This document shows, one piece after another, positions 1 to 64,000 of a stretch of DNA of 64,000 nt. The first letter of the stretch is position 1, and each line of letters starts with the position of its first letter. This DNA is from Escherichia coli. Lineage in GTDB: Bacteria > Pseudomonadota > Gammaproteobacteria > Enterobacterales > Enterobacteriaceae. The stretch lies in the NCBI RefSeq assembly GCF_030013595.1, contig NZ_CP122768.1. One strand, 5' to 3'. The position numbers and the translations under genes are program-made. Under the pieces are notes generated by a model that saw only the letters and a list, made by a program, of their open reading frames with translations, did no database searches and was not told the DNA's origin.

Positions 1-270
1 CGTAAGTCGATGGCGTTCGTACTCAATAGTCCCTGGCTGGAGATCTGCCTCGCTGGCCTGGCGCAGTTCTTCAACCTCCCGGCGCAGCTTTTCGTTCTCA
101 ATTTCAGCATCCCTTTCGGCATACCATTTTATAACGGCGGCAGAGTCATAAAGCACCTCATTACCCTTGCCACCGCCTCGCAGAACGGGCATTCCCTGTT
201 CCTGCCAGTTCTGAATGGTACGGATACTCGCACCGAAAATGTCAGCCAGCTGCTTTTTGTTGACTTCCAT
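1..270 (-). CDS. nu1: Terminase small subunit Nu1, N-terminal part (gene continues past the left edge of the window)
   Basis: Reverse-strand translation from the ATG at 268-270 reads MEVNKKQLADIFGASIRTIQNWQEQGMPVLRGGGKGNEVLYDSAAVIKWYAERDAEIENEKLRREVEELRQASEADLQ..., which I recognise as phage lambda Nu1; a cos site lies just upstream. Confidence 0.9.
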   Translation of the reverse strand, partial: MEVNKKQLADIFGASIRTIQNWQEQGMPVLRGGGKGNEVLYDSAAVIKWYAERDAEIENEKLRREVEELRQASEADLQPGTIEYERHRLT

Positions 271-439
271 TGTTCATTCCACGGCCAAAAACAGAGAAAG
301 GAAACGACAAAGGCCCAAAAGTTCGTTTTCAGCACCTGTCGTTTCCTTTCTTTTCAGGGGGTATTTTAAATAGAAACATTAAGTTACGACGAAGAAGAAC
401 GGAAACGCCTTAAACCGGAAAATTTTCATAAATAGCGAA

Positions 440-470
440 AACCCGCGAGGTCGCCGCCCCGTGGCAGGCC
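440..470 (-). other. Lambdoid cos site (cosN cohesive-end sequence)
   Basis: Reverse complement of about 448-459 is GGGCGGCGACCT, the lambda left cohesive end, followed (in phage orientation) by lambda-like leader sequence running into nu1. Confidence 0.7.
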
Positions 471-863
471 ACCCCACCGGAAGGACCCGCACAAATGAGA
501 GTGATTATCACCATTGCTGATGAATAAATTGATGAAAATCATTAAAACGCCTTTCAGCAAGATAACGGCGACGGTCGTTGTTGCACTCCGTAACTCTGCG
601 ACTAAGGTTAAAAGCATGGCCCTCTTTTGCCACCGGCAAATCTTCAATGGATTTCCCCTGCCGGTTTTTTATTTTCGTCGATGCATAACATTGCATTTAC
701 ATCAATAGCGGCTATTGTCATTAGTATGTTGCATAAATGCATGGGTGGTATTGGCGGTCTTCGCCGGCCGGTTCTGTGTAGCTGGACCGTTTTTTTATTT
801 CTCACATTACAGCAGCCCCTTAGAGTGAAGGGCTGCTGTAATGCCGCAATCTTTTTTAACATG

Positions 864-883
864 AAAAAGGCCGCAGAGCGGCC
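864..883. repeat. attL core of the P2-like prophage (direct repeat copy 1)
   Basis: Exact 20-bp match to 36907-36926; contains the hairpin GGCCGC-aga-GCGGCC. Confidence 0.6.
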
Positions 884-1008
884 ATAAACACAAGTAAAAA
901 TCAATAAGTTATATAATTATCAAAGACTTACAGACACACAAAAACACAGCCAACCACAACAAATAACAGGGATGTGGTCATTTTGTGGATCATATCGCCG
1001 CCATAAAT

Positions 1009-1446
1009 TTACTTAATAACAGTAACCACAGCCACAAGCACGGCCATCGCAGACAGGACAATACCTGTGAGTAACCAAGTCTGATTTGCAAATGATTTCT
1101 GAAGTTCAGTACGATGCTCAGCCATCTCAACTTTCAGAGACTGGCGTAAATCAGCCATCTCAGACTTCAGGGATTGGCGCGATTCTGCCATCTCAAGCCT
1201 CAACCCTTCGCGAATCTCCAGTACATCAGATTTGGTAGCAAAGGATTCGCTTCTTGTGGTGAGAGTAATCAGGTTGTTTTTGATTTCAGTCACATCACTT
1301 TCCAGGCAACTGACCCGCCGTTCAAGGTCGTCATTCATGCCATCACCTCCATCATTACCACTTCCTGTTACTTGGTTGTTGGATACATTATAGGCATTCT
1401 CTTTCTTTTTTCTGAACCGCGAAATATGTGCAACATTCTCTGCCAT
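1009..1446 (-). CDS. Hypothetical coiled-coil protein with C-terminal transmembrane anchor (cargo)
   Basis: ORF with repeated heptad-like segments (LRLEMAESRQSLKSEMADLRQSLKVEMAEHRTEL) and a hydrophobic C-terminus; start overlaps the stop of the upstream ORF (TGATG). Confidence 0.5.
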   Translation of the reverse strand: MAENVAHISRFRKKKENAYNVSNNQVTGSGNDGGDGMNDDLERRVSCLESDVTEIKNNLITLTTRSESFATKSDVLEIREGLRLEMAESRQSLKSEMADLRQSLKVEMAEHRTELQKSFANQTWLLTGIVLSAMAVLVAVVTVIK

Positions 1447-1808
1447 CACTTCTCATCACCCTGCTTGCCTACCCAGTTCATAAAGGCCCGGGCCGAGTAA
1501 CGATGAACAAACCCACATCTGTTACAGGTAAGTCGGAATTCATAGTTATGGATATTTTCCCGATCATGTCCCTCATATCCCGGATACCCAGTAAATGGAC
1601 CGATGTAATCAAGCATAACAAAAGTGCCTAAATCACACTCCTCAGCAGTTTTCGGCTCAGGCCCCACCTCAACAATATTCGTCAAATACATGTACATATC
1701 CGTATCGCCACACGACAAACATTTTTCATTCGTAGACGACTCATTGAGAAAACGCGCAAAATTATCGAGCGTTGCCATTCTTTTAAGTTCATCTAAATGA
1801 AACTTCAC
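1446..1808 (-). CDS. Hypothetical protein with two CxxC pairs (possible zinc ribbon), cargo
   Basis: GTG start preceded by AGGAGG located inside the last int codons; CLSCG and CNRCG motifs. Confidence 0.5.
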   Translation of the reverse strand: MKFHLDELKRMATLDNFARFLNESSTNEKCLSCGDTDMYMYLTNIVEVGPEPKTAEECDLGTFVMLDYIGPFTGYPGYEGHDRENIHNYEFRLTCNRCGFVHRYSARAFMNWVGKQGDEK

Positions 1809-1810
1809 TC

Positions 1811-2788
1811 TTAAGCACCTCCTAGTGGATTAAACCTCACCGCATCCTGCAGGTAATCCGGCGCAAGATGGGCATAAATCATCGTTGTCTGAATCTTTGC
1901 GTGCCCCAGAATTTTCTGGAGCGTCAGAATATTGCCGCCGTTCATCATGAAATGACTGGCGAAGGTATGGCGCAGCGCATGAACAGCCTGGCCGTCAGGA
2001 ACATCAGGTGCGACCGTTTTGATGACATCGCGAACCAATGGATAATCCAGCGTCGGAAACACCAGTTTCCCGCCCCGTATTTTGATCTTTTCAAACAGGC
2101 TTTCAGAAATAGGAACGGTACGGTTTTTGCTGTTCTTCGTTTTTGAAAAAGTGATTCGACAATGAAGAACACGGCGCTGCTCTAGTGCCGCTACCTCGCC
2201 CCATCGCGCCCCGGTCGACAGAAGGATTTCGACAGCCAGCCGTTCATCGGGATTTTCAGCCAGTGCATCCAGCAACTGAACACATTCAGACTTACTCAGA
2301 TATCCCATTTCGCGCTCGTTAACCTTCATTCCTTTAAGGCCTTGAACGGGGTTATCGTTAAGAAAATGGCCGGATGAGATGAGTGCGGTAAACATCGCGC
2401 TTAACGCCCCAATCTCTCGATTTATGGTGCTGGGCTGTATCCCCTGCTCTATCCTGGACACACGTAGCTCGGTGAGCATCGTTGTATTAAGTTTATGCAC
2501 GCACGGGTCATCCATTGCCTCACTCAAGCGCAGCAATTTAAGGCGCGTGTTATGCCCTGACTTCATTAGCTGGCCGTGGTATTTCCACCACAAGTCAATA
2601 AGCACTGACAGCGGGCGGCGATCAATGGAGTTTCCTTTCCACTCATTGTTATGCTGTTGCGCCAGCACCCACCGCTCATATAAAACTGCATCCGATTTCG
2701 TTTTAAATTTTTTGCGAATGCGTTTGCCTTTACGCCCCTCAGGACGCATGTCAAGAAGATACCCTCCCGGAATTGATTTTATGCTCAT
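1811..2788 (-). CDS. int: Tyrosine integrase (P2 Int-like)
   Basis: C-terminal HxLRHT...Y catalytic region (AVHALRHTFASH...MIYAHL); adjacent to C repressor as in P2. Start chosen at MSIKS (ORF is open up to 2938). Confidence 0.85.
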   Translation of the reverse strand: MSIKSIPGGYLLDMRPEGRKGKRIRKKFKTKSDAVLYERWVLAQQHNNEWKGNSIDRRPLSVLIDLWWKYHGQLMKSGHNTRLKLLRLSEAMDDPCVHKLNTTMLTELRVSRIEQGIQPSTINREIGALSAMFTALISSGHFLNDNPVQGLKGMKVNEREMGYLSKSECVQLLDALAENPDERLAVEILLSTGARWGEVAALEQRRVLHCRITFSKTKNSKNRTVPISESLFEKIKIRGGKLVFPTLDYPLVRDVIKTVAPDVPDGQAVHALRHTFASHFMMNGGNILTLQKILGHAKIQTTMIYAHLAPDYLQDAVRFNPLGGA

Positions 2789-2837
2789 TCGTGAAGCCCC
2801 AGCGTTACAAGACCACCATGCCCCCAGCGTTCCATGA

Positions 2838-3149
2838 TTAGCCGGGCTGTGTGCCAGTCTTGCGGGATTTTTGAGAAGACGATGTGTTTTCTGGCCCATC
2901 AGGGGAGAGAGAAGGACTGATCTGCCCAGCAGCCTCATTTGTTTCGTTACTCATCAACCACGTAGTGTATTTTTTAAATTCCGGGTGCATTGTGATTTTC
3001 AGTAAAACCTCCGTTCCCACACCTCGAATACCAGTCTCGTATTGCTTAACCGTACCAACCGCAATACCTATTGAATCCGCGAACTTTGCCTGACTAAGCC
3101 CCTCAGATTCTCGAATTGCTTTTAGCTTCTTTGATATCTCTATTGACAT
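2838..3149 (-). CDS. C: Immunity repressor (P2 C-like, HTH)
   Basis: About 103 aa from MSIEISKKLKAIRESEGLSQAKFADSIGIAVGTVKQYETG; helix-turn-helix; divergent from the early operon. Confidence 0.75.
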   Translation of the reverse strand: MSIEISKKLKAIRESEGLSQAKFADSIGIAVGTVKQYETGIRGVGTEVLLKITMHPEFKKYTTWLMSNETNEAAGQISPSLSPDGPENTSSSQKSRKTGTQPG

Positions 3150-3244
3150 GGTGTGCACCTGAATACTATATTGGTTATCAGTTGAGTACCACTTGACACT
3201 ACAAAGAGCCACAAATAGCACCAGATTGAATAGGTTATCACACC

Positions 3245-3523
3245 ATGGCAAAAGTCCTTAACACATACGAACAAGCGGATTTTGAGCGTTTGGCGGCGTT
3301 CTACCCATACCGTAATGAACATGGGCTACCGGTACTTGAAGAAAGCCTGGAGGATTATGCGAAACGCACAAATCAAAGCATTCTCGCTGTAAGAAGGCAG
3401 GCTGATAGATCGGTAATTCCCGTTACTCAAGAAGGAAGAAACACAAAACGCAAAGTAAATCTCTTCGCAATTTTCCTGAAAACCATCAGAAACGCAGAGA
3501 AATACGTGCAAATGACAAAATAA
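3245..3523 (+). CDS. First early-operon gene, putative Cox/Apl-like regulator
   Basis: 92-aa ORF divergent from the repressor, positionally equivalent to P2 cox; no clear sequence match recalled. Confidence 0.45.
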   Translation: MAKVLNTYEQADFERLAAFYPYRNEHGLPVLEESLEDYAKRTNQSILAVRRQADRSVIPVTQEGRNTKRKVNLFAIFLKTIRNAEKYVQMTK

Positions 3524-3537
3524 CGAGGTGTCATTTT

Positions 3538-3876
3538 ATGCTGAAGCAACGCCGTAATTTTTGTACCGGAACAGAACGCCACGCTAACCGTTTCACTACC
3601 AGTGCATCACGCAGCAACATCCGCTACAGCCTGAGTGATACACACGCAACGCCGGATGGCTACCCAGTAAAACAAATCGGCGAGCACGCCTGGCTGATTG
3701 AGAAAGCTGGAATCGTGATCCACAAATGCCCACGCAATCCGTTTACCGGAAACCGCATTTTTGCACTGAGCTGTGGCGACAATCAGTTCGGGCAGGATTT
3801 CACATTATACGAAGCACTTCGCACGGTTGATCGTCTGCTTCGCGGGCAAAGTTTTATTAAACAGGCTGATTTATAA
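3538..3876 (+). CDS. Hypothetical early protein
   Basis: ORF with GAGGTG ribosome-binding site. Confidence 0.5.
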   Translation: MLKQRRNFCTGTERHANRFTTSASRSNIRYSLSDTHATPDGYPVKQIGEHAWLIEKAGIVIHKCPRNPFTGNRIFALSCGDNQFGQDFTLYEALRTVDRLLRGQSFIKQADL

Positions 3877-3886
3877 CAGGTGCTTT

Positions 3887-4174
3887 ATGACCAAAGACCA
3901 TGCACAAGGTGTATTTATTCGTTTTATTGATTTTCGCGGTGAACTGTTATTACGTGCATCCGCTATTGACGGAGTGACTCCGGCGGGTAAAAACGGAGCC
4001 GACGAAGCCACTTACGTTTATCTGAACGGCACGCGACTGCTTGTGGAACTTCCGTACCAGACCGTACGAGAAATCATCAGCGAAGCTGAAAAGGCACGCC
4101 AGGTTAATGGCGATGAACCCTATATCGAAATTATTTGTATGGATTCAGAAGCTGAAATACAGAAAGCAGATTAA
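3887..4174 (+). CDS. Hypothetical early protein
   Basis: ORF from internal ATG directly after the previous stop. Confidence 0.5.
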   Translation: MTKDHAQGVFIRFIDFRGELLLRASAIDGVTPAGKNGADEATYVYLNGTRLLVELPYQTVREIISEAEKARQVNGDEPYIEIICMDSEAEIQKAD

Positions 4175-4182
4175 AGGGCGTT

Positions 4183-4428
4183 GTGATGGGCAAAGAATAT
4201 AAAACTCTCATTAACAAAGCACTTGAGCGTTTTTATTTTCGCTTAAGTGCATCAGGCGCTCATGCTGAACGTGCGGCCCGTGACTCATTGACCAGAGCAA
4301 TCCGAAGTCTGTATGACGTGGCTTTTTACGCTGATGATCTGGATGCACTTAACGAACTTTCCGAGCTGATCTGTGCCGCAGAATGCGGGGAACATATTGA
4401 ACCGTATAAGCTGGGAAATATCGCATGA
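4183..4428 (+). CDS. Hypothetical early protein
   Basis: 81-aa ORF in the early operon. Confidence 0.5.
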   Translation: MMGKEYKTLINKALERFYFRLSASGAHAERAARDSLTRAIRSLYDVAFYADDLDALNELSELICAAECGEHIEPYKLGNIA

Positions 4429-4538
4429 GTATATTTATTTCATGGCTTGTTCTGATTATTTCGGTGGCCTGCGCCATTGGGATTATGCGAATTATTAATT
4501 CAGTAAAAAAGATTGAACGCTTTTTCACTGAAGAATAA
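4425..4538 (+). CDS. Small hydrophobic peptide (37 aa), translationally coupled
   Basis: ATGA overlap with upstream stop; MSIFISWLVLIISVACAIGIMRIINSVKKIERFFTEE is a single predicted transmembrane helix. Confidence 0.3.
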   Translation: MSIFISWLVLIISVACAIGIMRIINSVKKIERFFTEE

Positions 4539-4624
4539 CCGCGCAAATAAGACCCCAGGTTAAATAAGAAAATGTGAAAACAATCCGCATTCGCGGAGGT
4601 ATTCGCACACGCCAAGGAGGCGTA

Positions 4625-4828
4625 ATGGCAATTAAGCATTTTCCTGTCGTTCGTTTCACCTCCAGAGGACGTGAATACGAAGTTGACGAACGCCTGATTA
4701 CCACAATCGACAAACACCGTTCAGAAAAGGATGCACATCACATCTATCTCACTGACGGCACTTACTTCTGCGCCACCAATGTGGTGCAGGTGAATCTTAT
4801 CAGACAGGTACAGGAGTCACGCAGATGA
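4625..4828 (+). CDS. Hypothetical early protein
   Basis: ORF with AAGGAGG ribosome-binding site. Confidence 0.5.
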   Translation: MAIKHFPVVRFTSRGREYEVDERLITTIDKHRSEKDAHHIYLTDGTYFCATNVVQVNLIRQVQESRR

Positions 4829-5070
4829 CCATTCTGGACTACATCGCTGCCAATCCGGGTTGTAGCAGTGGAGAAATCGCCGCAGCACTGAATACACCAA
4901 CCACAACCATTAATGCGGAGCTACGCCGTCTCTGGCGCAGCGGTTTAGTCACAAGAAAAGAGCGCAAAACAGGCGGTCGCTTTTCTTATCAGGTAAACCC
5001 GATGCCGTTTGGGTGTAGCAACCCACTAACCCAGATGTTCAACCAGCTACTGAGGGAAATCAGAGCATGA
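4825..5070 (+). CDS. Hypothetical early protein (possible winged-helix DNA binding)
   Basis: 81-aa ORF, overlaps previous stop. Confidence 0.45.
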   Translation: MTILDYIAANPGCSSGEIAAALNTPTTTINAELRRLWRSGLVTRKERKTGGRFSYQVNPMPFGCSNPLTQMFNQLLREIRA

Positions 5071-5211
5071 GCACCTCCAACTGCCGGAAACCACGTCGGG
5101 CTTCAGCAGCTCATCCGGCAGCAAAACAAACTCCATTAATTCCTGTTCCGGGCCTTTCCTGCACCTTGCGGCGGGAGGCCTTCGCACATCTGTAACAAGA
5201 GGATTGCCGCA

Positions 5212-5577
5212 ATGATTCTCGCCAACGACTTTCTTGAATACCTGCTCAACACAGAGCGTGATCTTGCCGTTCGCGTGCGTGAACGTTATGACATGTACCT
5301 GAAATCCCTGCCTGTACCGCAGCTCGCTGACGGAAAGATTGTTATTGATGGTCGCTACATGATTGACAGCCACGAGGGAAATTACAGGCTTTACCGCATT
5401 GAAGGTGGCACCCCGTCCGTTATTGGCATTTACCAGCGCCCATCCTCTGCAATCGTCGATGTGATTGCCGACAGCATCCGCATCACACATCGCCATGCCG
5501 ACACAGAAGACACCGTGCTGGAAATTCAGCGGCTGGCTACAGTCTGCCGCGACACCCTGAATGGCATGACGAAGTAA
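5212..5577 (+). CDS. Hypothetical early protein
   Basis: 121-aa ORF upstream of A. Confidence 0.5.
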   Translation: MILANDFLEYLLNTERDLAVRVRERYDMYLKSLPVPQLADGKIVIDGRYMIDSHEGNYRLYRIEGGTPSVIGIYQRPSSAIVDVIADSIRITHRHADTEDTVLEIQRLATVCRDTLNGMTK

Positions 5578-5583
5578 ATCACT

Positions 5584-8406
5584 ATGACGGCAAAGTACAT
5601 CAGGGACTGGCAACAACCGCGCCACGCAGTGGGGCGTGAAGGAACGGGGATCCCCGCTCCTGAATCCGCGCTTTCCTCCTGGCTGGATGCCTACCGGGCA
5701 GAGAACGAGCGCCGCCAGGAAATGGCTGATGCGGCGTTCTCCGCCACGCCGCTGGGCAACCTGATTAATAAAAGCCTGGACGCACAGGAAAAACAGGACA
5801 AAACCATCACACTGGCAGGAGACGCCAGAAAACAGGCACGCGGCGCGGTGGATGAAGCCATGGCCTCGCTGCGCCTGCTGCCGTCCTATCTGCGCGATCC
5901 GCTTATTCGCCACCTCTCCTTCCTGCGCAAAAAACAGGAAGCCGATCGTCAGAAAGGAAAAAACGCCAGGCAGGCAGAACGCTATGCGCGTGGGACCCTG
6001 CGCAAAATATTCGAACGTCTGGAGCGCACCGATCACCGCTGGCTGACACCGGGTTATCGCTCCCTTGCCGGACGCGAACGCCTGGACGATTTGCTTTACC
6101 TGCCGCAGCTCAACAAACACCAGATACAGACGCTGGCCACCATGACGGCGGCGATGTTCAGCAGCACCTTCGAAAAACTCTGCGATGGCTTTGGCGCGAC
6201 CGATGGCGAACTGACCATGGATGTAACGCTGAAGGCGTATCAGATGCTGGCCCGCATGGCGTTACACCTGCACATCATGCCTCCACATTATGACGCACTG
6301 ACAACAGACAAAGACCGGAGGAACGAACCGGACACGGAGCTGCTGCCGGGCGCAATCCTTCGCCTGACCTGTGCGGAATGGTGGAAACGCAAACTGTGGC
6401 TGTTACGTTGCGAGTGGCGGGAAGAACAACTCCGCGCCGCCTGTCTGGTTTCCAGAAAAACATCACCCTATCTGAGCCAGGACGCGTTAAGCGAGTTTCG
6501 CGCACACCGCGAGAAAACACGCGATTTCCTGAAAAGTTTCATGCTGGAAAATGAAGACGGGTTCACGATTGATCTCGAGACGGTGTATTACGCGGGAGTA
6601 AGTAACCCGGTTCACCGTAAGGCAGAAATGATGGCCACCATGAAGGGGCTGGAACTTCTGGCCGAAGCCCGTGGCGACAGAGCGGTGTTTCTGACTGTCA
6701 CCTGCCCGTCAAAATACCACGCAACAACGGAGAACGGTCATCCGAATCCCAAATGGAACGGGGCCACCATGCGCGACTCCAGCGATTACCTGGTTAACAC
6801 GTTTTTTGCGACGGTCCGCAAAAAACTGAACCGCGACGGTCTTCGCTGGTATGGCATCCGCACGGTGGAGCCTCACCATGACGGCACTGTGCACTGGCAT
6901 ATGATGGTCTTTGCACATCCGGACGAGATTGAAACCATCGTGTCCCACGTCTGCGATATTGCCATTCAGGAAGACCGCCACGAGCTGGGCGATGATATTA
7001 CTCCGCGTTTTAAAGCGGAGTACGTCGACGGCTCAAAAGGCACGCCAACCAGCTACATCGCCACCTACATCGGAAAGAACCTGGACAGCCGCGCCGTGGA
7101 TGGCATCGCCCCGAAAACGGGCAAGCCACGCGTTGACCACGAAACCGGAAAATCAATGGCCGAGAGCGTGGAGCGCGCCATCGGCTGGGCGCGCCTTCAC
7201 CGGGTCCGCCAGTTCCAGTTCTTTGGCATCCCCTCCCGTCAGGTGTGGCGTGAACTGCGCCGCCTTGCCAGCCAGATGGCACGCAACCCGGAAGGCCCGC
7301 AACGGCTGAAGGATGACGCAATGGATGCAGTGCTCGCTGCCGCTGATGCCGGGTGTTTTGCCTCCTACATTGAAAAACAGGGCGGCGTACTTGTTCCACG
7401 CCAGGACTACCTGATTCGCACCGCCTACGACCTCGCAGATGAGCTGAACGATTACGGCGAACAGAGCGTACAGATTTACGGGATCTGGTCACCACTCATC
7501 GGGGAGTCTTCCCGTGTGTGCACACATCCGGATAACTGGAAGCTGGTAAGACGTAAACCGGAAGCGGAAGACAGCGCCCGCGAAAATGGTTTTGACCTTC
7601 AGGGCGGCCCTGCCGCCCCTTGGACTCGTGGCAATAACTGTCCCCGTGTACAGGAAACGGACAACAACGGGACAGAACAGCCGGAAGAACGGCCAGCACC
7701 GTGGCCGCAGCTCCCTGACGGCGTTGAAGTGAACGAATGGATGCGCTCACTGAAACGGCACGAACGCCGGGCGCTGATGCGTTCGCTTCGTGACAAACAG
7801 GCAAAAAACAGCAGTGATGAAATGCAGAGCTGGACACAGAGCCGCAAACAGCAGCGGCCTTTGCCTGATAACCACGAATTACTCGCTAAAGAATGGCGGG
7901 AGTCTGCTGAATCTCTCGGCCTGCATATCGGTGAACAACAGATGCAGCACCTGTTACGGGGCGGCAGTCTGTACGTTGACGGCAGCATCATTGCACCGCA
8001 GGGATTTGAAATTGTACGCAAACCGGATACCCGCCCGGACAGCCGAATCACGCAGCTCTGGCAGCGCCTGAGCCGTAATCATGGCGTAAGCAGCACGGAG
8101 ATCCGCCATAACCCGGTCGCCAGCTATCTGGCACAGCTGGGGGCATCAGACCCTGAAGCCGCCGCACGCCTGGCATCCACACTTCAGCAGGACCAGAACA
8201 CCATGAAAACACCCGTTACCGTGCTTTCTGACATGCTGCGCGCCATCCGCGACGCAGAGCACGCACAGAGAATCAGTGAAACCACTGAACGCGCCAGCCG
8301 CAAAGCAGACCTGCTGCGGGGTGGCCTGACCAGTGGAAACAAAAAACAGACAGAAACGGGACTCACGAATCCCGCAAATGAGCAAAAAACGCGCAGCGAT
8401 ATATGA
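5584..8406 (+). CDS. A: Replication initiation endonuclease (P2 gpA family, rolling-circle)
   Basis: 940-aa ORF with the HUH-type region (GTVHWHMMVFAHPDE) and conserved P2 position between early genes and the Q/P packaging genes. Confidence 0.85.
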   Translation: MTAKYIRDWQQPRHAVGREGTGIPAPESALSSWLDAYRAENERRQEMADAAFSATPLGNLINKSLDAQEKQDKTITLAGDARKQARGAVDEAMASLRLLPSYLRDPLIRHLSFLRKKQEADRQKGKNARQAERYARGTLRKIFERLERTDHRWLTPGYRSLAGRERLDDLLYLPQLNKHQIQTLATMTAAMFSSTFEKLCDGFGATDGELTMDVTLKAYQMLARMALHLHIMPPHYDALTTDKDRRNEPDTELLPGAILRLTCAEWWKRKLWLLRCEWREEQLRAACLVSRKTSPYLSQDALSEFRAHREKTRDFLKSFMLENEDGFTIDLETVYYAGVSNPVHRKAEMMATMKGLELLAEARGDRAVFLTVTCPSKYHATTENGHPNPKWNGATMRDSSDYLVNTFFATVRKKLNRDGLRWYGIRTVEPHHDGTVHWHMMVFAHPDEIETIVSHVCDIAIQEDRHELGDDITPRFKAEYVDGSKGTPTSYIATYIGKNLDSRAVDGIAPKTGKPRVDHETGKSMAESVERAIGWARLHRVRQFQFFGIPSRQVWRELRRLASQMARNPEGPQRLKDDAMDAVLAAADAGCFASYIEKQGGVLVPRQDYLIRTAYDLADELNDYGEQSVQIYGIWSPLIGESSRVCTHPDNWKLVRRKPEAEDSARENGFDLQGGPAAPWTRGNNCPRVQETDNNGTEQPEERPAPWPQLPDGVEVNEWMRSLKRHERRALMRSLRDKQAKNSSDEMQSWTQSRKQQRPLPDNHELLAKEWRESAESLGLHIGEQQMQHLLRGGSLYVDGSIIAPQGFEIVRKPDTRPDSRITQLWQRLSRNHGVSSTEIRHNPVASYLAQLGASDPEAAARLASTLQQDQNTMKTPVTVLSDMLRAIRDAEHAQRISETTERASRKADLLRGGLTSGNKKQTETGLTNPANEQKTRSDI

Positions 8407-8451
8407 AGCGCGCACAAAACAGGCAAAAACGGGATTTCAGAATCCCGTAAA
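8354..8451. repeat. Two copies of a roughly 25-bp palindromic motif (AAACGGGA-N6-GAATCCCG-AAA) upstream of parM; candidate centromere/operator
   Basis: Copies at about 8354-8378 and 8427-8451, each an inverted repeat CGGGA...TCCCG; copy 1 overlaps the 3' end of A. Confidence 0.45.
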
Positions 8452-8482
8452 CGATTAATTAATCAACATAAGGAAAAGCGAC

Positions 8483-9442
8483 ATGAAAATTTGTATCGAC
8501 GACGGCTCCACCAACATCAAGCTGGCATGGACTGAGAACGGCGAACGCCGCAACGCCATCAGCCCGAACAGCTTCAAGTCGGAATGGTCTGCGCCGTTCG
8601 GCGGCACGCAGCCCGCGAACTACATGCTTGATGGCGTGCGCTATGGTTTTGATCCGGTCAGCGATCGCTTTGTCCAGACGACCGACACGCAATACCAGTA
8701 CAGCGATGTAAATGTCATTGCCATTCATCACGCGCTGGTCAAATCAGGCATCACGCCACAGGAGGTGGATGTGGTTGTCACCCTGCCACTGAGCGAGTAT
8801 TTCGACACAAACGCACAGCCGGACATGGCCAACATCAACCGCAAAAAAGCGAACGTTATGCGCCCGGTGGAGTACCAGAACGGCGAAGCATTCACTATCC
8901 GTAACGTGCGGGTTATGCCTGAATCCATTCCGGCTGGCTTTAAAGCACTGGCTGACATGAGTCCGTTTGAATCCCTGCTGATTGTGGATTTAGGTGGAAC
9001 CACGCTGGATGTGGCAAAGGTTCAGGGACAACTGGCAGGTATCAGCCAGGTGTTTTGCGATCCACACGTAGGCGTTTCCCTGATGGCCGATGCAGTACTG
9101 TCGGTGATGGCCACTAACGGTATGCGTACCAGTCACCACATCGCCAATACCATTATCGAACATCGCCATGATGAAGCCTGGCTGCGCCAGCACATCCACA
9201 ATGACGCGCATTACGCCAGCCTGATGGCGGTTATTCGTGAAAAGGAAGAAACACTGAAACAACGCGTGATCCGCGCGCTGGCGGGTTTTTCGGGTTACGG
9301 GCGGGTGATGGTTGTCGGTGGCGGGGCGGAGATTGTGGCACCCGCTATCCGCGAAGCCTGCGGAGTTAATGCGACTTTCATCGCGGACGGGGTGCCACAG
9401 TTTGCTCTGGTTAATGGGCTGTACGCAATGGACAAGGAGTAA
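8483..9442 (+). CDS. parM: ParM/StbA-like actin-family partition ATPase
   Basis: Residue-level similarity along the whole length to plasmid R1 ParM as I remember it (IDDGSTNIKL, YSDVNV...HHAL, VMPESIPAG, LI.DLGGTTLD, GGGAE, LVNG). Confidence 0.85.
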   Translation: MKICIDDGSTNIKLAWTENGERRNAISPNSFKSEWSAPFGGTQPANYMLDGVRYGFDPVSDRFVQTTDTQYQYSDVNVIAIHHALVKSGITPQEVDVVVTLPLSEYFDTNAQPDMANINRKKANVMRPVEYQNGEAFTIRNVRVMPESIPAGFKALADMSPFESLLIVDLGGTTLDVAKVQGQLAGISQVFCDPHVGVSLMADAVLSVMATNGMRTSHHIANTIIEHRHDEAWLRQHIHNDAHYASLMAVIREKEETLKQRVIRALAGFSGYGRVMVVGGGAEIVAPAIREACGVNATFIADGVPQFALVNGLYAMDKE

Positions 9443-9446
9443 ACCA

Positions 9447-9758
9447 ATGACGACACCAACCAGACGGATAAGTTTCTATCTGAAGCCCGCCGCCGTCAAG
9501 AACGAAGGCGAAGCATGCGCCTGGCTGGACAGCCTTACACCAGAAGCCCGCAAAAGCGGCCAACGTGTGGCTTTTCTGGCCGGGCTGGCACTTCTGAAAA
9601 TGAATCCGGCAGAGGCTTACCGACTGGCTGCATGGGCTGACGATGAGGCGTTATCAGTGACACAAACCAGGACAGAACGCCCCGCGTCACAGCCAGTACC
9701 AACCACACAGATAACCAGTCGGATGGCCGGAAATATCAGGGCGTTATTTCCCGAATAA
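9447..9758 (+). CDS. parR: ParR/StbB-like centromere-binding protein
   Basis: Starts 4 bp after parM; resembles R1 ParR from memory (FYLKP, AALTAGLAL-type helix, RALFPE C-terminus). Confidence 0.6.
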   Translation: MTTPTRRISFYLKPAAVKNEGEACAWLDSLTPEARKSGQRVAFLAGLALLKMNPAEAYRLAAWADDEALSVTQTRTERPASQPVPTTQITSRMAGNIRALFPE

Positions 9759-9821
9759 CACAACATCAGGGCGCATCCGCCCTGATGACTTTAATCCGGG
9801 AACATAAACAAGGGGGACACA

Positions 9822-10154
9822 ATGCAACACATTGACAGAGAAAAAGCGCAGCGACTGATTGAGCGGATGGAAGCGCTGGCGAAAGAAGAAAATGTCAACA
9901 TCCAAAAAATAGCTGAATGTGGCCAGATAGTTCTTCGTCGTGAAAAAGACCTCAAACAACTGATGTCTGGCGAAACCAGCAAAACATGGACTTCAGGCGA
10001 GGAGACGATTTATTGCAGCTTCTGCAATAAATCTCAGTACGAAGTCACAAAGGTGATTGCCGGACCGTCTGTTTACATCTGCAATGAGTGCGTGGATTTG
10101 TGCAATGAAATTATCAGGAGAGAAGTGACAGACAAAAAGGGAAAAAACGCATGA
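9822..10154 (+). CDS. Small protein with a C-terminal ClpX-type C4 zinc-binding domain
   Basis: [39 protein letters not shown] closely parallels the ClpX N-terminal zinc-binding domain ([40 protein letters not shown]); no AAA+ module follows. Confidence 0.7.
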
Positions 10155-10489
10155 ACAGAAAACAAAAACAAGAGTTGAAATACTTTTTACGTAAAGAAAT
10201 TGCCAGGCTTGAAGATGCAGAATCACAATCATCAGAAATTCCGTTCGGAATGGATATCAACGACGCCCGTATGCTCCAGGCATACCGCATAGCTCAGGCT
10301 GCACTACAGGCAAAACCGTCAGATGGACTGGTTAGAGCAGTACGATTCTATGAACTGGTAAAGCGTGAGAATCCGCCAGCCGAAACCGGAGCATGGAAAG
10401 ACGCTGTTGACTGGGTACTCAAAGAGGCTTGTCAGGTTGTAAACACTGGCATCAAAGGAGACCTAGCCCAGCCTGCATCAAAGCTATAG
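10151..10489 (+). CDS. Hypothetical protein translationally coupled to the ClpX-ZBD gene
   Basis: ATGA overlap with upstream stop; 112 aa, no recognised domain. Confidence 0.5.
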
Positions 10490-10498
10490 AAATGAGCC

Positions 10499-10527
10499 AA
10501 AACGCCCTCTTCCAGGGCGTTTATTTC
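10499..10527 (+). terminator. Rho-independent terminator after the accessory genes
   Basis: GC stem AACGCCCT/AGGGCGTT followed by a T-rich tract. Confidence 0.55.
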
Positions 10528-10980
10528 AATGCACAATAGTGCACAAATTTGCACAATTTTTTTGAACGAATTTTTGCCCTTCCGGCCCGCGTGACAGTTG
10601 GATCCGTCAAGGATCCGTGCGTGCACAAAAAAACGCGCTTTTTCTGCGCGCAGGTGACGGGGGAACAGCCCGCGTTTCAGGGGGTAAATAGCATTCCCTG
10701 AACGATGTCGCAGAGATACAACAGAATGGCTGTATTTCTCACGCTGAGCGTGAAAAAGATGTGAGGGCTTTTGATTTGATGGGGTGAAAGGTAAGGCCGT
10801 CAAAATCGCACTGAGGCGGCGAGAACATACAGTCAACGCGGTAGGATTGCGTAAGAGTCTGACCGTCGATGGTGGCGATAAACTGGAAGGCGTCGTGAAA
10901 TTATCTGATTGATACAGGAGCTGGAGAGTCGGGGCATAAATTTTTTATGCCCCGGCGAAGCAGCAGACAAGCGAAGCGCG

Positions 10981-12027
10981 TCAGGATGTGGGCTGGGTAT
11001 CTAACAGTGCGTAAGGGTTAAAGCGGATCACCTCTTCGCCAAGCCAGTCATTGATGTGCTTCATGGCCTCCATGACGGGCATCAGCTCGTTAATTGCGTA
11101 AACCCGCGCGGCCTTCTCCACATCACCAAACGCACTTTTTTCACCCGGCATCGCTCCCATCAGTTGCGGCGGAACGCGGTGCGCAGCCAGCACATCATCA
11201 CGGGATGCCGCCTTAACATTCATGAACTCATCCTTTGCGGTGATCTGCTGGAACGGCAAAATTTGCACACCTTCTTTGCCCCCGTTGGGCGCATGAATGA
11301 GCACGTTTTTAAATGCACCACCACCACGCGCACCCTGTAACGTTTCTTTCAGGGAGTCCATGCTTTCGCGGTTTACCTGCGCTGCACCGATGTAGATGAT
11401 GCACCCGGCGTGGGATCCGTTGTCGTAATACAGTTTTCTGAACATGTCCGCCGAATGAGACAGGCTGGCCGAGAGTAATGCGCCAAGATATTCCGGCATG
11501 CCGTAAATTTCCTGGTTAATGTCAGGATTCATCAGGTGACACACTTTGCCTGGGCGAAACTGAAACGCATCCTTGCCATCCTGCACATACCACCATGATT
11601 CAAGATCGCTTCCGCGTCGCATGTATTTCGCCAGGGCGTGCCGTAATTTAAGCGGTTCGCCGAGCATATTGCTTCGAAGCTCAAGGAATGCGTTACCGAA
11701 CACAAACCAGTCCAGCGCCAGCGCCGAGAAATCCTGCCGGGAAAGCAGCGGGTGCGGAATATAGCAGCCGAGCAATACATTGCGCTTAAAGTAAAGCGCA
11801 GACTGATGCCAGGACGTTTGCCGGGCAGCTCTTGCCAGACCGTACCAGTCTACCGGGGTTTCATACCACCGCCCGTTATCAGCACAGTACATATTGTCCA
11901 GCAGGTCATGCCCGGTCAGGCGATAAGGACCATCAAATGTGAATGCACTGAGCGATGATTCTTTCCTGAGCGCATCAGCGAGATCAATGCGTGAACTCAT
12001 GCGCACTTTTTTATTTTTTCTGCTCAT
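10981..12027 (-). CDS. Q: Portal protein (P2 gpQ)
   Basis: 348-aa ORF matching P2 Q in size and position, divergent from O. Confidence 0.85.
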   Translation of the reverse strand: MSRKNKKVRMSSRIDLADALRKESSLSAFTFDGPYRLTGHDLLDNMYCADNGRWYETPVDWYGLARAARQTSWHQSALYFKRNVLLGCYIPHPLLSRQDFSALALDWFVFGNAFLELRSNMLGEPLKLRHALAKYMRRGSDLESWWYVQDGKDAFQFRPGKVCHLMNPDINQEIYGMPEYLGALLSASLSHSADMFRKLYYDNGSHAGCIIYIGAAQVNRESMDSLKETLQGARGGGAFKNVLIHAPNGGKEGVQILPFQQITAKDEFMNVKAASRDDVLAAHRVPPQLMGAMPGEKSAFGDVEKAARVYAINELMPVMEAMKHINDWLGEEVIRFNPYALLDTQPTS

Positions 12028-13778
12028 CAGAACTCCATAACCGTGAAACGCTCGTTTTCTCCTTCGCCGCCAATTGGTTCGTTAATGACAGCAAGCATGG
12101 TTGCCCACGCAAGGTCGCCGTGGCTGATCCCCCTCGCGCGGTCCGTTTCGTAAGTGATAAAGCCGCCCGGTGTTTTCACCTTACGCACGGCGTTAAAGGC
12201 CGCGACCAGCTCGCGTTCGGCGCGATCGTATTCCCACCGTCCGGCACGCATTATTTGCAGCATTTTCAGTACCAGCGACCGTTTGGATGACAGCGTGAAG
12301 GTGTACGGAATAGCAGCAGGGAAAAACCGCTTCACTATCTGATAAACAGCCTCCCCGTTCCCGCCCGTCACATCAATGCCGATGTGTTCCACGTTGTAGC
12401 GACACGTGAACTCTTCAATGACTCTGGCCTGTTCTTCAAACTCCAGCCCCTGAACGCGTCGCGTCTCCACCGTTCGAAAACGGCCACCAGGAACAGCCGG
12501 AGGAACCACCACGGACACAGCGCCGCTGTCGCCGTTGCCACTGCTGCCGTTTGCGTCATACCCAATCCATACCGGACGATTCCCCATCGGGCGGGGAGCA
12601 AAAGGTTTCCAGTCTTTCCAGTCGTCGTATCCGTCAACACCGCAGCCAATCAGGATATTCAGGTTAAATGCCGATTCCCCTTCGCGAACAAACTCACACA
12701 TATAGAGATTGAGGAACTCGTCTTCGGTGTTTTCATCACGGATTTCGTCAATATCGGTGTGTTTCCAGCCGTGATTAACCACATCTTCCAGCGTGACAAT
12801 TTGCCGCCACGTCCGGTCAGGGCAGATAAGCCCGTTATGCAGCGTTTTCCAGTCCACAGAAAAACGCTGGCGTTTATGCGCGGCCTTTTTCTCGTTCCAG
12901 CGGTCGCCGTTCCAGTAGACGTATGCCTCGTGCGTTTCGGTTGATGGCGTGGAGAAGTAGGTGCGCCGCAGTCCGCTGAGGGTTGCCATAGCGCCAGCCA
13001 CCTTGCGCAGTTCAGCAAAGCGACTGACCCAGAAAAATTCATCAAAATAAAAATTGCCTGTGTAGGACTGTGCCGTCGCAGCAGAAGTACCGAGAAAATG
13101 CAGTTCTGCGCCGTTGGAGAGGATGATTTTATCGCCCCCTTTCAGCTCCACATCAACTTCAGCCGCGGCCTTCTGAATAATGCTTTTAAACTGGAACGCC
13201 TGACGACGCGACGCAGACAAAAAAATCTGGTTACGCTGGTAAGGTTGTGCCACATCGTCACGCAGCGCCATCAGCAGTGCTTCCTGTGCAAAATACCAGG
13301 TCGCCCCAATCTGTCGGGATTTCAGGATCATCCTGTTACGTATCCCGGCTTCACTGCAAAGGGTCAGGGAGTCAAACCAGCCCCGCTGATGCCACTCCAG
13401 CCTGCTGATGATTTTTTCCCGCAGTGCGGCAATCTGCTCCGGCGTGAAATGATTTTTAAGTTTTTTCGCCCGGCCTTTCTTTCCTGTGGCCGTCGCATCC
13501 GGCTGGCCATCATGCAGTTTTTTAAGCTGCCGGGTCAGCAGGTCTATTTCCTTAAAGTCACCACCTGTTTTATTCTGTTTTTCAGTAAGCTGGATGAGGC
13601 GCGCATCGATGGACTGCGTGACACGCTGCACGGGTGGCGTTTCATCCCACTGGTCGCGTTTTTTCCACGCATAAATCGTGTTCGGGTTTATTCCCATCAG
13701 ACGTGATATTTCTGCGGGCGGATAACCCTGCCAGTAAAGTTGCCGCGCACGCTGGCGCACAAAAGCGTCCTGAATCAT
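12027..13778 (-). CDS. P: Terminase large (ATPase) subunit (P2 gpP)
   Basis: 583-aa ORF directly upstream of Q on the same strand; P2 P family. Confidence 0.85.
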   Translation of the reverse strand: MIQDAFVRQRARQLYWQGYPPAEISRLMGINPNTIYAWKKRDQWDETPPVQRVTQSIDARLIQLTEKQNKTGGDFKEIDLLTRQLKKLHDGQPDATATGKKGRAKKLKNHFTPEQIAALREKIISRLEWHQRGWFDSLTLCSEAGIRNRMILKSRQIGATWYFAQEALLMALRDDVAQPYQRNQIFLSASRRQAFQFKSIIQKAAAEVDVELKGGDKIILSNGAELHFLGTSAATAQSYTGNFYFDEFFWVSRFAELRKVAGAMATLSGLRRTYFSTPSTETHEAYVYWNGDRWNEKKAAHKRQRFSVDWKTLHNGLICPDRTWRQIVTLEDVVNHGWKHTDIDEIRDENTEDEFLNLYMCEFVREGESAFNLNILIGCGVDGYDDWKDWKPFAPRPMGNRPVWIGYDANGSSGNGDSGAVSVVVPPAVPGGRFRTVETRRVQGLEFEEQARVIEEFTCRYNVEHIGIDVTGGNGEAVYQIVKRFFPAAIPYTFTLSSKRSLVLKMLQIMRAGRWEYDRAERELVAAFNAVRKVKTPGGFITYETDRARGISHGDLAWATMLAVINEPIGGEGENERFTVMEF

Positions 13779-13932
13779 TGCTCCCCCTGAGTAATTACAG
13801 GAAGATTACCCGCGCGCGAAACCGTTCTCCTTAACCCCCTGTTCTGGCCGTTTTCTTACAACAAAAGCCCTTTGTATCAGCCTGTTACGCTTTGCCATCA
13901 TGACTGAAGAACCAGTCAGAGGGGCAAAAACT

Positions 13933-14769
13933 ATGGCTAATGAAAAAAAGACATCCCGCAAAAAGTTTCGCGTGGCTGTCTCCGGATCAACTGTTGATGG
14001 CCGTGAAATCAGTCCGGTGCATCTGCGTGAAGCCGCCGAGAACTTCAACCCGGATGTTTACGCTGCCCGCGTGAACGTTGAGCACTATCTCTCGCCATGC
14101 CCGTCAAGCGAATTTTCCGCAATGGGCGATGTCACCGCACTGAGTACGGAAGACATTACGGAAGGTCCGCTGGCCGGACGTACTGCGCTGTATGCAGAAA
14201 TCGAACCGACCGAGCGCATGAAGCAGCTTGTCGCGGACGGCAAGAAAATCTATTCCAGTATCGAACTGCACCCGCAGTTCTCCGTTAACGGGCGCGCCTA
14301 TCTGGTCGGGCTGGCGATGACCGACACCCCGGCAAGCCTGGGCACTGAGCGCCTGAAATTCACGGCACAGCAACGTCAGGCGGTGATGACGTTCAACAGT
14401 GTCCAGGGTGAAGCACCGCTCATTTCCGAAGCCATCGAGTCTGAAATCATCGAAATGGCAGAACAACGCCAGGAAGAAGGCACCCAGTGGTTTAACCGCG
14501 TAATGGGGATTATTGGTCGTGGCCGCAAAGCGGATGACGCCAGTTTCTCCCGTATTCAGGAAGCGGTGGAAGGCGTCGCAACGTCACAGGCCGACATTAT
14601 CGACCGTTTTAATGTGCTGGAAACCCGCCATCAGCAGGACCGCCAGAAAATCACGTCACTGACCACAGAGCTGACAGCACTGAAGGAAAAACTGCGCACG
14701 CAGGACGGCGATCCGCAGAACCGCTTCACCGCAACGGGCGCAGCCTCCGACCAGCTGGCTGACTTCTGA
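13933..14769 (+). CDS. O: Capsid scaffolding protein (P2 gpO)
   Basis: Resembles P2 O N-terminus (FRVAVSGSTVDGREIS...VNVEHYL); ORF open from 13900. Confidence 0.8.
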   Translation: MANEKKTSRKKFRVAVSGSTVDGREISPVHLREAAENFNPDVYAARVNVEHYLSPCPSSEFSAMGDVTALSTEDITEGPLAGRTALYAEIEPTERMKQLVADGKKIYSSIELHPQFSVNGRAYLVGLAMTDTPASLGTERLKFTAQQRQAVMTFNSVQGEAPLISEAIESEIIEMAEQRQEEGTQWFNRVMGIIGRGRKADDASFSRIQEAVEGVATSQADIIDRFNVLETRHQQDRQKITSLTTELTALKEKLRTQDGDPQNRFTATGAASDQLADF

Positions 14770-14791
14770 TAAGACAAAGGAGCAAATTTTT

Positions 14792-15844
14792 ATGAATCTG
14801 GTGATGTCAGATATTACCCGCAACAAGCTGGGTTGCTATATGGCGCAGCAGGCGTCGCTTAACAATATCCCGGTATCTGCACTGGTATCGCGATTTACCG
14901 TAGAACCCTCGGTGCAGCAGCGTTTTGAAAACGCAGTAAAGGAGAGCACTGAATTTACAAAAAAAATTAACGTGTTCGGTGTGACTGACCAGAAAGGCGA
15001 AAAAATCCTCCTTGACACCACCGGGCCGATTGCGCGCACGAATACCAGTTATGACGGCACAAAACGCCGTAACCCGAATAACGTGGTTGATCTGAAAAAC
15101 CGCAAATACCAGTGCGAACAGGTGAACTACGACACGTTTATTTCGTATCCGCAGCTTGATGCCTGGGCGGCACACCCTGATTTTCAGTCCCGCGTCAGCA
15201 CACAGATTGCCCGGCAGGTGGCGCTTGACCGCATCATGATCGGTTTCAACGGCACGTCTCACGCAGATGAGTCCAACTTCAGCACTAACAAGCTGCTTCA
15301 GGACGTTAACGTGGGATGGCTGGAGCACATCAGAACCGACGCCAGCGAGCGCGTTATGAATGATGTAACGCTGACCTCCCGCAACATGGACAACACCGTG
15401 GCGCACGCGGGTAAATATGCGAACGCTGATGCACTGGTACAGGACGCGCGCTCATCCCTGCTGGATGAATGGCACAAGGAAGCTGACGACCTCGTGGTGA
15501 TTATGGGGCGCAACCTGTTTAACTCGCTGCGTCTGCCCGTGCTGAACAGCATCAGCGGCCAGAATCCCAATGCGGAATTACTTGCCGGACAGCTCATCCT
15601 GTCATCGCGCGCCATTGGCGGGCTGGATGTATTCCTTGCGCCGTTCTTCCCGGATGCAACGATGCTGATCACCTCGTTCAACAACCTGTCAATTTACTGG
15701 CAGAAAGGAACAATGCGTCGCCTGATGAAAGACGAGCCGGAATACAACCGCATCGCCACCTACCAGTCCATCAATGACGCTTATGTCGTTGAAGACTATG
15801 GCAAGTGCGCGATGGTCACTGGCCTGAAGTTCGCCGACAGCTAA
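14792..15844 (+). CDS. N: Major capsid protein (P2 gpN)
   Basis: 350 aa; conserved blocks FTVEPSV, MIGFNG, LVVIMGR, NLSIYW as in P2 N. Confidence 0.9.
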   Translation: MNLVMSDITRNKLGCYMAQQASLNNIPVSALVSRFTVEPSVQQRFENAVKESTEFTKKINVFGVTDQKGEKILLDTTGPIARTNTSYDGTKRRNPNNVVDLKNRKYQCEQVNYDTFISYPQLDAWAAHPDFQSRVSTQIARQVALDRIMIGFNGTSHADESNFSTNKLLQDVNVGWLEHIRTDASERVMNDVTLTSRNMDNTVAHAGKYANADALVQDARSSLLDEWHKEADDLVVIMGRNLFNSLRLPVLNSISGQNPNAELLAGQLILSSRAIGGLDVFLAPFFPDATMLITSFNNLSIYWQKGTMRRLMKDEPEYNRIATYQSINDAYVVEDYGKCAMVTGLKFADS

Positions 15845-15889
15845 TCACCTCACGGCGGGCATCATGCCCGCCTGTAACGGAGAGAAAAA

Positions 15890-16690
15890 ATGATTACTCC
15901 TGCACAGCAACACTGGCAGAACGTGATGGCACAGCGCGCAGGCCGGGCGAATGAAGGCGTGGACCACGCCGCGCGTACCGCGCATGAAGAGGTGCTGTAT
16001 CGTCTGCGTCTGGCACAGGCCCGGCTTAAGGGCGTACAGGCCAGAAGCGCGAAAGCCGCCATCAAAAAAGAGTTATTGCCGGACTTTTCCGGCTGGATTG
16101 AGGGAACGCTGGAGGCTGACGGCGGGCAGCAGGATGAAGTGATTGCCACGCTGATGGTCTGGGCGATTGACTGCGGCGATCTTCCGCTGGCGCTGCGTAT
16201 TGGTGCATATGTGGTCCGTCACAACCTCATCATGCCGGATAACTTTGGACGTACTGCTGCCACGGTACTGACCGAAGAAATCTGTAATCCGGTACTGACG
16301 CAGGCCGGGACGGATGCCGACGCGGATTTGTCCGCCTTTATCGAACCACTGGACACCCTCCGGGAGATTGTCACCGACCAGGACATGCCGGACGAAGTGC
16401 GCGCCAAATTATGCAAAGCGTGCGCCTTTGCCCGCCGTGGCCTGAGTGATACGGACAGCATGGCCCTGTCACTGAAGCTGCTGCGCGAAGCAATGCACCT
16501 GAACCCGAACGCAGGTGTGAAACGCGAGATTGCAACCCTTTCCCGCGCCCTGAAAAAAGCCGATTCCGCAGCCGCACCAGAAGACGCCAGCGCACAGCAG
16601 ACGCAGGACGAAAGCAGCAAAAGTAAAAAGACAACGCGGAAGCCTGCAACACGAAAAACCACCGCGACGCAGAAGGCGAAGCGCGGTTAA
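15890..16690 (+). CDS. M: Terminase small/endonuclease subunit (P2 gpM)
   Basis: Conserved KKELLP, DMPDEVRAKL, AGVKREI blocks of P2 M. Confidence 0.85.
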   Translation: MITPAQQHWQNVMAQRAGRANEGVDHAARTAHEEVLYRLRLAQARLKGVQARSAKAAIKKELLPDFSGWIEGTLEADGGQQDEVIATLMVWAIDCGDLPLALRIGAYVVRHNLIMPDNFGRTAATVLTEEICNPVLTQAGTDADADLSAFIEPLDTLREIVTDQDMPDEVRAKLCKACAFARRGLSDTDSMALSLKLLREAMHLNPNAGVKREIATLSRALKKADSAAAPEDASAQQTQDESSKSKKTTRKPATRKTTATQKAKRG

Positions 16691-16783
16691 CGACTGACCC
16701 CGTCAGCGGGCGGCGTGCGCGGTGTTCCGGTTTGACTCCGTGACCGTTTACACCGCGCACCCACCGCCCGATTTTTTTCAGGA

Positions 16784-17287
16784 GTGAACCCCATGAGTAT
16801 GGTTGCCAGAACTGAACCCAGACCCGCAGAGGACGACATCACCGATACCGATGATGGCGATACCCGCATTTCAGCGGGTGCATTCTGGCCGGATATTGTG
16901 CTGCGCGAGCTGCGTCTGGCGGTACGACTGCCGGGCCGCGTGACCACCTCCCGCCTGCTACATACTGCCACCGGGGCTGTGGCACACGTTACCCGCGAGC
17001 TGGAAGCATGGCAGCAGGAACAGCAGGCAGCTGGCCATCAGACGCTGGCCGATGTTCCGGCACCCGTAATTAACGGAGAAAGCGTCAATCTCTGGCACTG
17101 GCGCAATGCTGTTTATACCGCCACGCGCGCCCTGATTCTGGAGCGTTACCGCGATGCGGACACAACGGATAAGGGCGACCGCCGGGCGGACGCACTGGAT
17201 ATACAGACATCGGATTTGTGGCGCGATGTGAGCTGGGCCATCTCTGACATTCTGCGCCGCCCGCGAATTTTTGCGGAGCTGTGCTGA
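16784..17287 (+). CDS. L: Capsid completion protein (P2 gpL)
   Basis: C-terminal LWRDVSWA...RRPRI matches P2 L. Confidence 0.85.
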   Translation: MNPMSMVARTEPRPAEDDITDTDDGDTRISAGAFWPDIVLRELRLAVRLPGRVTTSRLLHTATGAVAHVTRELEAWQQEQQAAGHQTLADVPAPVINGESVNLWHWRNAVYTATRALILERYRDADTTDKGDRRADALDIQTSDLWRDVSWAISDILRRPRIFAELC

Positions 17288-17487
17288 TGAAAGTGAAGGC
17301 ACTGGAAGGCGACACCGTGGATTCGCTCTGTTTCCGGTACTACGGCACGACGCAGGGCGTCACCGAAAAGGTGCTGGATGCCAACCCCGGACTCTGTCAG
17401 CAGGTATTTCTGGACGCCGGGCAGGACGTGGAGATGCCGGAGCCGGAGAAGAAGAAACGAGAAATGATTCAGTTGTGGGGGGAGTAG
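17287..17487 (+). CDS. X: Tail protein X (P2 gpX)
   Basis: MKVKALEGDTVDSLCFRYYGTTQGV...ANPGL parallels P2 X. Confidence 0.85.
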   Translation: MKVKALEGDTVDSLCFRYYGTTQGVTEKVLDANPGLCQQVFLDAGQDVEMPEPEKKKREMIQLWGE

Positions 17488-17489
17488 CA

Positions 17490-17813
17490 GTGAGCACCAT
17501 TCAAACAGGGATCACAGAGCAGGTTATTGCGTGGCTCTTTGACCACCTGCCAACGGTGTATGCAGTAGGCGCGGCGGTCAGCATTTCCGCGCTGATGAGT
17601 CTTTATGACGGACGAACACTGGTTCAGACCGTAACGGGATCGCTGGCGTGCGGCGTTCTTGCCATGGCCGTGGCCGGGTCGTTGCGCTTCTTCGGGTTTC
17701 CTGAAGATGCCGTGACGTTTATCGGCGCATCAATCGGTTTTATGGGCGCAGAGAAAGCACGCGACAAGGTTATTGCGGCCTTTAATCGCAGGGTGAAGGG
17801 GAAGGACGAATGA
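17490..17813 (+). CDS. Y: Holin (gpY position)
   Basis: GTG start with GGGGGAG ribosome-binding site; small protein with hydrophobic helices directly before the endolysin. Confidence 0.65.
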   Translation: MSTIQTGITEQVIAWLFDHLPTVYAVGAAVSISALMSLYDGRTLVQTVTGSLACGVLAMAVAGSLRFFGFPEDAVTFIGASIGFMGAEKARDKVIAAFNRRVKGKDE

Positions 17814-18202
17814 GCAACACATTTAAATTCAGCAGTCGGAGCGAAAAGAATTTGCAGGGCGTAAATCCTGATCTGGTGAAAGTGACCCGACGGGCACTGG
17901 AAATTTCGGAAGTGGATTTTGGTATCACCGAAGGGTTGCGCAGCCGTTACCGCCAGAAGCAACTTGTGGCCACAGGTAAGAGCCAGACCATGAACAGCCG
18001 CCACCTTACGGGACATGCCGTGGATGTTGTGGCTTATATCGGCAGCCAGGTGTCATGGGAATGGCCGCTGTACGAAAAAATCGCAGCAGCATTCAGACAG
18101 GCCAGCCGGGAGCTGAATATTCCGGTGGAATGGGGCGGCGACTGGAAGACCCTGAAAGACGGACCGCATTTTCAGTTACCACACGGAGCCTATCCGGCAT
18201 GA
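17810..18202 (+). CDS. Endolysin, peptidase M15 family (L-alanyl-D-glutamate peptidase-like)
   Basis: SRHLTGHAVDV...VEWGGDW motif arrangement typical of zinc D-Ala-D-Ala carboxypeptidase-like phage lysins; occupies the P2 K position. Confidence 0.7.
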   Translation: MSNTFKFSSRSEKNLQGVNPDLVKVTRRALEISEVDFGITEGLRSRYRQKQLVATGKSQTMNSRHLTGHAVDVVAYIGSQVSWEWPLYEKIAAAFRQASRELNIPVEWGGDWKTLKDGPHFQLPHGAYPA

Positions 18203-18606
18203 AGCTCTGGCCCACGCTGGGTGTCGCTTTCCTTCTGATTGCCGCATGGGGAACATCCATGCGTCTGTCATGGTCGCTGGGCCGGGAGAACGCCAGAAAC
18301 GAAGCGCAGGCCAGCACCCTGAAACGTACCGCCGACACCCTGAATATCATCAGCGCCGGGGTACAGGATATGCAGCAGGTGCTGGCGCAACTCCGCGTGG
18401 AAAATCAGCAACGCAATCAGGACGGAGAGGTAAGACGTGAACAGCTACGCAACGATATTGCAAAAGATGAATGCGCCCACGCTTTGCCTGACGCTCGTTT
18501 TACTGACAGGCTGCGCAGGCACGCAGAACGCGCCACTGCCAGCGCCGTCAGTCCGGCTTATACCGCAGACGCTGACCATACCGGTAACGCCGCCCCCCTT
18601 CCCTGA
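18199..18606 (+). CDS. i-spanin (LysB/Rz-like)
   Basis: N-terminal transmembrane segment followed by coiled-coil; overlaps the embedded lipoprotein gene. Confidence 0.6.
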   Translation: MKLWPTLGVAFLLIAAWGTSMRLSWSLGRENARNEAQASTLKRTADTLNIISAGVQDMQQVLAQLRVENQQRNQDGEVRREQLRNDIAKDECAHALPDARFTDRLRRHAERATASAVSPAYTADADHTGNAAPLP

Positions 18607-18757
18607 TACTCCCACATGGGGAAATCTCGGTATATGGGGCGACCGCCTTCTGGATGCACTGGAAACCTGTAACGCGGATAAACGGGCCATTGAATTACTG
18701 GAACAGCGCAGGCTGCAACGACTGAACAACGAGGACAACAACCATGCTGAAAACTGA
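18437..18757 (+). CDS. o-spanin lipoprotein (LysC/Rz1-like), embedded and overlapping
   Basis: Signal peptide with lipobox LLTGC; proline-rich mature part; starts inside the i-spanin gene in another frame. Confidence 0.6.
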   Translation: MNSYATILQKMNAPTLCLTLVLLTGCAGTQNAPLPAPSVRLIPQTLTIPVTPPPFPDTPTWGNLGIWGDRLLDALETCNADKRAIELLEQRRLQRLNNEDNNHAEN

Positions 18758-19211
18758 TTCCCTGCGTGAAGCCATGACCCGTTCATGCCGATGGTGTCAG
18801 GCCAACCCGGAAAAATTCACCATTTTCGTGGAGAGCGGCAACATTGAAACGACCGGAGAAACGCCCTCGTTTGTTTACCGCTATCAGATGGTGATGTTTG
18901 TCATGGATTACGCCGGGGAGCTGGACGACCTCACGCTGCCGCTGCTGGCGTGGTTATCCGAAAATCAGCCACAGTTGTTGCTCAACCCTGAGCGTAATCA
19001 GGACATCAAATTCTCCGCCGTTATCAATGACGATGACAGCGCCGATCTCCTGTTTACGCTCCCCCTGCGGGAACGCGTTCGCATCACGCGCAGCAGTCAG
19101 GGGACACCGCAGGCAGAACACCTGCCGGAGCCAAAACCCCGCCTGCCATCACCCGAAGGCGACTGGTCGCATGTATTCCAGGATGTGACGTGGGGTGAAA
19201 GCGATGGATAA
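18744..19211 (+). CDS. R: Tail completion protein (P2 gpR)
   Basis: 155 aa, same length and position as P2 R. Confidence 0.8.
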   Translation: MLKTDSLREAMTRSCRWCQANPEKFTIFVESGNIETTGETPSFVYRYQMVMFVMDYAGELDDLTLPLLAWLSENQPQLLLNPERNQDIKFSAVINDDDSADLLFTLPLRERVRITRSSQGTPQAEHLPEPKPRLPSPEGDWSHVFQDVTWGESDG

Positions 19212-19839
19212 GGCATTCACCCGCGTGGATGAAACCTTTGAGGCCATCCGCGACAGCCTGAATCAGCAGGCCATCAATAACATCGCCAGAAAGCTGGCAC
19301 AGGATTTACGCCGCGCCCAGCAGGCGCGTATCCGGTCACAGAAAGCGCCGGACGGGACCGCGTGGACACCACGCAGACGCCGCGTAACCCGGATACAGGA
19401 GCGCATTCGCTTTATCTGGAATAACGAAGCACGCACGCTGAAAAACTGGCATCACGACACGGGGAAATACGGGCGAACCATTACCGGGTGGGATGAGGAT
19501 AAAAACAATATCCGCACGTTTTACCGGGATGACATCGACCGTTTTCTGGAAATACGCACCCGGCGCATCAACCAGGACAGCACAAAGCGCGTCCCCATGT
19601 TCGTAAAACTGCGCACCGCCCGCTACCTGAAAGCCCGTGCAGATGCTTCCGGTGTGACGGTGGGTTACAGCGGCGTGGCCGCACGTATTGCCCGCGTTCA
19701 TCAGTTCGGTGAGCGCGATCAGGTTGCGCCGGGCATTTTCACCGATTACCCGGTACGTGAGCTGCTGGGTATCAGCCAGGCAGATGAGCGCCTGATTTAT
19801 AACACGGTGCTGGGCCGGATTGCGGAGGCTGTACGGTGA
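19195..19839 (+). CDS. S: Tail completion/virion morphogenesis protein (P2 gpS-like)
   Basis: Position between R and V; longer than P2 S. Confidence 0.7.
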   Translation: MKAMDKAFTRVDETFEAIRDSLNQQAINNIARKLAQDLRRAQQARIRSQKAPDGTAWTPRRRRVTRIQERIRFIWNNEARTLKNWHHDTGKYGRTITGWDEDKNNIRTFYRDDIDRFLEIRTRRINQDSTKRVPMFVKLRTARYLKARADASGVTVGYSGVAARIARVHQFGERDQVAPGIFTDYPVRELLGISQADERLIYNTVLGRIAEAVR

Positions 19840-20417
19840 GCGCAGAACTCATGCGACTGCTGAGCAATATCATCCGCACCGGGATCATCTCTGAAGTTGA
19901 TGAGAAGTCCTGGCGCGTGCGCGTTCGCAGCGGCGAACTGGAAACAGGCTGGTTGCGCTGGAACACCACGCGCGCGGGAGCCTTCAATGTATGGCTGCCG
20001 CCATCACCAGGCGAACAGGTGGTAATTGCCTGCATTGGCGGCAACCCGGAAACCGCCATGATAATTGGCAGCCTGTGGAGTGATGCCAGTCCGGCCCCCG
20101 GCAAAAGCCTGAAAGAAATCGTGGTCAGCGCGCCGGATGGCGCGGCGTTCCGCTACGACGCAGACGCTGGCGCACTGAGCGCCAGCGGCATGAAAACAGC
20201 CACCCTGCAGGCATCCGTCAGCGTGACACTGGATACGCCCGTCGTGGAATGCACAAACCTTCTGAGAACAGCGACGCTTGACGTCACAAAAGGGGGAAAG
20301 ATGAGCGGCAATATCACGCACAGCGGCGGCGATTTCACCTCAAACGGCATCACAGTGCATACGCATAAGCACGGTGGCGTTAAAGGTGGCAGCGATTCGA
20401 CAGGAGGCCCGCAGTGA
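19836..20417 (+). CDS. V: Baseplate spike/assembly protein (P2 gpV)
   Basis: 193 aa with the conserved GG/HTH..HGG C-terminus of gpV-type spikes. Confidence 0.85.
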   Translation: MSAELMRLLSNIIRTGIISEVDEKSWRVRVRSGELETGWLRWNTTRAGAFNVWLPPSPGEQVVIACIGGNPETAMIIGSLWSDASPAPGKSLKEIVVSAPDGAAFRYDADAGALSASGMKTATLQASVSVTLDTPVVECTNLLRTATLDVTKGGKMSGNITHSGGDFTSNGITVHTHKHGGVKGGSDSTGGPQ

Positions 20418-20764
20418 CAACCCGCTACACAGGAATGAACCCGGACGGAACGGGAAACCTGAACGATATGGAGCACCTGAAACAGTCAGTCAGGGACATC
20501 CTGACCACCCCGCTGGCCAGCCGGGTTATGCGACGGGAATATGGCAGCCTTGTGCCTGATTTGATTGACGAACCCATGAATAACACCACGCGTCTGCAAT
20601 GCATGAGTGCTGCCGTGATTGCGCTGACACGATGGGAACCCCGCATTGCCCTGGACGCTATCGACGTTGTCTGGAAGGCAGGAGGCCGCGCCGGGGTGAC
20701 GCTGTCGGGCACTGTCATGCAGACCATGCAGAATGTTGAATTAACCATCACGCTGAGGGAGTAA
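20414..20764 (+). CDS. W: Baseplate protein (P2 gpW)
   Basis: 116 aa, overlaps V stop; P2 W size and position. Confidence 0.85.
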   Translation: MTTRYTGMNPDGTGNLNDMEHLKQSVRDILTTPLASRVMRREYGSLVPDLIDEPMNNTTRLQCMSAAVIALTRWEPRIALDAIDVVWKAGGRAGVTLSGTVMQTMQNVELTITLRE

Positions 20765-20767
20765 ATC

Positions 20768-21664
20768 ATGCCTGCCGTTGACCTTTCACAGTTACCGGAC
20801 CCCGCCATCATCGCGGAGCCTGACTTTGAGGCAATTCTGGCTGACACAAAGGCCATGATGATTGCGTCCTATCCCGCCGAACAGCGTGAAGCCGTTTCCG
20901 CCGCGCTGGAGCTGGAATCGGAACCCCTTAACGTTATCGCTCAAACCATGTCGTTTCGTGAAATGCTGTTACGCCAGCGGGTCAATGAGGGTGCACGCGC
21001 CTGCATGCTAAGCCACAGCGCCGGGACAGACCTGGACAACCTCGCGGGCAATATGAACACAAAGCGCCTGGTTATCACTCCGGCAACGGATACCACCGAC
21101 GCAGTGATGGAAAGTGACACCTCGCTGAGACTACGGGCGCAACGGGCATATGACGGTCTGAGTGTTGCTGGCCCGTCAGGTGCATACGAGTATTTTGCAC
21201 GCAGCGCCAGCGGTCTGGTACGCGATGCGCGGGCCATCAGCCCGTCTCCGGCCAACGTGACGGTTTCCATCCTGTCCACTGAGGGCGACGGCACAGCAAC
21301 GGAGGCATTGCTTAATACCGTTCGCGCCGTTCTGAATGCAGAGGATACCCGCCCGGTGGCCGACCGCCTGACCGTACAGAGTGCCAGAATCGTGACATGG
21401 CGGCTGAATGCAAAACTGTACTTTTACCCCGGCCCGGAATCCGAACCTATTCTGGCCGCGGCGGAATCGTCGTTCAGGAAGTGGCTGTCTGAGCAGGGGC
21501 TTATCGGTCAGGATGTGGCGTTGTCAGCCATTGCTGCCGCACTGCATGTGCACGGTGTGCAACGCGTGGAGATAATCGAACCCACACAAAATATGGCCAT
21601 CAGCGACATACAGGCGGCGCGCTGTGAGTCATTCACCATCAGCGAAGGTGGGCGTAATGAGTAA
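20768..21664 (+). CDS. J: Baseplate assembly protein J (P2 gpJ)
   Basis: 298 aa, P2 J position. Confidence 0.85.
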   Translation: MPAVDLSQLPDPAIIAEPDFEAILADTKAMMIASYPAEQREAVSAALELESEPLNVIAQTMSFREMLLRQRVNEGARACMLSHSAGTDLDNLAGNMNTKRLVITPATDTTDAVMESDTSLRLRAQRAYDGLSVAGPSGAYEYFARSASGLVRDARAISPSPANVTVSILSTEGDGTATEALLNTVRAVLNAEDTRPVADRLTVQSARIVTWRLNAKLYFYPGPESEPILAAAESSFRKWLSEQGLIGQDVALSAIAAALHVHGVQRVEIIEPTQNMAISDIQAARCESFTISEGGRNE

Positions 21665-22187
21665 TTCACTGTTACCGCCATCAGCCAGCAATTTCATGCG
21701 TTGTGCCGAAGCTGTCGGAACGCGCATTACAGACATTCCGGTAGACCTCAACACGCTGTGGTCGCCGGACACCTGCCCGGTGCATCTGCTGCCTTATCTC
21801 GCCTGGGCATTTTCCGTTGACCGCTGGGATCGCAACTGGCCGGAAGAGACAAAGCGACAGGTGATTCGTGATGCATGGCTGATACACCGACACAAAGGGA
21901 CCATCAGCGCACTGCGCCGGGCCATTGAGCCGCTGGGATACCTCATTCGTGTGTCTGAGTGGTGGGAGTTCGGCGGAGAACCGGGAACATTTACCGTTGA
22001 AGTCGGCACGCTGGACAGTGGCGTGACGGAGGAAATGTATCTGGAAATGGAGCGGTTGATTGCTGATGCCCGCCCGGTCAGCCGCCACATGACAGGGCTG
22101 AATATCATTCAGGAGATCCCGGGGGATATTTTCGCGGCGGCAGCAACTTACGACGGTGAAGTCATTACCATTTATCCGGACGATTAA
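21657..22187 (+). CDS. I: Baseplate/tail protein I (P2 gpI)
   Basis: Starts 8 nt inside J; 176 aa as in P2 I. Confidence 0.85.
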   Translation: MSNSLLPPSASNFMRCAEAVGTRITDIPVDLNTLWSPDTCPVHLLPYLAWAFSVDRWDRNWPEETKRQVIRDAWLIHRHKGTISALRRAIEPLGYLIRVSEWWEFGGEPGTFTVEVGTLDSGVTEEMYLEMERLIADARPVSRHMTGLNIIQEIPGDIFAAAATYDGEVITIYPDD

Positions 22188-22189
22188 GC

Positions 22190-24781
22190 ATGAGTACCAC
22201 AACACGAAAATTTAAAACCATTATCACTGATACTGGTGCCAAAAAATTAGCTCAGGCAGCCGCGCCAGATGGTAATCCTGTCCGCCTGACTCACATGGCC
22301 GTGGGCGACGGTGGCGGCACGTTGCCCACACCAGACAGTAAGCAGACCCGTCTGGTGCATGAGGTGTGGCGACATACTGTTAATCGCGTCATCCTGGACG
22401 CAACACATCAGAACCGCATTATTGCGGAGCTGGTTATTCCTCCTGAAACGGGCGGATTCTGGATCCGGGAAATTGGTGTATTTGATGAGCACGGCGATTT
22501 GATCGCGGTGGGCAATACTGCGGAAAGTTACAAGCCAGCCGTTGCCGAAGGATCCGGACGTGTACAAACATTTCGCACCATTCTGACCGTATCCAGCACT
22601 GCCACCGTGGCGCTTACCGTGGATAACACCATGGTTATGGCCACAGTGGATTACGTGAATGACAAACTGAAAGAACATGAACAGTCACGACGTCACCCGG
22701 ACGCCTCGCTGACCGCAAAAGGCTTTGTTCAACTCAGTAGCGCCACCAACAGCACGTCTGAAACACTGGCCGCAACGCCGAAAGCGGTAAAGGCCGCGTA
22801 TGACCTTGCTAACGGGAAATATACCGCACAGGACGCCACCATAGCGCGAAAAGGCCTTGTCCAGCTCAGTAGTGCCACCAACAGCACGTCTGAAACGCTC
22901 GCCGCAACGCCGAAAGCGGTAAAGGCAGCATATGACCTTGCTAACGGGAAATACACTGCACAGGACGCCACCACAACGCGAAAAGGCCTTGTTCAGCTCA
23001 GTAGCGCCACCAACAGTGATTCTGAAACGCTTGCGGCAACGCCAAAGGCGGTAAAGGCAGCATATGACCTTGCTAACGGGAAATACACTGCACAGGACGC
23101 CACCACAGCGCGAAAAGGTCTTGTCCAGCTCAGTAGCGCCACCAACAGCACGTCTGAAGCATTGGCCGCAACACCGAAAGCGGTAAAGGCCGCGTATGAC
23201 CTTGCTAACGGGAAATACACTGCACAGGACGCCACCACAGCGCGAAAAGGTCTTGTCCAGCTCAGTAGCGTCACCAACAGCGATTCTGAAACGCTTGCGG
23301 CAACGCCAAAGGCGGTAAAGGCCGCGTATAACCTTGCTAACGGGAAATACACTGCACAGGATGCCACTACAGCGCGAAAAGGTCTTGTCCAGCTCAGTAG
23401 CGTCACCAACAGTGATTCTGAAACGCTGGCCGCAACATCAAAAGCGGTGAAGTCTGCCTATGACAATGCTGAAAAACGCCTTCAGAAAGATCAGAACGGT
23501 GCGGATATTCCGGGAAAGGATACCTTCACGAAAAATATCGGTGCCTGTCGTGCTTATAGCGGCGCTTTGAGCACTGAAGCCGGAAACTGGACAACCGCTC
23601 AGTTTATTGAATGGCTGGATTCCCGTGGTGCATTTAATCATCCGTACTGGATGTGCAAAGGCTCATGGTCATATGCAAATAACAAAATCATTACGGATAC
23701 CGGATGTGGTGATATCCACCTGGCTGGTTGTGTCGTCGAGGTCATGGGAACTAAATCTGCAATCACTATCCGAGTAACCACGCCGACAACATCAAGTGGT
23801 GGCGGTACAACCAGCGCACAATTCACTTACATTAATCATGGGGGCGGCTACTTCCCCGGCTGGCGTCGTGACTGGAATCGTCAGGGCGACTCAATGACCG
23901 GAACGATTAATCAGGATGGCGGAAGCCAGAATGCCTATATGTCTACGGCCTTATGTTCAGGCACCAGAGGCGGCAAAAAATATCTCAGAAAGTTTCGTGG
24001 TGGAGAAGGAGATACTATCTGGCATGAAACAGTACAGGGCGGGGTAATTCGCTGGGCGACAGGAAACTATGACGCTCAGGAAGAATTATCACTCAGCTCC
24101 GCTTATGGTCTCCGTTCAAGAGGTGAGATTACATCACTCAGTGCTAATGGTCTGCGCATTGCTTATGGCAATTATGGATTCTTTATCAGGAATGATGGCG
24201 GCAGCACATATTTAATGCTGACGGCCTCTGGCGATAAATTTGGGACATGGAACGGCTTAAGACCGCTGACTATCAATAACGCCAATGGCGGAGTGTCAAT
24301 GGGGCATGGCCTGAGTGTTACAGGTGATATTGTCTCAAGTACCAAAGTACGTGCCGGTAGCGGGAAAAAGTTCACGGTCAGCAGCAGCAATACATCCACG
24401 AAGGAAGCCGCATTCAATTTGTGGGGAAACGCAAGTCGTCCGGTGGTGGCTGAATTAGGTGATGATGCAGGCTGGCATTTTTACAGTCAGAGAAATACAG
24501 ATAACAGCATCACTTTTGCTGTTAACGGGCAGGTATCACCATCTAACTATGGCAACTTTGATTCACGCTATGTCCGGGATATTAGACTTGGTGGCGCGTC
24601 ATCCTATAAACCAGCAAATAACGGGACAACATGGACGCATCAGGCTCCATCTGGTTGCGCATATACCGGGATTATCGTTCAGGATACAGGCTCAAACTCT
24701 GCCGATAATATTGGTGGTGTTTATTACAGACCAATTCAAAAAAATATTAATGGTACATGGTATAACGTATCGAGTGTTTGA
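22190..24781 (+). CDS. H: Tail fiber protein (P2 gpH-like) with expanded internal repeats
   Basis: Conserved gpH N-terminus, then about 5.5 tandem 44-aa repeats and a distal receptor-binding region. Confidence 0.85.
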   Translation: MSTTTRKFKTIITDTGAKKLAQAAAPDGNPVRLTHMAVGDGGGTLPTPDSKQTRLVHEVWRHTVNRVILDATHQNRIIAELVIPPETGGFWIREIGVFDEHGDLIAVGNTAESYKPAVAEGSGRVQTFRTILTVSSTATVALTVDNTMVMATVDYVNDKLKEHEQSRRHPDASLTAKGFVQLSSATNSTSETLAATPKAVKAAYDLANGKYTAQDATIARKGLVQLSSATNSTSETLAATPKAVKAAYDLANGKYTAQDATTTRKGLVQLSSATNSDSETLAATPKAVKAAYDLANGKYTAQDATTARKGLVQLSSATNSTSEALAATPKAVKAAYDLANGKYTAQDATTARKGLVQLSSVTNSDSETLAATPKAVKAAYNLANGKYTAQDATTARKGLVQLSSVTNSDSETLAATSKAVKSAYDNAEKRLQKDQNGADIPGKDTFTKNIGACRAYSGALSTEAGNWTTAQFIEWLDSRGAFNHPYWMCKGSWSYANNKIITDTGCGDIHLAGCVVEVMGTKSAITIRVTTPTTSSGGGTTSAQFTYINHGGGYFPGWRRDWNRQGDSMTGTINQDGGSQNAYMSTALCSGTRGGKKYLRKFRGGEGDTIWHETVQGGVIRWATGNYDAQEELSLSSAYGLRSRGEITSLSANGLRIAYGNYGFFIRNDGGSTYLMLTASGDKFGTWNGLRPLTINNANGGVSMGHGLSVTGDIVSSTKVRAGSGKKFTVSSSNTSTKEAAFNLWGNASRPVVAELGDDAGWHFYSQRNTDNSITFAVNGQVSPSNYGNFDSRYVRDIRLGGASSYKPANNGTTWTHQAPSGCAYTGIIVQDTGSNSADNIGGVYYRPIQKNINGTWYNVSSV
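22715..23460 (+). repeat. Tandem in-frame 132-bp repeats (about 5.5 copies) inside the tail fiber gene
   Basis: Unit encodes RKGLVQLSSATNSxSETLAATPKAVKAAYDLANGKYTAQDATTA; copies near-identical at DNA level. Confidence 0.85.
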
Positions 24782-25317
24782 TTATGATGCATTTAAAAAA
24801 TATAAAACCGGGCAATCCAAAAACAAAAGAACAGTACCTGTTAACTAAAAACTCCGGCGTTGTCTGGTTATTCGCTGAAGATGGTAAAAACTGGTATGAG
24901 GAACAAAAGAACTTTCAGCCAGACACCATAAAGATTGCATATGATGAAAATAATGTCATATGCGACGTGCAAACGGATGTAACTGCAATTTGCCCGGAAG
25001 GAAAAAGTGTTGTCGAGTTGCCTAATATTACAGCAAACCGACGCGCTGATATTTCAGGTAACTGGATGTTTAAAGATGGCTCAGTCATTAAACGTGTGTA
25101 TACCGAAGAAGAGCAACGCTTGCAGGCTGAAAACCAGAAACAAAGGTTATTACAGCAGGCCAGAGAAAAAACGCAGTTCTGGCAGACCCAGCTTGCATTA
25201 GGGATTATCAGTGATTCAGATAAGCAACAACTGATGCGCTGGATGCGGTACGTGCAACAAGTTGAGACCACTGATACCACTGAATTACCCGTTACGTTCC
25301 CTGATCAACCAGAATAA
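24778..25317 (+). CDS. G: Tail fiber assembly chaperone (P2 gpG-like)
   Basis: Immediately downstream of H with overlap; typical tfa size. Confidence 0.8.
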   Translation: MIMMHLKNIKPGNPKTKEQYLLTKNSGVVWLFAEDGKNWYEEQKNFQPDTIKIAYDENNVICDVQTDVTAICPEGKSVVELPNITANRRADISGNWMFKDGSVIKRVYTEEEQRLQAENQKQRLLQQAREKTQFWQTQLALGIISDSDKQQLMRWMRYVQQVETTDTTELPVTFPDQPE

Positions 25318-25350
25318 ACGAAAGGCCCGAATATCGGGCCTTATCGTTAT
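25318..25350. terminator. Bidirectional rho-independent terminator between convergent G and U
   Basis: Hairpin AAAGGCCCGA-tat-CGGGCCTT flanked by T/A runs. Confidence 0.6.
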
Positions 25351-25385
25351 TTCTGTTTATCTAACTATTTGTGATTTGCGTTAAA

Positions 25386-25880
25386 TCAGAACAGTCCCTT
25401 AACAGAACTGACCGCACTGTTAAGGGATGACGCCACCTTATCTTTGAAGCCGGACAGCATATCGCTGAACGATGAGGATTGCAGGCGCTCCCGCAAATCC
25501 TCATCACAGCGTTCAAGGGTCAGTGAAAATTCTATCTTTTTCGCCTTACCGTAGCGATCAAACTCGGAACGGGTCGTATTCGTTTCAGTCAGCACATACA
25601 TGCCGTAAATCTGCCCGACACCATCAATCAGAGGCCAGGGGCGTCCTGTATATGCCTGCGTGGTCAGCAACGAAAGCGACACTTCGCCACCTGTAATTTC
25701 AGGATAAAGCACGCCGGAAAGCACAATGCGATCATCACCTGCACCTATATACTGCCAGCTTGCTGAACGGTTAACGCGTTCATTTTTTACATGCCGCCAG
25801 CTTTTGTTTTGCTGTAACTGCTGATGCGGCAGTGTGCGCAGCTCAAAAACAAACATGCCGTAGATCATCATCATGGCCAT
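25386..25880 (-). CDS. U: Tail protein U (P2 gpU)
   Basis: MMIYGMFVF...QQLQ...SW N-terminus resembles P2 U. Confidence 0.85.
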   Translation of the reverse strand: MAMMMIYGMFVFELRTLPHQQLQQNKSWRHVKNERVNRSASWQYIGAGDDRIVLSGVLYPEITGGEVSLSLLTTQAYTGRPWPLIDGVGQIYGMYVLTETNTTRSEFDRYGKAKKIEFSLTLERCDEDLRERLQSSSFSDMLSGFKDKVASSLNSAVSSVKGLF

Positions 25881-25886
25881 GACTCC

Positions 25887-28703
25887 TCAATCTTTATCGT
25901 AAAAACTGCCACGTCCGGCACGGGCGCGCCGTTCCATCTCTGCCCTGACCATTTCACCGACCAGTTTCGCCAGTTCGCGGGGATTCTGCGTAACAACGTT
26001 ATGCAGATGAACATGAATTTCACCGCCAAACCCGGAGGCAACAGGCTCCCGGTTACGGAAAGTTGCAGGAACTGATGCCACTGGAGAGCGTATGGCCTCC
26101 GCCACCGGGCGGGAGCTGGCCGCAACAACAGGGACCAGCGCCGGAGGCAGCGGAGCCGGGACCACGGGTGTGATATTAATTGCGGGGGCAGGCTTACTGA
26201 CCTGCGCAATCTTCCGCTCCTGCCACTCCCCACGAACAGCAAGTGCGCGGGGCAGGTTCTTAAAGACAATATCGCCGGGGCCAATGCGTTTTTTCGTCTC
26301 ATCAACCAGCTTACCTGTGTTATCAGCAATTTTGCTGAGTCTGCGTAGCGTACCGGTATTGCTGTCTGTGAGCGGTTTGTTGTCTTTGGGCTTATCACCT
26401 CCGGTGCCATTGCCATTTTCCACAGGCTTCGGCGGATTGATTTTCGCCAGGTCCCCCTGAAGCAAGGCAACCTTGTCCTGAAGAATGGCCGCACGCTGTG
26501 CGTCTTCGATTTTCTTGCGCGCCCTTTCCGCTTCATCCGGAAGCACACCGAGCTTTTCAAGTATCCACGCCAGCGTATCCAGCAACATTTTTGCAGGTGT
26601 CAGAACAAGTTGTAACGCACCGCCAAGAACGTTACCGAATATCTCGCCAGCACTGGTACATTTATCCAGCGTTTCCTTGCTGGACTCCATCGGTGACAGC
26701 AGCGATTTAAACCAGTTAAACACCTGGCTGATCCCGCTTCCGATTGCGTCAAAAACAGGACCAAACCGTTCAAAGGTTTCGCGCAACGGGGTCAGCCTTT
26801 CCATAATCCCGCTGAACACTCCGGCAAAAAATGCCCTGATGGGATCCCAGTATTTCCAGATAAGAACGGCAGCTCCGGCAAGCGCAGCCACAATAAGACC
26901 AACCGGACTGAACAACGCCCCGATAGCGCCTCCCAGTAAAGAAACAGAACCCGTCACCATTCCCCACAGCGCAGGCAACACCCTGACGACATTCATTGAC
27001 CGGGTCAGGATGTCAAAACCAAGACGCAGGGTGGCCAGCTTCCCGTAAAGCACCCCAATAACCAGCGACAACGAGCCAATCGTTGCAGTCATTGCCAGCA
27101 ACGCACCGCCTGCTATCAGTAGCTGGCGCGTCAGTACCGGATGGGCCTGCGCCAGCGAGGTGATTTTTTCAAGCACCCGCGTGAACCACTGCGTGACAAA
27201 ACGCAGCGGACCGTCAACCAGATCACTGATGCGAATACGAAGACCTTCCCATGCGCTGTCGAGATTTTTCAGGTCCCCATCAAGATTATCGGCCATTACT
27301 TTTGCAACGCGATCGGCCTCTCCCCTTGCCCCCTGCAATTCTCTGGTCAGTTTTTGCAGCTCTCCTGAACCAGCCGCCGCAACAAGCGTCTGCAAACCAA
27401 CGAACGCCTCTTCTCCGGCGATGTCCTTGAAGAAGGAGACCTGGTCCACCTGTCCGTATTTTTGTGTCGCCTTATAGAGATCAAGCAGCACATCCTCCAT
27501 CGGGCGCATTTTGCCTCTGGCGTCAGCAACTGACACCCCAAGCTCTTTCAGCGCATCAGCCGCAGCTTTTGGCGGTGATGCAAGGCGGGACAGACTTGCG
27601 CGCATGGCCGTACCAGCATCGCTTCCACGAAGACCATTATTGGCAAGCATCCCGGCCATGGCTGCCGCTTCTTCAAGACTGATACCAAGTTTTGCGGCAA
27701 CCGGACCGGTATACTTCATGGTTTCGCCCAGCGCGCGTAAATCAGTATTGGTCCGGGTGAATGCCGCTGTCAGCGTATCGCCAACCCGGTCCATTTGATC
27801 GGCTGTCAGGTTGAACTGTGTGAGGATATTGGAGCCTATATCAGCCGTCTCGCCGAGTTCGACGCCACCTGCCAGCGCCATATTAAGAACACCGGGCAAT
27901 GCGGCCTGAATGGCCTGCGGAGTAAAACCAGCCATTGCCAGAAAGCTCTGCCCACTGGCGGCATCACTCGCAGTAAACTGTGTTTCAGAGCCAAGTTTTA
28001 ACGCCTGCTCACGCAGCGCCTTAAACTGCGGGCTGTTTTTGTCGATTCGCGTCAGTGCCTGAACGCGGGACATCTCTTTGCCGAACCCGATCGCAGGCTG
28101 CAAAAAACGCCCGGCAGCATAGCCGCCCGCCGCTGCCGCACCAATTGCCAGCGCACCACCTGTTTTCAGTTTTCCCGCTGTTTCCTGCGCGCGCGAATAC
28201 CGCTCACGCGCCCGCGTTACACGCGCAAGCGCCTGCCGTTCGCGTTCAAGCTGGTTGTTGTACTGTTCGGTGCGTCTGATGGCCTGCTGGATGGTGTTAT
28301 CGCTGCCTGTCAGGGAAATGCCGTGGCGTTTCAGCTCTCCGCCAAGCTCCCGCATTTTCTGAATTTCCCGTGTGCGCGATTCATTCAGGCGTTCAAGCCG
28401 GGTGCTTAACTGCTGCATCAGCTTTTGTTGTTTTTCGCTGAGCACTGTACCCGTGCGTTGTAACTGATTAAGGGCGTTAAGCTGGCGTCGTGCTTTCAAT
28501 ATGCCAGCATCCGCTTTACTGACAGCGTCACGGGCGCGCTCAAATGAACGCGCCTGACGCTCGAGATTTTTGATCGCCCCCTGCGTTCGCTGGATGGAGT
28601 CACCAAGCTGCCCCATCAGGCGGCGGGCGTTTTCGGCAGGCCGGGTCAACCTGTCAACGGCGCTGAAAGCGACCCGGATATCAAGAGTCTTCATTATCTG
28701 CAT
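25887..28703 (-). CDS. T: Tail tape measure protein (P2 gpT)
   Basis: 938-aa protein, helical with a central hydrophobic glycine-rich segment; between E and U. Confidence 0.85.
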   Translation of the reverse strand: MQIMKTLDIRVAFSAVDRLTRPAENARRLMGQLGDSIQRTQGAIKNLERQARSFERARDAVSKADAGILKARRQLNALNQLQRTGTVLSEKQQKLMQQLSTRLERLNESRTREIQKMRELGGELKRHGISLTGSDNTIQQAIRRTEQYNNQLERERQALARVTRARERYSRAQETAGKLKTGGALAIGAAAAGGYAAGRFLQPAIGFGKEMSRVQALTRIDKNSPQFKALREQALKLGSETQFTASDAASGQSFLAMAGFTPQAIQAALPGVLNMALAGGVELGETADIGSNILTQFNLTADQMDRVGDTLTAAFTRTNTDLRALGETMKYTGPVAAKLGISLEEAAAMAGMLANNGLRGSDAGTAMRASLSRLASPPKAAADALKELGVSVADARGKMRPMEDVLLDLYKATQKYGQVDQVSFFKDIAGEEAFVGLQTLVAAAGSGELQKLTRELQGARGEADRVAKVMADNLDGDLKNLDSAWEGLRIRISDLVDGPLRFVTQWFTRVLEKITSLAQAHPVLTRQLLIAGGALLAMTATIGSLSLVIGVLYGKLATLRLGFDILTRSMNVVRVLPALWGMVTGSVSLLGGAIGALFSPVGLIVAALAGAAVLIWKYWDPIRAFFAGVFSGIMERLTPLRETFERFGPVFDAIGSGISQVFNWFKSLLSPMESSKETLDKCTSAGEIFGNVLGGALQLVLTPAKMLLDTLAWILEKLGVLPDEAERARKKIEDAQRAAILQDKVALLQGDLAKINPPKPVENGNGTGGDKPKDNKPLTDSNTGTLRRLSKIADNTGKLVDETKKRIGPGDIVFKNLPRALAVRGEWQERKIAQVSKPAPAINITPVVPAPLPPALVPVVAASSRPVAEAIRSPVASVPATFRNREPVASGFGGEIHVHLHNVVTQNPRELAKLVGEMVRAEMERRARAGRGSFYDKD

Positions 28704-29219
28704 TCCCGCTGCGAAGTGCCGCCCGCTCGCGCCAGCTAACCACTTCGCCGGGCGTCATCATGAAGATTTCGGCGGGCGACCAGTTAAAAATGGCGGCAAT
28801 ATCCGCCACCAGATCTTCGATGTGCTCAAAGCACACCAGGGTGATTACGCTGCCGTCTCCTGCACGCTCTTCGCGCCAGAGTCTGGCTCGCTCATAAAAT
28901 TTACAGCCACAGCGCACAACTGAATAAAATCGCGTGACGACATTTTTTTAATCATCACTTCATCCAGTCGTGGCGAGGTCACGCGAGGCAACAGCGTGAA
29001 CATGGTATCCGCTTTCAGATTCAGCACATCAGACAGCGACAGACCACGCAGGGATCCAGCCTGCTCAATAGCCCCGGTGATCTCCACATACGTGATTTTT
29101 TCGCCACCACGCTCAATTGGTCGGGTCAGTTTTACGCCACGTTCGACAGCCATATCCTCACCTGCCGTCACATCATCCGCCACGGTGTTATTCCGGGTTT
29201 CAGTATCGATGTCTTTCAT
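28681..29219 (-). CDS. E+E': E+E' fusion produced by programmed -1 frameshift
   Basis: A7 tract (plus-strand T7 at about 28943-28949); the -1 frame continues into the 28681-28917 ORF, as in P2 E/E' and lambda G/GT. Confidence 0.65.
28845..29219 (-). CDS. E: Tail assembly chaperone E (zero-frame product)
   Basis: ORF upstream of T containing an A7 slippery run; exact start uncertain. Confidence 0.7.
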   Translation of the reverse strand: MKDIDTETRNNTVADDVTAGEDMAVERGVKLTRPIERGGEKITYVEITGAIEQAGSLRGLSLSDVLNLKADTMFTLLPRVTSPRLDEVMIKKMSSRDFIQLCAVAVNFMSEPDSGAKSVQETAA

Positions 29220-29274
29220 CAGTTGTCTCCTTTTCAGTCAGAGGCGACGCACTGCGCCGCCTGCATATTATTTA

Positions 29275-29787
29275 TCAGCCAAGCCCAAGCGCGGAACGGA
29301 TACGGTCAGGCACAATGTCCTTGCCGTCCTTCCGGTAGATGTGGTTCAACAGGTCGATTTCCCACAGCGGGCGATCGTTAACGCTCAGCTTGTAGTAGGT
29401 GTTTTTGACAGCGTAAGTGTGTGATGTGGCTTCGCCCTGTTTGGCTTCCCCCATATCAATTTCCGTCACACGCCCGCGCATCTCGATTTCATACAGATCA
29501 CTTTCTGCATCGGTGTAGTATTCACCCGCAAAACGCAGCAGCGTGCCGTCAATCGTGCCGCCATATTTAAGGAACAGCGCACGAACAGCTCCCCCCATAA
29601 CAAAACTCGCATCAAGCGCGGAGTCGTCCAGACCGAGATCAATACTTACCGCCCCCATCATGCCACCACCACGATAGCTGTCGGTTTTGCGCGTCAGTTT
29701 GGGCGGCGTGACGGATGTCACTTTACCCACTTCGTTTTCACCATCCACAAACAACGTAAAAAAGCGAAGATGTTTTGGTACAGCCAT
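29275..29787 (-). CDS. FII: Tail tube protein (P2 gpFII)
   Basis: 170 aa, directly downstream of the sheath gene. Confidence 0.85.
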   Translation of the reverse strand: MAVPKHLRFFTLFVDGENEVGKVTSVTPPKLTRKTDSYRGGGMMGAVSIDLGLDDSALDASFVMGGAVRALFLKYGGTIDGTLLRFAGEYYTDAESDLYEIEMRGRVTEIDMGEAKQGEATSHTYAVKNTYYKLSVNDRPLWEIDLLNHIYRKDGKDIVPDRIRSALGLG

Positions 29788-30971
29788 CAGACACCTCCCA
29801 GCACCGCAAATGCGGGACCAAAGAATTCATCAGTAAACGTCTGGTAAAGCTCCATGTCTTCCAGTGGCGGAACGGGCGTATATTTGTAGCGAATACGCAC
29901 ACGTCCCTGACGTAAATCCGTGGTGCCGTTATCCACCACGTCATACCAGCACTCCGCACCAATCAGTTTCCCGGCAGTAACCAGCGAATCCAGTTTTGCT
30001 CTGATGGCACTGATAACATCCTTCACGTTCGCAGGCGTCAGTGGACTGTCGATGGTTTCAAACTGCGCTTCCGCAATTGAATCAGCCAGCACCTGTGCGG
30101 TTCGGGTATACACCTCAAAGATGTAGGCGTTCGTTTCCGGTGTGCGGTTGCCCCAGAAGCGGAACCCGTTGCGACGAATAATGGTCGTGATTTCTTTGTT
30201 GTTGAGGCTGTTGGCATCACTGTCTTCAGCCTGCAACGACCAGAACACATGCCTCGACATCCCCAGCACATTTTTAACCGGAACGTTGGACAGCGATTTG
30301 TGCCAGCCCTGCTCATGGTCAATGTACGCACGAAGGCCGCACGCATAGGCAGGCGCGGGGAACGTTTCGTTTTCGCCACTTTTCGGGTTGTAGGCGATGA
30401 AGTCCGGCCACAAGAGCATCACCTCACGTTCGTTGAATTTCTGGCGGTAGGTAATCGCTTCAGCCATCGTGTTACAGCCGTGACATGCGGCATACACAAA
30501 CGCGCGCAGTTTACCCGCAATCACGCACAGGGATTTTGTCACCGCCTCCGTGTCCAGCTCCGGCGCGGCCAGAATACGCGGACGGTATCCGATGCTTTCA
30601 TCCTGCTCTGCAACAAGCAGCGCATACATCCCCGTATAGCTGCCGTCATCCTCAGAACCACCGATAACCAGTTGATCCTGCGTCTTACCGTCTTCTTCTT
30701 TGTGTTCAGCCACGCGAACGACGATCACCTTTGTGCTCACCTGGTCTGCGATGGCCTTAAGCGCACGATAAAGCGTCCCCGTTGTTCCGCATTTTCCCAG
30801 CACGTCATTGACGCGGGTCAGCAGTGTGGGCTTGTTCAGCGGGAACAGCTTCGCGTCCGCATCATCCGCCGTTGCCACGATACCGATAACGCTGGAATCA
30901 ACATCGTTAATCGCTGTTACCAGGTCGGTATTTTCCGTAACACGGGCACCATGAAAACGAGTTTCACTCAT
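29787..30971 (-). CDS. FI: Tail sheath protein (P2 gpFI)
   Basis: 394 aa with conserved sheath blocks (GFRFWGNRT, YTRTAQV, YKYTPVPPLE). Confidence 0.9.
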   Translation of the reverse strand: MSETRFHGARVTENTDLVTAINDVDSSVIGIVATADDADAKLFPLNKPTLLTRVNDVLGKCGTTGTLYRALKAIADQVSTKVIVVRVAEHKEEDGKTQDQLVIGGSEDDGSYTGMYALLVAEQDESIGYRPRILAAPELDTEAVTKSLCVIAGKLRAFVYAACHGCNTMAEAITYRQKFNEREVMLLWPDFIAYNPKSGENETFPAPAYACGLRAYIDHEQGWHKSLSNVPVKNVLGMSRHVFWSLQAEDSDANSLNNKEITTIIRRNGFRFWGNRTPETNAYIFEVYTRTAQVLADSIAEAQFETIDSPLTPANVKDVISAIRAKLDSLVTAGKLIGAECWYDVVDNGTTDLRQGRVRIRYKYTPVPPLEDMELYQTFTDEFFGPAFAVLGGV

Positions 30972-31128
30972 AGCTTCAGCCCCTTGTATCCGTTAAATGA
31001 TTCGGCAACAATCATCACCCACCACGCGCGTAATCTCACCCCTGCGCCGTTCTCCCGACCCAGCGACAACAAAAAGCAGTAACCCCCTCCGCACGCACAT
31101 GCGACCATGCCGCACAGGGAGGGAACAG

Positions 31129-32232
31129 ATGACCGACACCACCATGCAATTGCTCAGTCAGGGCACAGACCCCGTGAAAATGCCGGATTTTGATATTCTT
31201 GCGGAGGGTAAAACGCTGTCAGGCGTGGCAGAGCGCCTGATGAGCCTGTCACTGACCGACAACCGGGGATTTGAGGCGGACCAGCTCACCATCACGCTGG
31301 ATGATGCGGATGGTCAGTTGCAGCTACCGCCACGGGGCGCGCGCCTGACGGTTCTCATTGGCTGGAAAGGAGAACCGCTGACAGAAAAAGGCACTTACAT
31401 TGTTGATGAAATCGCTCACGAAGGACCGCCGGACAGGCTGACAGTTTCAGCCAGAAGCGCAGATTTTCGGGATGAATTTAACGTTAAACGTGAGGTGTCC
31501 TGGCATGATGTGACCGTTGAGCGTGTGGTATCCGCCATCGCTCATCGGTATGGTCTGAAATCGCAAATCAGCGAAATGCTGATGGATATTGAAATCGACC
31601 ACGCCGACCAGACCGAAGAAAGCGACATGTCCTTCCTTACGCGCATGGCGGAAATGCTGGGCGCAATCACTACGGTAAAAAGCGGTAATCTGTTATTCAT
31701 TATGCCAGGCGGTGGCGTGAACGCGCAGGGCCAGCCGTTGCCCTCGTTCGCCATCACACGCAGCAGCGGCGATCGCCATCAGTTCCGCATTGCTGACCGA
31801 GAGGCGTATACGGGGGTACGCGCTTACTGGCTTGATCTTAATTACGGGAAAAAGAAAAAAGTCAGCGTGAAACGCCGTAAACCGCCAAAACCCAAAAAGG
31901 AGAAAAGCAGCAGCCGTGAAGGTGATTATATGGAAGGCGCGGAAGGCAATGTGTTTGTGTTACGCAAGACTTATCAGAACGAGCAGGCAGCAAGACGCGC
32001 AGCGGCGGCAAAGTGGCAGCAGCTACAACGCGGAGCCGCAGCGTTCTCCATCACATTGGCACGTGGACGCGCAGAACTCTACCCCGAAATGCATGGCACG
32101 GTAACAGGCTTTAAAAGCGAGATTGATAATCAGGACTGGATTATTGCGAAAGCCGAGCACACCATTGATAACAGCGGCTTTACCACGCAGCTTGAGCTTG
32201 AGGCAAAAATCCCGGAATGGATAGCAGAATGA
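31129..32232 (+). CDS. D: Tail protein D (P2 gpD, late control gene D family)
   Basis: Start at MTDTTMQLL with AGGGAGGG ribosome-binding site; size and position as P2 D. Confidence 0.8.
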   Translation: MTDTTMQLLSQGTDPVKMPDFDILAEGKTLSGVAERLMSLSLTDNRGFEADQLTITLDDADGQLQLPPRGARLTVLIGWKGEPLTEKGTYIVDEIAHEGPPDRLTVSARSADFRDEFNVKREVSWHDVTVERVVSAIAHRYGLKSQISEMLMDIEIDHADQTEESDMSFLTRMAEMLGAITTVKSGNLLFIMPGGGVNAQGQPLPSFAITRSSGDRHQFRIADREAYTGVRAYWLDLNYGKKKKVSVKRRKPPKPKKEKSSSREGDYMEGAEGNVFVLRKTYQNEQAARRAAAAKWQQLQRGAAAFSITLARGRAELYPEMHGTVTGFKSEIDNQDWIIAKAEHTIDNSGFTTQLELEAKIPEWIAE

Positions 32233-32396
32233 GACTCTTAAATGTATTAGTCCAGACACGTACTAGCGGGCTAAACGGCACAGTCTTATCTGACCATCTG
32301 CCCCTGACACAGAGCAGACGGTCCTTGATCTTACCCACTAATAATGGACGCGCGACTAATATAATTTATTGCTTTTTATTTATACCTCACTGAGAT

Positions 32397-33032
32397 TTAG
32401 CGAGCTAATATATTCAAAGAATTTAACAATTGAGTGTCGAGTGTTTCAGTTGCAGGAATCGGTAATCCATTCGCAATGCGGTAATTTTTCACAGACAGCC
32501 TTGTGGATGGCCCCATTATGCCGTCAATATTTCCGTTATAAAATCCCCTGTCCAGCAATGCGAACTGAACTCGCATAATCAATCGCTTACGTTTCTCTGC
32601 ATCAGAAGCAAGCCCATTACTCGTACGGTTAACCTCTGAAGTTCCAACAGAACTCGTGTTAGTGGTTCTATTATTATCGTTAGAACGAAGTGCACGCACC
32701 GAGGAAGAGGACGATGAGGAACTTGCACCTGAACTTGAAGAACCAGATGAACTTGGTGAGCTGTATGTTTTTGGATAATAGGGGGTACTTCCACCATAGT
32801 ATCCACCACCTGATGAGGATCTATGAGAGCTATGGCTCCTATGAGAACTATGGCTTCGATGCCCTGCGATATAAAATGGGACTTCCGTGTTAAGTGGAGC
32901 TATCACTAAATCATGCTCATTAAGAGTCATACCAGGTAAATCACTCGCTCCTGTAGATGAATCGCTTGCCCATACAGAATTGTTGAGAGCCAAAAATCCC
33001 GGAAGTAGAGCAGCAAAATTAAACTTTTTCAT
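32397..33032 (-). CDS. hxsA: His-Xaa-Ser repeat protein HxsA: secreted precursor with Gly/Ser/Tyr-rich linker and C-terminal peptidoglycan-binding domain
   Basis: Signal peptide MKKFNFAALLPGFLALNNSVWA; HRSHSSHRSHSSHRS repeats; C-terminus LLDRGFYNGNIDGIMGPSTRLSVKNYRIANGLP resembles PG_binding_1; ATGA overlap with hxsC. Confidence 0.8.
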   Translation of the reverse strand: MKKFNFAALLPGFLALNNSVWASDSSTGASDLPGMTLNEHDLVIAPLNTEVPFYIAGHRSHSSHRSHSSHRSSSGGGYYGGSTPYYPKTYSSPSSSGSSSSGASSSSSSSSVRALRSNDNNRTTNTSSVGTSEVNRTSNGLASDAEKRKRLIMRVQFALLDRGFYNGNIDGIMGPSTRLSVKNYRIANGLPIPATETLDTQLLNSLNILAR

Positions 33033-34141
33033 AAAATTGGTCTCGGTGATTGATGAAAACGGCCTTTTGAGGAACTGAAATAGCCAGCACAGGAAGGCTT
33101 CTGAGTACATTCATCACATTCTTTTGGATAGTAATTTTTCCAATCAGAGATCGACTGAACAGCAAGCTCCCTAGCCCTTTCAGGAAGATAACACAAAGGA
33201 TAATTAAAAATTGTCAGAGGTATGCCTGACCTGTATGCAGCGTCTATGGCAGAGATTATTTTCTCACTATAACTACTGTGATCAATGAAGATGGTGGACC
33301 AGTTTTTTCGTGCCCAACCGATAGGCTCCAACCCCATAAGGGAAATCTGATTGATGTTGGAGAACACACGGCCAGCGAATTCTACGATATCATCCAATTC
33401 GGTATAGTTAGCCAGTGTAGGAATAACTCTAAGTTCGATATTAATCCCCAAGTTTCCTGCATTGATTAACCCTTTAACCGTTTCATTAAATGCGCCATCA
33501 CTCCCTACCAGATGATCATGCACAAGTGGTCTTGATGAGTAGAGCGGGATACCAAAGGTGATTTTGATCTTTTTGCTTCGCTTTGCCATTTCCTGTGTAA
33601 AGTTGGTATCAGCAAATTTGCGTCCGTTTGTTAAAACATGTAAAGCAGTATCTGGTGAATTCTCGATGATAAAATCAATGAAGTGAAGGAAGTCATCCCC
33701 ATATAGCAAAGGTTCACCACCGCTGACCCCAACAACTCCGTTCAAGCCAAATGAAGCTATAGCAAGAGCTGATTGGGTAAGTAGCCAGTCATCATTTATT
33801 TTCTTTGGTGGCTGCGAACAAAACAGACACAAGTTATTGCAGCGTTCCGTAACTAAGACAGTATTATGATTGGCTTTGCGTGACAGAATAACGCGTATCA
33901 TATTGCCATTGTTGATTATCCCAATATCTCCATCTTCAATTGACTCAAATAATTCAGTGCTAATAACAGAGAAATCAAAGCATGGTGGAATGGCATCATT
34001 ATTGCCTTCAGCAACTACTAGCAAATTGGGCAAAAAGAATAAAGGGTTCACTGGTTTTTGTTTGCATAACCGATAGAACCCCGTGGGCACGTTCTCTGTA
34101 GAAGCAAAATGAAAGATATCGTTCCTGATAACCTCAGACAT
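33029..34141 (-). CDS. hxsC: Radical SAM maturase (HxsC-type assignment; B/C assignment tentative)
   Basis: CNNLCLFC (Cx3Cx2C) radical-SAM cluster motif; C-terminal CDEC...C cluster; overlaps both neighbours. Confidence 0.8.
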   Translation of the reverse strand: MSEVIRNDIFHFASTENVPTGFYRLCKQKPVNPLFFLPNLLVVAEGNNDAIPPCFDFSVISTELFESIEDGDIGIINNGNMIRVILSRKANHNTVLVTERCNNLCLFCSQPPKKINDDWLLTQSALAIASFGLNGVVGVSGGEPLLYGDDFLHFIDFIIENSPDTALHVLTNGRKFADTNFTQEMAKRSKKIKITFGIPLYSSRPLVHDHLVGSDGAFNETVKGLINAGNLGINIELRVIPTLANYTELDDIVEFAGRVFSNINQISLMGLEPIGWARKNWSTIFIDHSSYSEKIISAIDAAYRSGIPLTIFNYPLCYLPERARELAVQSISDWKNYYPKECDECTQKPSCAGYFSSSKGRFHQSPRPIL

Positions 34142-35522
34142 ATGCCCATCCTTTTAGCATCTCAGCCTTCGAACCACCCTCTGAGATGCAGTTCATCAGA
34201 TACCTGAACATCCCCTTGTGATATTGACAAAACGTTGAACGACTCCTATCACCGACAGGCTCACCCTGTACACTTATGTTCTGGCATGGATCTGAACCAC
34301 AAAATGGTTGATATGCACATGTATCACAACCTGGCAGAGCAAAATTGAACGATGAACTCAATACTGCGTTATAGTAAGGACTATCAGAAAATGATAGCGT
34401 CTTAACTTCACCCGCACTGAACTCCGTTTCAGGATTCACCTTCTGCAACATACGGCTCTCATCGCTACCATATACTCGACCGTCATAATTGAAAAGAATA
34501 CTGTTAAGCACGACTCCACTTGGAGACTTTAAATCCGCATAACCACTAAAACCGGGATTGAAGATCCTTTTCAGATGAATGGAGGCCGAATGTTCCACAA
34601 CCCTTATCCCTTCATTATTAATCTTAAGGATTTCATCTATCAACGAGGCATAGAAGCTGAAGTATTCGTCCATAGAAAAGGTGAAAGAAGCTTTTTGTGC
34701 AAACCCATAGGGACTAACAGGTCGGATAAACATGTCCTTGAGACCAAGAGACAAGTGAGCCTGAACAATCGATTCAGGACGTCTGATAAGCTCTTTAGTA
34801 ACTGTAGTAACCGTTGCAACGCGGCCAGCACCTAAAGAGTGTTTGATAGCCTCTACCCCTGACACTGTTCTACTGTACGCAAGCCCACGACCAAGAATTC
34901 GATTACTGTTGTGAACAACTTCCTCACCATCAAGCGACACAGAGAACGTTATGTTCCGGTCTCTCGACCATTCAATCATATCCTCATTCAAGACAGACAG
35001 ACTTGATGCCACCACCATCTCAAAATTGGTTCTTCCCAGCGTTTCAGCACATTGATCATAGATGCTCTGAATTAAATCAAACCGCAAGAGAGGCTCCCCA
35101 CCCTGTATCTCTATTTTGTAAGGTGGCGTTGATAGTTTTTTAATAGCCGAAATAATATCGGGGATGAGCTCAGGATTTAGGTCGTAACCTGAGGCATTAA
35201 CAGAAGCTCTACTAACCTGGCAATACTTGCATGTATGGTCACAACGTAATGTGGGTACAATCATGAAAATTGGCCTGACAGCCAGTTCATTCATCAATCG
35301 TTTTGCAAAAGCAGAACTTAAAGCATAGGGAGTTATAGCAGATGAGCTTTCACTGGTTATGAAAAGCTTACTTTCTAGCACGTTTGATTGCTCCGAACTA
35401 ATTCGCTCATCAGAAAGATCAATAAGGTCTTGCTCACCAATGAAATGATGAAAACCTGCAAGGTTGCTTATAAACACCTGTCCATTAGGCAATCTGTCAA
35501 AATTAAATGGCATCAATTCCAT
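34134..35522 (-). CDS. hxsB: Radical SAM/SPASM maturase (HxsB-type assignment; B/C assignment tentative)
   Basis: CDHTCKYC (Cx3Cx2C) motif plus C-terminal Cys-rich SPASM-like region (CDTCAYQPFCGSDPC...C). Confidence 0.8.
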   Translation of the reverse strand: MELMPFNFDRLPNGQVFISNLAGFHHFIGEQDLIDLSDERISSEQSNVLESKLFITSESSSAITPYALSSAFAKRLMNELAVRPIFMIVPTLRCDHTCKYCQVSRASVNASGYDLNPELIPDIISAIKKLSTPPYKIEIQGGEPLLRFDLIQSIYDQCAETLGRTNFEMVVASSLSVLNEDMIEWSRDRNITFSVSLDGEEVVHNSNRILGRGLAYSRTVSGVEAIKHSLGAGRVATVTTVTKELIRRPESIVQAHLSLGLKDMFIRPVSPYGFAQKASFTFSMDEYFSFYASLIDEILKINNEGIRVVEHSASIHLKRIFNPGFSGYADLKSPSGVVLNSILFNYDGRVYGSDESRMLQKVNPETEFSAGEVKTLSFSDSPYYNAVLSSSFNFALPGCDTCAYQPFCGSDPCQNISVQGEPVGDRSRSTFCQYHKGMFRYLMNCISEGGSKAEMLKGWAYV

Positions 35523-35836
35523 TATGAAAGCCTCTCATCAACACTGCGAAGCACTTTATGGACAATAGAGTCTCTCAACGCCCCTGTTTTATGCTGTAGC
35601 TTTTCTCGCAAAGAGTAATCATTAAGCAGCCTATCGAATTCATAAAGGAATTTGGGATTATCGTTTTCAAAAGAGATTATCCAGTGGGAAACGTCTTCAT
35701 GGAGTTTCCATCGAGTAAGCGGAGTCATCCAATATAGACTATTGCGTATAACCCATTCAGAATATAGTTCTTTCTCAAACACTCTTTCGCTCATTGCAAT
35801 TATCTTCCAATACAAATATTCATGATCAGCAACCAC
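35522..35836 (-). CDS. hxsD: HxsD, small LLNDYxLRE-motif protein of the His-Xaa-Ser system
   Basis: Contains FDRLLNDYSLREKL; GTG start at 35836 (alternative ATG at 35794); stop overlaps hxsB start by 1 nt. Confidence 0.7.
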   Translation of the reverse strand: MVADHEYLYWKIIAMSERVFEKELYSEWVIRNSLYWMTPLTRWKLHEDVSHWIISFENDNPKFLYEFDRLLNDYSLREKLQHKTGALRDSIVHKVLRSVDERLS

Positions 35837-35871
35837 TTTAAAGCGGATTTTTCCTATGGCAACAATAATAT

Positions 35872-35891
35872 AACATATCCATAGATATGTT
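35872..35891. promoter_or_regulatory. Perfect 8-bp inverted repeat (AACATATC-n4-GATATGTT) upstream of the hxs operon; candidate operator
   Basis: Located about 35-55 bp upstream of the hxsD start in the hxs/ogr intergenic region. Confidence 0.35.
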
Positions 35892-36046
35892 ACAGATGCC
35901 TTGTTTCCCGTTGACTAATACATCACAACGTTAGTAATGGCTATCACAATTGTGAACTTCCACTTTTCACACAAGACAAGCTGTTAATTGGAATCTGTAT
36001 CAGTACAACTTAGAATATCGGAAGCACCACAGTAAGGGAGGTCGCT

Positions 36047-36307
36047 ATGTTCCGTTGTCCGCTTTGTGGCGCATCCGCCCGAATCCGCACCAGTCGTCCG
36101 GAAAATGATTCAAACACCGTGCGGCAAAAGTATTACCAATGTAACAACCTAGAATGCGGCGTATGCTTCTCAACACTGGAAGCTTTCCATAAATTCACAT
36201 CAAAACACGCCTCCGGCGCTCACTCTTCAGAAGGTATCCCGTGGCATGAACTGCCAGCTTCACACAAAGGAAACAATCAGATGAGTTTGCCCTTACCTCA
36301 AAATTAA
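36047..36307 (+). CDS. ogr: Late transcription activator Ogr (C4 zinc finger)
   Basis: MFRCPLCGASARIRTSR...YYQCNNLEC parallels P2 Ogr (MFHCPLCQHAAHARTSR...YHQCQNVNC). Confidence 0.9.
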   Translation: MFRCPLCGASARIRTSRPENDSNTVRQKYYQCNNLECGVCFSTLEAFHKFTSKHASGAHSSEGIPWHELPASHKGNNQMSLPLPQN

Positions 36308-36367
36308 CAGGCAGAATTGCCGGAGTAACAAAAAAGAGATAGATTACGCGCGGGTGCCTTTCGGCTG

Positions 36368-36631
36368 ATGGTCGGAGGGAATACCCGAAGGCCAGATGTG
36401 GAAAGGCCCCGGAAAACATTTCTGTTTAACCGAGGCCCTAACCGCATTACCTTGACAAGTGAAAGGTTAGCGCCTCTCCGGAAAAGGAGCAAGTGCTATG
36501 TCGCAAAAATCGCTTACGGCCATCATGTTCTGCGTGACGGCAATCCTCATCATCTGGATGTTGCACGGTTCGCTGTGCGAAATACGGATGAGATTCTGGG
36601 GAGCGGAGTTTGCGGCGTTCTTACAGTGTAA
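36368..36631 (+). CDS. Mok-like overlapping reading frame (translation-coupling ORF for the hok-like toxin)
   Basis: 87-aa ORF in another frame spanning the hok-like gene, as in hok/mok loci; may not yield a stable protein. Confidence 0.35.
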   Translation: MVGGNTRRPDVERPRKTFLFNRGPNRITLTSERLAPLRKRSKCYVAKIAYGHHVLRDGNPHHLDVARFAVRNTDEILGSGVCGVLTV

Positions 36632-36638
36632 GCAGTAA
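36498..36638 (+). CDS. hok: Hok/Gef-family type I toxin (46 aa)
   Basis: AAAAGGAG ribosome-binding site; MSQKSLTAIMFCVTAILIIWMLHGSLCEIRMRFWGAEFAAFLQCKQ has the Hok pattern (TM helix then SLCEIR...AAF). Confidence 0.7.
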   Translation: MSQKSLTAIMFCVTAILIIWMLHGSLCEIRMRFWGAEFAAFLQCKQ

Positions 36639-36725
36639 GGAAACCGCGACGGGGGAGCAATCCCCCGTCAATCGGTTGCCAGGGTAAGGTCGATAAGGCA
36701 CCCTATCTCACAGACATGAACAACA

Positions 36726-36760
36726 AACCCGCAACGTAAAAACTGCGGGTTTTCTTTTTG
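36726..36760 (+). terminator. Rho-independent terminator downstream of the hok-like gene
   Basis: Hairpin ACCCGCA...TGCGGGT followed by TTTTCTTTTT. Confidence 0.6.
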
Positions 36761-36906
36761 GTGTCCTTACTGACTTGAAACGGTGATCAGACTATAAGAC
36801 AAAGCCCACAATGTAGCGGGCTTACTCCCCTCTCCCTCCACTGAATGTGGACACATGGTGGAACGAAGATATATAAAACATTATAAATCAATCGGTTACT
36901 GAAAGA

Positions 36907-36926
36907 AAAAAGGCCGCAGAGCGGCC
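36907..36926. repeat. attR core of the P2-like prophage (direct repeat copy 2); also the terminator hairpin of the downstream lambdoid gene
   Basis: Exact 20-bp match to 864-883; on the minus strand it forms hairpin plus T-run just after the stop of ORF 36949-37164. Confidence 0.6.
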
Positions 36927-36948
36927 TTTATGGTTTATTGACAATTGA

Positions 36949-37164
36949 TTAAGACGTGTGGCACTTATTGGCACACCAATAGCAACCATTCACCCGGGAA
37001 TATCCTTTGGCCTTTGCCTCTGTTACCGCCGAAGAACAATCACTATAGTAACCAAGGTAATCGCGGTTAGCTACAGCAGGAAGATATGAACATTCCTCAG
37101 CATGCACCTCATGATCGCCATTGCTCTGAGCATTTTTGTTCACGTAATAGTGTTTAAAAACCAT
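36949..37164 (-). CDS. Hypothetical small Cys-rich protein (lambdoid late region)
   Basis: 71-aa ORF ending at a hairpin terminator. Confidence 0.4.
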   Translation of the reverse strand: MVFKHYYVNKNAQSNGDHEVHAEECSYLPAVANRDYLGYYSDCSSAVTEAKAKGYSRVNGCYWCANKCHTS

Positions 37165-37584
37165 TGTATAACTCCATGTTGACGCTGATATTCAGCATTA
37201 ACATGCTATATCACCAATTACACAAACATAAGCTTGTTATTTCAATTAGTTGATAACGATCACCACTGAACTTTGGCCTTGCGAAATTCAAATGTTTTTC
37301 TGACTATTATTGGGCCGATAAACAGATATTATTTGAGCGTTTTGGTTCATTACATAAGCAATATCTCCATCTTTCAGAATGACTTTCCCATCCTTTCCCG
37401 ATACGGCAATACTCCGCTGCTCAGGATGATAGCCAATGCTACGCCCGCAATGGATCTCTTCCCCACCATTTTGAGACATGACTTTTACAGTTAACATTTT
37501 TCTGCTCCTATTTAGATGCCCTTTCCATCCGGGCCACTGTTCAAAGTAAATTTAGATTCAACAATATTCTGCTCTTACAGGCGA

Positions 37585-37782
37585 TCAGTTCTGCATACAC
37601 TGCCGAACACCGTCGACAATTTCACAGACCTGAGAAGCTGTATCGAAAAGCTGGCGCGCCTTATCCAGGCTGACGCATCCCACCAGGAAAAAAGGCACCA
37701 GTATCGCTACCAGTGCCCATTTCGCCGCCGTTCGCGGCATTCTGTGTGTCCAGTGTTTTCGCTTCATCTCACTATCCACCAA
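37585..37782 (-). CDS. Putative small lipoprotein
   Basis: Signal peptide with lipobox FLVGC. Confidence 0.35.
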   Translation of the reverse strand: MVDSEMKRKHWTHRMPRTAAKWALVAILVPFFLVGCVSLDKARQLFDTASQVCEIVDGVRQCMQN

Positions 37783-38266
37783 TCAATCCGGATAAGCTCA
37801 ATACTCGCCAGGCGGTGGAAATGAAAATGGCAACCAACATTGCTGAAAATGAAAGGCCAACAACCACACAGAGAATTCGCGCCAGTTTTATAATGCTATC
37901 TGACATATTTACCCCTGCCCCACTTACGATTTCACAGCAATGAGCAATTTTGCCATCCCATACAGCATCGGAGACACAGCGATACCGACCGCCACCCACT
38001 TAATGGCAAAAGCCACCGCTCTGCTGATGTCATCAGTTACAGGCGCTTTCAATTCAAGGCCGTTTTTCATAGTCAACCTCAACAGAATTAGTTTATACTT
38101 CCTCATGTTCTCCTTTGCCTTACCCAAGGCCAGAAACAGAAAACCCCGGACTGTTACCGCAGCCGGGGTTTTTGCTATCTGATGCTATGCCCCTTACTTT
38201 CGCTCATCGTAGCCCCAGAAAAGAGCCTGCATGAGTTGAGGGTGTTCAGCACTTCAGTGTCAGTTT

Positions 38267-38833
38267 TTAAACCACCACGCGCTCTTTCATCCAGCCATAG
38301 ACAAACGACTCATTGGCCTCGCGTTTCTCTGCCAGCTCCAGATAACGCTCGCCCTGCGTACAGTTCAGGGCTTTCACCAGTACCAGTTCACCATCCCTGC
38401 TGCGATTTTTCAGATATGCCCGTAATGCATTAAGAGTACGCGGCCCGATGCGTCCATCAGCATCCATATCCGGATAGAGTTTCCCGCGCAGGTTGAAAAC
38501 GTTCAGCCAGCGCTGAAGCATTCTGGACGCCACAGTTGGCCCCATGTTCACGCCCGTATCGCACAACTCTGCGGCAATATCCGGAGACAGGTCCTCAACC
38601 TGGTCGAATCGTGGTCCGTACCAGTAGTCCGCCTCGAGTATTTCCAGCGCCTGCCCACGCGTCAGGTCACGCATATCGCCCTGATAACCGTGTGCACGGG
38701 CAACTTTTTCAGTGATGCCCCATTTAGTCGGACCACCTTTATCATCCGGGTGATTGACGTAACCGCCCTCTTTTCCCAGAATTTCGTCAAAAATTTCATC
38801 TTTCGACTTCATATCAGCGCCTTCGTAATACAA
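38267..38833 (-). CDS. Endolysin, GH108-type lysozyme with peptidoglycan-binding domain
   Basis: N-terminal EGGYVNHPDDKGGPTKWGIT block typical of GH108 phage lysozymes; follows holin-like genes. Confidence 0.7.
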   Translation of the reverse strand: MYYEGADMKSKDEIFDEILGKEGGYVNHPDDKGGPTKWGITEKVARAHGYQGDMRDLTRGQALEILEADYWYGPRFDQVEDLSPDIAAELCDTGVNMGPTVASRMLQRWLNVFNLRGKLYPDMDADGRIGPRTLNALRAYLKNRSRDGELVLVKALNCTQGERYLELAEKREANESFVYGWMKERVVV

Positions 38834-39104
38834 GGATTTTTGATACGTTCCCGCGTGCTCGTATCACCAGCACGCAGAACACCAGGTTAATCAGGACGAC
38901 CAGCCAGTTACCGGGAGGAAAGCGACCACACAGATAACAAAGCGGCGCAAAGGCATAAAGCAGCATCAGCAGCCAGGCCAGCCACGACATCAGCGGTTTA
39001 TGTCTCGACTCACCACGACGATAAAAAAAGAGCGTCAGCACGATAACCGTGCTTAACACCACATTCAGTAATCCGGGAAGGTTACTTAACATTACCGCCT
39101 CCAC
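38814..39104 (-). CDS. Putative holin/antiholin-like membrane protein
   Basis: Three hydrophobic segments; between holin and lysozyme. Confidence 0.4.
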   Translation of the reverse strand: MEAVMLSNLPGLLNVVLSTVIVLTLFFYRRGESRHKPLMSWLAWLLMLLYAFAPLCYLCGRFPPGNWLVVLINLVFCVLVIRARGNVSKILVLRRR

Positions 39105-39471
39105 CCCGCAGACGGGAGAACAGCCCGGATACCAGCGATGCGATATCCTGCTGGTGGATGAATGAGAGAATCTTCACCGACACCACCGATACCAGTACCG
39201 CACAAAGCGCGTCGAGAGATGTGCTGTGGAGATTCAATTTTTCGACCAGCCAGGACGCAAGGACATCCGCCCCCAGCACGCCAACAATGAACGACACCAG
39301 AAAATGCGCCGCCACACGCCAGACAGAAATCACCTGTGGCATCGTGGCCACAAACAACGCCCCGGCAAACGCGCCAAACACAATCCCGAAATCCGTCCCG
39401 GTAAACAGCCCGAATACCGTCGCCCCGCCGAGCGCCACAGCAGTGCTGGAACCGGATAAGGGTTCAGACAT
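39082..39471 (-). CDS. Putative holin
   Basis: Gly/Ala-rich transmembrane helices; first gene of the lysis cassette. Confidence 0.5.
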   Translation of the reverse strand: MSEPLSGSSTAVALGGATVFGLFTGTDFGIVFGAFAGALFVATMPQVISVWRVAAHFLVSFIVGVLGADVLASWLVEKLNLHSTSLDALCAVLVSVVSVKILSFIHQQDIASLVSGLFSRLRGGGGNVK

Positions 39472-41095
39472 ATTTATTCTCCTGTAAATAAAAAGGACCA
39501 TCAGCGGCCCCGTAACTGACATTTTATTAACGTTTGAAGATATGGATATTTATCAGGGTTTACCGTTTTCTGAACCCTGGATATGTTAAGCATTCAGCCC
39601 GCCAGTGGTGGGACGCTGGCTCATCATAGAGAAAGAGGGATGGCTGATTACCTCTGATCAGGGAAATCACATGCAGTTTTTACATAAAAGAATGCATTTA
39701 AATGCAGGAGATACGGTAGTGGTTGACTGCTCTCATCAGTGCAATATTTTGCTGATGACAGATACAAACTTTAATAACTACCGCAACGCAAGAAGCTTTC
39801 ATCATCACGGTGGTGGCGGTTTTTTTCAGAGATTACCGGCCCACCTTCATGTACCGCATTCAGGTTACTGGAATATTACAATTGATTTAGGAGGCGGAAG
39901 TGCAGCTATTCGGCACTCCATTTCCGTCATCCCAGCATAGCAACTCGCCTTTAGCCTGAGTAAATGCGTCCTCAAGGACGGCAACGAGTCGCAGTTGCGT
40001 GCCGTCCTTTACACAGCGTGTGCAGGCAATACCTTCAGAACTTTCATTATGCCGAGCTCATACAATTTCACCATTTTGTTCAACTACAACGCTCATAATT
40101 TTCTTACACTTTTTTAATAAACCACACCAATAACAACCATCACCGATACCTTTTGTATGCTGTTATTTTGCATTACGGTGTAACGGCAAGAGCCCCCTCC
40201 CCGCCCTGAAAGGCTCTGTGTTTTTGATGTGCGCCTGATGTGGCTCAGATACAAAAAAGCTCGCAGTAGCGAGCTAACAGAAAATATGAAGCATGTTTTT
40301 ATCCACGAAGTATGACGTTGAATTCATCCATACCGACACGGCTGGCTATCTCGTTGTATTCCTCAACAAGAGCCAGCAATTCTGAATTAGCAGCCATGAA
40401 CTCTTCAAAAACCTTATGGATGGCATCACTGTTTAATAAAACAATGTTCTTTCCTGAAAGGCGATCAGGGGTAGAAAATATAACTGTCAAACGACTAAAG
40501 GCCCTGGCTCGTTCAGCATTAACATCCTCAATACGCTGCAACAAGCTGGAGCACCTGGAAATATCATCAATATTCACTCTACTCCTGCCATCTGGATGAT
40601 AATCATTTCACGGAGAGAAGCACTCAGAAGTACCACTGAAGTATAGCTGGTGACCAGCTACTTACACATCTATTGCCATCCTGCTGATGATAAGTCGACA
40701 TTAGCCCTTCTGTCTATAAACGAAACAAAGGATAAGTTCAGGTTTTAAACACACTGCCAGGATAAAGTATTGTATACAGTATAGAAGAGCGTTATTGAAT
40801 GACATAAAAAACCAGACCTAATCCCTTATCCGGAAGATATATCAAATAAACGGGGAAAATGTATTAAGATGGCGTTCCTATTCTCTCCATCCCTGATGTC
40901 CACGTAACTCGTTATAGAATCAGAACGCCATCTGAATACACACAAAAAAGCTGACTTCACACCCTCCAGATGTGTGAACGCAGTGCCCGACCACGTGCTT
41001 TCGCAACCAGCACAAATCATTTTAAAGCATCGAAAAACGATCAGAATATATCAGAACTTCCTAGCATCCTGCTTGGCTTAGATATTAATCGAGGA

Positions 41096-42181
41096 TTAGC
41101 TCCTGTTCTTATCTAATTGTGCATTTCGCAATTTATCGTTCAGCACCAATATTTCACCAACTGTTTGTTCAAAACGCCCGGACTCAAGTTCAACCCCAAT
41201 CGTGCGACGCCCCAATCCCATTGCTGCTTTTATTGTTGCCCCCGATCCCATAAAAAAATCCGCAACCACATCCCCCGGACGACTGCTGGCAGAAATTATC
41301 TGACGCAACATATCCGCCGGTTTTTCGCAGGGATGCTTACCCGGATAATACTGCACGGGCTTATGCGTCCAGACGTCCGTATAAGGAACGGCGGCCGATA
41401 CAGAAAAATAACGCCGCAGAGATTTGTATTCCTCAAGCAGACTGGCATATTGCCGGTTCAGTTCACTGTATGTGCTGACCAGTTGCTGGTGTGGCGTTGC
41501 CAGCTCCCCACGCTGGTGCTTTTCTTCTGCAACACACGCGAACAGCGCCTGCAGTTTTCTGTAATCAGCTTCGTTCGGTAACTGCCACTGACAGGTACCA
41601 AACCAGTGCGACACCATGTTTTTCTTTCCGGTGGCTTCCGCTATCTGTTTGGACGTTATCCCCAGTGATTCACGCGCATCACGGAAGTAAGAAATCAGCG
41701 GGGCCATGACGTGTTGTTTAAGCTCGCGCTCCTTTGCCGCATAGCCATCATTTTTTGGCTGGTATGGCCCCTGATAATGTTCGGCAAACAGAATGCGCTC
41801 TGTTGCCGGGAAATACGCCCGCAGGCTTTCTTTGTTGCACCCGTTCCAGCGTCCGGATGGCTTCGCCCAGATAATGTGGTTCAGCACATTAAAGCGCTCA
41901 CGCATCATGATTTCGGTGTCAGATGCCAGGCGATGACCACAGAACAGGTAGAGACTTCCGGCAGGTTTCAGTACCCGCCAGAACTGAGCCAGACACTGAT
42001 CCAGCCATTTCAGGTAATCATCGTCGCCCTTCCACTGGTTATCCCAGCCCTCGGGCTTCACTTTAAAGTATGGCGGGTCTGTGACTATCAGATCGACAGA
42101 GTTTTCCGGTAAGGTCTGGATAAATTCCAGGCAATCAGCGTTGATTAACTCACAACTGGATATTTTTACAGTATCAACCAT
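41096..42181 (-). CDS. DNA N6-adenine methyltransferase (orphan)
   Basis: DPPY catalytic motif (VTDPPYF); SAM-binding region FFMGSGAT near the C-terminus; no adjacent endonuclease gene. Confidence 0.8.
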   Translation of the reverse strand: MVDTVKISSCELINADCLEFIQTLPENSVDLIVTDPPYFKVKPEGWDNQWKGDDDYLKWLDQCLAQFWRVLKPAGSLYLFCGHRLASDTEIMMRERFNVLNHIIWAKPSGRWNGCNKESLRAYFPATERILFAEHYQGPYQPKNDGYAAKERELKQHVMAPLISYFRDARESLGITSKQIAEATGKKNMVSHWFGTCQWQLPNEADYRKLQALFACVAEEKHQRGELATPHQQLVSTYSELNRQYASLLEEYKSLRRYFSVSAAVPYTDVWTHKPVQYYPGKHPCEKPADMLRQIISASSRPGDVVADFFMGSGATIKAAMGLGRRTIGVELESGRFEQTVGEILVLNDKLRNAQLDKNRS

Positions 42182-42702
42182 AGATCAATAAGCACTTCTC
42201 TGATAGGCTCATACCGCTTTTGCGCAAAGCAGATGGGCCTGAGGTTTGCTTGTGACCCTAACGCATGAGCAGATGGCTGGCAGGTGCCGCTAACACCCAC
42301 CAGCCGCCCATTACCACAAATGAAAAAACCTTCACTGCGGAAGGCGTCTGTAACAACCGAACTGATAATCTGCCAGACCCGCCATAACAAGCTGGGTCAG
42401 TATTAACTGACAGCGTTCGCGTGAAAGGTAAGTATTCTGCGCAATTTCCCCAACTGTTGCCGGTTCAGTGACGCTTAATTCATTAAACACCACTCTGGCT
42501 GTTTCGGTCATATCCTGCTGTTTTAGCATGTCTTTTTCTCTTTATTGGTTAACGTGACATACCAATAACTCTTGTCGAAAAAGCCAGCAAGCTGAAAGAC
42601 CGGTATTAATAACCACCTGCACATTTTATGTACCGAACCATTTTTCTGGCATAAAAAACCTCTCAATGGCGGGCGGTAAAAATCTTTGTTACTCAAGAAA
42701 TT

Positions 42703-43416
42703 TTAACGCACTCTGACTGTATTAATTTCAAAATCATTAATATTTCCGCTATTAAATATAACGAATTTCTTACCCCCACTCCTGTATGATTTCGATAACA
42801 CCAGACGATCATCATAACGCGCAATAATGTAATACCATACATTCTCATAGTGGATCGCCTGATATTCCCTCTTAAACTGTGGTTTGTACCAACCGGCAAT
42901 AAGAGAGAATGCCCAGAAATAAATCATAAACCCAGCCATCATGAACTCAATTCGGTGATGACGAATAAAAGACATTTCCGAAAAACATTTGACTGAAACA
43001 AGTCTTCTTCCAAACCTGACAAAAAGCGTGATTGTAAAGGCAGCAAGAATGCAGAAAATCAGTACATCTGGCTCAACATGCTGATGGATTACCGAAAACT
43101 CCAGAACAGGTGGAATAAAAAGCAGCAATATCGCGAGAAAAAGCCGGATAAAACTCAAATTTTGTATATTGCGCTTTTGTTTTATGCCCAAAAAGAAAAC
43201 AATACCAACTCCCCATCCAATAAGGAATATAACGATAACTGTCACAGCATAAAACAAACTTCGTGCTACATCATCGACACCAGCCCCGACAACCCACCAT
43301 GGAAAGCCATAGTAAAATGAAGTACCCCATCCATAGAAATAAGCGCTTCCCCATCCTAGACAGCCCATATAAGCAACAAAAAGTGAAGAGTTTCTGAGCA
43401 GAGCACTGTCATCCAT
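42703..43416 (-). CDS. Multi-pass membrane protein of unknown function (cargo downstream of Q)
   Basis: 237 aa, several hydrophobic helices rich in Trp/Tyr/Phe; AT-rich gene. Confidence 0.5.
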   Translation of the reverse strand: MDDSALLRNSSLFVAYMGCLGWGSAYFYGWGTSFYYGFPWWVVGAGVDDVARSLFYAVTVIVIFLIGWGVGIVFFLGIKQKRNIQNLSFIRLFLAILLLFIPPVLEFSVIHQHVEPDVLIFCILAAFTITLFVRFGRRLVSVKCFSEMSFIRHHRIEFMMAGFMIYFWAFSLIAGWYKPQFKREYQAIHYENVWYYIIARYDDRLVLSKSYRSGGKKFVIFNSGNINDFEINTVRVR

Positions 43417-43670
43417 AGTAACACCATTAACAACTCAAAAATATCAACACATATTACATAACAAATTGGATTCCATGCAGTCAAGGGGCGTCATTGATGG
43501 AGAAAGTATTGGCACAATCATCATCACGTTTAATGTCTATGCCATTTTTTTGGGGATAAAAAAACCCGCTCGGTCACGGGTTTTACTAGCTTTGCCATCA
43601 CGTATAAAAACGGCAAAATATCAGATTCACACGAAATATATGCCTTTTTATCTACTTTTGCAATACTTTG

Positions 43671-44342
43671 CTATGAAAATGCCGCCTTTTGTTTTGAACG
43701 TGTTCCCTCCACCAACAATAAAGCTTCACCATCCAGCCGATGAAAAATGTGTTTCATTGCAACCCAGTGACCAGTAAATGTCTTGGACCAGTTTTTGGTT
43801 GTTACTCCCACCAGTAACGCCAGTTCCTGGTATTCGTAACCTTCCCCACCAAAAAGCTCAGCTTTTACCGCCTGCGCCGCCAACCAGATCAACGTCTTCA
43901 GGCGCACCAGAGTTTTTCCTGCAATTTTTCTGGTACCGGATTGAGCATTAAATTCAGTCCACGCCCACTGCGTTATCGCGATCTGATGCTCCCAGCAAAT
44001 GCTACCGCTGTAACACCACAGCAGCCAGGCTTTATGATGTTCTTCAAGAGACAGAACGGCGCGTCGCCATGATGATGTCGAAAACTCAACCGGACTGACC
44101 AGGGCAATTGATGAACCTTTCACCAGCGATTGCTTTCCCGGGATCGGTGGATTATCCAGCGTTACTATTTTTCCAGTGACCTTATCGCGGTACCGGATTT
44201 TTTTACGTCTGTAACGCCCTGTATTGAACATGGCATTCTCCTGCCAGGCTTCAAGCTGACCTTTTGTTGCTCCACTCAAATCAGCGGTGGCGATCATGAG
44301 CTGCTCACGCACAAACTGTAAATACTGGTTATTCATGCGCAC
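43671..44342 (-). CDS. Putative late antiterminator Q-like protein
   Basis: Position between rusA and the lysis region; 223 aa; family assignment from memory only. Confidence 0.5.
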   Translation of the reverse strand: MRMNNQYLQFVREQLMIATADLSGATKGQLEAWQENAMFNTGRYRRKKIRYRDKVTGKIVTLDNPPIPGKQSLVKGSSIALVSPVEFSTSSWRRAVLSLEEHHKAWLLWCYSGSICWEHQIAITQWAWTEFNAQSGTRKIAGKTLVRLKTLIWLAAQAVKAELFGGEGYEYQELALLVGVTTKNWSKTFTGHWVAMKHIFHRLDGEALLLVEGTRSKQKAAFS

Positions 44343-44692
44343 TCCAGTTCTGTGATTTTTATCCCCAGCCGACCACCGGGAACAACCTGACCGCGCATAA
44401 TATTAACTTCATCAAACTGCTCATCGTCGATAAGCAGTCCCGCATGTGTCAGCGCATCCAGTGGTGCCTTCAGGATATTGTCCAGGTCGCGGCGGCGCTT
44501 ATCCGGTGGCTCTGCAATAATTTTTATTGCCAGCCTTCCGGACAGGTTTAATTTCAGTCGCTGCTGGCGAACAATAAGCGCCACATCACGGCGATAACGC
44601 TCACCGGCTTTTGATACAAAATATGTGCTGCCACGACGTCGCCAGTAGGTGTTCACCGTTGGCGGGTAAGGCAAAACAAATTCTATCCCCAT
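44333..44692 (-). CDS. rusA: Holliday junction resolvase RusA
   Basis: RRRDLDN...D motif and 119-aa size match RusA. Confidence 0.85.
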   Translation of the reverse strand: MGIEFVLPYPPTVNTYWRRRGSTYFVSKAGERYRRDVALIVRQQRLKLNLSGRLAIKIIAEPPDKRRRDLDNILKAPLDALTHAGLLIDDEQFDEVNIMRGQVVPGGRLGIKITELECA

Positions 44693-44704
44693 CAGTAACC
44701 TCTT

Positions 44705-45754
44705 TTATCCGAGTACGCCTGTTGCAAAGGCGTGATCAAGAAAACGAAAAATTAAATCAACCTGAGAACCATGTTTTTCTTCGAATGCCTGCGGATCCGC
44801 ATGAAGCTCGTTGTGATGCTCCCGACACAGCGGCAACGTAAAAATATCGTGGGCCTTTGTTCCCATCCCTCCCTGACCGTGACCAATCAGGTGATGGGGA
44901 TCGTCGGCTGGCTTACCACAACACGCACACGGCTGTGTCTTCACCCAGCGTGTGTATTTCTCATTTACCCAACGGCGACGTTTAGGTCGCTTCATGAAAG
45001 ATTCCGGAGACTCAGGATCAACGGCAATGCTGACCACCGTCTTTTCCTGTGGTGTGTTCTGTTGCTGGTGGACGTGAGGCAACGGCGCAAGATTTTTTGT
45101 GCGCTGCTTCAGTATGCTGGTGGCGGTCTGCTCTCCCGGTACGATGTCGCTTTCGCGGTAAACCGTGCGGATTTTTTCCGCACGTAATCCCAGAGAACGA
45201 CGTAATACTGCCTCCGGTAGCGCGTCCGCCACCTGATTGCAGACCGCCCACCAGGATAATTCAGCCAGCGATAATTCCCGTTCCTGTGCACCACTTATTG
45301 CGTGACGTATGACGTCAATCATCCAGGCTGTCAGATTTTGTTGAGCAAGCTGCCCGAGTGATTCGGATGTCTGGTCGCGCAGCTGGTTGTCGCAGTGCCA
45401 GCACAACAACATTGCGCCGGTACCGTAACGATGTATGACGGTTTCACTGTGGTGATAGTCTCCATGAGGCCACTGGCAGGATTTAACATGACGCAGGAGC
45501 CAGTCAGACAGTGCGCCAGCGCCGCCAGCAGCACGAATCACACGCTCATCGCTGAAAAACGGCAGCAATGTTTTATCTTCCGCCAGCGGCTGGCGAACGG
45601 CAGGAACGACTCCGGACGGCATACCGCGCATGTTTTTCGGTTCCGGCTCCACCAGCACCCTGCCGTTATGGAATACCTGCATGGATTCACGCCCCGGCTT
45701 AAGGACCACCAGCCCGAGTTCCGGTACCGGAACAGGTCGAAGTAATACCCGCAC
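44705..45754 (-). CDS. Phage nin-region protein with Cys/His-rich C-terminus (YdfU/DUF968-like)
   Basis: 349 aa; CACCGK...HHLIGHGQGG...CREHHNELH zinc-binding-like motif. Confidence 0.5.
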   Translation of the reverse strand: MRVLLRPVPVPELGLVVLKPGRESMQVFHNGRVLVEPEPKNMRGMPSGVVPAVRQPLAEDKTLLPFFSDERVIRAAGGAGALSDWLLRHVKSCQWPHGDYHHSETVIHRYGTGAMLLCWHCDNQLRDQTSESLGQLAQQNLTAWMIDVIRHAISGAQERELSLAELSWWAVCNQVADALPEAVLRRSLGLRAEKIRTVYRESDIVPGEQTATSILKQRTKNLAPLPHVHQQQNTPQEKTVVSIAVDPESPESFMKRPKRRRWVNEKYTRWVKTQPCACCGKPADDPHHLIGHGQGGMGTKAHDIFTLPLCREHHNELHADPQAFEEKHGSQVDLIFRFLDHAFATGVLG

Positions 45755-45755
45755 G

Positions 45756-46082
45756 TTACCTCCAGATGCGTTGCTGGAATGTGCGGGACGGACGCGGCGG
45801 GCGTTCGGAATAAGGGAGCCTGACGTAGATTATCCAGTGATGGTAGTCGAGGCTAAGGGCTTTCTTAAACTCATACCCACGTCTGCGGTAGTTATGAATC
45901 AGCCATTCGGCCTGTTCTTCAGTGCAGGGATCGTGCTGATACCAGTCATATTTGAATGTGTGAGAACACCGCCCTTGCCTGCTGGCAGGGGCGGTATCAG
46001 AATTGTGATGTTTGGTATTGTGCGCCATCGGTTTTCTCTGCTGGCGCAGCAGGTGCCAGTTGTTCAAGCTGGCGTGCGGCAA
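45756..46082 (-). CDS. Hypothetical phage protein
   Basis: 108-aa ORF directly upstream of the DUF968-like gene. Confidence 0.45.
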   Translation of the reverse strand: MPHASLNNWHLLRQQRKPMAHNTKHHNSDTAPASRQGRCSHTFKYDWYQHDPCTEEQAEWLIHNYRRRGYEFKKALSLDYHHWIIYVRLPYSERPPRPSRTFQQRIWR

Positions 46083-46163
46083 TATTGTCTCTGATTTCTG
46101 TTGTCGTCAACAGGCAACGTGCTATCATCGAATGGTGTTCTATCCTACTCCGTGAGGTTTACC

Positions 46164-46421
46164 ATGCGTACAACCCAACAATTCAGCATTACATTAACTA
46201 ACGAAATGGCTGACATGGTGCGCGCCCGTGTGGCTTCCGGTGCCTATGCTTCAGAAAGCGAGGTCATTCGTGAAGGGCTTCGCGCACTGAATGAGCGCGA
46301 TAAAGCAATCGAAGCGTGGTTAACGCATTCAGCCGCCCCCTCTCTTGATTCTATCCGCGAAACCCCAAACAACGGACGCTCCATTTCACAGGTTCGCGCC
46401 GCGATTCGATCCGGGAAGTAA
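46164..46421 (+). CDS. parD: ParD-family antitoxin (ribbon-helix-helix)
   Basis: GTGAGGT ribosome-binding site; ITLTNEMADMVRARVASGAYASESEVIREGLRAL is a typical ParD/CopG fold; paired with downstream toxin. Confidence 0.75.
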   Translation: MRTTQQFSITLTNEMADMVRARVASGAYASESEVIREGLRALNERDKAIEAWLTHSAAPSLDSIRETPNNGRSISQVRAAIRSGK

Positions 46422-46426
46422 TCTGC

Positions 46427-46726
46427 ATGACATATGAAGTCATCATTACTCCTGAGGCCGAACAACAAATAATCAACCTGCACAGGTATATAACGGAGAA
46501 AGCAGGGAACGTCATTGCTGACAATTATGCCAATGCGCTTCTTGATTATCTTGATGGGTTTTCTACATTCCCGCATCGGGGCAATAAACGCGATGATATT
46601 CGCCAGGGGATGCGGGTAACTCATTTCCGCCACAGAACGATTATTGCTTTTGCCGTTGATAGCAGAAAAGTCTTTATTGTCGGTATCTATCATGGTGGGC
46701 AAAGTTATGAAACCGATTTCTTATAA
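46427..46726 (+). CDS. parE: ParE/RelE-family toxin
   Basis: 99 aa, 5 bp downstream of the antitoxin; RelE/ParE-like motifs. Confidence 0.75.
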   Translation: MTYEVIITPEAEQQIINLHRYITEKAGNVIADNYANALLDYLDGFSTFPHRGNKRDDIRQGMRVTHFRHRTIIAFAVDSRKVFIVGIYHGGQSYETDFL

Positions 46727-46930
46727 ACTTTTACCCACATCATTCCGGTGTTAGAATTAACCGTCCGCCCCCTCTCTTACTGGCGGATTCGTAGGCTATA
46801 TAAATCAAAGATCCCGGCTCATGTTTGTGTCGGGATCTTTTTTCGGCGATTTATCCCCAGCGGCAAATCGAATACACCACCAGCGCCACCGCCATCGCAA
46901 TTCCTACCGTTGTGAATGCTTCAGGCCAGG

Positions 46931-47275
46931 TCATCGTAAAATATCCTCCACGCTTATCAGTCCGTTCCGCTCCAGATAACTCATCGCCTTATCCGGTAAT
47001 TTGCAGTCTGGCTTCGCTTTCCTCAGTTGCCAGGTTAACTGCTTTACCAGCATGGTTAACTCATCGACCAGACGCTGATATCCCACTGGTTTGTATTCAT
47101 GCAATTTACCGGCTGGCTCTGCTGCCAGCGATACCAGTGCGATTTCCAGAACAGCAATATCCATCTTATATGTGCGGATGATGTCATGGTCGATTGTGCC
47201 CGGTATGCACAGTCTCTGTGCTTCAATAGTCTCCTCTGCGTGAGCTATTAACTGCTCTCTGGTAAAAGTCGTCAT
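46931..47275 (-). CDS. Hypothetical phage protein
   Basis: 114-aa ORF overlapping the HNH gene stop. Confidence 0.4.
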
Positions 47276-47637
47276 GCCGTAGCCCCTTCTTGATATTTTT
47301 CAAACCAGAACACAACTGGGTCAGATTTCATTTCAACCAATCCCATACGAACCAGCGCTTTGCCTTTCCCGGACGCAAGGAATTCACGACGACCATCACT
47401 GATAATTCGCCGATAATCTTCCAGACTACTGCAATGCTTGTGCAGATTGCATGGGTGGCATGCCGGAACCATGTTGGATATATCGTCACGTTCCTGGTGA
47501 AGCATATTTCCATCAAAACGAATGACCGGTTTTACATGGTCTGCATGCCACTTTTCGCCAAGTTCGCAGCCGCAATAAGCACAGCGACCGCCGAACTTCA
47601 TGCGCAGCTCTGCACGTTGTTTTTTCGTCAGTGCCAT
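47272..47637 (-). CDS. HNH endonuclease
   Basis: CAYCGC...HADHVKP...CHPCN motif. Confidence 0.75.
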
Positions 47638-48566
47638 ATCAGCTTTCCTTATACGGATTAATTTTATTGTGCAGTGTGTTGAACGACGCCCACACCACGT
47701 CGTTATACAATTCAATAACTGGCTCAATTATTTTCACGATAAACCAGACCAGTAATAGCGGGGATATCGGTATCATCAACACGATAAATATAATGAGAAA
47801 CAAAAATTCTGTCGCTCTACTTTTTCTCGGATATTCTTTTCTGAATAATGTAGTCATTTCTTACCGCCCTTTCGGGCGGCCTCCTGACATTAATCATTGT
47901 GATAACTCATAGTTTCATTTGCAGCATCAACTGGATCAACATCCCACCAGCAATAATTTTGGTCGAGTCCTTCAGGTGTCCACGGCTCTAATTCATTTTT
48001 TACCGCATTCTCGTCACCAGTAATTTTAAAAATCTGCTCAGAAAATTTCCTCACCCACTCGTTATATTTTTCCGCATTAATGGTTTTCTGTGTATTTAAC
48101 ATAGATATGCCTCCAGTTAAGGATTTGATTTTATTTACAGTGCTAAATTTAATTATTCAGTTCTGGATTTTGTCGCCCTGCGTATCCGCGCTTTCGCGTT
48201 ACGCTCAATCTGAATTAACTTTTCTATATTTTTCCGTCTTTCCTGTTCCTCCTGGCGCAATAGCCTTACATCATCTGCCAGTCTGGTTTCTCTTTTCGCC
48301 ACAGAGAGCATCCAGTCAAACGGCTCCACAACTGCACCGCAGATTTTACAGCGGACCTGACGCTCTTTTTCGTCAACCCGAACAGAGGCGTGATGACAAT
48401 ATGCTCTTTCCGATGGCTCATAAAGAAAATTAACCTGATTACGTGGGTCATCCTCTTTTACCGGAAATAAAACGATATTGCTTAACTCATCTTCTGGTTT
48501 TATTTCCATGCTCTTCTCCTTTGATGTGAATGCCAGCGGTAATTGAAGCCTGATAGCTAATTTCAT

Positions 48567-48989
48567 TCACAGTATCGCCTCCTGAAATTTACCCTGATAG
48601 AAAGCCAGTACACGCTGCATAGCTGCGCTCTTCCGGCACTCGCTACAGATTATGTTCTGACGCCTGTCGTAGCGGCGTATTTCTCCGTCTGGTAATGACC
48701 AGATAAGGTCCGGATCAACCACAGATGTTTTCTTCAGATTTGCCCTTGAGAGTTTTTTGCGGGCATTTTGCCAGTCCTTACGCGCCTGCGCTGACGGGAA
48801 TAACCCGTAACCAGAGTTGTATACATCGCCGCTGGCAACCAGCTCTCTTGCGAGAACGCTCATCAGATATCTTGTTGCCCCAGTTTTAGCTTCCAGTTGT
48901 CGTAACGTCTCTCGCCCGCTCTGGCGTACGAGATCAACAATCTGCCCTTTAATTTTTTCCCGCTCTTCCTGTGTAAATACTTTTGCCAT
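48567..48989 (-). CDS. Hypothetical phage protein
   Basis: Start at MAKVF with AGGGGAGGG ribosome-binding site. Confidence 0.45.
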   Translation of the reverse strand: MAKVFTQEEREKIKGQIVDLVRQSGRETLRQLEAKTGATRYLMSVLARELVASGDVYNSGYGLFPSAQARKDWQNARKKLSRANLKKTSVVDPDLIWSLPDGEIRRYDRRQNIICSECRKSAAMQRVLAFYQGKFQEAIL

Positions 48990-49005
48990 AAGCCCTCCCC
49001 TGGAA

Positions 49006-49731
49006 TCACTTTTCCGACACAATACGACTGGAGGAATCAACAATCTGTCGGACAATATCCCGGTGCTTGTTCAGCTCCCGCAGCGCGGCGCAGACTCGCT
49101 CCCACTTCTGGACATGACTTTTCGCCCGGCGCAGTTCGCGGTTTGCCATATGCAGCGATGGTAAAATCAGGCCATTCGCTCGCGTTTCAGTGAACGATGG
49201 CAGTGACTGCACAAGGTCCGCCACAGTTTCTGTTTTAATTTCCTCCTGTGTTGCCGCTTCCTGTACTGGTAACGCAACACCGGCTGGCTGAGGAAAGGCT
49301 TTACCAGATGTTTTCGCTACCGATACAACTTTCGGCTCTGCTGGTAAATTACCGTCCGGCAGGCAGTAACGAAATTTACCGTTCTGATTTACGCGAATCA
49401 GACGACCTTTGCTGATGGCCATAGCCAGCGATGAGTTCACCCTGCGGGAAGTAATTCTGAATATCAGTGCAAGTTCATCAGCCGCTTTAGGGCCATGCTG
49501 TTCAATCGCCTCGATCAGCATTTGCGCTGTCACTTTAGAAGCCTGTGCCACAGATGCGTTTTCGTCGGTTTGAGTCAACCACCACATCGGGCCCTTGTTA
49601 TCAGCTTCCCCGCGACGCTTCAGTTTCCACAGCTCGTTAATCGCCTCATCCCGGGTCATTCCCAGACGTGCTGCCACTTCCTGGGAAGAGGCTTTTCCCA
49701 TTGCTTTCAGTGCGTCAAAAACGGTCTCCAT
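49006..49731 (-). CDS. Hypothetical phage protein
   Basis: Start at METVF with GGAGGAAA ribosome-binding site. Confidence 0.45.
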   Translation of the reverse strand: METVFDALKAMGKASSQEVAARLGMTRDEAINELWKLKRRGEADNKGPMWWLTQTDENASVAQASKVTAQMLIEAIEQHGPKAADELALIFRITSRRVNSSLAMAISKGRLIRVNQNGKFRYCLPDGNLPAEPKVVSVAKTSGKAFPQPAGVALPVQEAATQEEIKTETVADLVQSLPSFTETRANGLILPSLHMANRELRRAKSHVQKWERVCAALRELNKHRDIVRQIVDSSSRIVSEK

Positions 49732-49765
49732 TAAAATTTCCTCCCGGTAAAAATTACTTCTCAAC

Positions 49766-50227
49766 TCAAACAAAACCAGCCGCTTTCCGGCGTTCATATT
49801 CCTGTTTCAGCAACTCAATTGGCGTTGGTCCCGACGGGTGTTTGGGTGCCGCCAGTTGTCGCCGGACTGGCGGAATGCTCAGGCCATTACCAACATGCTT
49901 TGCCCATTTCGTCAGTTGCCATTCTGCAAGCCGTTTTAACTCCCCTTCGGTCATCTGGCGCTCAATCCCCTTTGAACGCATCTCGAGGCAAATGTGATAC
50001 AGCACAGGCTGAGACCACGGGTACTTATCACTTCCGTCGTATCGCCAGGACTCATTGCGCCAGCGGCGGTACTCCTCCATCACAGCATCCACCGTCAGAC
50101 CAAATGGATTGGCTCCGCTTTCCGAAATCAGCGCCACAAACTCAGCCAGGTCCGGAGGCCATGTTTCACCCGCCCGGCAGCGGTCCATGCACTGGCGGCA
50201 GACCTGCCGGATTTGCTGCTCAGTCAT
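49766..50227 (-). CDS. Replication protein, lambda P-like (helicase loader C-terminal region)
   Basis: DKYPWSQPVLYHICLEMRS...TEGELKRLA parallels lambda P (ESYPWKSNAHYWLVTNLYQ...TDAELRRKA); start set just after the initiator stop. Confidence 0.6.
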   Translation of the reverse strand: MTEQQIRQVCRQCMDRCRAGETWPPDLAEFVALISESGANPFGLTVDAVMEEYRRWRNESWRYDGSDKYPWSQPVLYHICLEMRSKGIERQMTEGELKRLAEWQLTKWAKHVGNGLSIPPVRRQLAAPKHPSGPTPIELLKQEYERRKAAGFV

Positions 50228-51245
50228 CGCGCCAATCTGTGCAATCCAGAGCTTCGAAGGTGCGGCCCCGTTCTTCTGGGTCCAGCGGTTCGAATAAACC
50301 TCCCCCATGAGTTCCCACAGCTTCCAGGCCGTTTCCGTCGCTGATAAATCCGTTTTCACGTTCCCACTGCTCACGTGCTGCCCGAATTTCCTGAACTGCT
50401 CGTGATGCGGTGCCACCTGGTGCTGCTGCATGGTTTACCCCCTTGCTGACTGGTTTAACCTGCGCCCTGACGTGATTTACGTGACGGGCGAATTTCTGCT
50501 CCCACTGAATCTGCGTGAACACTTTCCCCTCCGCTGCCCAGTAGTCCCGGAAGGCTGCAAATTCAGCTGGTGTAAATTCCGGCTCAGGCAGAGCCACTCC
50601 CCACAGAGCAGCCCGTCGTCGAAAATCCGGCGACGGATGCCAGCCATCGGTCATCGGAAATTTCCCGATGGGTTCGCTCATGCCGTCCAGATATTCGGGC
50701 TCCGGTGTCTGCGATGGCGTACCGTTCGACTCACTGGTCGTAGCTCTCTCGCGCACGCGCGCGTTATGTGTGGGGTTTAATTCTTTATCTGTATCTTTAT
50801 CTGTCGTGACTCGTCGTGACATGTCGTGACATATGCGTGACTCGTCGTGACACCCCTCATTCTGTTTTCGTAATTTTTCCCTCTCGCGCTGCGCTCTCTT
50901 GCGCTCTGCCGGGGATTTCGCGGTTTGTGAAACGTTGCCATTGTCCTCTTTCAGTACCTGGCGTTTTTCCCATCCAGTGATTAAATCACCATCAAGTACC
51001 CGCCCCTGCATCGTCTGCAAAATTGAATCAATTACCTCTTCTGTCACGTCGAGCGCACTTGCCAAATCTTCTGTCGTGACATCAATGTGACCTCGCGTGA
51101 CATTTCGTGACGCGCTCACCAGGAGGTGGATATACACTGCCATCACTGTTGCAATTGGCTGCCCTGACACCCTGGCAATTGTTCGCCACTTAGGGTCATT
51201 TGGCATGTCATGCCATAATCTGAGCCAAGCGTTAGCCATACTCAC
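50220..51245 (-). CDS. Replication initiator (YdaU/O-like) containing the origin iterons
   Basis: 341 aa; two clusters of TCGTGAC iterons inside the coding sequence, as in lambda O/ori. Confidence 0.6.
   Translation of the reverse strand: MSMANAWLRLWHDMPNDPKWRTIARVSGQPIATVMAVYIHLLVSASRNVTRGHIDVTTEDLASALDVTEEVIDSILQTMQGRVLDGDLITGWEKRQVLKEDNGNVSQTAKSPAERKRAQREREKLRKQNEGCHDESRICHDMSRRVTTDKDTDKELNPTHNARVRERATTSESNGTPSQTPEPEYLDGMSEPIGKFPMTDGWHPSPDFRRRAALWGVALPEPEFTPAEFAAFRDYWAAEGKVFTQIQWEQKFARHVNHVRAQVKPVSKGVNHAAAPGGTASRAVQEIRAAREQWERENGFISDGNGLEAVGTHGGGLFEPLDPEERGRTFEALDCTDWRDD
50801..51112. repeat. Origin-like iterons: two clusters (about 50801-50853 and 51072-51112) of GTCGTGAC-type repeats at roughly 10-bp spacing
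   Basis: Five and four copies respectively, flanking an AT-rich tract. Confidence 0.6.
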
Positions 51246-51310
51246 CTCTTCTGATACCGAATCTTTTTACTCACGAGTTGCCGGAAGTGATTCGATATGG
51301 CTATTGTCAG

Positions 51311-51736
51311 TCAATGTACTGCCACAGCATTTCCTGCCGGGCCACCACGGTTCATCTGATTGAAACCGGCGATTGCCACTGCGACAAAATCATCAGCGTC
51401 TCTCACCAGTCGCTCCCGCGTCTCCACCAGCTCCCGAAAATAAGCTGAACTGTGGCTGCGCATTCTGGCCACCAGCAAAGGTGGCATTGCCTTTTCGATC
51501 GCTGGTAACAACGTCTGAATTTTTTCAACTGCATCAGGGGTGTCTTTCTCTACCCAGCGGAAAATTTTCTGGGTATTGCGAGCCAGGGCTTCCGGATGGC
51601 TATCGTCATACAGTTCAGGAAACGTCATACCCAACTCAAAATAAGCCTGGGTTATTCCAGCTGCTGGAACTTTTTCGCCATCAGGACGCGCCCAGGCATT
51701 CATCGCCATGCGGATGTGTTCATGCTTGATTTTCAT
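51311..51736 (-). CDS. ydaT: YdaT-like protein (Rac prophage family)
   Basis: Begins MKIKHEHI as I recall E. coli YdaT; 141 aa. Confidence 0.55.
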   Translation of the reverse strand: MKIKHEHIRMAMNAWARPDGEKVPAAGITQAYFELGMTFPELYDDSHPEALARNTQKIFRWVEKDTPDAVEKIQTLLPAIEKAMPPLLVARMRSHSSAYFRELVETRERLVRDADDFVAVAIAGFNQMNRGGPAGNAVAVH

Positions 51737-51758
51737 GAATCATTTGCCTCTTGATGTT

Positions 51759-52055
51759 TCAGGTATGATCAAATGAGGATTTGTTACTGTCATTTAGTTG
51801 CTTCACTGACATATTCTGCGAACAACATGCCGAACGTCGTAAATATGACCAGTCAATATCAGGACGAAGTTCTTCGCACAGAACCTCACCTCTTGTTGCA
51901 CGTTCAATTGCTGGACATCTCTCGGCAGGCAATTGACGTACCCCTTTGATCCATTGATTTACGCTTGGAGGTGATACACCTAAAAGCCTAGCCATTGCTG
52001 ATTGCCCACCGACAACAGCACAAGCTTGCTTGAATGAATAGTTCTCTTTTTTCAT
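51759..52055 (-). CDS. ydaS: Cro-like HTH protein, YdaS-like
   Basis: MKKENYSFKQACAVVGGQSAMARLLGVSPPSVNQW matches my memory of Rac YdaS; divergent from the repressor. Confidence 0.6.
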   Translation of the reverse strand: MKKENYSFKQACAVVGGQSAMARLLGVSPPSVNQWIKGVRQLPAERCPAIERATRGEVLCEELRPDIDWSYLRRSACCSQNMSVKQLNDSNKSSFDHT

Positions 52056-52084
52056 CGAATGAACTCCAAAAACACACAGAAATA

Positions 52085-52151
52085 TTAGGCGACGCCTAAC
52101 ACAAATGTCAATAGGCTGTGCCTAATGCGATAAAGGTAGGAATTGCCTAAT
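52085..52151. promoter_or_regulatory. Operator region: three TTAGGC-n3-GCCTAA-type palindromes between the divergent ydaS-like and repressor genes
   Basis: TTAGGCGACGCCTAA (perfect), ATAGGCTGTGCCTAAT, TAGGAATTGCCTAAT. Confidence 0.6.
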
Positions 52152-52178
52152 ACAATGAGCATAGGAGAATATTAAGCA

Positions 52179-52655
52179 ATGCTTAGTGGTAAAGACTTAG
52201 GCCGAGCGATAGAGCAGGCCATTAACAAAAAAATCGCATCGGGATCCGTCAAATCAAAGGCGGAGGTCGCACGCCACTTCAAAGTCCAACCACCATCAAT
52301 TTATGACTGGATTAAGAAAGGCTCTATAAGTAAAGATAAACTTCCAGAATTATGGCGTTTCTTTTCTGATGTTGTTGGTCCAGAGCATTGGGGGCTTAAC
52401 GAATACCCCATACCAACCCCCACCAATTCAGATACAAAAAGTGAACTTTTAGATATAAACAACCTTTATCAAGCAGCCTCTGATGAAATAAGAGCGATTG
52501 TAGCTTTCCTGTTATCTGGAAATGCTACAGAACCAGATTGGGTTGACCACGATGTTCGCGCCTACATAGCAGCGATGGAAATGAAAGTGGGTAAGTATCT
52601 GAAAGCTCTAGAATCTGAACGGAAAAGCCAGAACATCACAAAAACTGGAACTTAA
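52179..52655 (+). CDS. Prophage repressor (XRE-type HTH, RacR-like position)
   Basis: 158 aa; N-terminal helix-turn-helix; flanked on both sides by the same palindromic operator motif. Confidence 0.6.
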   Translation: MLSGKDLGRAIEQAINKKIASGSVKSKAEVARHFKVQPPSIYDWIKKGSISKDKLPELWRFFSDVVGPEHWGLNEYPIPTPTNSDTKSELLDINNLYQAASDEIRAIVAFLLSGNATEPDWVDHDVRAYIAAMEMKVGKYLKALESERKSQNITKTGT

Positions 52656-52970
52656 ACTTATATGGTCTGACGGAAAACTCCTGGATTCCGTTATTTAACC
52701 CCCCATCACTTTCTGCTGTCGCCATCACCTATTAGGTTACGATCAAAACATTAGGCATAGCCTATTGACAATCAATTAGGCATTACCTATAGTTCCAGCA
52801 TACCACCCACCCCGCCCCACAGAACGCAGGGCAATACTTCGAGTTACCAGGCAGTGGTCAGGGGTTAAGTAGCCAGCCCGAGGCGTAAGAACATGACGGC
52901 AGGGTTCAACTTTAACTATGCAGCAGGTTTTTGTTCCGCCACCCCGGCGTTAAGGGGAAATGAGGTCAGC

Positions 52971-53126
52971 ATGGATACTATCGATCTTGGCAACAGCGAA
53001 TCTCTGGTATGTGGCGTGTTCCCCAACCAGGACGGCACGTTCACTGCGATGACGTATACCAAAAGCAAAACGTTTAAAACCGAATCTGGCGCGCGTCGCT
53101 GGCTGGAAAGAAACTCAGGTGAGTGA
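52971..53126 (+). CDS. Small Rac-type protein (YdaF-like)
   Basis: MDTIDLGNSESLV... 51 aa with AAGGGGAAATGAGG ribosome-binding site; assignment from memory. Confidence 0.4.
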   Translation: MDTIDLGNSESLVCGVFPNQDGTFTAMTYTKSKTFKTESGARRWLERNSGE

Positions 53127-55109
53127 TATGGATTTCGACACAATCATGGAAAAGGCTTACGAAGAATACTTCGAAGGCCTTGCCGAAGGCGAAGAAGCTC
53201 TCAGCTTCAGTGAGTTTAAACAGGCGCTTTCCAGCTCGGCAAAATCTAACGGCTGATAAGCGAAGCAGCACCGCGAGGAATCAGTATGCAGAAACGAGAA
53301 CCCGTCATCATCGCGCCAGACTATACCGATGATGAACTTTATGAGTGGATGCGCCAGAAAATTAATGCAGCGCAGGATCTGAAATGGGCCAATGAAGCCA
53401 GGGCTAAGCAGGCTGAAAATCTGTCCGCTCTGGAGCAGGATATCACCAGGCTGGAAAAAGCAGCGGCATTAAGCATTGCCAGAATGATTTCATACCCGCG
53501 TTAATAGCTAACCAACGAAGCTAAGGTTGGTAATTAAGGAGTTCTCCACGGGTCAGGTGGAGTGCGTGCGCCGGACACGGGTGAGCATCCGGTACGTTCT
53601 TTAAAAATCTGGATAGTCCCAACTTATTTAAACGGTTAATTATCTTGAGTTCATCCAGAACTTATTATTGCAAGCGAGGCAAAAAGTACGAAAATGAGCA
53701 TCAAAGCGCATTATTTCCATTGGCTGAAGTACAGATATTACCTTTTTTCCAAAACATTGTGGGCAAAGATACACAGTTATCTCAGTATCGCCTATAAATT
53801 GCTTCTTGGAATATACAAGGGTTCCAGAATCAAGCTTGTTAAGCTTGTAACCTTCCGCCTGTCGCTGAAAATCTTCTGTCTCTGCAATTTTTGCTTTGAG
53901 ATGCATTATCTCTTCATCACGAAAGCGGATCGCATCGCAAAGAGAGAAGCATTCCGCCTGAAGCGTGATTAGTTTGTTCTGAAGTTCAATAGTTGCGGCT
54001 TTAACTTCTGCATCCGTTTTTGCGTCATTAATAACCTTAGCGAGACCAGCTGTCTCCTTTATCGCAGCCATAGCCGCTGACAGTTCTGCTATCACGTTGA
54101 GTACTCTTCTCGTTGTTGGGGATATCCGGATTATACAAATTTCTTGTTGTTGGGGAATAACAGGAACCACCTCGCCTGACGTGGTTAAAAGCAGGCACAC
54201 AACGCGAAAGCGTACGGCGAGGTAGCTGGTTCATAGATAGCCTGTCGTTAAATTTTCGTCGACCGTGCACTTCCGGTTGTGGCAATCCGCGAAATGGCGC
54301 GGCGGTAAGTATGGCTGGGTTATCCTTACCCCATTAGTGGCACCGGGTTGTCAGGTTGACCATACGCTTAAGTGACAACCCCGCTGCAACAACCCATGTT
54401 GATTACCTTTTGGCGGGTATCCGTTTTTTGTTTTCCCTTGTGATACCCGCCCTTTTTAAAGTGAATTTTGTGATGCGGTGAATGCGGCTCAGCGCACGCG
54501 GAACAGTTAAAAAGGCCAGTTGACTTCCGTATTGGTTCTTATGGGTGGGTTCTCTGTATCCGGCGTTAATTATTAACTGGTTAACGTCACCTGGAGGCAC
54601 CAGGCACCGCATCACAAAATTCATTGTTGAGGATGCGATAATGGAAACGTTATTACCAAACGTCAATACGTCTGAAGGTTGTTTTGAAATTGGTGTCAGA
54701 ATCAGTAACCCTGTATTTACTGAAGATGCCATTAATAAGAGAAAACACGAACGGGAGCTATTAAATCAAATATGCATTGTTTCAATGCTGGCCCGTTTAC
54801 GCCTGATGCAAAAAGGACGATGACAATGAATACAGTATTTGCACTCGTTCTGACGGTTTTTCTTAATACAGGCGAGCCAGTCGATCTTGTTATTGGTATA
54901 CATGACTCAATGAAAGAATGCATGGCTGCCGCAGCGGAACAGAAAATTCCCGGCAACTGTTATCCGGTTGATAAAGTTATTCGCATGGACAATAACGAAA
55001 TCCCGGCAGGACTTAAAACAGCACCGTAATTAATATCCGGTTTCATTTTTATATGCCAGCAATGGCAGGGATTTGTTCACCCTTAAATCTGTAATGAGGT
55101 TAAAACAAA

Positions 55110-57581
55110 ATGAGTAAAGTCTTTATTTGCGCCGCCATTCCGGACGAACAGGCAATAAAGGAAGAAGGTGCAGTCGCTGTAGCCACTGCCATTGAAGCCG
55201 GCGACGAACGCCGCGCCCGAGCCAAATTTACCTGGCAATTCCTGGAGCAATATCCGGCTGCTCAGGACTGCGCTTATAAATTTCTTGTTTGCGAGGATAA
55301 ACCCGGCATGCCCCGCCCTGCCATCGACTCCTGGGATACCGAATATATGCAGGAAAACTGCTGGGATGAGGAATCCGCTTCCTTTATTCCGGTCGAACCA
55401 GAATCCGATCCGATGAACGTCAATTTTGACAAGCTGTCCCCTGAAGTACAGAACGCGGTCCTGGTTAAGTTCGACACATGTGAAAACATCACCGTTGATA
55501 TGGTTATTAGCGCACAGGAATTGTTGCAGGAAGACATGGCAACATTCGACGGACATATCGTTGAAGCGTTGATGAAAATGCCAGAAGTTAACGCCATGTA
55601 TCCGGAGCTTAAGTTGCACGCCATTGGGTGGGTTAAGCATAAATGTATTCCTGGTGCTAAATGGCCCGAAATTCAGGCAGAGATGCGCATCTGGAAAAAA
55701 CGTCGCGAAGGTGAACGCAAGGAAACCGGAAAATACACGTCTGTTGTTGATCTCGCCCGCGCCAGAGCCAATCAACAGTACACTGACAATTCAACAGGAA
55801 AAATCAGCCCGGTCATTGCTGCCACTCATCGCGAATACAAGCAGACATGGAAAACACTGGATGACGAACTGGCCTACGCTCTCTGGCCTGGTGATGTGGA
55901 TGCCGGAAACATTGACGGCAGCATCCATCGCTGGGCAAAAAATGAAGTTATCGACAACGACCGCGAAGACTGGAAGCGTATCTCGGCATCAATGCGCAAA
56001 CAGCCTGATGCCCTTCGCTACGACCGCCAGACTATTTTTGGCCTTGTCCGTGAACGTCCGATCGACATTCACAAAGACCCTGTGGCACTGAACAAATACA
56101 TTACTGAATACCTGACTACAAAGGGCGTGTTTGAAGATGAAGGAAGAAATCAGAGCGCAACTGATACTCTCTCGTCGCCAGTACCAGAAACTGATGCAGT
56201 GGAAACGGCAATTCCGGACAACGAAAAAACCGAATGCAAAGTGGAAGTCGAACCATCTGTAGAGCGTGAGGGGCCGTTCTACTTCCTCTTCACCGACAAG
56301 GATGGCGAAAAATATGGTCGCGCAAACAAACTTTCTGGTCTGAATAAGGCGCTGACTGCAGGGGCTACTGAAATCACGAAAGAAGAATATTTTGCCCGTA
56401 AAAACGGTACATACTCAGGTTCACAACAAAATACTGGTGCATCTGACACGACCGCACAACCAGAGCCGGTAAAAGTTACCGCTGACGAAGTAAACAAAAT
56501 TATGCAGGCAGCCAATATCAGCCAGCCTGACGCCGATAAGTTGCTTGCTGTATCACGTGGTGAATTTGTTGCAGGGATTAGCGACCCGAATGATCCGAAA
56601 TGGGTGAAGGGGATTGAAACCCGCGATTCAGTGAATCAGAACCAGCAAGAAACGGAACAGAACGACCAGAAAGCGGAACAAAACAGCCCAAATGCGTTAC
56701 AAAACGAGCCAGAAACGAAACAACCTGAGCCAGTAGCGCAACAGGAAGCGGAAAAAGTCTGCACCGCCTGCGGTCAGACCGGCGGCGGCAACTGCCCTGA
56801 TTGTGGTGCGGTGATGGGCGACGCAACATACCAGGAAACATTCGATGACAAGAACCAGGTTGAAGTTCAGGAAGACGATTCGGAGAAAATGGAAGGCGCT
56901 GAACATCCACACAAAGAGAATGCTGGCAGCGCTCAGGATCACGCCAGCGATAGTGAAACTGGCGAGACGGCAGATCCCTTAATTACGGTGAACGGTCATC
57001 ACGTTATCACATCCACCAGCAGGACGTGTGACCATCTAATGATCGACCTTGAAACCATGGGAAAAAATCCTGATGCCCCGATTATCTCAATAGGTGCAAT
57101 ATTTTTCGATCCGCAAACCGGAGATATGGGACCGGAATTTAGTAAGACTATCGATCTGGAAACTGCTGGCGGAGTCATTGATCGGGACACCATTAAATGG
57201 TGGCTTAAGCAATCACGCGAAGCGCAATCTGCCATTATGACCGATGAAATCCCGTTAGATGATGCACTGTTACAATTGCGGGAATTTATCGACGAAAACT
57301 CCGGTGAATTTTTTGTTCAGGTCTGGGGAAATGGAGCCAACTTCGACAACACGATTTTGCGCCGTTCATACGAACGGCAGGGGATCCCCTGCCCGTGGCG
57401 TTACTACAACGATCGCGATGTACGCACAATCGTTGAGCTGGGGAAAGCCATAGACTTCGATGCCAGAACGGCTATTCCATTCGAAGGTGAGCGCCATAAT
57501 GCACTTGATGACGCCCGTTACCAGGCAAAATACGTTTCAGCAATCTGGCAAAAACTGATCCCGAATCCGGTTGATTTTTAA
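55110..57581 (+). CDS. Large exonuclease, RecE-like middle region with C-terminal DEDD-type 3'-5' exonuclease-like motifs
   Basis: 823 aa; segment DKLLAVSRGEFVAGISDPNDPKWVKGIETRDSVNQNQ resembles RecE as I remember it; C-terminus has DLET, NGANFD and HNALDDA motifs. Confidence 0.55.
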   Translation: MSKVFICAAIPDEQAIKEEGAVAVATAIEAGDERRARAKFTWQFLEQYPAAQDCAYKFLVCEDKPGMPRPAIDSWDTEYMQENCWDEESASFIPVEPESDPMNVNFDKLSPEVQNAVLVKFDTCENITVDMVISAQELLQEDMATFDGHIVEALMKMPEVNAMYPELKLHAIGWVKHKCIPGAKWPEIQAEMRIWKKRREGERKETGKYTSVVDLARARANQQYTDNSTGKISPVIAATHREYKQTWKTLDDELAYALWPGDVDAGNIDGSIHRWAKNEVIDNDREDWKRISASMRKQPDALRYDRQTIFGLVRERPIDIHKDPVALNKYITEYLTTKGVFEDEGRNQSATDTLSSPVPETDAVETAIPDNEKTECKVEVEPSVEREGPFYFLFTDKDGEKYGRANKLSGLNKALTAGATEITKEEYFARKNGTYSGSQQNTGASDTTAQPEPVKVTADEVNKIMQAANISQPDADKLLAVSRGEFVAGISDPNDPKWVKGIETRDSVNQNQQETEQNDQKAEQNSPNALQNEPETKQPEPVAQQEAEKVCTACGQTGGGNCPDCGAVMGDATYQETFDDKNQVEVQEDDSEKMEGAEHPHKENAGSAQDHASDSETGETADPLITVNGHHVITSTSRTCDHLMIDLETMGKNPDAPIISIGAIFFDPQTGDMGPEFSKTIDLETAGGVIDRDTIKWWLKQSREAQSAIMTDEIPLDDALLQLREFIDENSGEFFVQVWGNGANFDNTILRRSYERQGIPCPWRYYNDRDVRTIVELGKAIDFDARTAIPFEGERHNALDDARYQAKYVSAIWQKLIPNPVDF

Positions 57582-57647
57582 TGTTCAACCCTGATCGCCG
57601 TCCCCGAATTATATTGGCGGCGGTCATGCTGTAAGGCACGTGACCAC

Positions 57648-57899
57648 ATGTACGAATTAACTCTATCGCCAGCAGAGATTCAAGAGATCACGAAATACGA
57701 GCGATACACAAAACAGCAACACCAGTTAAGGCTGCACGGTATCCCATTTGTAATCGGTCCTAAAAACGAACCAATAGTTCTTCGCAGGGATATTCCACAC
57801 GGACTGACTACGATGCCAAAAGCACCTGAACTGGTTTCCGCTGAACCCGATTTTGAGGCGCTGAACAATGGGAAGACCAAGAAAAAACAAAAAAGATAA
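57648..57899 (+). CDS. xis: Excisionase-like protein
   Basis: 83-aa basic protein immediately upstream of and overlapping int. Confidence 0.55.
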   Translation: MYELTLSPAEIQEITKYERYTKQQHQLRLHGIPFVIGPKNEPIVLRRDIPHGLTTMPKAPELVSAEPDFEALNNGKTKKKQKR

Positions 57900-58887
57900 T
57901 GCACTACCACCGCGTGTTAGATCGAATGGTTACAGTTACGTATGGAAACCCGAAGGAAGCACAAGAACTATAGGGCTCGGAAGAGTGCGGGAAACCAGCG
58001 TAGCTAAAGTCTGGCAAAATTATGAGCTGGAAAAAGCAAAACTCCACAACATAATGACAGTAGCTAAATTATGGCACATGTTTATGGACTCCCCTGCATT
58101 TACAGAACTGGCCCCCCGAACCCAAAAAGATTATCGGCAACATCAAAGGGCATTGTTGGCAGTATTCGGAAAAGTGCTTGCTGATAATGTAAAAATTGAA
58201 CAGGTAAGAATTTTCATGGATAAGCGAGGACTTGAGAGCAAGACCCAAGCAAACCATGAACTGGCAAGTCTGAGCCGTGTATACGGATGGGGATATGAGC
58301 GTGGGTATGTGAAAAATAATCCATGCAAAGGAGTCAGAAAATTCACACTTAAAGCCCGTACTGTTTACATCACCGATGAACAGTATGCTGCAATATATGC
58401 GGAAGCAATTCCACAGTTACGTATTGCAATGGAGATATCCTATCTTTGTGCGGCAAGGCTCGGTGATGTACTCGAGCTGAAATGGCAGGATATTATGGAG
58501 AAAGGGATTTACATTGAGCAAAACAAGACCGGCACTAAACAAATCAAGGAATGGTCTCCGCGATTACGTACGGCGATCCAGTTAGCCCGAAATGTATCTT
58601 CCGGCACATGCGAGTATGTGATCAACACAACCAAAGGCGGGAAGGTAATAGCCAAGACGCTGAACAACTGGTGGAATCAGGCTAAACGTGCAGCCGAGCA
58701 AAAAGCCGGCGTTCCGTTTGGGTGCAACTTCCATGACATAAAAGCCAAAGGGATTTCAGATTACGAAGGCAGCAGTCGCGACAAACAAATTTTCAGTGGA
58801 CACAAAACAGAAAATCAGGTGTTGATTTACGATCGTAAAACCAAAATAACACCAACACTGGATTTGCCGCTTGTGGTCAGTAAGTAG
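57868..58887 (+). CDS. int: Tyrosine integrase (lambdoid)
   Basis: 339 aa with ARLGD and H..K...Y-type C-terminal catalytic region; adjacent to the tRNA att fragment. Confidence 0.8.
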   Translation: MGRPRKNKKDNALPPRVRSNGYSYVWKPEGSTRTIGLGRVRETSVAKVWQNYELEKAKLHNIMTVAKLWHMFMDSPAFTELAPRTQKDYRQHQRALLAVFGKVLADNVKIEQVRIFMDKRGLESKTQANHELASLSRVYGWGYERGYVKNNPCKGVRKFTLKARTVYITDEQYAAIYAEAIPQLRIAMEISYLCAARLGDVLELKWQDIMEKGIYIEQNKTGTKQIKEWSPRLRTAIQLARNVSSGTCEYVINTTKGGKVIAKTLNNWWNQAKRAAEQKAGVPFGCNFHDIKAKGISDYEGSSRDKQIFSGHKTENQVLIYDRKTKITPTLDLPLVVSK

Positions 58888-59028
58888 GCAATACAGAAAA
58901 TTTTCTGGCAAAAAGACTTGGTATATTAACTCTGAATAACTCCCTAATATATTGATTTTTCTTGGTGTCAAGTCTGATTAACTTTTCGGATATTTTCCGT
59001 ATTATACTGATTTTTCTTTATTTTTCTT

Positions 59029-59088
59029 CGGTCTTGAAAACCGGCGACCCGAAAGGGTTCCAGAGTTCGAATCTCTGCGCTTCCGCCA
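59029..59088 (+). tRNA. 3' fragment (about 60 nt) of tRNA-Ser(UGA), serT-like; prophage att remnant, not an intact tRNA
   Basis: Anticodon stem-loop CCGGT-CTTGAAA-ACCGG (anticodon TGA), variable arm, T-arm CAGAG-TTCGAAT-CTCTG, acceptor 3' strand and CCA; the 5' half is replaced by phage sequence. Confidence 0.75.
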
Positions 59089-59294
59089 AATAAGATAAGG
59101 GGTTAGCTAAATGCTACCCCCTTTTTCTTTTGCCTGTCGAAATTCTCAGGGCGTTATATTTGCTTAATGACCTGATAATCCGCTGTTAAACCTGTTCCAG
59201 ATCAAATGCGTAAAGATGGGTAAAACTTCTGGGTGCCCTTACGCATTATCATTATGCTGCTTAATTAATTACATCTGTCATAGAGAGTGACTCA

Positions 59295-59954
59295 ATGGAT
59301 CGTATTGTTAGTTCTTCACATGACCGTACATCGCTGCTTAGCACCCATAAGGTGCTGCGTAATACCTATTTTCTGCTGAGCCTGACGCTGGCCTTTTCTG
59401 CGATTACCGCAACTGCCAGTACGGTGCTGATGCTGCCATCTCCGGGTCTGATTCTGACGCTGGTGGGTATGTATGGTTTGATGTTCCTGACCTATAAAAC
59501 GGCGAATAAGCCGACCGGGATTATCTCCGCATTCGCCTTTACCGGTTTTCTGGGTTATATCCTCGGACCAATTCTGAATACCTATCTGTCTGCCGGAATG
59601 GGTGACGTAATCGCTATGGCACTGGGCGGAACGGCGTTAGTGTTCTTCTGCTGCTCTGCATATGTGCTGACCACCCGCAAAGATATGTCGTTCCTCGGCG
59701 GTATGCTGATGGCGGGTATTGTGGTGGTGCTGATTGGTATGGTTGCTAATATCTTCCTGCAACTGCCTGCTCTGCATCTGGCGATCAGCGCGGTCTTCAT
59801 TCTGATCTCCTCTGGCGCTATTTTGTTTGAAACCAGCAACATCATTCATGGCGGTGAAACGAACTATATTCGTGCCACGGTTAGCCTGTATGTTTCGCTG
59901 TACAACATCTTCGTCAGCCTGCTGAGCATTCTGGGCTTCGCCAGCCGCGATTAA
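59295..59954 (+). CDS. yccA: FtsH modulator YccA (BAX-inhibitor family membrane protein)
   Basis: 219-aa polytopic membrane protein matching E. coli YccA; next to serT as in E. coli. Confidence 0.9.
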
Positions 59955-60044
59955 TCTCGCCCAGGGTTACTTACCGAGCCTCGCTTTATGCGGGGCTTTG
60001 TTTTTTGTTACACTGCCGCCAGTCTGATTAAGGTAGTAATAATT

Positions 60045-60374
60045 ATGCTGATCTTCGAAGGTAAAGAGATAGAAACGGATACCGAAGGCTATCTCAAAGA
60101 AAGCAGCCAGTGGAGTGAGCCGCTGGCGGTGGTGATTGCAGAGAACGAAGGGATTACGCTGTCGCCAGAACACTGGGAAGTGGTGCGTTTTGTGCGTGAT
60201 TTCTATCTGGAATTCAATACTTCTCCGGCGATTCGTATGCTGGTAAAAGCGATGGCGAATAAATTTGGCGAAGAAAAAGGTAACAGCCGCTATTTATACC
60301 GACTGTTTCCGAAAGGTCCGGCTAAGCAAGCCACCAAAATTGCTGGCCTGCCAAAACCGGTAAAATGTATTTAA
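60045..60374 (+). CDS. tusE: Sulfurtransferase TusE
   Basis: [17 protein letters not shown]...LPKPVKCI matches E. coli TusE. Confidence 0.95.
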
Positions 60375-60649
60375 CGGATACGAAAATCGGTTAATTCCCC
60401 CGAGGGATGATGCGGCTCGCTGAGCACCCGTTCTACACGCGCAGAACGCGGGCCGCCACTCTTTAACCACTGCATTAATTTTTCTACCTGCCCTTCTTCA
60501 CCGCAGGCAACCACTTCCACGCTGCCATCGTCAAGATTTTTGGCGTACCCGGCTAATCCCAGTTTTTTCGCTTCGTACTGCGTGGTATAGCGAAATCCAA
60601 CGCCCTGAACTCGCCCGTAAACCCAGGCAATTATGCAGACTTTCGACAT
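60371..60649 (-). CDS. acyP: Acylphosphatase
   Basis: [23 protein letters not shown]..., 92 aa. Confidence 0.9.
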
Positions 60650-60743
60650 TGCTGCTCTCCTTATCCTTAATGGACGCGTTGCAAATCCATGGAAAACTCC
60701 GGACAATGACGCCCATTTCTTTGCATCGACAGAAAAGTAAATT

Positions 60744-61934
60744 ATGAGTGTACGTTTAGTGTTAGCCAAAGGGCGCGAAAAATCATTACTTCGTCGCCAT
60801 CCGTGGATCTTTTCCGGGGCCGTTGCCCGCATGGAAGGTAAAGCCAGCCTCGGTGAAACCATCGATATTGTTGATCATCAGGGAAAATGGTTAGCACGCG
60901 GCGCTTATTCGCCAGCTTCGCAAATCCGGGCGCGCGTCTGGACGTTTGACCCGAATGAATCTATCGACATTGCTTTTTTTTCCCGCCGTTTGCAACAAGC
61001 ACAAAAATGGCGTGACTGGCTGGCGCAAAAAGATGGCCTCGACAGTTATCGTTTAATCGCCGGAGAATCTGATGGCCTGCCGGGTATTACTATCGATCGT
61101 TTCGGTAATTTTCTGGTGCTGCAACTACTGAGTGCTGGCGCAGAATATCAGCGCGCGGCATTAATTAGCGCCCTGCAAACGCTGTACCCGGAATGTGCGA
61201 TTTACGATCGCAGCGATGTTGCGGTACGTAAAAAAGAAGGGATGGAGCTGACCCAGGGCCCCGTCACCGGCGAGTTGCCGCCTGCCCTGCTGCCGATTGA
61301 AGAACACGGCATGAAGCTGCTGGTGGATATTCAACACGGACACAAAACGGGCTACTACTTGGATCAGCGTGATAGCCGCCTGGCTACCCGCCGCTACGTT
61401 GAAAATAAACGCGTACTGAACTGTTTCTCCTATACCGGTGGTTTCGCCGTATCGGCACTGATGGGCGGTTGCAGCCAGGTTGTCAGCGTTGATACCTCCC
61501 AGGAAGCCCTGGATATTGCACGGCAGAACGTTGAGCTGAACAAACTGGATCTGAGCAAGGCTGAGTTTGTCCGTGATGATGTCTTTAAATTGCTGCGTAC
61601 CTATCGCGATCGCGGTGAAAAATTTGACGTTATCGTGATGGACCCGCCGAAGTTTGTTGAGAATAAAAGCCAGTTGATGGGCGCGTGTCGTGGTTATAAA
61701 GACATCAACATGCTGGCGATTCAGTTGCTGAATGAAGGCGGTATTCTCCTGACTTTCTCCTGTTCCGGTCTGATGACCAGCGATTTATTTCAGAAAATCA
61801 TCGCGGATGCCGCAATTGATGCCGGTCGTGATGTACAATTTATAGAGCAGTTCCGTCAGGCAGCCGATCATCCGGTGATCGCTACCTATCCGGAAGGGCT
61901 ATATCTGAAAGGGTTTGCCTGTCGCGTCATGTAA
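60744..61934 (+). CDS. rlmI: 23S rRNA m5C1962 methyltransferase RlmI
   Basis: 396 aa, PUA plus SAM-methyltransferase architecture; matches E. coli RlmI (YccW). Confidence 0.9.
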
Positions 61935-62309
<375 letters not shown>

Positions 62310-62320
62310 TCCCTGAACAA

Positions 62321-62358
62321 ATCCCCGGAAGGTTTTTGCCTTCCGGGGATTTTTTATT
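62321..62358. terminator. Bidirectional rho-independent terminator between convergent hspQ and yccU
   Basis: Hairpin CCCCGGAAGG-ttttt-GCCTTCCGGGG followed by TTTTTATTT. Confidence 0.7.
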
Positions 62359-62767
62359 TGGCCAGGCCCAGGCGAGGGATCTCAATAGCCGGGCAGCGAT
62401 CCATCACTACATTTAACCCGGCATCCCGTGCCAGTACTGCCGCTTGCTCATTAATCACCCCCAGTTGCATCCAGAGGGTTTTCGCGCCAATGGCAATAGC
62501 TTCCTGCGCTACGCCCCACGCCGCTTCTGAATTCCGGAAAACATCGACCATATCGACTTTTTCAGGAACTTCTGCCAGCGTGCCATACCCCTGCTGGCCC
62601 AGCAGTGTTTTGCCGGCAACTTTTGGCGAAACCGGAATGACGTGATACCCCTGGTCGAGTAGATATTTCATCACACGATAGCTGGGACGATCGGGTTTGT
62701 CGCTTGCCCCCACCAGCGCAATGGTGTGAGTGGACGTTAAAATGCCTGCAATATCGGTTTCTTTCAT
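62354..62767 (-). CDS. yccU: CoA-binding protein YccU
   Basis: 137 aa from [10 protein letters not shown] with GGAGG ribosome-binding site. Confidence 0.85.
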
Positions 62768-62939
62768 TATTTCCTCCAGACTGTTTAACAAAGTGTACGA
62801 CAAAGCCGACATGCCAACCATGCAGCTAATACGAATGAATGAGAGCAAAAGCGGGAAATATGTCTATATGTTAGTAAGTATGATTAAAGAAAAATTTTGA
62901 CACATTATTATTCGGGCGGTCTTTTGACAGGAGCTACCT

Positions 62940-63602
62940 ATGAAAACCGGCATCGTGACCACCTTGATTGCATTATGTTTGCCGGTATCCGTTTTTGCCA
63001 CCACGCTGCGGCTTTCAACCGATGTCGATCTTCTGGTACTCGACGGCAAGAAGGTTTCCAGCTCTCTGCTGCGCGGTGCGGACAGCATTGAACTGGATAA
63101 CGGACCGCATCAGTTAGTGTTTCGCGTTGAGAAGACGATTCATCTTTCCAATAGTGAAGAACGGCTGTATATCTCCCCACCGCTGGTGGTCAGTTTTAAT
63201 ACCCAGCTCATCAACCAGGTCAATTTTCGCCTGCCTCGCCTGGAGAATGAGCGGGAAGCTAACCATTTTGATGCCGCGCCGCGCCTTGAATTGTTGGATG
63301 GCGATGCGACGCCGATTCCGGTAAAGCTGGATATTCTCGCCATTACCTCAACGGCAAAAACGATTGATTATGAGGTCGAGGTTGAACGCTATAACAAATC
63401 CGCGAAACGCGCTTCACTACCGCAATTTGCCACGATGATGGCAGATGACAGTACGCTGCTTTCGGGTGTTTCCGAGCTGGATGCTATTCCACCGCAGTCT
63501 CAGGTGCTCACAGAACAACGGCTGAAGTATTGGTTTAAACTGGCTGACCCACAAACGCGAAATACTTTTCTGCAATGGGCGGAAAAACAACCATCTTCCT
63601 GA
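62940..63602 (+). CDS. yccT: Periplasmic protein YccT (UPF0319)
   Basis: Signal peptide; 220 aa; matches E. coli YccT. Confidence 0.85.
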
Positions 63603-63698
63603 GATTTTTGTGCCTGTGCGCAGGCTTTTTCGGTCTTTATCTTGCAGCGATAAGTGCTTACAGTAATCTGTAGGAAAGTTAACTACGGATGTAACATT

Positions 63699-64000
63699 AT
63701 GGAACTGACGACACGCACTTTACCTGCGCGGAAACATATTGCGCTGGTGGCACACGATCACTGCAAACAAATGCTGATGAGCTGGGTGGAACGACATCAA
63801 CCGTTACTGGAACAACACGTACTGTATGCAACAGGCACTACCGGTAACTTGATTTCCCGTGCAACCGGCATGAACGTCAACGCGATGTTGAGTGGCCCAA
63901 TGGGGGGTGACCAGCAGGTTGGCGCATTGATCTCAGAAGGGAAAATTGATGTATTGATTTTCTTCTGGGACCCACTAAATGCCGTTCCGCACGATCCTGA
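63699..64000 (+). CDS. mgsA: Methylglyoxal synthase, N-terminal part (runs off the right edge)
   Basis: [24 protein letters not shown]... matches MgsA. Confidence 0.9.

Follow-up and report, generated by a model that had tools for sequence, protein, structure and literature searches.

The anti-phage system HXS (HxsDBCA) has recently been described (Li et al., Nat Commun 2026; PMC13128918). Its periplasmic effector HxsA stops phage DNA entry once it has been matured by HxsB and HxsC, together with HxsD; pull-downs revealed an HxsC-HxsD complex that is required for this maturation (PMC13128918). The system is very broad: it blocked 110 of 113 coliphages, is found in about 27% of Klebsiella genomes, and has the gene order D-B-C-A in 99.6% of cases. 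HxsB, HxsC and HxsD were undetectable when expressed from the native promoter (PMC13128918). The paper contains nothing on promoter, operator or regulation (PMC13128918).

The window analyzed here, a stretch of 64,000 nucleotides from Escherichia coli, carries the same four genes in the same D-B-C-A order, all scoring above the NCBIfam equivalog cutoffs; its HxsA combines five HxS repeats with a peptidoglycan-binding domain. An earlier, sequence-only reading of the window had named these genes and the divergent ogr correctly: HxsD, HxsB, HxsC and HxsA match the equivalog models, and the product of the divergent gene matches the Pfam Ogr/Delta zinc finger. The clone studied in the HXS paper came from strain MEM and is numbered for a 92-aa HxsD, so its promoter variant differs from that of the window (PMC13128918); the residue numbering tells only that the cloned MEM variant (CP012378) is not the window variant.

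Our subject is a perfect palindrome upstream of hxsD, which the sequence-only reading had taken for the operator of a dimeric regulator that makes hxs expression conditional. We give an even chance to a plainer account, in which the palindrome is the -35 element and spacer half of a weak, probably constitutive promoter borne by the hxs cassette, with a symmetry that is lineage-specific and not demonstrably selected. As it stands, the palindrome would be an ordinary promoter feature. An operator role under a host repressor, with all its versions taken together, is possible but, judged from the comparisons below, somewhat doubtful.

The hxs cassette as prophage cargo

The features of the region are collected in Table 1. 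An identical locus in E. coli O26:H11 11368 is annotated likewise by RefSeq and lies inside a P2/P88-like prophage, in which the tape measure, tube and sheath genes on one strand are followed by gpD on the other strand, and then by hxs, ogr, hok/gef and the host gene ihfA. The corresponding Hok/Gef-family toxin ORF of the window, which is annotated in the identical O26:H11 prophage, is at 36498-36638, just downstream of ogr. The O26:H11 prophage adjoins ihfA; the window instead continues with phage-like genes (for instance a lysozyme-like ORF at 38267-38833).

Table 1. Features of the hxs control region, operon and flanks, in window coordinates, with the evidence for each.
Feature	Position	Strand	Evidence
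hxsA, His-Xaa-Ser repeat effector, peptidoglycan-binding domain	32397..33032	-	TIGR03979, 161 bits; PG_binding_1; RefSeq start (longest ORF reaches 33110)
hxsC, radical SAM maturase	33029..34141	-	TIGR03977, 398 bits
hxsB, radical SAM/SPASM maturase	34134..35522	-	TIGR03978, 559 bits
hxsD, 90 aa, first gene of the operon	35522..35794	-	TIGR03976 equivalog, 91 bits (cutoff 50); RefSeq of identical locus
Second palindrome CCGCTTTAAAGTGG, in predicted 5' leader, about +12 to +25	35833..35846	-	Pairing, RNAalifold, single-sequence fold
Predicted -10 hexamer TATTAT, adjoining the hxsD-proximal arm	35865..35870	-	Promoter scan, alignment
Perfect palindrome TAACATATC-CATA-GATATGTTA	35871..35892		Sequence and repeat finder
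Block TGTAACATA, invariant in 15 of 15 upstream variants	35886..35894	-	Alignment (columns 8-16)
Predicted -35 hexamer GTAACA, in the ogr-proximal arm	35888..35893	-	Promoter scan; same call in related loci
Right-hand boundary of the hxs cassette (approximate)	35955..35960		Right side is phage DNA shared with P88-like prophages that have other cargo
Predicted ogr promoter TTGGAA-17-TAGAAT, apart from the palindrome	35988..36016	+	Promoter scan; flank common to a SIR2-cargo prophage
ogr/delta-like zinc-finger late activator gene	36047..36307	+	PF04606, 52 bits; RefSeq annotation

The longest hxsD ORF begins at a GTG at 35836, from which the sequence-only reading had counted a 210-bp region shared with ogr. 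Related cassettes have GCG at this place and an in-frame TAG downstream, and all HxsD homologues start about 90 codons ahead of the hxsB overlap. Because the GTG is unconserved and an in-frame stop follows it in related cassettes, the true hxsD start is the ATG at 35794 (90 aa), in agreement with RefSeq. The palindrome does lie between hxsD and ogr as had been described, but with this start the intergenic region measures 252 bp and the palindrome is 78-98 bp upstream of hxsD.

P88-like (Xuanwuvirus-type) prophages have a cargo site at the gpD-ogr junction (window 32233-35960; L267 552-4592; L268 4499-4542), because related prophages are empty there or carry SIR2 and ATPase genes instead of hxs. 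The site is empty in NZ_CP027312, where gpD is followed directly by ogr, 42 bp apart; in NZ_CP073589 it holds a SIR2 gene and an ATPase gene, and in the window hxsDBCA. Relative to gpD and ogr the cargo has the opposite orientation; it is A+T-rich, with 36-44% G+C vs. 52-58% in the tail genes.

The limits of homology place the palindrome 65-85 bp inside this cargo. Homology to other P2-like prophages and phages begins at 35955-36006 and runs rightwards only, through the ogr promoter and gene, while homology to the Klebsiella plasmid cassettes stops at about 35960-35965. An upstream region about 80% identical to that of the window is found with hxsDBCA on some 210 Klebsiella IncF plasmids, and also in an IS-flanked E. 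coli chromosomal island, in Buttiauxella agrestis and on a metagenome contig, nowhere with ogr or gpD. Because the promoter accompanies hxsDBCA on plasmids and islands that have neither phage gene, the palindrome belongs to the mobile hxs cassette rather than to the phage or ogr. At the right-hand edge of the cassette (35944-35955) there is another perfect palindrome, the 12-nt TCACAATTGTGA; it is unconserved, with a one-base insertion in Klebsiella (TCACCAATTGTGA) and a substitution in Buttiauxella.

Location in the hxsD-ogr intergenic region is the only point in favor of a phage-side element, at which Ogr, the prophage repressor or some other lysogen protein would bind and so couple hxs or ogr to the state of the phage. 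The earlier suggestion of a link to ogr and to lysogeny was of this kind, and the comparison largely refutes it: the palindrome is cargo DNA that is present without ogr or gpD, P88-like prophage homology starts only to its right, there is no second copy of the palindrome in the prophage, and the predicted ogr promoter is a separate one. We regard phage-side control as very improbable. A search for Ogr-dependent late promoters found no TGT-N12-ACA anywhere in 35500-36200.

The palindrome within the predicted hxs promoter

Each arm of the palindrome is 9 bp long (TAACATATC at 35871-35879, GATATGTTA at 35884-35892), and with the 4-nt spacer the total is 22 bp. The repeat had been reported as the inner 8+4+8 at 35872-35891, AACATATC-CATA-GATATGTT; the letters were exact and the span slightly understated, as perfect pairing extends by one base on either side. 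Shuffling the 252-bp hxsD-ogr intergenic region 5000 times with dinucleotides preserved gave a perfect repeat with arms of at least 9 bp and a loop of at most 10 nt in 1.4% of cases, and one with arms of at least 8 bp in 4.7%. Over the whole 64-kb window 23 such repeat/loop combinations (about 13 distinct repeats) were observed vs. about 4.7 in shuffles, which at this scale were of an approximate first-order Markov type and not exact dinucleotide shuffles. The palindrome is unlikely at its own spot and unexceptional for a 64-kb scan.

We found no second copy within the 64-kb window, the best further match there having 3 mismatches, and nothing else near-identical in 5426 E. coli genomes; among the 45 E. 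coli genomes with a whole copy, the palindrome has 100% identity. Viral contigs scanned with the pattern AACATAYC-N4-GRTATGTT yielded 108 matches, close to a rough chance estimate and in unrelated contigs, and a literature search with the arm sequences and "operator" returned only coincidental primers. A 47-nt relic of the hxs promoter is present at 5001-5047 of plasmid pTW14425_123.7k (L002) and on three other ETEC plasmids; it corresponds to window 35873-35919 with one mismatch, and is found without hxs genes, between IS remnants, with an IS end adjoining the first arm of the palindrome.

A promoter scan upstream of hxsD gave, on the hxs strand, GTAACA-17-TATTAT with 9 of 12 consensus matches. 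A second candidate with the same score, TTGCCA...TAAAGT, loses its -10 in relatives, leaving GTAACA-17-TATTAT as the only conserved one of the two; our scan recovered a promoter of this type at every related locus. For comparison, 25 genomes of different species, together with viral and metagenome contigs, supplied 15 distinct upstream variants. Among relatives the -10 reads TATCAT, TATCCT or TATTCT, with T1, A2, T3 and T6 invariant (TATnnT), and outside the invariant block of Table 1 and TATnnT the 15 variants are 77-87% identical. The palindrome overlaps this best conserved of the predicted promoters, covering the -35 hexamer and the whole 17-bp spacer and adjoining the -10; from the hexamers we infer a transcription start near 35858, which would put the center of the palindrome at about -23.5.

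On the account that we prefer, a P2/P88-like prophage has taken up the hxs cassette at its gpD-ogr cargo site, together with the cassette's predicted sigma-70-type promoter. The ogr-proximal arm would hold the -35 hexamer inside a 9-nt block that never varies among relatives, the hxsD-proximal arm would merely fill the 17-bp spacer up to TATTAT, and the operon would be transcribed constitutively at a low level. The comparison maps a predicted hxs promoter to GTAACA-17-TATTAT, in a control region that is carried along when the cassette enters prophages, IncF plasmids or islands.

The same position, centered near -23.5 of a predicted promoter, is one where repressors bind. A host-encoded dimeric repressor of Enterobacteriaceae might recognize the half-sites (with conserved outer AACATA/TATGTT) and occlude RNA polymerase, so that hxs expression would stay low and rise on some physiological signal; we consider this rather unlikely, although the low local chance of a 9+9 repeat counts in its favor.

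Promoters of a different kind were seen in more distant hxs operons. In those of Erwinia, Pantoea, Photorhabdus and Rosenbergiella (L011, L014, L016, L017, L019, L027, L028) the near-consensus promoter, AATTTACA-17-TAnnAT, is far from hxsD, about 160-195 nt upstream, so that the implied leader is about 160 nt long. The Erwinia locus L011 also has a different palindrome, CAGAATA-AGAA-TATTCTG, after its -10, and its otherwise unalignable leader has the 13-mer AATATTCTGTAAC in common with the Serratia locus L006, where it overlaps the -35 block.

Conservation of the symmetry and of the leader

The palindrome is symmetric in one lineage of cassettes, here group A, which consists of the window type, a Buttiauxella locus (L010), a metagenome locus (L055) and the Klebsiella plasmid/island type. 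Arm complementarity is 9/9 in the window, 8/8 in L010, 8/8 in L055 and 7/8 in Klebsiella; the last, which is the commonest variant, has one arm change that is uncompensated. Within the group the arms vary at 2 of 18 positions, vs. about 34% of all non-coding columns, although half of these 18 positions are the -35 block and so are constrained anyway; the central 4 bp vary at 2 of 4. For a host repressor these are favorable figures: the repeat is perfect or nearly so in four variants from three genomic contexts, and constant arms around a variable center are the pattern expected of half-sites with a free spacer.

Its sister lineage, group B, is found in 39 E. coli genomes, about 17 metagenome loci, Klebsiella oxytoca, Kluyvera and Enterobacter; two Serratia loci are variants related to it. 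Group B keeps the -35 block and the -10, with a spacer 1 bp shorter (16 bp, TATTAATTAAATGGTG), and has lost the hxsD-proximal arm, reading TTAATTAAATGGTG in its place; only CAT...ATG and an A+T core are still symmetric. Cassettes with HxsB at most 73% identical have unalignable upstream DNA and no such repeat. These two observations weigh against the host repressor, whose supposed second half-site was lost while the promoter was kept, and whose element is absent from the unrelated upstream DNA of other hxs lineages. Most matches of a loose promoter pattern in metagenomes were due to chance; BLAST filtering left about 20 true hxs loci.

Group B agrees with the window at 8-10 of 15 positions in the hxsD-proximal arm plus loop and at 53-60 of 74 in the adjacent leader; for the other group A variants the figures are 11-12 of 15 and 58-66 of 74-76. 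By this measure the arm and loop are no better conserved than the neighboring leader, which, like the mismatch in the commonest variant, speaks against half-sites. Pair counting found one inner pair changed on both sides between lineages (C-G to T-A), a point for the host repressor, and three pairs that simply break; an RNAalifold consensus over the variants does not recover the 35871-35892 repeat. Because the sister lineage keeps the promoter without the second arm and the Klebsiella mismatch is uncompensated, we judge that selection on the symmetry is not supported. The dyad, limited to one cassette lineage, would most likely be fortuitous or the result of quasi-palindrome "correction" that copied the conserved arm; such a template-switch correction is proposed because the differences cluster in the second arm.

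A hairpin with similar outer arms was noted elsewhere. In Dryocola, Buttiauxella gaviniae and Serratia plymuthica (L020, L021, L022), a long hairpin AAAACATAAGCCATT-CT-AATGGTTATGTTTT lies 21-51 nt upstream of hxsD. Its outer arms are AACATA/TATGTT, as in the window palindrome, at other spacing and position; this may be coincidence or a common motif.

The palindrome could also act through its structure, as a hairpin in transcribed RNA, as a DNA cruciform, or as a target for recombination or IS insertion. Its folding energy in single-stranded DNA is -6.2 kcal/mol (z = -5), the Klebsiella change would leave a G-U wobble in plus-strand RNA, and in the ETEC plasmid relic an IS lies exactly at its edge. 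These points are offset by its place upstream of the predicted start, with no better promoter found farther upstream, and by its stem, which is A+T-rich and weak, has no covariation and elicits no RNAalifold prediction; a structural role seems quite improbable. As an intrinsic terminator it was rejected: there are 0 terminator-like sites in 35600-36200, and the stem has G-C at 2 of 9 pairs and no T run.

Comparative support is better for the second palindrome, CCGCTTTAAAGTGG, in the predicted leader, which is probably an RNA hairpin. Across the variants 97% of its cells are paired, and two pairs have independent compensatory C-G to U-A changes, so that the Klebsiella/L055 type reads CTGCTTTGAAGCAG and Serratia CCGTTTTAAAACGG; RNAalifold independently predicts the hairpin at 35833-35846. 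The conserved parts of the hxs control region would then be the 9-nt -35 block and this hairpin, not the striking palindrome. RNAalifold also reports a conserved helix of 35794-35803 with 35822-35832 (minus strand), in which a few pairs are changed on both sides. It pairs the segment just after the hairpin with bases through the A of the hxsD start codon, and on this model could limit translation initiation.

Candidate regulators and known operators

The cassette itself encodes no regulator, and in none of its contexts (prophage, plasmid, island, Buttiauxella, metagenome) is there a linked regulator gene. The operator claim keeps the location, since the palindrome is in the predicted hxs promoter where a bound dimer would block RNA polymerase, and loses the expectation of selection and of a linked regulator. 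For the host repressor, the missing partner gene adds to the lack of any related site in the window or in the E. coli genomes. To our knowledge the palindrome fits, in sequence and spacing, none of the consensus sites for LexA, Fur, CRP, FNR, ArcA, GntR, DeoR or Zur, nor those for IscR (type 2), NsrR, tetO, AcrR, HipB, NarL or ModE.

The product of the first gene might itself bind the palindrome as a dimer. HxsD is small, its gene is first in the operon, and the element travels with the cassette. The fold predicted for HxsD, a strand and a helix followed by two strands and a long helix (pLDDT 90), matches no solved DNA-binding structure significantly, the best Foldseek hit in the PDB being a designed beta-sheet heterodimer with an E-value of 0.02, and HxsD has no Pfam DNA-binding domain. 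HxsD has moreover a known partner, HxsC, in the complex needed for HxsA maturation (PMC13128918), and group B HxsD is about 80% identical although its promoter is without the repeat. Autoregulation by HxsD is therefore, in our view, a very remote prospect.

Conditional expression, the other half of the operator claim, is a poor fit for a system that bars DNA entry and is needed before infection (PMC13128918), and such a pre-existing barrier would gain little from tight repression. The failure to detect HxsB, HxsC and HxsD from their native promoter counts on the side of the host repressor; moreover, the cloned HXS system does not have the promoter variant of the window, so constitutive expression is for this locus something that we infer. 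Should the palindrome be an operator after all, host physiology would be linked to a constitutive-type defense, in one lineage only.

Four boxes of E. coli K-12, one at mntH, one at mntS and two at mntP, are what we take to be MntR sites; two published studies, of 2001 and 2011, are reportedly the source for MntR sites at these boxes. The mntH box, AAACATAGC-AAAG-GCTATGTTT (verified in NC_000913), has the same 9-4-9 layout as the palindrome and is identical to it at 14 of 18 arm bases (7 of 9 per arm). A matrix built from the four K-12 boxes only, their sequences confirmed in the genome, gives the palindrome 16-17 bits, the top score in the 64-kb window (the next is 5.6) and above any in 175 kb of other loci (maximum 11.7). 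The palindrome could accordingly be imagined as a weak Mn(II)-MntR box through which manganese status tunes an operon with iron-sulfur radical SAM maturases.

We think this reading improbable as well. The K-12 boxes themselves score 28-32 bits (leave-one-out, 21-29), and all four keep a core TAGC-N4-GCTA, where the palindrome has TATC-N4-GATA, with the invariant core G/C replaced by T/A. The Klebsiella variant has TATC/GGTA, the core position varying again. Conservation is complementary, hxs keeping the outer AACATA and the MntR boxes the inner ATAGC, and no MntR-like box is found upstream of hxsD in any other lineage. From these sequence comparisons MntR is better treated as a lead than as a membership. 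Slightly less improbable is the broader proposition that the palindrome is an operator for some host metal- or redox-sensing dimeric regulator, with an MntR-like protein as the best lead, that sets the level of HXS; if true, the physiological state of the host, such as its manganese or iron status, which is relevant to the two iron-sulfur radical SAM maturases, would tune anti-phage immunity in one hxs cassette lineage.

Set beside promoters and operators of known type, the palindrome has partial likenesses to several. Late promoters of the P2 family, under Ogr/Delta control, have a TGT-N12-ACA dyad near -55 and a poor -35. The likeness is of a dyad beside an ogr gene in a P2-like prophage, and the palindrome by coincidence holds ACA-N12-TGT; this order is everted, however, and the element is cargo-borne and present without ogr. 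MerR-type promoters have an over-long spacer of 19-20 bp. They resemble the hxs promoter in having a dyad in the -35/-10 spacer, unlike which the spacer here is 17 bp, and 16 bp in group B. Operators of repressors that overlap the sigma-70 core (LexA, Fur, TetR-type) come nearer, through a 22-bp dyad with half-sites of about 9 bp and a center near -23.5, but the second half-site is lost in the sister lineage and there is no linked regulator here. Of known operators the E. coli MntR box comes closest, with identical geometry; the palindrome departs from it at the invariant core G.

What the first reader, a model, noticed from the sequence alone, without database searches (positions are those of the whole stretch)
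36368..36760. Hok/Mok-like type I toxin locus between ogr and attR
Seen in sequence: a 46-aa ORF with a strong Shine-Dalgarno encodes a single transmembrane helix followed by SLCEIR...AAF, the Hok/Gef signature as I remember it. An 87-aa overlapping frame (mok-like) spans it and a strong terminator follows. Established knowledge: hok/sok-type loci act in post-segregational killing and phage exclusion. Inference: an antisense Sok-like RNA should be encoded opposite the leader; this toxin may stabilise the prophage.
Basis: partly seen in the sequence, partly recalled or inferred. Interest (0 to 1): 0.5.

Follow-up and report, generated by a model that had tools for sequence, protein, structure and literature searches.

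The report
Known Hok/Sok toxin cassette in prophage

Summary
A 46-aa ORF (36498-36638, AAGGAG 8 nt upstream) is a Hok/Gef peptide (Pfam PF01848 E=4e-8; PHROG 251 E=7e-23). It lies between ogr (36047-36307) and the prophage attR core (36907-36926) and is followed by a terminator (36725-36759).

The surrounding RNA anatomy is hok-like:
- a conserved promoter (36317-36345);
- a leader matching Rfam's sok model in sense orientation (49.4 bits, E=3e-9, below the gathering score of 59);
- a 15-bp closure between the 5' end and 36687-36703 (tac/fbi);
- a sequestered SD;
- a Sok-type antisense gene (promoter 36492->36464, transcript about 36457->36397).

Thirteen diverged homologues keep the fold, with 17 compensatory pairs.

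The locus is not new. The same DNA is in 1638 of 5426 complete E. coli genomes, where PGAP calls it "Hok/Gef family protein", and in phage P88. A peptide 44/46 identical (72_1621) was among the homologues tested in a recent Hok catalogue and is not on its list of non-toxic ones.

The 87-aa "mok-like" frame is not conserved: 23 of 80 loci encoding one identical Hok peptide keep it, and no conserved leader start codon exists. Prophage stabilisation is plausible but untested. Interest is low.

The parts
36317..36345 (+). hok mRNA promoter: -35 TTGCCG (36317-22), 17-bp spacer, -10 TAGATT (36340-45); +1 about G36352
   Evidence: It is the best plus-strand sigma-70-like site in a lenient scan, 8/12. 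Both hexamers are kept while the spacer diverges in 11 homologues from different mobile elements. It falls below the 9/12 threshold of the tool scan.
36352..36759 (+). predicted full-length hok mRNA (about 408 nt)
   Evidence: The 5' end equals position 1 of the Rfam RF01794 match. The MFE is -174.9 kcal/mol, z=-7.8. The consensus fold of 13 homologues has 88 pairs, 95% of cells paired versus 41-43% in slid controls, and 17 pairs with compensatory change.
36352..36366 (+). tac-like 5' element (GGGUGCCUUUCGGCU) that pairs with the 3' fbi-like element
   Evidence: The MFE pairs nt 1-15 with 36687-36703. The core 7 bp are kept in 12 of 13 homologues. In a 3'-truncated RNA it refolds locally with 36370-36386.
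36397..36457 (-). predicted Sok antisense RNA (about 57-61 nt): 10-nt single-stranded 5' tail, long hairpin, short U tail
   Evidence: It folds at -26 kcal/mol, z=-4.3. It lies opposite the part of the leader that aligns to the Sok-complementary part of the Rfam sok model. The ends are inferred, not mapped.
36464..36492 (-). Sok promoter: -35 TTGCTC (36492->36487), 17 bp, -10 TAACCT (36469->36464)
   Evidence: It is the only promoter-like site on the minus strand of 36290-36720 in a lenient scan. It occupies the same position relative to the hok SD as in the R1 locus (sequence). The GGTTAG motif is the one mutated in the sokW promoter-less construct of Takada 2021 (primers YO-421 and YO-597). 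It is weak by consensus (6/12).
36469..36497 (+). hairpin that sequesters the hok Shine-Dalgarno (AAGGAG 36484-36489) against CCUCU(CC)
   Evidence: Helices 7 and 8 of the consensus structure are 96-98% paired in 13 homologues. This is among the most conserved stretches of the locus, 0.92 pairwise identity.
36498..36638 (+). hok CDS, 46 aa, Hok/Gef family (cluster 72 of the Escalera-Maurer catalogue)
   Evidence: Pfam PF01848 E=4.2e-8. PHROG 251 E=7.4e-23. NCBIfam HokA 36 bits, below its cut-off of 89. It is 44/46 identical to 72_1621.
36609..36618 (+). downstream box (UUUGCGGCGU, within codons EFAAF) that pairs with the hok start region AUGUCGCAAA (36498-36507)
   Evidence: Helix 9 has 10 bp and is 98.5% paired. 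36608-36631 is 0.93-0.94 identical across homologues, including synonymous sites.
36642..36677 (+). conserved hairpin just after the hok stop codon
   Evidence: Helices 15 and 16 have 4 pairs with compensatory changes and are 99% paired.
36687..36703 (+). fbi-like 3' element (GGUCGAUAAGGCACCC) complementary to the mRNA 5' end
   Evidence: The 3' arm differs between homologues (GGUCGAUAAGG versus GGCUGAAGUGG) yet still pairs with the same 5' arm (by eye).
36725..36759 (+). intrinsic terminator of the hok mRNA (9-bp stem, 10-nt loop, UUUUCUUUUU)
   Evidence: It is kept with one compensatory pair (AAACCC/GGGTTT versus AAGCCC/GGGCTT) in the ICE-borne copies. Phage P88 and the chromosome diverge right after it.
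36368..36631 (+). 87-aa overlapping ORF ('mok-like'); judged a chance ORF and not part of the system
   Evidence: It is not conserved and has no family match. Its ATG lies 17 nt from the mRNA 5' end, inside the tac stem, with no SD.
36047..36307 (+). ogr/Delta-like zinc-finger late activator of the P2-family prophage (context)
   Evidence: NCBIfam PRK09678 E=3.5e-11. PHROG 603. PGAP names the homologue 'ogr/Delta-like'.
36907..36926 (.). attR core AAAAAGGCCGCAGAGCGGCC (the attL copy is at 864-883)
   Evidence: It is the only direct repeat of 14 nt or more linking this region to the rest of the window. The two flanks are contiguous in the lambdoid prophage of strain N18-04097.

Best explanation
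The locus is an intact hok/sok-type type I toxin-antitoxin cassette, about 445 bp (36317-36759), carried as cargo at the right end of a P88-like (Peduoviridae, P2-family) prophage. The proposed mechanism follows, with shown and inferred steps marked. (1) Shown by sequence and comparison: a dedicated promoter makes a roughly 408-nt mRNA that folds very tightly. Its 5' end is closed onto a 3' element (tac/fbi). The hok SD sits in a local hairpin, and the start codon pairs with a box inside the coding region, so the full-length RNA should be translationally inert. (2) Inferred from the R1 paradigm: slow 3' trimming removes the fbi element and lets the 5' end refold, giving an RNA that can be translated and can bind the antisense. 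(3) Sequence shown, expression inferred: a short antisense RNA (Sok) starts about 40 nt upstream of the hok ATG and runs back across the leader. While the cassette is present and transcribed, Sok pairs with the leader and the duplex is destroyed. (4) Inferred: when the Sok supply stops, through loss of the prophage or shut-off of host transcription, the stable hok mRNA pool is translated. The 46-aa single-helix peptide then inserts into the inner membrane and kills or arrests the cell. Unlike R1, this cluster has no conserved mok leader ORF, so the step that couples Sok binding to hok translation is unknown here. Among the biological roles, addiction to the prophage or cassette is the likeliest, but none has been tested.
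For: - Hok family membership.
- All seven residues conserved in over 80% of Hok peptides (M1, C16, T18, L30, C31, E32, E41) are present (alignment).
- The leader matches Rfam sok in the same sense orientation as the R1 locus.
- The tac/fbi closure and overall fold have z=-7.8.
- The fold is conserved with covariation in 13 homologues at 74-100% identity: 17 compensatory pairs, against 2-7 in slid controls.
- Promoters sit at the homologous places, and the sokW -10 motif is shared.
- The Sok hairpin has z=-4.3.
- The cassette recurs as a unit next to ogr, next to lom or J in lambdoid and Stx phages, in an ICE-like island and on IncI1 plasmids.
- It is in 1638 of 5426 E. coli genomes and has 295 relatives in IMG/VR.
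- The near-identical peptide 72_1621 and its cluster mate 72_1589 were cloned for arabinose-induced drop assays. The text names only 19_179, 60_1482 and 69_1540 as non-toxic.
Against: - No expression data exist for this locus.
- The Sok promoter is weak by consensus (6/12), and the tool scan found no promoter at its default threshold.
- The Rfam score of 49.4 is below the gathering score of 59, and nothing in the window reaches gathering.
- The Sok U-tail has only three U.
- No conserved mok exists, so the canonical coupling step cannot be assumed.
- The predicted fold of the 3'-truncated RNA does not open the SD hairpin.
- The toxicity of cluster 72 is read from the paper's text and tables; the figure itself was not seen.
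Confidence: 0.85

Rival explanations
1. This is a canonical three-gene hok/mok/sok locus. The 87-aa frame (36368-36631) is Mok, its translation is needed for hok translation, and Sok acts by blocking it.
For: The frame is open in the window and spans the hok SD and start. In R1, translation of mok up to the hok SD is mandatory (PMC9841398).
Against: The ATG at 36368 becomes ACG in 3 of 11 homologues. The frame stops at +80 in 8 of 11, or is opened only from -13 to -43 with no start codon. Among 80 loci encoding one identical Hok peptide, 23 keep the 87-aa frame, 39 stop at +80 and 23 have no ATG/GTG/TTG. The ATG has no SD and sits in the tac stem. Where R1 and hokW have the mok ATG, 7-9 nt after GAGGC, this cluster has GCA, TAT, ATC and so on.
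Confidence: 0.05
2. A short, non-conserved or non-canonical leader ORF replaces mok. In this window the candidates are TTG 36452, whose frame reads through the hok SD, and the mini-ORF GTG-AAA-GGU-UAG (36459-36470), which ends in the 5' arm of the SD hairpin. Sok's 5' tail covers its initiation region, so coupling is kept in a reduced form.
For: In R1, only translation up to the hok SD is needed. The GTG-NNN-GGT-TAG arrangement is present in 11 of 13 diverged homologues (sequences). The TTG occurs in the 'TTGACAAG' variants, which account for 54 of 80 IMG/VR loci. Predicted Sok ends right next to these codons.
Against: Neither codon has an SD. The TTG is absent from many variants. The GTG and TAG overlap the Sok -10 and start region, so their conservation may have that cause. 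The Stx-phage copy has GTA instead of GTG.
Confidence: 0.25
3. The cassette's role is not prophage addiction. It may help lysis and phage release on induction, as shown for hokW-sokW of the Stx2 prophage Sp5, or it may exclude superinfecting lytic phages by abortive infection, as reported for R1 hok/sok against T4.
For: With hokW-sokW, mitomycin C removes sokW RNA, HokW appears in a RecA-dependent way, and phage yield halves without the locus. R1 hok/sok lowers T4 plating (PMC8621323). hok genes are about fourfold enriched in prophages.
Against: hokW belongs to a different Hok cluster (HokD-like, 51 aa, 14/51 identical). hok is not enriched next to defence systems (section heading). Nothing has been tested for this cluster or for P2-family phages.
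Confidence: 0.35
4. The locus is an inactive relic, like several chromosomal hok loci of E. coli K-12 that were disabled by insertions or rearrangements.
For: Many chromosomal hok loci are decayed (my own knowledge of Pedersen and Gerdes 1999; not checked here). One relative (L011) has a stop at codon 2 and a deletion, and L005 has a broken tac helix.
Against: In this window the promoter, tac/fbi, SD, ORF and terminator are all intact. The DNA is 99.8% identical to widespread copies. The Hok peptide is strictly conserved while neighbouring DNA varies. The catalogue's text does not list the two tested cluster-72 peptides among its non-toxic constructs.
Confidence: 0.05

Closest known systems
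Hok 'cluster 72' of Escalera-Maurer et al. (bioRxiv 10.1101/2025.08.07.668861), representative 72_1621; RefSeq 'Hok/Gef family protein' WP_001416438.1 and relatives; phage P88 gp52
   Same: Same 46-aa peptide family: 44/46 identical to 72_1621 and 45/46 to the STEC384 copy. The DNA is 99.8% identical over 461 bp. It sits in the same place after ogr in P88-like prophages.
   Different: The peptide differs by two substitutions (M10 for T, R32 for S). The public records annotate only the CDS. The Sok gene, promoters and tac/fbi elements described here are not annotated in the records I opened.
hok/mok/sok of plasmid R1 (parB), the paradigm
   Same: Shared features are the SLCEIR and AAF motifs (38% identity over 34 aa), a long folded mRNA with 5'-3' closure, a Sok promoter whose -35 overlaps the hok SD region, a GAGGC box in the leader, a hairpin after the stop codon, and fbi followed by a terminator.
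   Different: The peptide is 46 versus 52 aa and has a QCKQ tail instead of AYESGK. The leader scores 49 bits against the Rfam model, versus 87 for R1. There is no conserved mok start codon or frame. The carrier is a prophage, not a plasmid.
hokW-sokW of Stx2 prophage Sp5 (Takada et al. 2021, PMC8621323)
   Same: Both are prophage-borne hok/sok systems. They share the GGTTAGC motif that supplies the Sok -10, whose mutation abolishes antitoxin activity in sokW.
   Different: HokW is a 51-aa HokD-type peptide (catalogue id 35_712) with a canonical mokW ATG. It is a separate locus from the cluster-72 copy that Stx phages carry downstream of lom. The PHROG label 'MokW-like host killing' on this family is a family name, not an orthology statement.
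hokA of E. coli K-12 (NCBIfam NF007290)
   Same: It is the best NCBIfam hit, E=3.9e-9, and shares an MxQK start.
   Different: The score of 36 bits is far below the equivalog cut-off of 89, so this is not HokA.
tisB/istR-1 and zorO/orzO (type I systems in which the antisense binds far upstream of the toxin SD)
   Same: The resemblance is only in layout. Predicted Sok pairs 40-100 nt upstream of the hok ATG, with no conserved leader ORF in between.
   Different: There is no sequence relation. A standby-site mechanism here is pure conjecture. This comparison rests on my own knowledge and was not tested.

Membership tests
Hok/Gef toxin family (Pfam PF01848) | Significant match to the family profile | tested here: met
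   PF01848 i-E=4.2e-8, residues 7-44 on model positions 5-42 of 42. PHROG 251 E=7.4e-23.
Hok/Gef toxin family | Residues conserved in over 80% of 1264 Hok peptides (M1, C16, T18, L30, C31, E32, E41 of the logo) | tested here: met
   M1, C12, T14, L26, C27, E28 and E37 align to them. Logo position 48 is C here, as in 34% of Hoks.
Hok/Gef toxin family | Small peptide with one N-terminal hydrophobic helix | tested here: met
   The peptide is 46 aa, and residues 7-24 (TAIMFCVTAILIIWMLHG) are hydrophobic. This was read from the sequence; no topology predictor was run.
Hok/Gef toxin family | Toxic when expressed | not testable with these tools
   From the literature only. 72_1621 (44/46 identical) and 72_1589 were among 45 homologues tested, and the three non-toxic ones named are others.
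hok/sok type I TA locus (R1 paradigm) | Long mRNA closed by 5'-3' (tac/fbi) pairing | tested here: met
   The closure is 15 bp in the MFE, z=-7.8. The 7-bp core is kept in 12 of 13 homologues. It is nearly invariant, so it shows conservation rather than covariation.
hok/sok type I TA locus (R1 paradigm) | cis-encoded antisense Sok RNA opposite the leader, with its own promoter | tested here: inconclusive
   A homologous promoter position and motif and a stable hairpin are present. The promoter matches consensus at only 6/12, and transcription cannot be tested here.
hok/sok type I TA locus (R1 paradigm) | [quoted passage not shown] | tested here: not met
   There is no conserved start codon or frame. 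The R1-type control locus has an ATG 9 nt after GAGGC.
Rfam RF01794 (sok) | Score at or above the gathering threshold (59 bits) | tested here: not met
   49.4 bits, E=2.8e-9, over the full model 1-157. There was no hit at gathering. R1-type control: 87.2 bits.
NCBIfam HokA equivalog NF007290 / Hok subfamily NF007279 | Score at or above the curated cut-off (89 / 73 bits) | tested here: not met
   36.4 and 25.6 bits.
hokW-sokW (Sp5) | Orthology to the 51-aa HokW (MKQQKAM...DYESEK) | tested here: not met
   14/51 identical in a global alignment. It belongs to a different catalogue cluster, 35 versus 72.

The most novel reading that the evidence does not exclude
The 46-aa 'cluster 72' hok loci, this one included, may work without any mok leader ORF. 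Sok would then control Hok by a route other than blocking mok translation, such as RNase III-driven decay alone, a standby-site block, or a structural switch. The stretch recognised by Sok's 5' tail (36443-36453) may also be under diversifying selection, so that the several copies found in one genome do not cross-protect.
Probability: 0.3. Interest if true: 0.4.

Novelty: already known. Interest (0 to 1): 0.15.

Why it matters
It matters little for discovery. The gene is already annotated in RefSeq, present in about 30% of complete E. coli genomes, and part of a published Hok catalogue that tested a near-identical peptide for toxicity.

The practical value is in annotation:
- Rfam at its gathering threshold and PGAP both miss the RNA parts of this cluster (Sok, tac/fbi). 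The coordinates given here could be transferred to thousands of copies.
- The missing mok and the hypervariable Sok-target stretch are modest, testable leads on how regulation has diverged within the hok family.

If the cassette does act as an addiction module, it would help explain why P88-like prophages persist, and it would need to be considered when curing or engineering such lysogens.

Tried and rejected
- The built-in promoter scan found no promoter in 36200-36900. I replaced it with a lenient scan of my own, whose hits are weak by consensus and rest mainly on homology.
- Rfam at gathering threshold gave nothing in the whole window.
- I first took the Stx-phage matches (81% identity) to be hokW. 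The primers in Takada 2021 showed that hokW is a different, HokD-like locus, so that equation was dropped.
- The IMG/VR search returned 80 nearly identical loci, many cut at the hok stop codon. They were useless for 3' structure but useful for the mok-frame test.
These were Salmonella diarizonae, a Citrobacter, one chance hit and two contaminated MAG contigs. The cluster is therefore narrow, and few extra sequences were gained.
- Folding the 3'-truncated mRNA did not reveal an opened SD, so no activation model could be derived from thermodynamics.
- A conserved ATG at 36396 was considered as a leader start. It was rejected because its frame and stop vary with indels.
- No other hok gene is in the window (tblastn with seven Hok queries).
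- I did not use structure prediction, the large protein searches or covariance-model building, because the identity was already settled.

Full report
**What is there.** The window is E. coli DNA. At 36498-36638 (+) lies a 46-aa ORF, MSQKSLTAIMFCVTAILIIWMLHGSLCEIRMRFWGAEFAAFLQCKQ, preceded by AAGGAG at 36484-36489. It matches Pfam HOK_GEF (E=4.2e-8) and PHROG 251 (E=7.4e-23). It also matches the NCBIfam HokA and Hok models, but far below their curated cut-offs (36 versus 89 bits and 26 versus 73 bits). It shares SLCEIR and AAF with R1 Hok. All seven positions that a recent survey found conserved in over 80% of Hok peptides are present. An 87-aa ORF (36368-36631) overlaps it. A hairpin plus U-tract at 36725-36759 follows.

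**Context.**
- The cassette sits at the right end of a P2-family prophage with integrase (1811-2938), portal, terminase, sheath, gene D and ogr at 36047-36307.
- The prophage is bounded by a 20-bp direct repeat, AAAAAGGCCGCAGAGCGGCC, at 864-883 and 36907-36926.
- The DNA outside the two repeats is contiguous in a lambdoid prophage of strain N18-04097. Here the P2-like phage has therefore integrated inside another prophage.
- In strain STEC384 the same phage type sits at the ihfA terminator.
- 'Between ogr and attR' is right.
- Phage P88 (Xuanwuvirus, Peduoviridae) carries the same cassette in the same place (93% identity). P88 diverges from the window immediately after the terminator.

**It is already known.**
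- The 461-bp region occurs at 80% or more coverage in 1638 of 5426 complete E. coli genomes, up to 9 places per genome. PGAP annotates it as 'Hok/Gef family protein'.
- Copies of the same 46-aa family lie after ogr in other P2-like prophages (once as a tandem pair), downstream of lom or J in lambdoid and Stx phages, in an ICE-like island, and on IncI1 plasmids.
- IMG/VR holds 295 relatives.
- One scan of a representative genome per species found the peptide's C-terminal motif outside Escherichia only in Salmonella diarizonae and a Citrobacter.
- The Hok catalogue of Escalera-Maurer et al. lists this family as cluster 72, a 'high abundance' cluster. It cloned 72_1621 (44/46 identical to this peptide) and 72_1589 (the Stx-phage type) for arabinose-induced toxicity assays.
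- That paper reports 42 of 45 homologues as toxic, and the three exceptions belong to other clusters. It also reports about fourfold enrichment of hok in prophages.

**RNA anatomy.**
- *Rfam match.* Rfam's sok model (RF01794) matches 36352-36511 on the plus strand over its full length (49.4 bits, E=2.8e-9, gathering score 59).
- *Orientation of the model.* The same model hits a bona fide R1-type locus on the hok-sense strand, ending at the hok ATG (87 bits). The model therefore describes the hok leader, and the match fixes the mRNA 5' end near 36352.
- *hok promoter.* Upstream lies TTGCCG-17-TAGATT (36317-36345). Both hexamers are kept in 11 homologues while the spacer diverges.
- *Fold.* The predicted 411-nt transcript folds at -174.9 kcal/mol (z=-7.8). 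Its first 15 nt pair to 36687-36703, the hallmark tac/fbi closure of hok mRNAs (mechanism summarised in PMC9841398).
- *Conservation of the fold.* A consensus fold of 13 homologues (74-100% identical) has 88 pairs. 95% of cells are paired versus 41-43% when partners are slid, and 17 pairs show compensatory changes versus 2-7 in the controls.
- *Translation signals.* The SD is held in a conserved hairpin (36469-36497). The start codon region pairs with UUUGCGGCGU inside the coding region (36609-36618), which is nearly invariant even at synonymous sites.

**Sok.**
- *Promoter.* On the minus strand, the only promoter-like site in 36290-36720 is TTGCTC-17-TAACCT (36492->36464). It lies exactly where the Sok promoter lies in R1, with the -35 overlapping the hok SD region.
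- *Shared motif.* Its -10 is the reverse complement of the GGTTAG motif. In hokW/sokW, that motif was mutated to make a promoter-less, toxic construct.
- *Transcript.* An RNA starting near 36457 would have a 10-nt free 5' tail, a long hairpin (-26 kcal/mol, z=-4.3) and a short U tail ending near 36397.
- *Limits.* This is homology and inference. The promoter is weak by consensus, and no expression data are available.

**Mok.** The 87-aa frame is not a conserved gene.
- *ATG.* Its ATG is ACG in three of 11 homologues.
- *Stop at +80.* Eight of 11 have a stop at +80. This stop arises whenever the Cys codon is TGT rather than TGC.
- *Indels.* Indels in the leader break the frame in others.
- *Test on identical Hok peptides.* Among 80 IMG/VR loci that all encode one identical Hok peptide, only 23 keep the frame. 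39 stop at +80, and 23 have no ATG, GTG or TTG in it upstream of hok.
- *Missing start.* The GAGGC box that serves as the mok SD in R1 and hokW is kept (36432-36436). No start codon follows at a conserved place, whereas R1-type and hokW loci have ATG 7-9 nt downstream.
- *Possible substitutes.* Two features could replace mok, but neither has an SD or is universal. One is a TTG at 36452, present in the commonest variant. The other is a three-codon GTG mini-ORF (36459-36470), present in 11 of 13 homologues.
- *What the catalogue says.* Its authors also note that Mok cannot be reliably identified in homologues.
- *Consequence.* How Sok binding is coupled to hok translation in this cluster is therefore open.

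**Interpretation.**
- I conclude, with about 0.85 confidence, that this is a functional hok/sok-type type I toxin-antitoxin cassette working essentially as in R1. That means an inert, stable, folded mRNA, slow 3' activation, an unstable antisense that triggers decay, and a membrane-active peptide once the antisense is lost. It lacks a conserved mok.
- The biological role is untested. Addiction to the prophage is plausible. So are help with lysis on induction, as shown for hokW-sokW in Sp5, and exclusion of lytic phages.
- This is an ordinary, already catalogued element, and interest is low.
- Two small leads remain: the missing mok, and the hypervariable Sok-target stretch. 36443-36453 has 0.43 pairwise identity against 0.92 for its flanks, and it shows eight variants among loci with one identical Hok peptide.

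Noticed in passing
window 864-883 and 36907-36926; prophage 884-36906: The P88-like P2-family prophage is integrated inside a lambdoid prophage. Window 426-883 and 36907-37300 are contiguous in the lambdoid prophage of E. coli N18-04097, between its small terminase gene and its lysis genes. The 20-bp att core AAAAAGGCCGCAGAGCGGCC is a terminator-like hairpin. It also occurs at the ihfA terminator, where the same phage type sits in STEC384.
   Followed up: partly
window 32397-35836 (-): A four-gene His-Xaa-Ser system, hxsD-hxsB-hxsC-hxsA (two radical-SAM maturases plus a repeat peptide), is inserted as cargo between tail gene D (30997-32232) and ogr. P88 itself has nothing there. The names come from PGAP annotation of 99%-identical DNA. 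Its function is unknown, and the position resembles the variable cargo sites of P2-like phages.
   Followed up: no
window 36443-36453 (and alignment A3 columns 97-108): The stretch complementary to the predicted single-stranded 5' tail of Sok is the least conserved part of the whole cassette (0.43 mean pairwise identity). It is flanked by the most conserved parts (0.92-0.93). Eight sequence variants occur among 80 loci that encode one identical Hok peptide. This could reflect diversification of Sok specificity or frequent recombination.
   Followed up: partly
L013 938-1078 and 1662-1802 (E. coli STEC639): Another P2-like prophage carries two cluster-72 hok cassettes in tandem after ogr. The two copies differ in their Sok-target stretch.
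   Followed up: no
window 20123-20212 (-): ARAGORN calls a 90-nt tRNA-Leu(CAG) inside the baseplate-gene region of the prophage. Rfam finds no tRNA there at gathering threshold, and long ORFs cover the site. It is probably a false positive.
   Followed up: partly
L014 520-603 (R1-type hok/sok on pMTY1886_IncFII): In this R1-like locus, a 1-nt deletion relative to my recollection of the R1 leader sequence (not checked against a record) puts the mok ATG in frame with hok. The leader would then be translated as an N-terminal extension of Hok rather than as a separate Mok frame. PGAP annotates a shortened 33-aa Hok there.
   Followed up: no
L001 4608-5836 (E. coli STEC384): An IS2 element sits between ogr and the hok promoter in an otherwise 99.8%-identical copy of the region. 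The IS2 transposase CDS overlaps the 3' end of the annotated ogr CDS.
   Followed up: no
window 36761-36906: The 146 bp between the hok terminator and the attR core are shared with E. coli chromosomal copies but not with phage P88, which has unrelated sequence there. The stretch contains a further hairpin (36802-36823). It is presumably the attP arm of a different integration module.
   Followed up: no

Follow-up and report, generated by a model that had tools for sequence, protein, structure and literature searches.

The closest described relatives of the methyltransferase considered here are M.EcoGII and M.EcoGI, encoded on prophages of E. coli O104:H4 C227-11, which act without sequence specificity, stay silent in the lysogen and are harmful if constitutively expressed (PMC5778455). 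In O111 lysogens, no methylation was detected for homologues 92–93% similar to these enzymes (PMC6602927). Every reconstructed ancestor of the clade was able to methylate both DNA and RNA, with no sequence motif at the RNA sites modified by Anc291, SUPREM or M.EcoGII (PMC11551740). Among sequenced phages, the Stx2e phage phiP27 (NC_003356, L21-L28) is closest to the prophage described below. In phage Mu, a harmful DNA-modifying enzyme is likewise encoded late, at com-mom, with a small gene directly upstream; binding of the zinc-finger protein encoded by com to the mRNA opens a stem that occludes the start site, and the mom promoter is switched on late by the C protein.

Here we analyzed the interval between the Q-type antiterminator gene and the first holin gene of a prophage within a window of 64,000 nucleotides, the whole stretch of E. 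coli DNA (contig NZ_CP122768.1) to which all coordinates refer. The best explanation of the interval as a whole, to which we assign a probability of roughly 75%, is that it opens the late operon of a lambda-like, intact-looking prophage integrated beside yccA, and that this operon is driven by Q and carries an anti-restriction module of the M.EcoGII type with add-on genes around it.

Gene content and occurrence of the interval

The interval is bounded on the right by the first holin gene of the lysis cassette (39082..39471, minus strand; phrog_198, E 5e-41; 'putative holin' in RefSeq). The genes named in the initial annotation all proved real and correctly placed, except that the left boundary of the DUF1883 gene had been set at 39605. 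This is where the longest ORF opens, with a GTG; counted from there, the Pfam domain starts at residue 23, and the gene start is the ATG at 39671, as in RefSeq. The whole 4.3 kb occurs at an identity of at least 99.8% in many RefSeq E. coli chromosomes, and all six genes of the interval carry RefSeq annotation in the matching chromosomes. Since they are near-identical and annotated in many chromosomes, the six ORFs are genes and not chance reading frames.

Among 5,426 complete E. coli genomes, the interval was covered over at least 80% of its length in 50, and part of the query, mostly the module made up of a 65-aa gene, a leader and the methylase gene, was matched in 2,654. Across the interval, the methylase gave the sole convincing PADLOC match, with a marginal match of SWIM_XIII (E 0.0035) to the 65-aa protein. 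The small proteins and the membrane protein matched no NCBIfam family in a library copy that lacks the STM1630-family model, and no Rfam family, AgvB, AsxR, Esr41 and STnc100 included, matched at the gathering threshold within the window. Overall, the interval is an ordinary and largely explained one: a widespread phage module joined by two or three small add-on genes.

A predicted late promoter and terminator follow Q

The Q-type late antiterminator (223 aa; 43671..44342, minus strand; phrog_304, E 1.6e-104; 'bacteriophage antitermination protein Q' in RefSeq) shares 76% identity with the Q82-like Q of phage 434 (OL657226). The promoter scan placed a pR'-like late promoter, TTGCAA-17-TATATT, at 43635..43663 (minus strand), within a block that is conserved just after Q in phage 434, and beyond it a predicted hairpin, AAAACCCG..CGGGTTTTTTT (43558..43584, minus strand), resembles the intrinsic terminator tR' and aligns with the annotated post-Q terminator of phage 434. 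A Q gene with a predicted promoter and intrinsic terminator close behind it corresponds to the layout of a lambdoid late unit. Every promoter call made here is weak, because the scan returned 10 sites against 9.2 in shuffled sequence.

Phage 434 resembles the prophage in its Q type, in this promoter/terminator block and in having a PF27470-type membrane protein (55.7% identity) encoded first thereafter. It differs in that it is without the methylase module, and in that TciB, another small membrane protein and a SASA-family esterase precede its holin.

An M.EcoGII-family methyltransferase within a conserved late module

The largest gene of the interval (41096..42181, minus strand) encodes a beta-class N6-adenine DNA methyltransferase of 361 aa (PF01555, E 1e-41, residues 29-340), with DPPY at residue 35, a central recognition region and FMGSG at residue 310, a motif order shared with M.EcoGII and M.EcoGI. 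As read by machine, with a few errors, from supplementary Table S1 of PMC11551740, M.EcoGII is identical to it at 293 of 345 residues (85%) with 2 gap positions, over the full length and including the recognition region. The protein is also 86% identical to Anc291, an active reconstructed ancestor, and 91% to phiP27 L24. Like M.EcoGII and M.EcoGI it is encoded downstream of Q, and a near-identical copy of M.EcoGII in phage 1720a-02 has the same 65-aa gene and leader upstream. The differences from M.EcoGII amount to about 15% of residues and a 17-aa C-terminal extension (361 aa compared with 349); since many of the differing positions lie in the target-recognition region, some sequence preference of the present enzyme is possible.

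Upstream of the methylase gene lies that of a 65-aa winged-helix protein (42332..42529, minus strand; phrog_331, E 1e-37), which gave weak TrmB, MarR and HTH_24 matches and for which a PDB sequence search was empty. Its equivalents are L23 in phiP27 and orf47 in SfV, and it precedes the methylase gene in about 180 of 196 related loci, down to methylase identities of 54–65%. The 65-aa gene, leader and methylase gene are found after Q in many lambdoid phages, Stx2 phages among them, and come directly after it in SfV, phiP27, 1720a-02, cdtI, phiNP and Flotzy; in SfV, cdtI, phiNP and Flotzy, moreover, Q, the 65-aa gene, the methylase gene and the holin gene are contiguous, and nothing else stands between Q and the holin. 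Judged from these comparisons, the 65-aa gene, a conserved 164-nt leader and the methylase gene constitute a backbone-like late module and not cargo. The methylase had been proposed to be cargo, which does not fit with its place in this module or with its GC content of 50%, the same as that of the window.

No nuclease gene is present among the ORFs at 39082-44342, from Q to holin, and the methylase is an orphan, as had been noted at the outset; the interval likewise holds no endonuclease gene with which it could make up a Type II restriction-modification system. The methylase gene lies 3' of the Q-controlled terminator and of a second hairpin with a T-run. Because it is downstream of a promoter/terminator unit conserved with phage 434, it is most likely a late, Q-dependent gene, the role of which would be to methylate progeny DNA against restriction. 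Protection of phage DNA, already suggested in the initial annotation, is also the role proposed for the characterized relative M.EcoGII (PMC5778455). A function in lysogenic conversion, suggested alongside it, is unlikely for the methylase, methylation by M.EcoGI, M.EcoGII and the 92–93% similar homologues having been undetectable in lysogens (PMC5778455, PMC6602927). For the same reason, a comparison of the methylomes of the lysogen and a deletion strain would probably show nothing.

A conserved leader with a predicted fold precedes the methylase gene

The 164-nt leader (42182..42345, minus strand) is predicted to comprise three parts: hairpin 1 with a T-run (42323-42345, minus strand), which overlaps the stop codon of the 65-aa gene; a long hairpin (42265-42311, minus strand); and a compound hairpin (42183-42257, minus strand), closed by the helix GGUCA/UGAUC, which stops a single base short of the methylase AUG. 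Its minimum free energy is -74.7 kcal/mol (z -3.87). Mean column identity across 28 diverse sequences was 81%, a figure that includes the 5' arm used as the search pattern to collect them, so that the invariance of this arm is partly built in. In the alignment, 87.9% of cells were paired, compared with 30–45% when partners were slid. Twelve pairs were changed on both sides, with compensatory changes spanning three helices; one in 500 shuffles reached 12, a statistic inflated by the mutual relatedness of the sequences. The leader matched no Rfam family, and no Shine-Dalgarno sequence at normal spacing precedes the methylase start in the leader sequence. A 74-aa ORF overlapping the leader (42166-42390) was ruled out by frame-breaking indels in relatives.

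The leader is possibly the one new item of the region. A tentative reading, which we would sooner expect to fail than to hold, is that it is an undescribed cis-regulatory RNA, conserved among phages of E. coli, Shigella, Klebsiella and Citrobacter, that gates a harmful, non-specific methylase. Hairpin 1, whose loop contains the stop codon of the 65-aa gene, could in that case couple termination to the translation of this gene; the last helix would, with the same reserve, conceal the methylase start codon at its 5' edge; and the structure might be opened or closed by the winged-helix protein or by the methylase, a kind of enzyme known to act on RNA. Such an arrangement would recall Mu com-mom, with its late and harmful modifier, its small gene immediately upstream and its start codon beside or inside an mRNA stem. 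The likeness would be one of analogy: the 65-aa protein gives winged-helix matches only and is not a zinc finger like the com product, there is no sequence relationship, and the chemistry of the enzyme is another.

Strong conservation of the leader could instead reflect a site at the DNA level, and a protein of DNA-binding type is encoded alongside it in about 180 of 196 loci. According to this alternative, the leader acts as DNA, being an operator or an activator-dependent promoter that is bound by the 65-aa protein and serves as a late switch for the methylase, by analogy with late activation of the Mu mom promoter by C. The many invariant columns would fit with such a site, as would a weak TTAGCG-17-TATCAG read from the alignment inside the leader. 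Against it stand the compensatory changes in three helices, the excess of pairing (88% against 30–45% with slid partners) and the stability of the fold (z -3.87), and phage LLS keeps the leader without a recognizable 65-aa gene. We regard this alternative as improbable.

A proposed model for late expression of the methylase and its alternatives

The comparisons show what the genes are, their homologies, a layout that is conserved and RNA pairing that is conserved; from these we infer the timing of expression, the non-specificity of this particular enzyme, its anti-restriction role and any role of the leader. Upon induction, Q would carry RNA polymerase from the pR'-like promoter past the adjacent terminator and the later hairpins and into the lysis and head genes, and the late transcript would include the three-part module of 65-aa winged-helix protein, structured leader and M.EcoGII-family methyltransferase. 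By homology, the methylase would modify adenines of the progeny DNA with little or no sequence specificity, and the methylated phage would escape many restriction systems in its next host. In the lysogen the methylase would be kept off, because indiscriminate methylation is harmful; control may be exerted by the upstream terminators and possibly by the leader, in which the bases just 5' of the methylase start are predicted to be paired and no Shine-Dalgarno sequence occurs at normal spacing.

A first alternative, in line with the view taken at the outset, is that the whole interval is lysogenic-conversion cargo, with a methylase expressed from the prophage for epigenetic regulation or standing protection. 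The presence of an orphan methylase within a classic moron interval would agree with this, as would the activity in lysogens of other phage-borne methylases, such as M.EcoGIII (PMC6602927), but close homologues of the present enzyme remain silent in lysogens, and their expression is harmful (PMC5778455, PMC6602927). In addition, the GC content of the gene is like that of the host, it lacks a promoter-like site of its own and has a terminator-like hairpin just upstream, and it belongs to a conserved module and not to a variable insert. We consider this view quite unlikely. Less likely again, and very nearly to be set aside, is that the methylase was left over when a restriction-modification or other defense system lost its other half, and that it guards the host, and not this phage, against other phages. 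Its best PADLOC model is indeed a Type II methylase (PDLC03265, E 8e-153), and in phiP27 a gene of the GIY-YIG nuclease family lies two genes upstream of the methylase. That slot holds the membrane protein gene in this prophage, the lack of a nuclease ORF between Q and holin extends to SfV, cdtI, phiNP and Flotzy, and a nuclease that is sequence-specific could not be paired with a methylase that lacks specificity.

Late expression of a phage-protective enzyme is the reading that we prefer, and it corrects the assignment of the methylase of a very common prophage region, from a function of the lysogen to a late enzyme of the M.EcoGII type around which methylome experiments should be designed. 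Should the leader prove to be regulatory, it would explain why thousands of E. coli lysogens can carry the gene of a methylase acting on every adenine, and it could help those who express M.EcoGII as a tool.

Candidate add-on genes around the module

A moron, in the usage attributed to Juhala and colleagues in 2000, is reportedly an extra gene with its own promoter and terminator, lying between genes that are adjacent in relatives and often of deviant composition. That the Q-to-holin interval is such a site, as first proposed, is borne out by phiP27, in which tRNA-Ile, tRNA-Arg and stxA2e/stxB2e lie between the same methylase and the holin. The prophage shares with phiP27 the 65-aa gene, the methylase (91% of amino acids), a DUF1883 gene (a remnant, L27, in phiP27) and two holins, in the same order, and shared parts are 91% identical in nucleotide sequence. 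It differs in its Q, in having the membrane protein gene where phiP27 has the GIY-YIG gene, and in having a spacer and the gene of a 92-aa protein in place of the tRNA genes and stx2e. The region also shows what fills the stx slot of Stx2e phages in non-toxigenic relatives.

The membrane protein and 92-aa genes are absent from SfV, cdtI, phiNP and Flotzy, where the flanking genes adjoin, whereas the methylase gene belongs to the conserved set. GC content is 39% for the membrane protein gene, 42% for the 92-aa gene and 43% for the DUF1883 gene, in comparison to 50% for the methylase gene and the window. Based on this deviant composition, their patchy presence, the promoter-like site and terminator of the 92-aa gene, and the corresponding slots in phiP27 (stx2e) and phage 434, the genes of the PF27470/STM1630-family membrane protein and of the 92-aa protein, together with the antisense DUF1883 gene, appear to be the true add-ons, and all three are candidates for expression from the prophage.

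The membrane protein (237 aa; 42703..43416, minus strand; phrog_1521, E 1e-84) contains 20% F/W/Y and four hydrophobic segments in a Kyte-Doolittle scan. An identical protein, WP_000342735.1, is an 'STM1630 family protein' in RefSeq, and the family was assigned by this name and by PF27470, which is precomputed on 104 of 104 homologues. We found the protein in 451 of the 5,426 E. coli genomes but at only 17 of about 196 methylase-bearing loci; its phage 434 homologue, CPT_434_68, occupies the same slot. A possible promoter of its own, TTGACT-N18-(TG)TTATGTA (43455..43484, minus strand), was read from the sequence but missed by the consensus promoter scan. The block TTGAC...TTTGTTATG (TTGAC-N18-TGnTATG) is kept upstream of the phage 434 homologue, promoter-like sites overall being at chance level, and the gene has no terminator of its own. 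For the phage exclusion suggested at the outset as its possible role, as for any other, none of the tools used gave a functional hint, and a fold search was dropped, the AF2 model from a 23-sequence alignment being too poor (mean pLDDT 57). STM1630 itself turned up, together with SPI-2 genes, among the genes affected when avirulent regulator mutants were profiled, and in the macrophage follow-up decreased replication was seen only for the other tested gene, STM2475, so that no function can be transferred from STM1630 (PMC2639726, bioRxiv 10.1101/689075).

The 92-aa protein (40299..40577, minus strand; phrog_2873, E 9e-47) is rare, with only four clusters among 5.8 billion proteins, and a 61% homologue is encoded downstream of Q in phage mEp460_ev081. 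It is predicted to form a helical hairpin of two long helices (AF2 pLDDT 85.8), and Foldseek searches of this model against PDB and viral models returned generic helical hairpins, none at E <= 0.001. Upstream of the gene, the top-scoring site of the scan, TAGACA-18-TATCAT (10/12 matches; 40687..40716, minus strand), is promoter-like and conserved in relatives, again with such sites at chance level overall. The gene is followed by a clear intrinsic terminator (40253..40275, minus strand) with a 7-bp stem, 5 GC pairs and a T-run, of which the stem is kept and the loop varies among relatives.

Between the 92-aa and methylase genes, where Stx phages have their tRNA genes, lies a non-coding spacer of 518 nt (40578..41095), which is confined to the 50 E. 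coli genomes sharing the arrangement and is never annotated. It contains no tRNA or tRNA remnant, and there was no Rfam match at E <= 1 in 39900-41150. RNA folding just 3' of the methylase stop (40920-41100) was like that of shuffled sequence (z +0.32). A 64-aa ORF within the spacer (40826-41020) was ruled out by frame-breaking indels among relatives.

Lastly, the DUF1883 protein (89 aa; 39671..39940, plus strand; PF08980, E 4e-26; PDB 2b1y, E 3e-8) is encoded antisense to the late operon, and in some relatives a pair of TerB-family and DUF3927 genes occupies its place.

The interval is an ordinary late region

Positions 39082-44342 belong to a lambda-like E. coli prophage and make up the start of its late region, with all genes except one on the minus strand. 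Reading from the Q-type antiterminator (43671-44342), minus-strand ORFs encode a 237-aa membrane protein (42703-43416), a 65-aa protein (42332-42529), a 361-aa methyltransferase (41096-42181) and, beyond a gene-free stretch of 518 nt, a 92-aa protein (40299-40577); a DUF1883 protein follows on the plus strand (39671-39940), and two holins and a family-108 glycoside hydrolase (endolysin) come last. Every protein of the interval matched a phage protein family (E 1e-27 to 1e-106). Many RefSeq chromosomes of E. coli, chiefly of pig and cattle origin, have a near-identical copy of the 4.3-kb interval; its coverage is at least 80% in 50 of 5,426 complete genomes, where the same genes are annotated. 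In strain EC42405, the 44 kb around the interval form a complete lambda-like prophage adjoining yccA; its head and tail genes are of lambda type, and it also has repressors of the CI/Cro type and an integrase. The family matches, annotated near-identical copies and complete prophage together confirm the genes listed in the initial annotation; all are real and in place, except that the DUF1883 start is the ATG at 39671, not a GTG at 39605. Beyond Q, the early side of the EC42405 prophage includes hokD and a Doc-family toxin gene (L011 26751-27805) and, further along, DicB and a YdaT-family toxin gene. The region is ordinary among E. coli prophages.

The methyltransferase belongs to a conserved, probably late module

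The methyltransferase has a beta-class layout (DPPY at residue 35, FMGSG at residue 310) and is 85% identical to M.EcoGII (sequence taken from the PMC11551740 supplement), 85% to the enzyme of phage 1720a-02, named a close relative of M.EcoGII (PMC5778455), 91% to phiP27 L24 and 86% to the reconstructed ancestor Anc291. Homology places it in the M.EcoGII family, apparently as an intact member. Adenine methylation by M.EcoGII and M.EcoGI occurs regardless of context; both enzymes go unexpressed in the lysogen and are harmful to cells under constitutive expression, and a role in shielding phage DNA against restriction has been proposed for them (PMC5778455). Each of the six reconstructed clade ancestors methylated both DNA and RNA, and RNA site preference, tested for two enzymes (Anc291 and SUPREM), revealed a motif in neither (PMC11551740). 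Homologues with 92-93% similarity in O111 lysogens gave no methylation signal (PMC6602927), and the lysogen methylome comparison proposed earlier would probably be uninformative.

The description of the methylase as lacking a partner nuclease held, with no nuclease gene found within the interval among ORFs or by PADLOC. Its assignment to cargo did not: it belongs instead to a characterised family and a conserved late module, in which it co-occurs with the 65-aa gene as a pair. The pair lies directly 3' of Q in SfV (orf47/48), phiP27 (L23/L24), 1720a-02, cdtI, phiNP and Flotzy, as well as right after Q in many Stx2 phages, and in several of these phages nothing else separates Q from the holin. 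In a census of methylase-bearing loci, the 65-aa gene was just upstream of the methylase in ~180 of ~196, a pairing kept down to 54-65% methylase identity. The 65-aa protein gave weak winged-helix matches only (TrmB, E 0.003; MarR; HTH_24), and the GC content of the methylase (50%) equals that of the window.

Q shares 76% identity with its Q82-like counterpart in phage 434, and the post-Q sequences of the two phages can be aligned. Within the aligned block lies a promoter-like site (TTGCAA-17-TATATT, 43635-43663), followed by a hairpin and T-run (43558-43584) corresponding to a terminator annotated in 434. Second and third hairpins with T-runs lie over the end of the 65-aa gene, at its stop codon (42323-42345), and 3' of the 92-aa gene (40253-40275). 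We infer that Q-modified polymerase would read through all three, while lysogen transcripts from a weak local promoter would stop ahead of the methylase, an arrangement that fits the published silence of its homologues.

A conserved leader precedes the methyltransferase

The sole element of the region that might be new is the leader between the 65-aa gene and the methylase (42182-42345, minus strand), which is conserved above its flanking genes: its 150-nt gap has 90% column identity in four phages, against 80-91% for their coding DNA. The leader folds at -74.7 kcal/mol (z = -3.87 against shuffled sequence) and matched no Rfam family. We gathered copies by scanning viral contigs for an invariant 16-mer and added GenBank phages of Klebsiella, Citrobacter and Shigella, giving an alignment of 28 sequences with mutual identity below 94%; the most distant copies are ~63-69% identical to the window, and the 5' arm of the long hairpin, being the search pattern, is invariant by construction. 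A five-helix structure drawn from the window fold and the alignment had 87.9% of cells paired, compared with 30-45% when partners were slid by 1-3 columns, for sequences that are related and a structure partly derived from one of them. Two-sided pair changes numbered 12 (shuffle mean 6.9; 12 reached in 1 of 500 shuffles), and the covariation score was 0.141, against 0.108 for shuffles and at most 0.080 for slid partners. The compensatory changes span phages of E. coli, Klebsiella, Citrobacter and Shigella.

The 65-aa gene's stop codon sits in the loop of the first hairpin. One base separates the end of the last helix (GGUCA/UGAUC plus AAGC/GCUU) from the methylase AUG, which has no Shine-Dalgarno at normal spacing before it; distant copies carry GGAC/GUUC or GGGC/GCCC in place of AAGC/GCUU. 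Much of the conservation lies at the sequence level, where a DNA site would account for it as well. A regulatory RNA is plausible, and we hold that reading tentatively, at a probability of roughly 0.3. Two viral contigs (L188 and L127) retain the 65-aa gene's end, the first hairpin and the beginning of the long one before diverging completely, which suggests a recombination breakpoint inside the leader.

Cargo genes and swappable slots

The initial framing of the interval as a moron site was right, and the membrane protein, the 92-aa protein and DUF1883 fit it as true cargo. The membrane protein (GC 39%, 20% aromatic residues) has four hydrophobic segments in a Kyte-Doolittle scan and, in an AF2 model, more helices and then, at the C terminus, a small beta region. 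All 104 homologues come from enterobacteria and carry PF27470, and RefSeq names the identical protein 'STM1630 family'; Salmonella STM1630 was among the genes affected in profiling of avirulent regulator mutants, where it is listed with SPI-2 genes (PMC2639726, bioRxiv 10.1101/689075). The membrane protein is present in 451 of 5,426 E. coli genomes and at only 17 of the ~196 methylase loci. Phage 434 has a 56%-identical protein in the same slot, as first gene after its Q and terminator, and shares the upstream TTGAC-N18-TGnTATG block. In phiP27, by contrast, the Q-to-65-aa slot holds L22, a 409-aa GIY-YIG nuclease family gene (L001 7733-8962).

The 92-aa protein is seldom found (4 clusters in 5.8 billion proteins); phage mEp460_ev081 encodes a 61% homologue 3' of its Q. 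It is confidently predicted as a helical hairpin, a fold that gave no pointer to function, and its gene has the region's best promoter-like site and a clear terminator. At its position, phiP27 instead has tRNA-Ile, tRNA-Arg and stx2e. The 518-nt spacer (40578-41095) sits where Stx phages have tRNA genes; we found in it no gene, tRNA or Rfam match, and the phage collection contained nothing that matched it. Its occurrence is limited to the 50 E. coli genomes with the same arrangement, and it is non-coding, since relatives carry frame-breaking indels, and its first ~250 nt past the methylase stop are nearly invariant. A block of 73-80 nt (40196-40274), which takes in the terminator that follows the 92-aa gene, shares ~80% identity with the sequence immediately 3' of the tRNA-Arg gene in several lambdoid phages and in a phage of Actinobacillus; in the PPompW phages, its edge is exactly where an IS110-family element (ISEc20) has inserted.

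The DUF1883 gene is oriented against the late operon. Just past its stop codon, a 10-bp inverted repeat (39974-40009; AAGGACGGCA ... TGCCGTCCTT), absent from the terminator scan, is probably the terminator of this gene as read from the sequence. Some otherwise near-identical prophages (L008 1966-2540 and L010 1966-2540, relatives of positions 39600-40250) have DUF1883 swapped for a same-strand pair of TerB-family and DUF3927 (TciB-like) genes; here, immediately 5' of the holin, is a second swappable slot.

Follow-up and report, generated by a model that had tools for sequence, protein, structure and literature searches.

A ParDE-type toxin–antitoxin cassette opposite the early-right genes of an Escherichia coli lambdoid prophage

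The parDE locus and its prophage setting

We analyzed a 64,000-nucleotide stretch of the Escherichia coli contig NZ_CP122768.1 (the window), in which two short open reading frames lie together on the plus strand of a lambdoid prophage. The first, parD (46164–46421), has 85 codons, opening with the ATG at 46164 and closing with the TAA at 46419–46421, while the second, parE (46427–46726), has 99 codons between the ATG at 46427 and the TAA at 46724–46726. The antitoxin gene comes first and is on the same strand as the toxin gene, and the 5-bp spacer (46422–46426) followed by a 99-aa toxin, both given in the initial annotation of this locus, proved exact in the open reading frame list and in the raw sequence. 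A GAGG Shine–Dalgarno motif (46154–46157, plus strand) sits 6 nt before the parD ATG and is kept in all aligned loci. Neither frame is a chance occurrence, since both match protein families above curated cut-offs and have dN/dS values of 0.05–0.32 between alleles (see below). By identity the two genes are almost certainly a ParDE pair, one that is ordinary for this well-known family and has been annotated before; the RefSeq names are ‘ParD family antitoxin’ for parD and ‘RelE/ParE family toxin’ for parE.

The surrounding phage genes all run on the minus strand, as had been noticed at the outset. On one side of the pair are the antiterminator gene Q (43671–44342, minus strand, phrog_304), RusA (44333–44692, minus strand), a DUF968/YdfU-like gene (44705–45754, minus strand) and a small gene (45756–46082, minus strand); on the other are a gene for a 114-aa protein (46931–47275, minus strand), an HNH endonuclease gene (47272–47727, minus strand), the lambda-P-like and DnaT-domain replication genes (49766–51245, minus strand) and a YdaT/YdaS (CII/Cro-like) immunity region (51311–52055, minus strand). 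DUF977 and DUF1627 genes are also among the flanking phage genes, and the integrase gene (57868–58887, plus strand) adjoins yccA. Because the pair lies between the replication genes and Q, it occupies the nin-equivalent region, which bears out its earlier placement in the nin region of a lambdoid prophage. The GC content of the cassette is unremarkable. A phage record labels the small gene at 45756–46082 as a Rem homologue, and a BLASTP comparison of its product with K-12 Rem gave no match. On the minus strand at 46851–46934 we additionally observed an unannotated hydrophobic open reading frame of 27 codons, which has an ATGA overlap with the stop of the 114-aa gene and is conserved in an O111 prophage, where the differences are synonymous.

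The prophage retains its early, nin and lysis genes and has no head and tail (morphogenesis) genes. Its end, at ∼36907, falls a few hundred bases short of the point where terminase, head and tail genes start in an intact relative, and a P2-like tail cluster abuts it there. Intact versions of the prophage exist elsewhere, among them those of NZ_CM149870 and of strain HCP5S3_I2. The left part of the window and its lambdoid part were found contiguous in no complete E. coli genome of our collection.

Upstream of parD, a consensus scan identified a promoter-like site on the plus strand (46101–46128), composed of a −35 element TTGTCG (46101–46106), a 16-nt spacer and an extended −10 element TGcTATCAT (−10 at 46123–46128), and located 36 nt 5′ of the parD ATG. 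The −35 element is overlapped by the imperfect palindrome GTTGTCGTCAAC, a 12-mer at 46100–46111, which we infer to be a candidate ParD operator; a 6-nt-seed search of the sequence before parD for a perfectly palindromic operator returned no perfect inverted repeat of at least 7 nt. We then aligned the cassette boundaries of six loci from three neighbourhoods, namely nin-region prophages, the Stx2a phage ArgO145 and an O157:H7 Stx prophage. Across the six loci, similarity begins abruptly at ∼46099 and the sequence further upstream diverges, while the stretch from ∼46099 to the parD ATG, which spans the promoter, GTTGTCGTCAAC and the Shine–Dalgarno motif, is nearly invariant, with four variable positions. 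This near-invariance across three neighbourhoods indicates that the promoter travels with parDE.

Downstream, an intrinsic terminator hairpin (46807–46843) lies between parE and the convergent minus-strand small-ORF and 114-aa genes. It consists of AAAGATCCCG, a 14-nt loop, CGGGATCTTT and a T-run, with a 10-bp stem formed by pairing of 46807–46816 with 46831–46840. When the RNA of 46727–46860 was folded, the hairpin was present in both the minimum free energy and the centroid structures (z = −3.2), and none of 200 shuffled sequences was as stable. In strain GF60 the stem carries a compensatory change, from GAT/ATC to GCT/AGC. A consensus terminator scan returned nothing here, because the scan accepts loops of at most 8 nt and the loop of this hairpin has 14. 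The same stem can also be read on the minus strand, where it is followed by the U-rich tract UUUGAUUU, so the hairpin is possibly bidirectional and may also serve as a nin-type terminator for early-right transcription towards Q. Among known RNA families, a search of 44000–49000 against Rfam gave just a chance sub-threshold miRNA match, and, with no family match nearby, nothing points to an antisense-RNA component.

Assignment of the toxin and antitoxin

The toxin matches PF05016 ParE_toxin end to end (E = 4.5e-10, 40.4 bits against a Pfam cut-off of 23) and the PHROGs family phrog_5232 ‘toxin’ (E = 2.4e-43). Since PF05016 spans both ParE and RelE types, the two were told apart by further tests. 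An exhaustive HMMER search yielded 1145 cluster representatives of toxin relatives at E ≤ 1e-3, and a profile made from an alignment of 86 full-length relatives was run against all PDB sequences. The best eight matches were all ParE toxins (6X0A, 8C24 ParE1, 7YCS, 3KXE ParE1, 5CEG, 6XRW and 5CW7/5CZF ParE2), headed by 6x0a_A at 3.7e-12. Further down the matches were V. cholerae ParE2 (7R5A, 5.7e-4) and the sole RelE/StbE entry, a partial match to 7etr at 1.6e-4.

An AlphaFold2 model of the toxin, computed on the 86-sequence alignment (pLDDT 89.9, pTM 0.80), has a strand–helix–helix arrangement followed by three strands. Searching the PDB with this model in Foldseek placed ParE-clade structures at every rank from 1 to 23 (TM 0.72–0.83, rmsd 1.4–2.6 Å), with YoeB, RelE, YafQ and HigB appearing from rank 25 on (TM 0.4–0.64, E ≥ 3e-3). 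In accordance with these rankings, hhalign gave the family profile a probability of 1.3% against K-12 RelE, and neither the RelE/StbE nor the Txe/YoeB models of NCBIfam matched the toxin at E ≤ 0.01. We did not obtain a reliable alignment of the toxin to RelE or YoeB on which RNase catalytic residues could be mapped, and its identity to structurally solved ParEs is only 13–24%. The RelE/ParE fold that had been proposed for this protein is thus upheld by the PF05016 match, the model and Foldseek, and the remaining choice between the two subfamilies, left open by the initial annotation, comes out as ParE by profile, fold, hhalign and NCBIfam. Judged by these profiles and the predicted fold, the toxin is ParE-type and not RelE-type. 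That it is instead a RelE-type ribosome-dependent mRNA endonuclease is extremely improbable, for while PF05016 and the RefSeq name cover both kinds and relBE sits in the analogous slot of the Qin prophage, the leading matches by profile and by fold belong to the ParE clade throughout, RNases enter the Foldseek ranking only after rank 24, the comparisons with K-12 RelE and with the NCBIfam RelE models are as negative as described, and the partner antitoxin is ParD-type rather than RelB-type.

The antitoxin had been described as an 85-aa ribbon-helix-helix protein, and this description agrees with matches above cut-off to PF03693 ParD_antitoxin (E = 1.6e-7, 32.1 bits against a Pfam cut-off of 21) and to the NCBIfam model TIGR02606 ‘type II toxin-antitoxin system ParD family antitoxin’ (53.8 bits against 46.2); in PHROGs it falls into phrog_6494 ‘antitoxin’ (E = 1.8e-55). 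Its N-terminal ribbon-helix-helix DNA-binding domain covers approximately residues 6–51, and residues 52–85 are presumed to be the toxin-binding region. Residues 3–52 align with the ribbon-helix-helix of the PDB antitoxins 3kxe_C, 7ycv, 7b22/7R5A, 6x0a_a, 8c24_C and 5ceg_A, and several of the chains matched by ParD come from the very PDB entries whose toxins match ParE.

To model the two proteins together, we used AlphaFold2 on a ParD-(GGGGS)5-ParE fusion, with a linker-anchored block alignment of each partner's homologues. The fusion model reached a pTM of 0.72 and came with no contact or PAE output. Its most confident part was ParD residues 51–80 (pLDDT 95–97), which scored above the ribbon-helix-helix domain, whose dimer partner is absent from the construct. 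The model is consistent with the ParD C-terminus docking onto or wrapping ParE, as in the known mode, and supports complex formation only indirectly.

Relatives, distribution and exchange of the cassette

Among characterized systems, the best profile match (3.7e-12) and the best fold match both lead to ParD3/ParE3 of Mesorhizobium opportunistum (5CEG; chimeric 6X0A). The two systems share an antitoxin-first order, a ribbon-helix-helix ParD of ∼85–93 aa and a ParE of ∼100 aa, but toxin identity is 21–24%, and the M. opportunistum system belongs to an alpha-proteobacterial chromosome or plasmid whereas ours is in an enterobacterial lambdoid prophage. ParD3/ParE3 is part of a wider chromosomal and plasmid ParDE group that carries the JGI label ‘ParD1/3/4 - ParE1/3/4’. 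As far as can be read from sequence, the pair has every defining feature of a two-component ParDE system and is closest to the ParD3/ParE3-like group. The same toxin fold (TM 0.78–0.81, rmsd 1.4–2.3 Å) is found in the group of Caulobacter crescentus 3KXE, M. tuberculosis 8C24, P. aeruginosa 6XRW and V. cholerae 7R5A. This group, with ParD1/ParE1 (3KXE), ParDE1 (8C24), 6XRW, 7R5A and RK2, has an alignable ParD ribbon-helix-helix, and it is from its ParDE systems that gyrase poisoning, SOS induction and filamentation are deduced for the present pair (PMC10899753). They differ from the present pair in that identity is 13–19% and in being encoded on plasmids, superintegrons or core chromosomes rather than as phage morons.

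A ParE-clade toxin likewise occurs in an E. coli lambdoid prophage in the case of PaaR2-PaaA2-ParE2 of CP-933P from O157:H7 (5CW7/5CZF), a system that is addictive and has been proposed to limit rearrangements (PMC8630535). The YdaS/YdaT-type immunity region of CP-933P also has a counterpart in the present prophage. However, PaaR2-PaaA2-ParE2 has three components, its PaaA2 has no DNA-binding domain, and it is controlled by a CI-like regulator within the immunity region, whereas the present pair has two components and a ribbon-helix-helix ParD and lies in the nin region, with a toxin that is only remotely similar (profile E = 1e-5). A three-component PaaR-PaaA-ParE identity was rejected because our antitoxin has a ribbon-helix-helix and the cassette contains no third gene on the same strand. 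We also looked for a second system of paaR-paaA-parE type by the YdaS/YdaT region, and no PaaA- or ParE-like open reading frames follow the repressor-side gene at 52179–52655.

Two further prophage-borne ParE-clade systems, ParE_SO/CopA_SO of the Shewanella prophage CP4So and PfiT/PfiA of Pf4, are assigned roles in prophage maintenance or production in the abstracts of their reports (PMC8706911, PMC13048266). Both have other antitoxin families and other phage types than the pair studied here. PfiT is a close structural neighbour of the present toxin, and sequence identity is low (16–17% to PfiT). The relBE-hokD genes of the K-12 prophage Qin take an analogous place, just upstream, in the early-right direction, of the DUF968/ydfU–Q block. 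They encode the RNase RelE with RelB and the type I toxin Hok, they run on the same strand as their neighbours, unlike parDE, and Qin RelE has no detectable similarity to the present ParE.

Of 5426 complete E. coli genomes, 364 contain the cassette and 327 (∼6%) have the whole pair, and all 375 cassette copies in these genomes are chromosomal. Between alleles, dN/dS is 0.06–0.32 for parD and 0.05–0.19 for parE, with dS reaching 0.42 in parE, and these low ratios indicate that both genes are maintained by purifying selection. The toxin is 100% identical in the Stx2a phages ArgO145, Stx2_09E025 and Stx2_EH2011, where the antitoxin differs by one residue. The GenBank record of ArgO145 labels the pair as putative toxin–antitoxin components, and a literature search on ArgO145 and toxin–antitoxin systems found no paper on this exact cassette. 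Close relatives of the toxin (62–85% identity) occur in Salmonella, Yersinia, Enterobacter and Erwinia, and relatives at 45–53% identity adjoin ParD genes on ∼200 plasmids, mostly of Rhizobiaceae, Burkholderiaceae and Pseudomonas.

Comparison of prophages also revealed different contents at this site. Phage vB_EcoS-689R5 keeps both cassette flanks, and a hok-type ‘host killer’ gene with a hypothetical gene replaces parDE; strain GXU-23-25-310 has a lipoprotein-like gene and then hokD after parDE; and in K-12 Qin the relBE-hokD genes in the analogous place adjoin ydfU. One nin-region slot is therefore repeatedly occupied by different toxin–antitoxin cassettes. The cassette itself is mobile as a whole and is found at more than one position in lambdoid phages. 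In ArgO145, parDE is found with the 114-aa and HNH genes and the gene of the DUF4014 position near the integrase, in the early-left region.

In the Stx prophage of the O157:H7 strain PA8, a parD gene (87% nucleotide identity) has kept its promoter, but of parE just the initial 14 nt survive, and a lipoprotein gene and a gene for a HigA-like HTH protein stand in place of the remainder. Work on EHEC phages has described ‘orphan ParD and HigA antitoxins’, with their relevance called unclear (PMC12502783), and the ParD and HigA-like genes of PA8 are those orphan antitoxins; the orphan ParD of O157 Stx phages has the accession WP_001260980.1. For the orphan ParD of EHEC phages, the cassette of the window provides the intact, ancestor-type partner.

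Proposed role of the cassette

The locus is probably a canonical two-gene type II ParDE cassette, an autonomously transcribed ‘moron’ placed opposite the early-right operon of a lambda-like prophage. By analogy with characterized ParDE systems, ParD would dimerize through its ribbon-helix-helix domain, bind the operator in the promoter and repress the operon, while its C-terminal 30–35 residues would wrap and neutralize ParE. ParD would also be degraded faster than ParE, such that loss of the cassette or of its expression would leave free ParE to poison DNA gyrase, leading to double-strand breaks, SOS induction, filamentation, and growth arrest or death. The net effect would most likely be addiction, in which cells that delete the prophage segment, or lose the prophage, are counter-selected.

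We hold the parts of this scheme with different confidence. DNA gyrase is the target that we favour, somewhat guardedly, by analogy with related toxins. PfiT and PrpT have reportedly been studied mainly for phage production or plasmid replication, not as proven gyrase poisons, and for this reason a gyrase target cannot be taken for granted. That addiction or stabilization is the main biological role is a tentative proposal, also made by analogy. RK2 parDE triggers SOS induction and filamentation once the plasmid is lost (PMC10899753), paaA2-parE2 of CP-933P is addictive (PMC8630535), and ParE_SO-CopA_SO maintains prophage CP4So (PMC8706911). The initial annotation had suggested a stabilization or abortive-infection module, which analogy makes reasonable; the nearest precedents point to stabilization or addiction rather than to abortive infection (PMC8630535, PMC8706911). 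Of the possible consequences, prophage addiction in the sense of resistance to deletion appears best supported by these parallels, and addiction would help to explain the persistence of the cassette in defective prophages such as that of the window. A stabilizing effect is, however, harder to picture for a chromosomally integrated prophage than for a plasmid.

It is unlikely that the cassette is primarily anti-phage, acting by abortive infection or superinfection exclusion, in which case an invader that halts host transcription would let ParD decay and ParE arrest the cell, protecting lysogenic kin. Several type II toxin–antitoxin systems are known to defend against phages, and the arrangement as an opposite-strand moron with a separate promoter and terminator, a layout typical of accessory genes that lysogens express, would fit such a function, as would the other toxin systems (hok, relBE-hokD, parDE with hokD) held by the same slot in related prophages. 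In contrast, the defence models of PADLOC-DB v2 match neither ParD nor ParE at E ≤ 0.01, we found no published experiment showing phage defence by this ParE clade, and a kinetic argument in PMC10899753 weighs against the idea. A role in phage defence is accordingly possible but unsupported.

ParE-clade toxins have also reportedly been proposed to modulate life cycles, in PfiT/PfiA of Pf4 and in PrpT/PrpA, and the present ParE might by extension be no gyrase poison and instead modulate the induction, replication or virion production of its own prophage, which we regard as improbable. PfiT (9w3a) and PrpT (7ycs) are among its closest structural neighbours (TM 0.81–0.83), and the cassette is antisense within an early-right unit that is read through to reach Q, so that lytic transcription could interfere with parDE expression. 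The gyrase-targeting ParEs 3kxe, 8c24, 6xrw and 7r5a are, however, equally close or closer by profile. Moreover, the cassette is intact in the window's prophage despite the lost morphogenesis genes and takes a quite different genomic position in ArgO145, which argues against a position-specific regulatory role.

Finally, the pair could be a decaying, non-functional relic without current activity, a reading prompted by the missing head and tail genes of the window's prophage and by the loss of parE from related Stx phages. This is very improbable, as both frames are full-length, the toxin is fully identical to the copy in inducible Stx2a phages, the allelic substitution ratios and parE dS given above indicate constraint, and promoter, Shine–Dalgarno motif and terminator are all conserved.

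These assignments carry little weight beyond annotation quality; PGAP, PHROGs and the ArgO145 record already label the toxin and the antitoxin, and a specialist would find none of the ParE assignment, the orphan-ParD partner and the shared slot surprising. A more far-reaching possibility, and a speculative one that we think quite unlikely to hold, is that parDE and the toxin-less parD of 933W/Sp5-type Stx phages are two sides of a contest between prophages, with the slot as the site of exchange. If so, parDE would make its carrier addictive, and free ParE in lysogens would also trigger SOS-dependent induction. Rival lambdoid phages would keep just the antitoxin, its promoter intact, to counter addiction or exclusion, enabling them to displace or coexist with parDE prophages, and the DUF968-adjacent site would be a dedicated exchange site for parDE, hok and relBE-hokD in lambdoid phages.

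Returning to the ParDE cassette as a proposed addiction module, its analysis places the toxin, which ∼6% of complete E. coli genomes and also Shiga-toxin phages carry, cleanly with ParE rather than RelE by profiles and a predicted fold. It also supplies, in intact form, the cognate cassette of the ‘orphan ParD antitoxin’ of EHEC phages (PMC12502783). Were the toxin a gyrase poison, it could couple to the SOS-dependent induction of Stx phages.

Boundaries and immunity region of the lambdoid prophage

Homology between the lambdoid prophage and its intact relatives ends at a junction near position 36907, just past the lysis genes; in NZ_CM149870 the terminase genes lie a few hundred bases beyond this point. 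To the left of this junction (region 25887-35522) lie P2-like tail genes, with a tape measure gene at 25887-28703 and a sheath gene at 29787-30971, followed by two radical-SAM genes (33029-35522) that are annotated in relatives as HxsB/HxsC of a His-Xaa-Ser system. None of the complete E. coli genomes in the collection we searched carries the P2-like/radical-SAM part and the lambdoid part contiguously.

The immunity region (51311-52655) is of the Rac/CP-933P type, with a YdaT-like gene (51311-51736) and a YdaS/Cro-like gene (51759-52055) on the minus strand and a divergent 158-aa gene on the plus strand (52179-52655). The product of this last gene, which had no match in Pfam, is presumably the repressor. 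The prophage of strain EC556, otherwise near-identical, is without region 50693-53255.

Minus-strand neighbors of the parDE cassette

Beside the cassette we found an unannotated 27-codon ORF on the minus strand (46851-46934), whose ATG overlaps the TGA stop codon of the 114-aa gene lying upstream of it (ATGA) and which is followed on its 3′ side by the predicted terminator hairpin (46807-46843). It encodes a hydrophobic peptide that is kept in the O111 prophage (L006), where the changes are synonymous and conservative, and phage vB_EcoS-689R5 has an annotated ORF of 36 aa at the equivalent position. The peptide, which matched no PHROG, is possibly a small membrane protein. For the HNH endonuclease encoded two genes away from the cassette (47272-47727, minus strand), PADLOC gave weak hits to PtuB models of Septu (best E = 2.9e-8), which probably reflect generic HNH-domain similarity and not a defense system.

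Location and divergence of the toxin–antitoxin cassette

Among related lambdoid prophages, toxin modules vary within a slot flanked by the small DUF968-adjacent gene on one side and the next nin gene on the other. This slot holds parDE in the window (46083-46930), a hok-type gene in vB_EcoS-689R5 (L004 2836-4117), and parDE together with a lipoprotein-like gene and hokD in strain GXU-23-25-310 (L008 4045-5282), while the analogous place in K-12 Qin holds relBE-hokD (L005 4652-5873). The slot thus looks like an exchange site for toxin–antitoxin cassettes. A block comprising parDE, the 114-aa gene, the HNH gene and the gene at the DUF4014 position (46164-47950) is also common to the Stx2a phage ArgO145 (L003 4331-6024). 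In ArgO145, however, the block sits close to the integrase, within the early-left region, whereas in the window prophage it lies in the nin region, and therefore the cassette and its neighbors moved as a mosaic unit.

The two cassette genes differ in synonymous divergence. Between the window (46164-46726) and L006, L007 and L008, dS is 0.03-0.07 for parD but 0.23-0.42 for the adjacent parE, 4-10 times lower for parD when the same locus pairs are compared. The difference may stem from recombination breakpoints within the cassette, or from additional constraint on parD DNA.

In the Stx prophage of E. coli O157:H7 PA8, ParD occurs without its toxin (L002 3045-4022, counterpart of 46164-46440). 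The antitoxin gene there has 87% nucleotide identity to the window parD, with a dN/dS of 0.19. The parD promoter is retained along with the 5′-terminal 14 nt of parE, but two genes, one lipoprotein-like and one encoding a HigA-like HTH protein, take the place of the remainder of parE. This antitoxin-only form, found in ∼37 E. coli genomes, corresponds to the 'orphan ParD and HigA antitoxins' described in EHEC phages (PMC12502783), and its toxin-less ParD could be an anti-addiction remnant.
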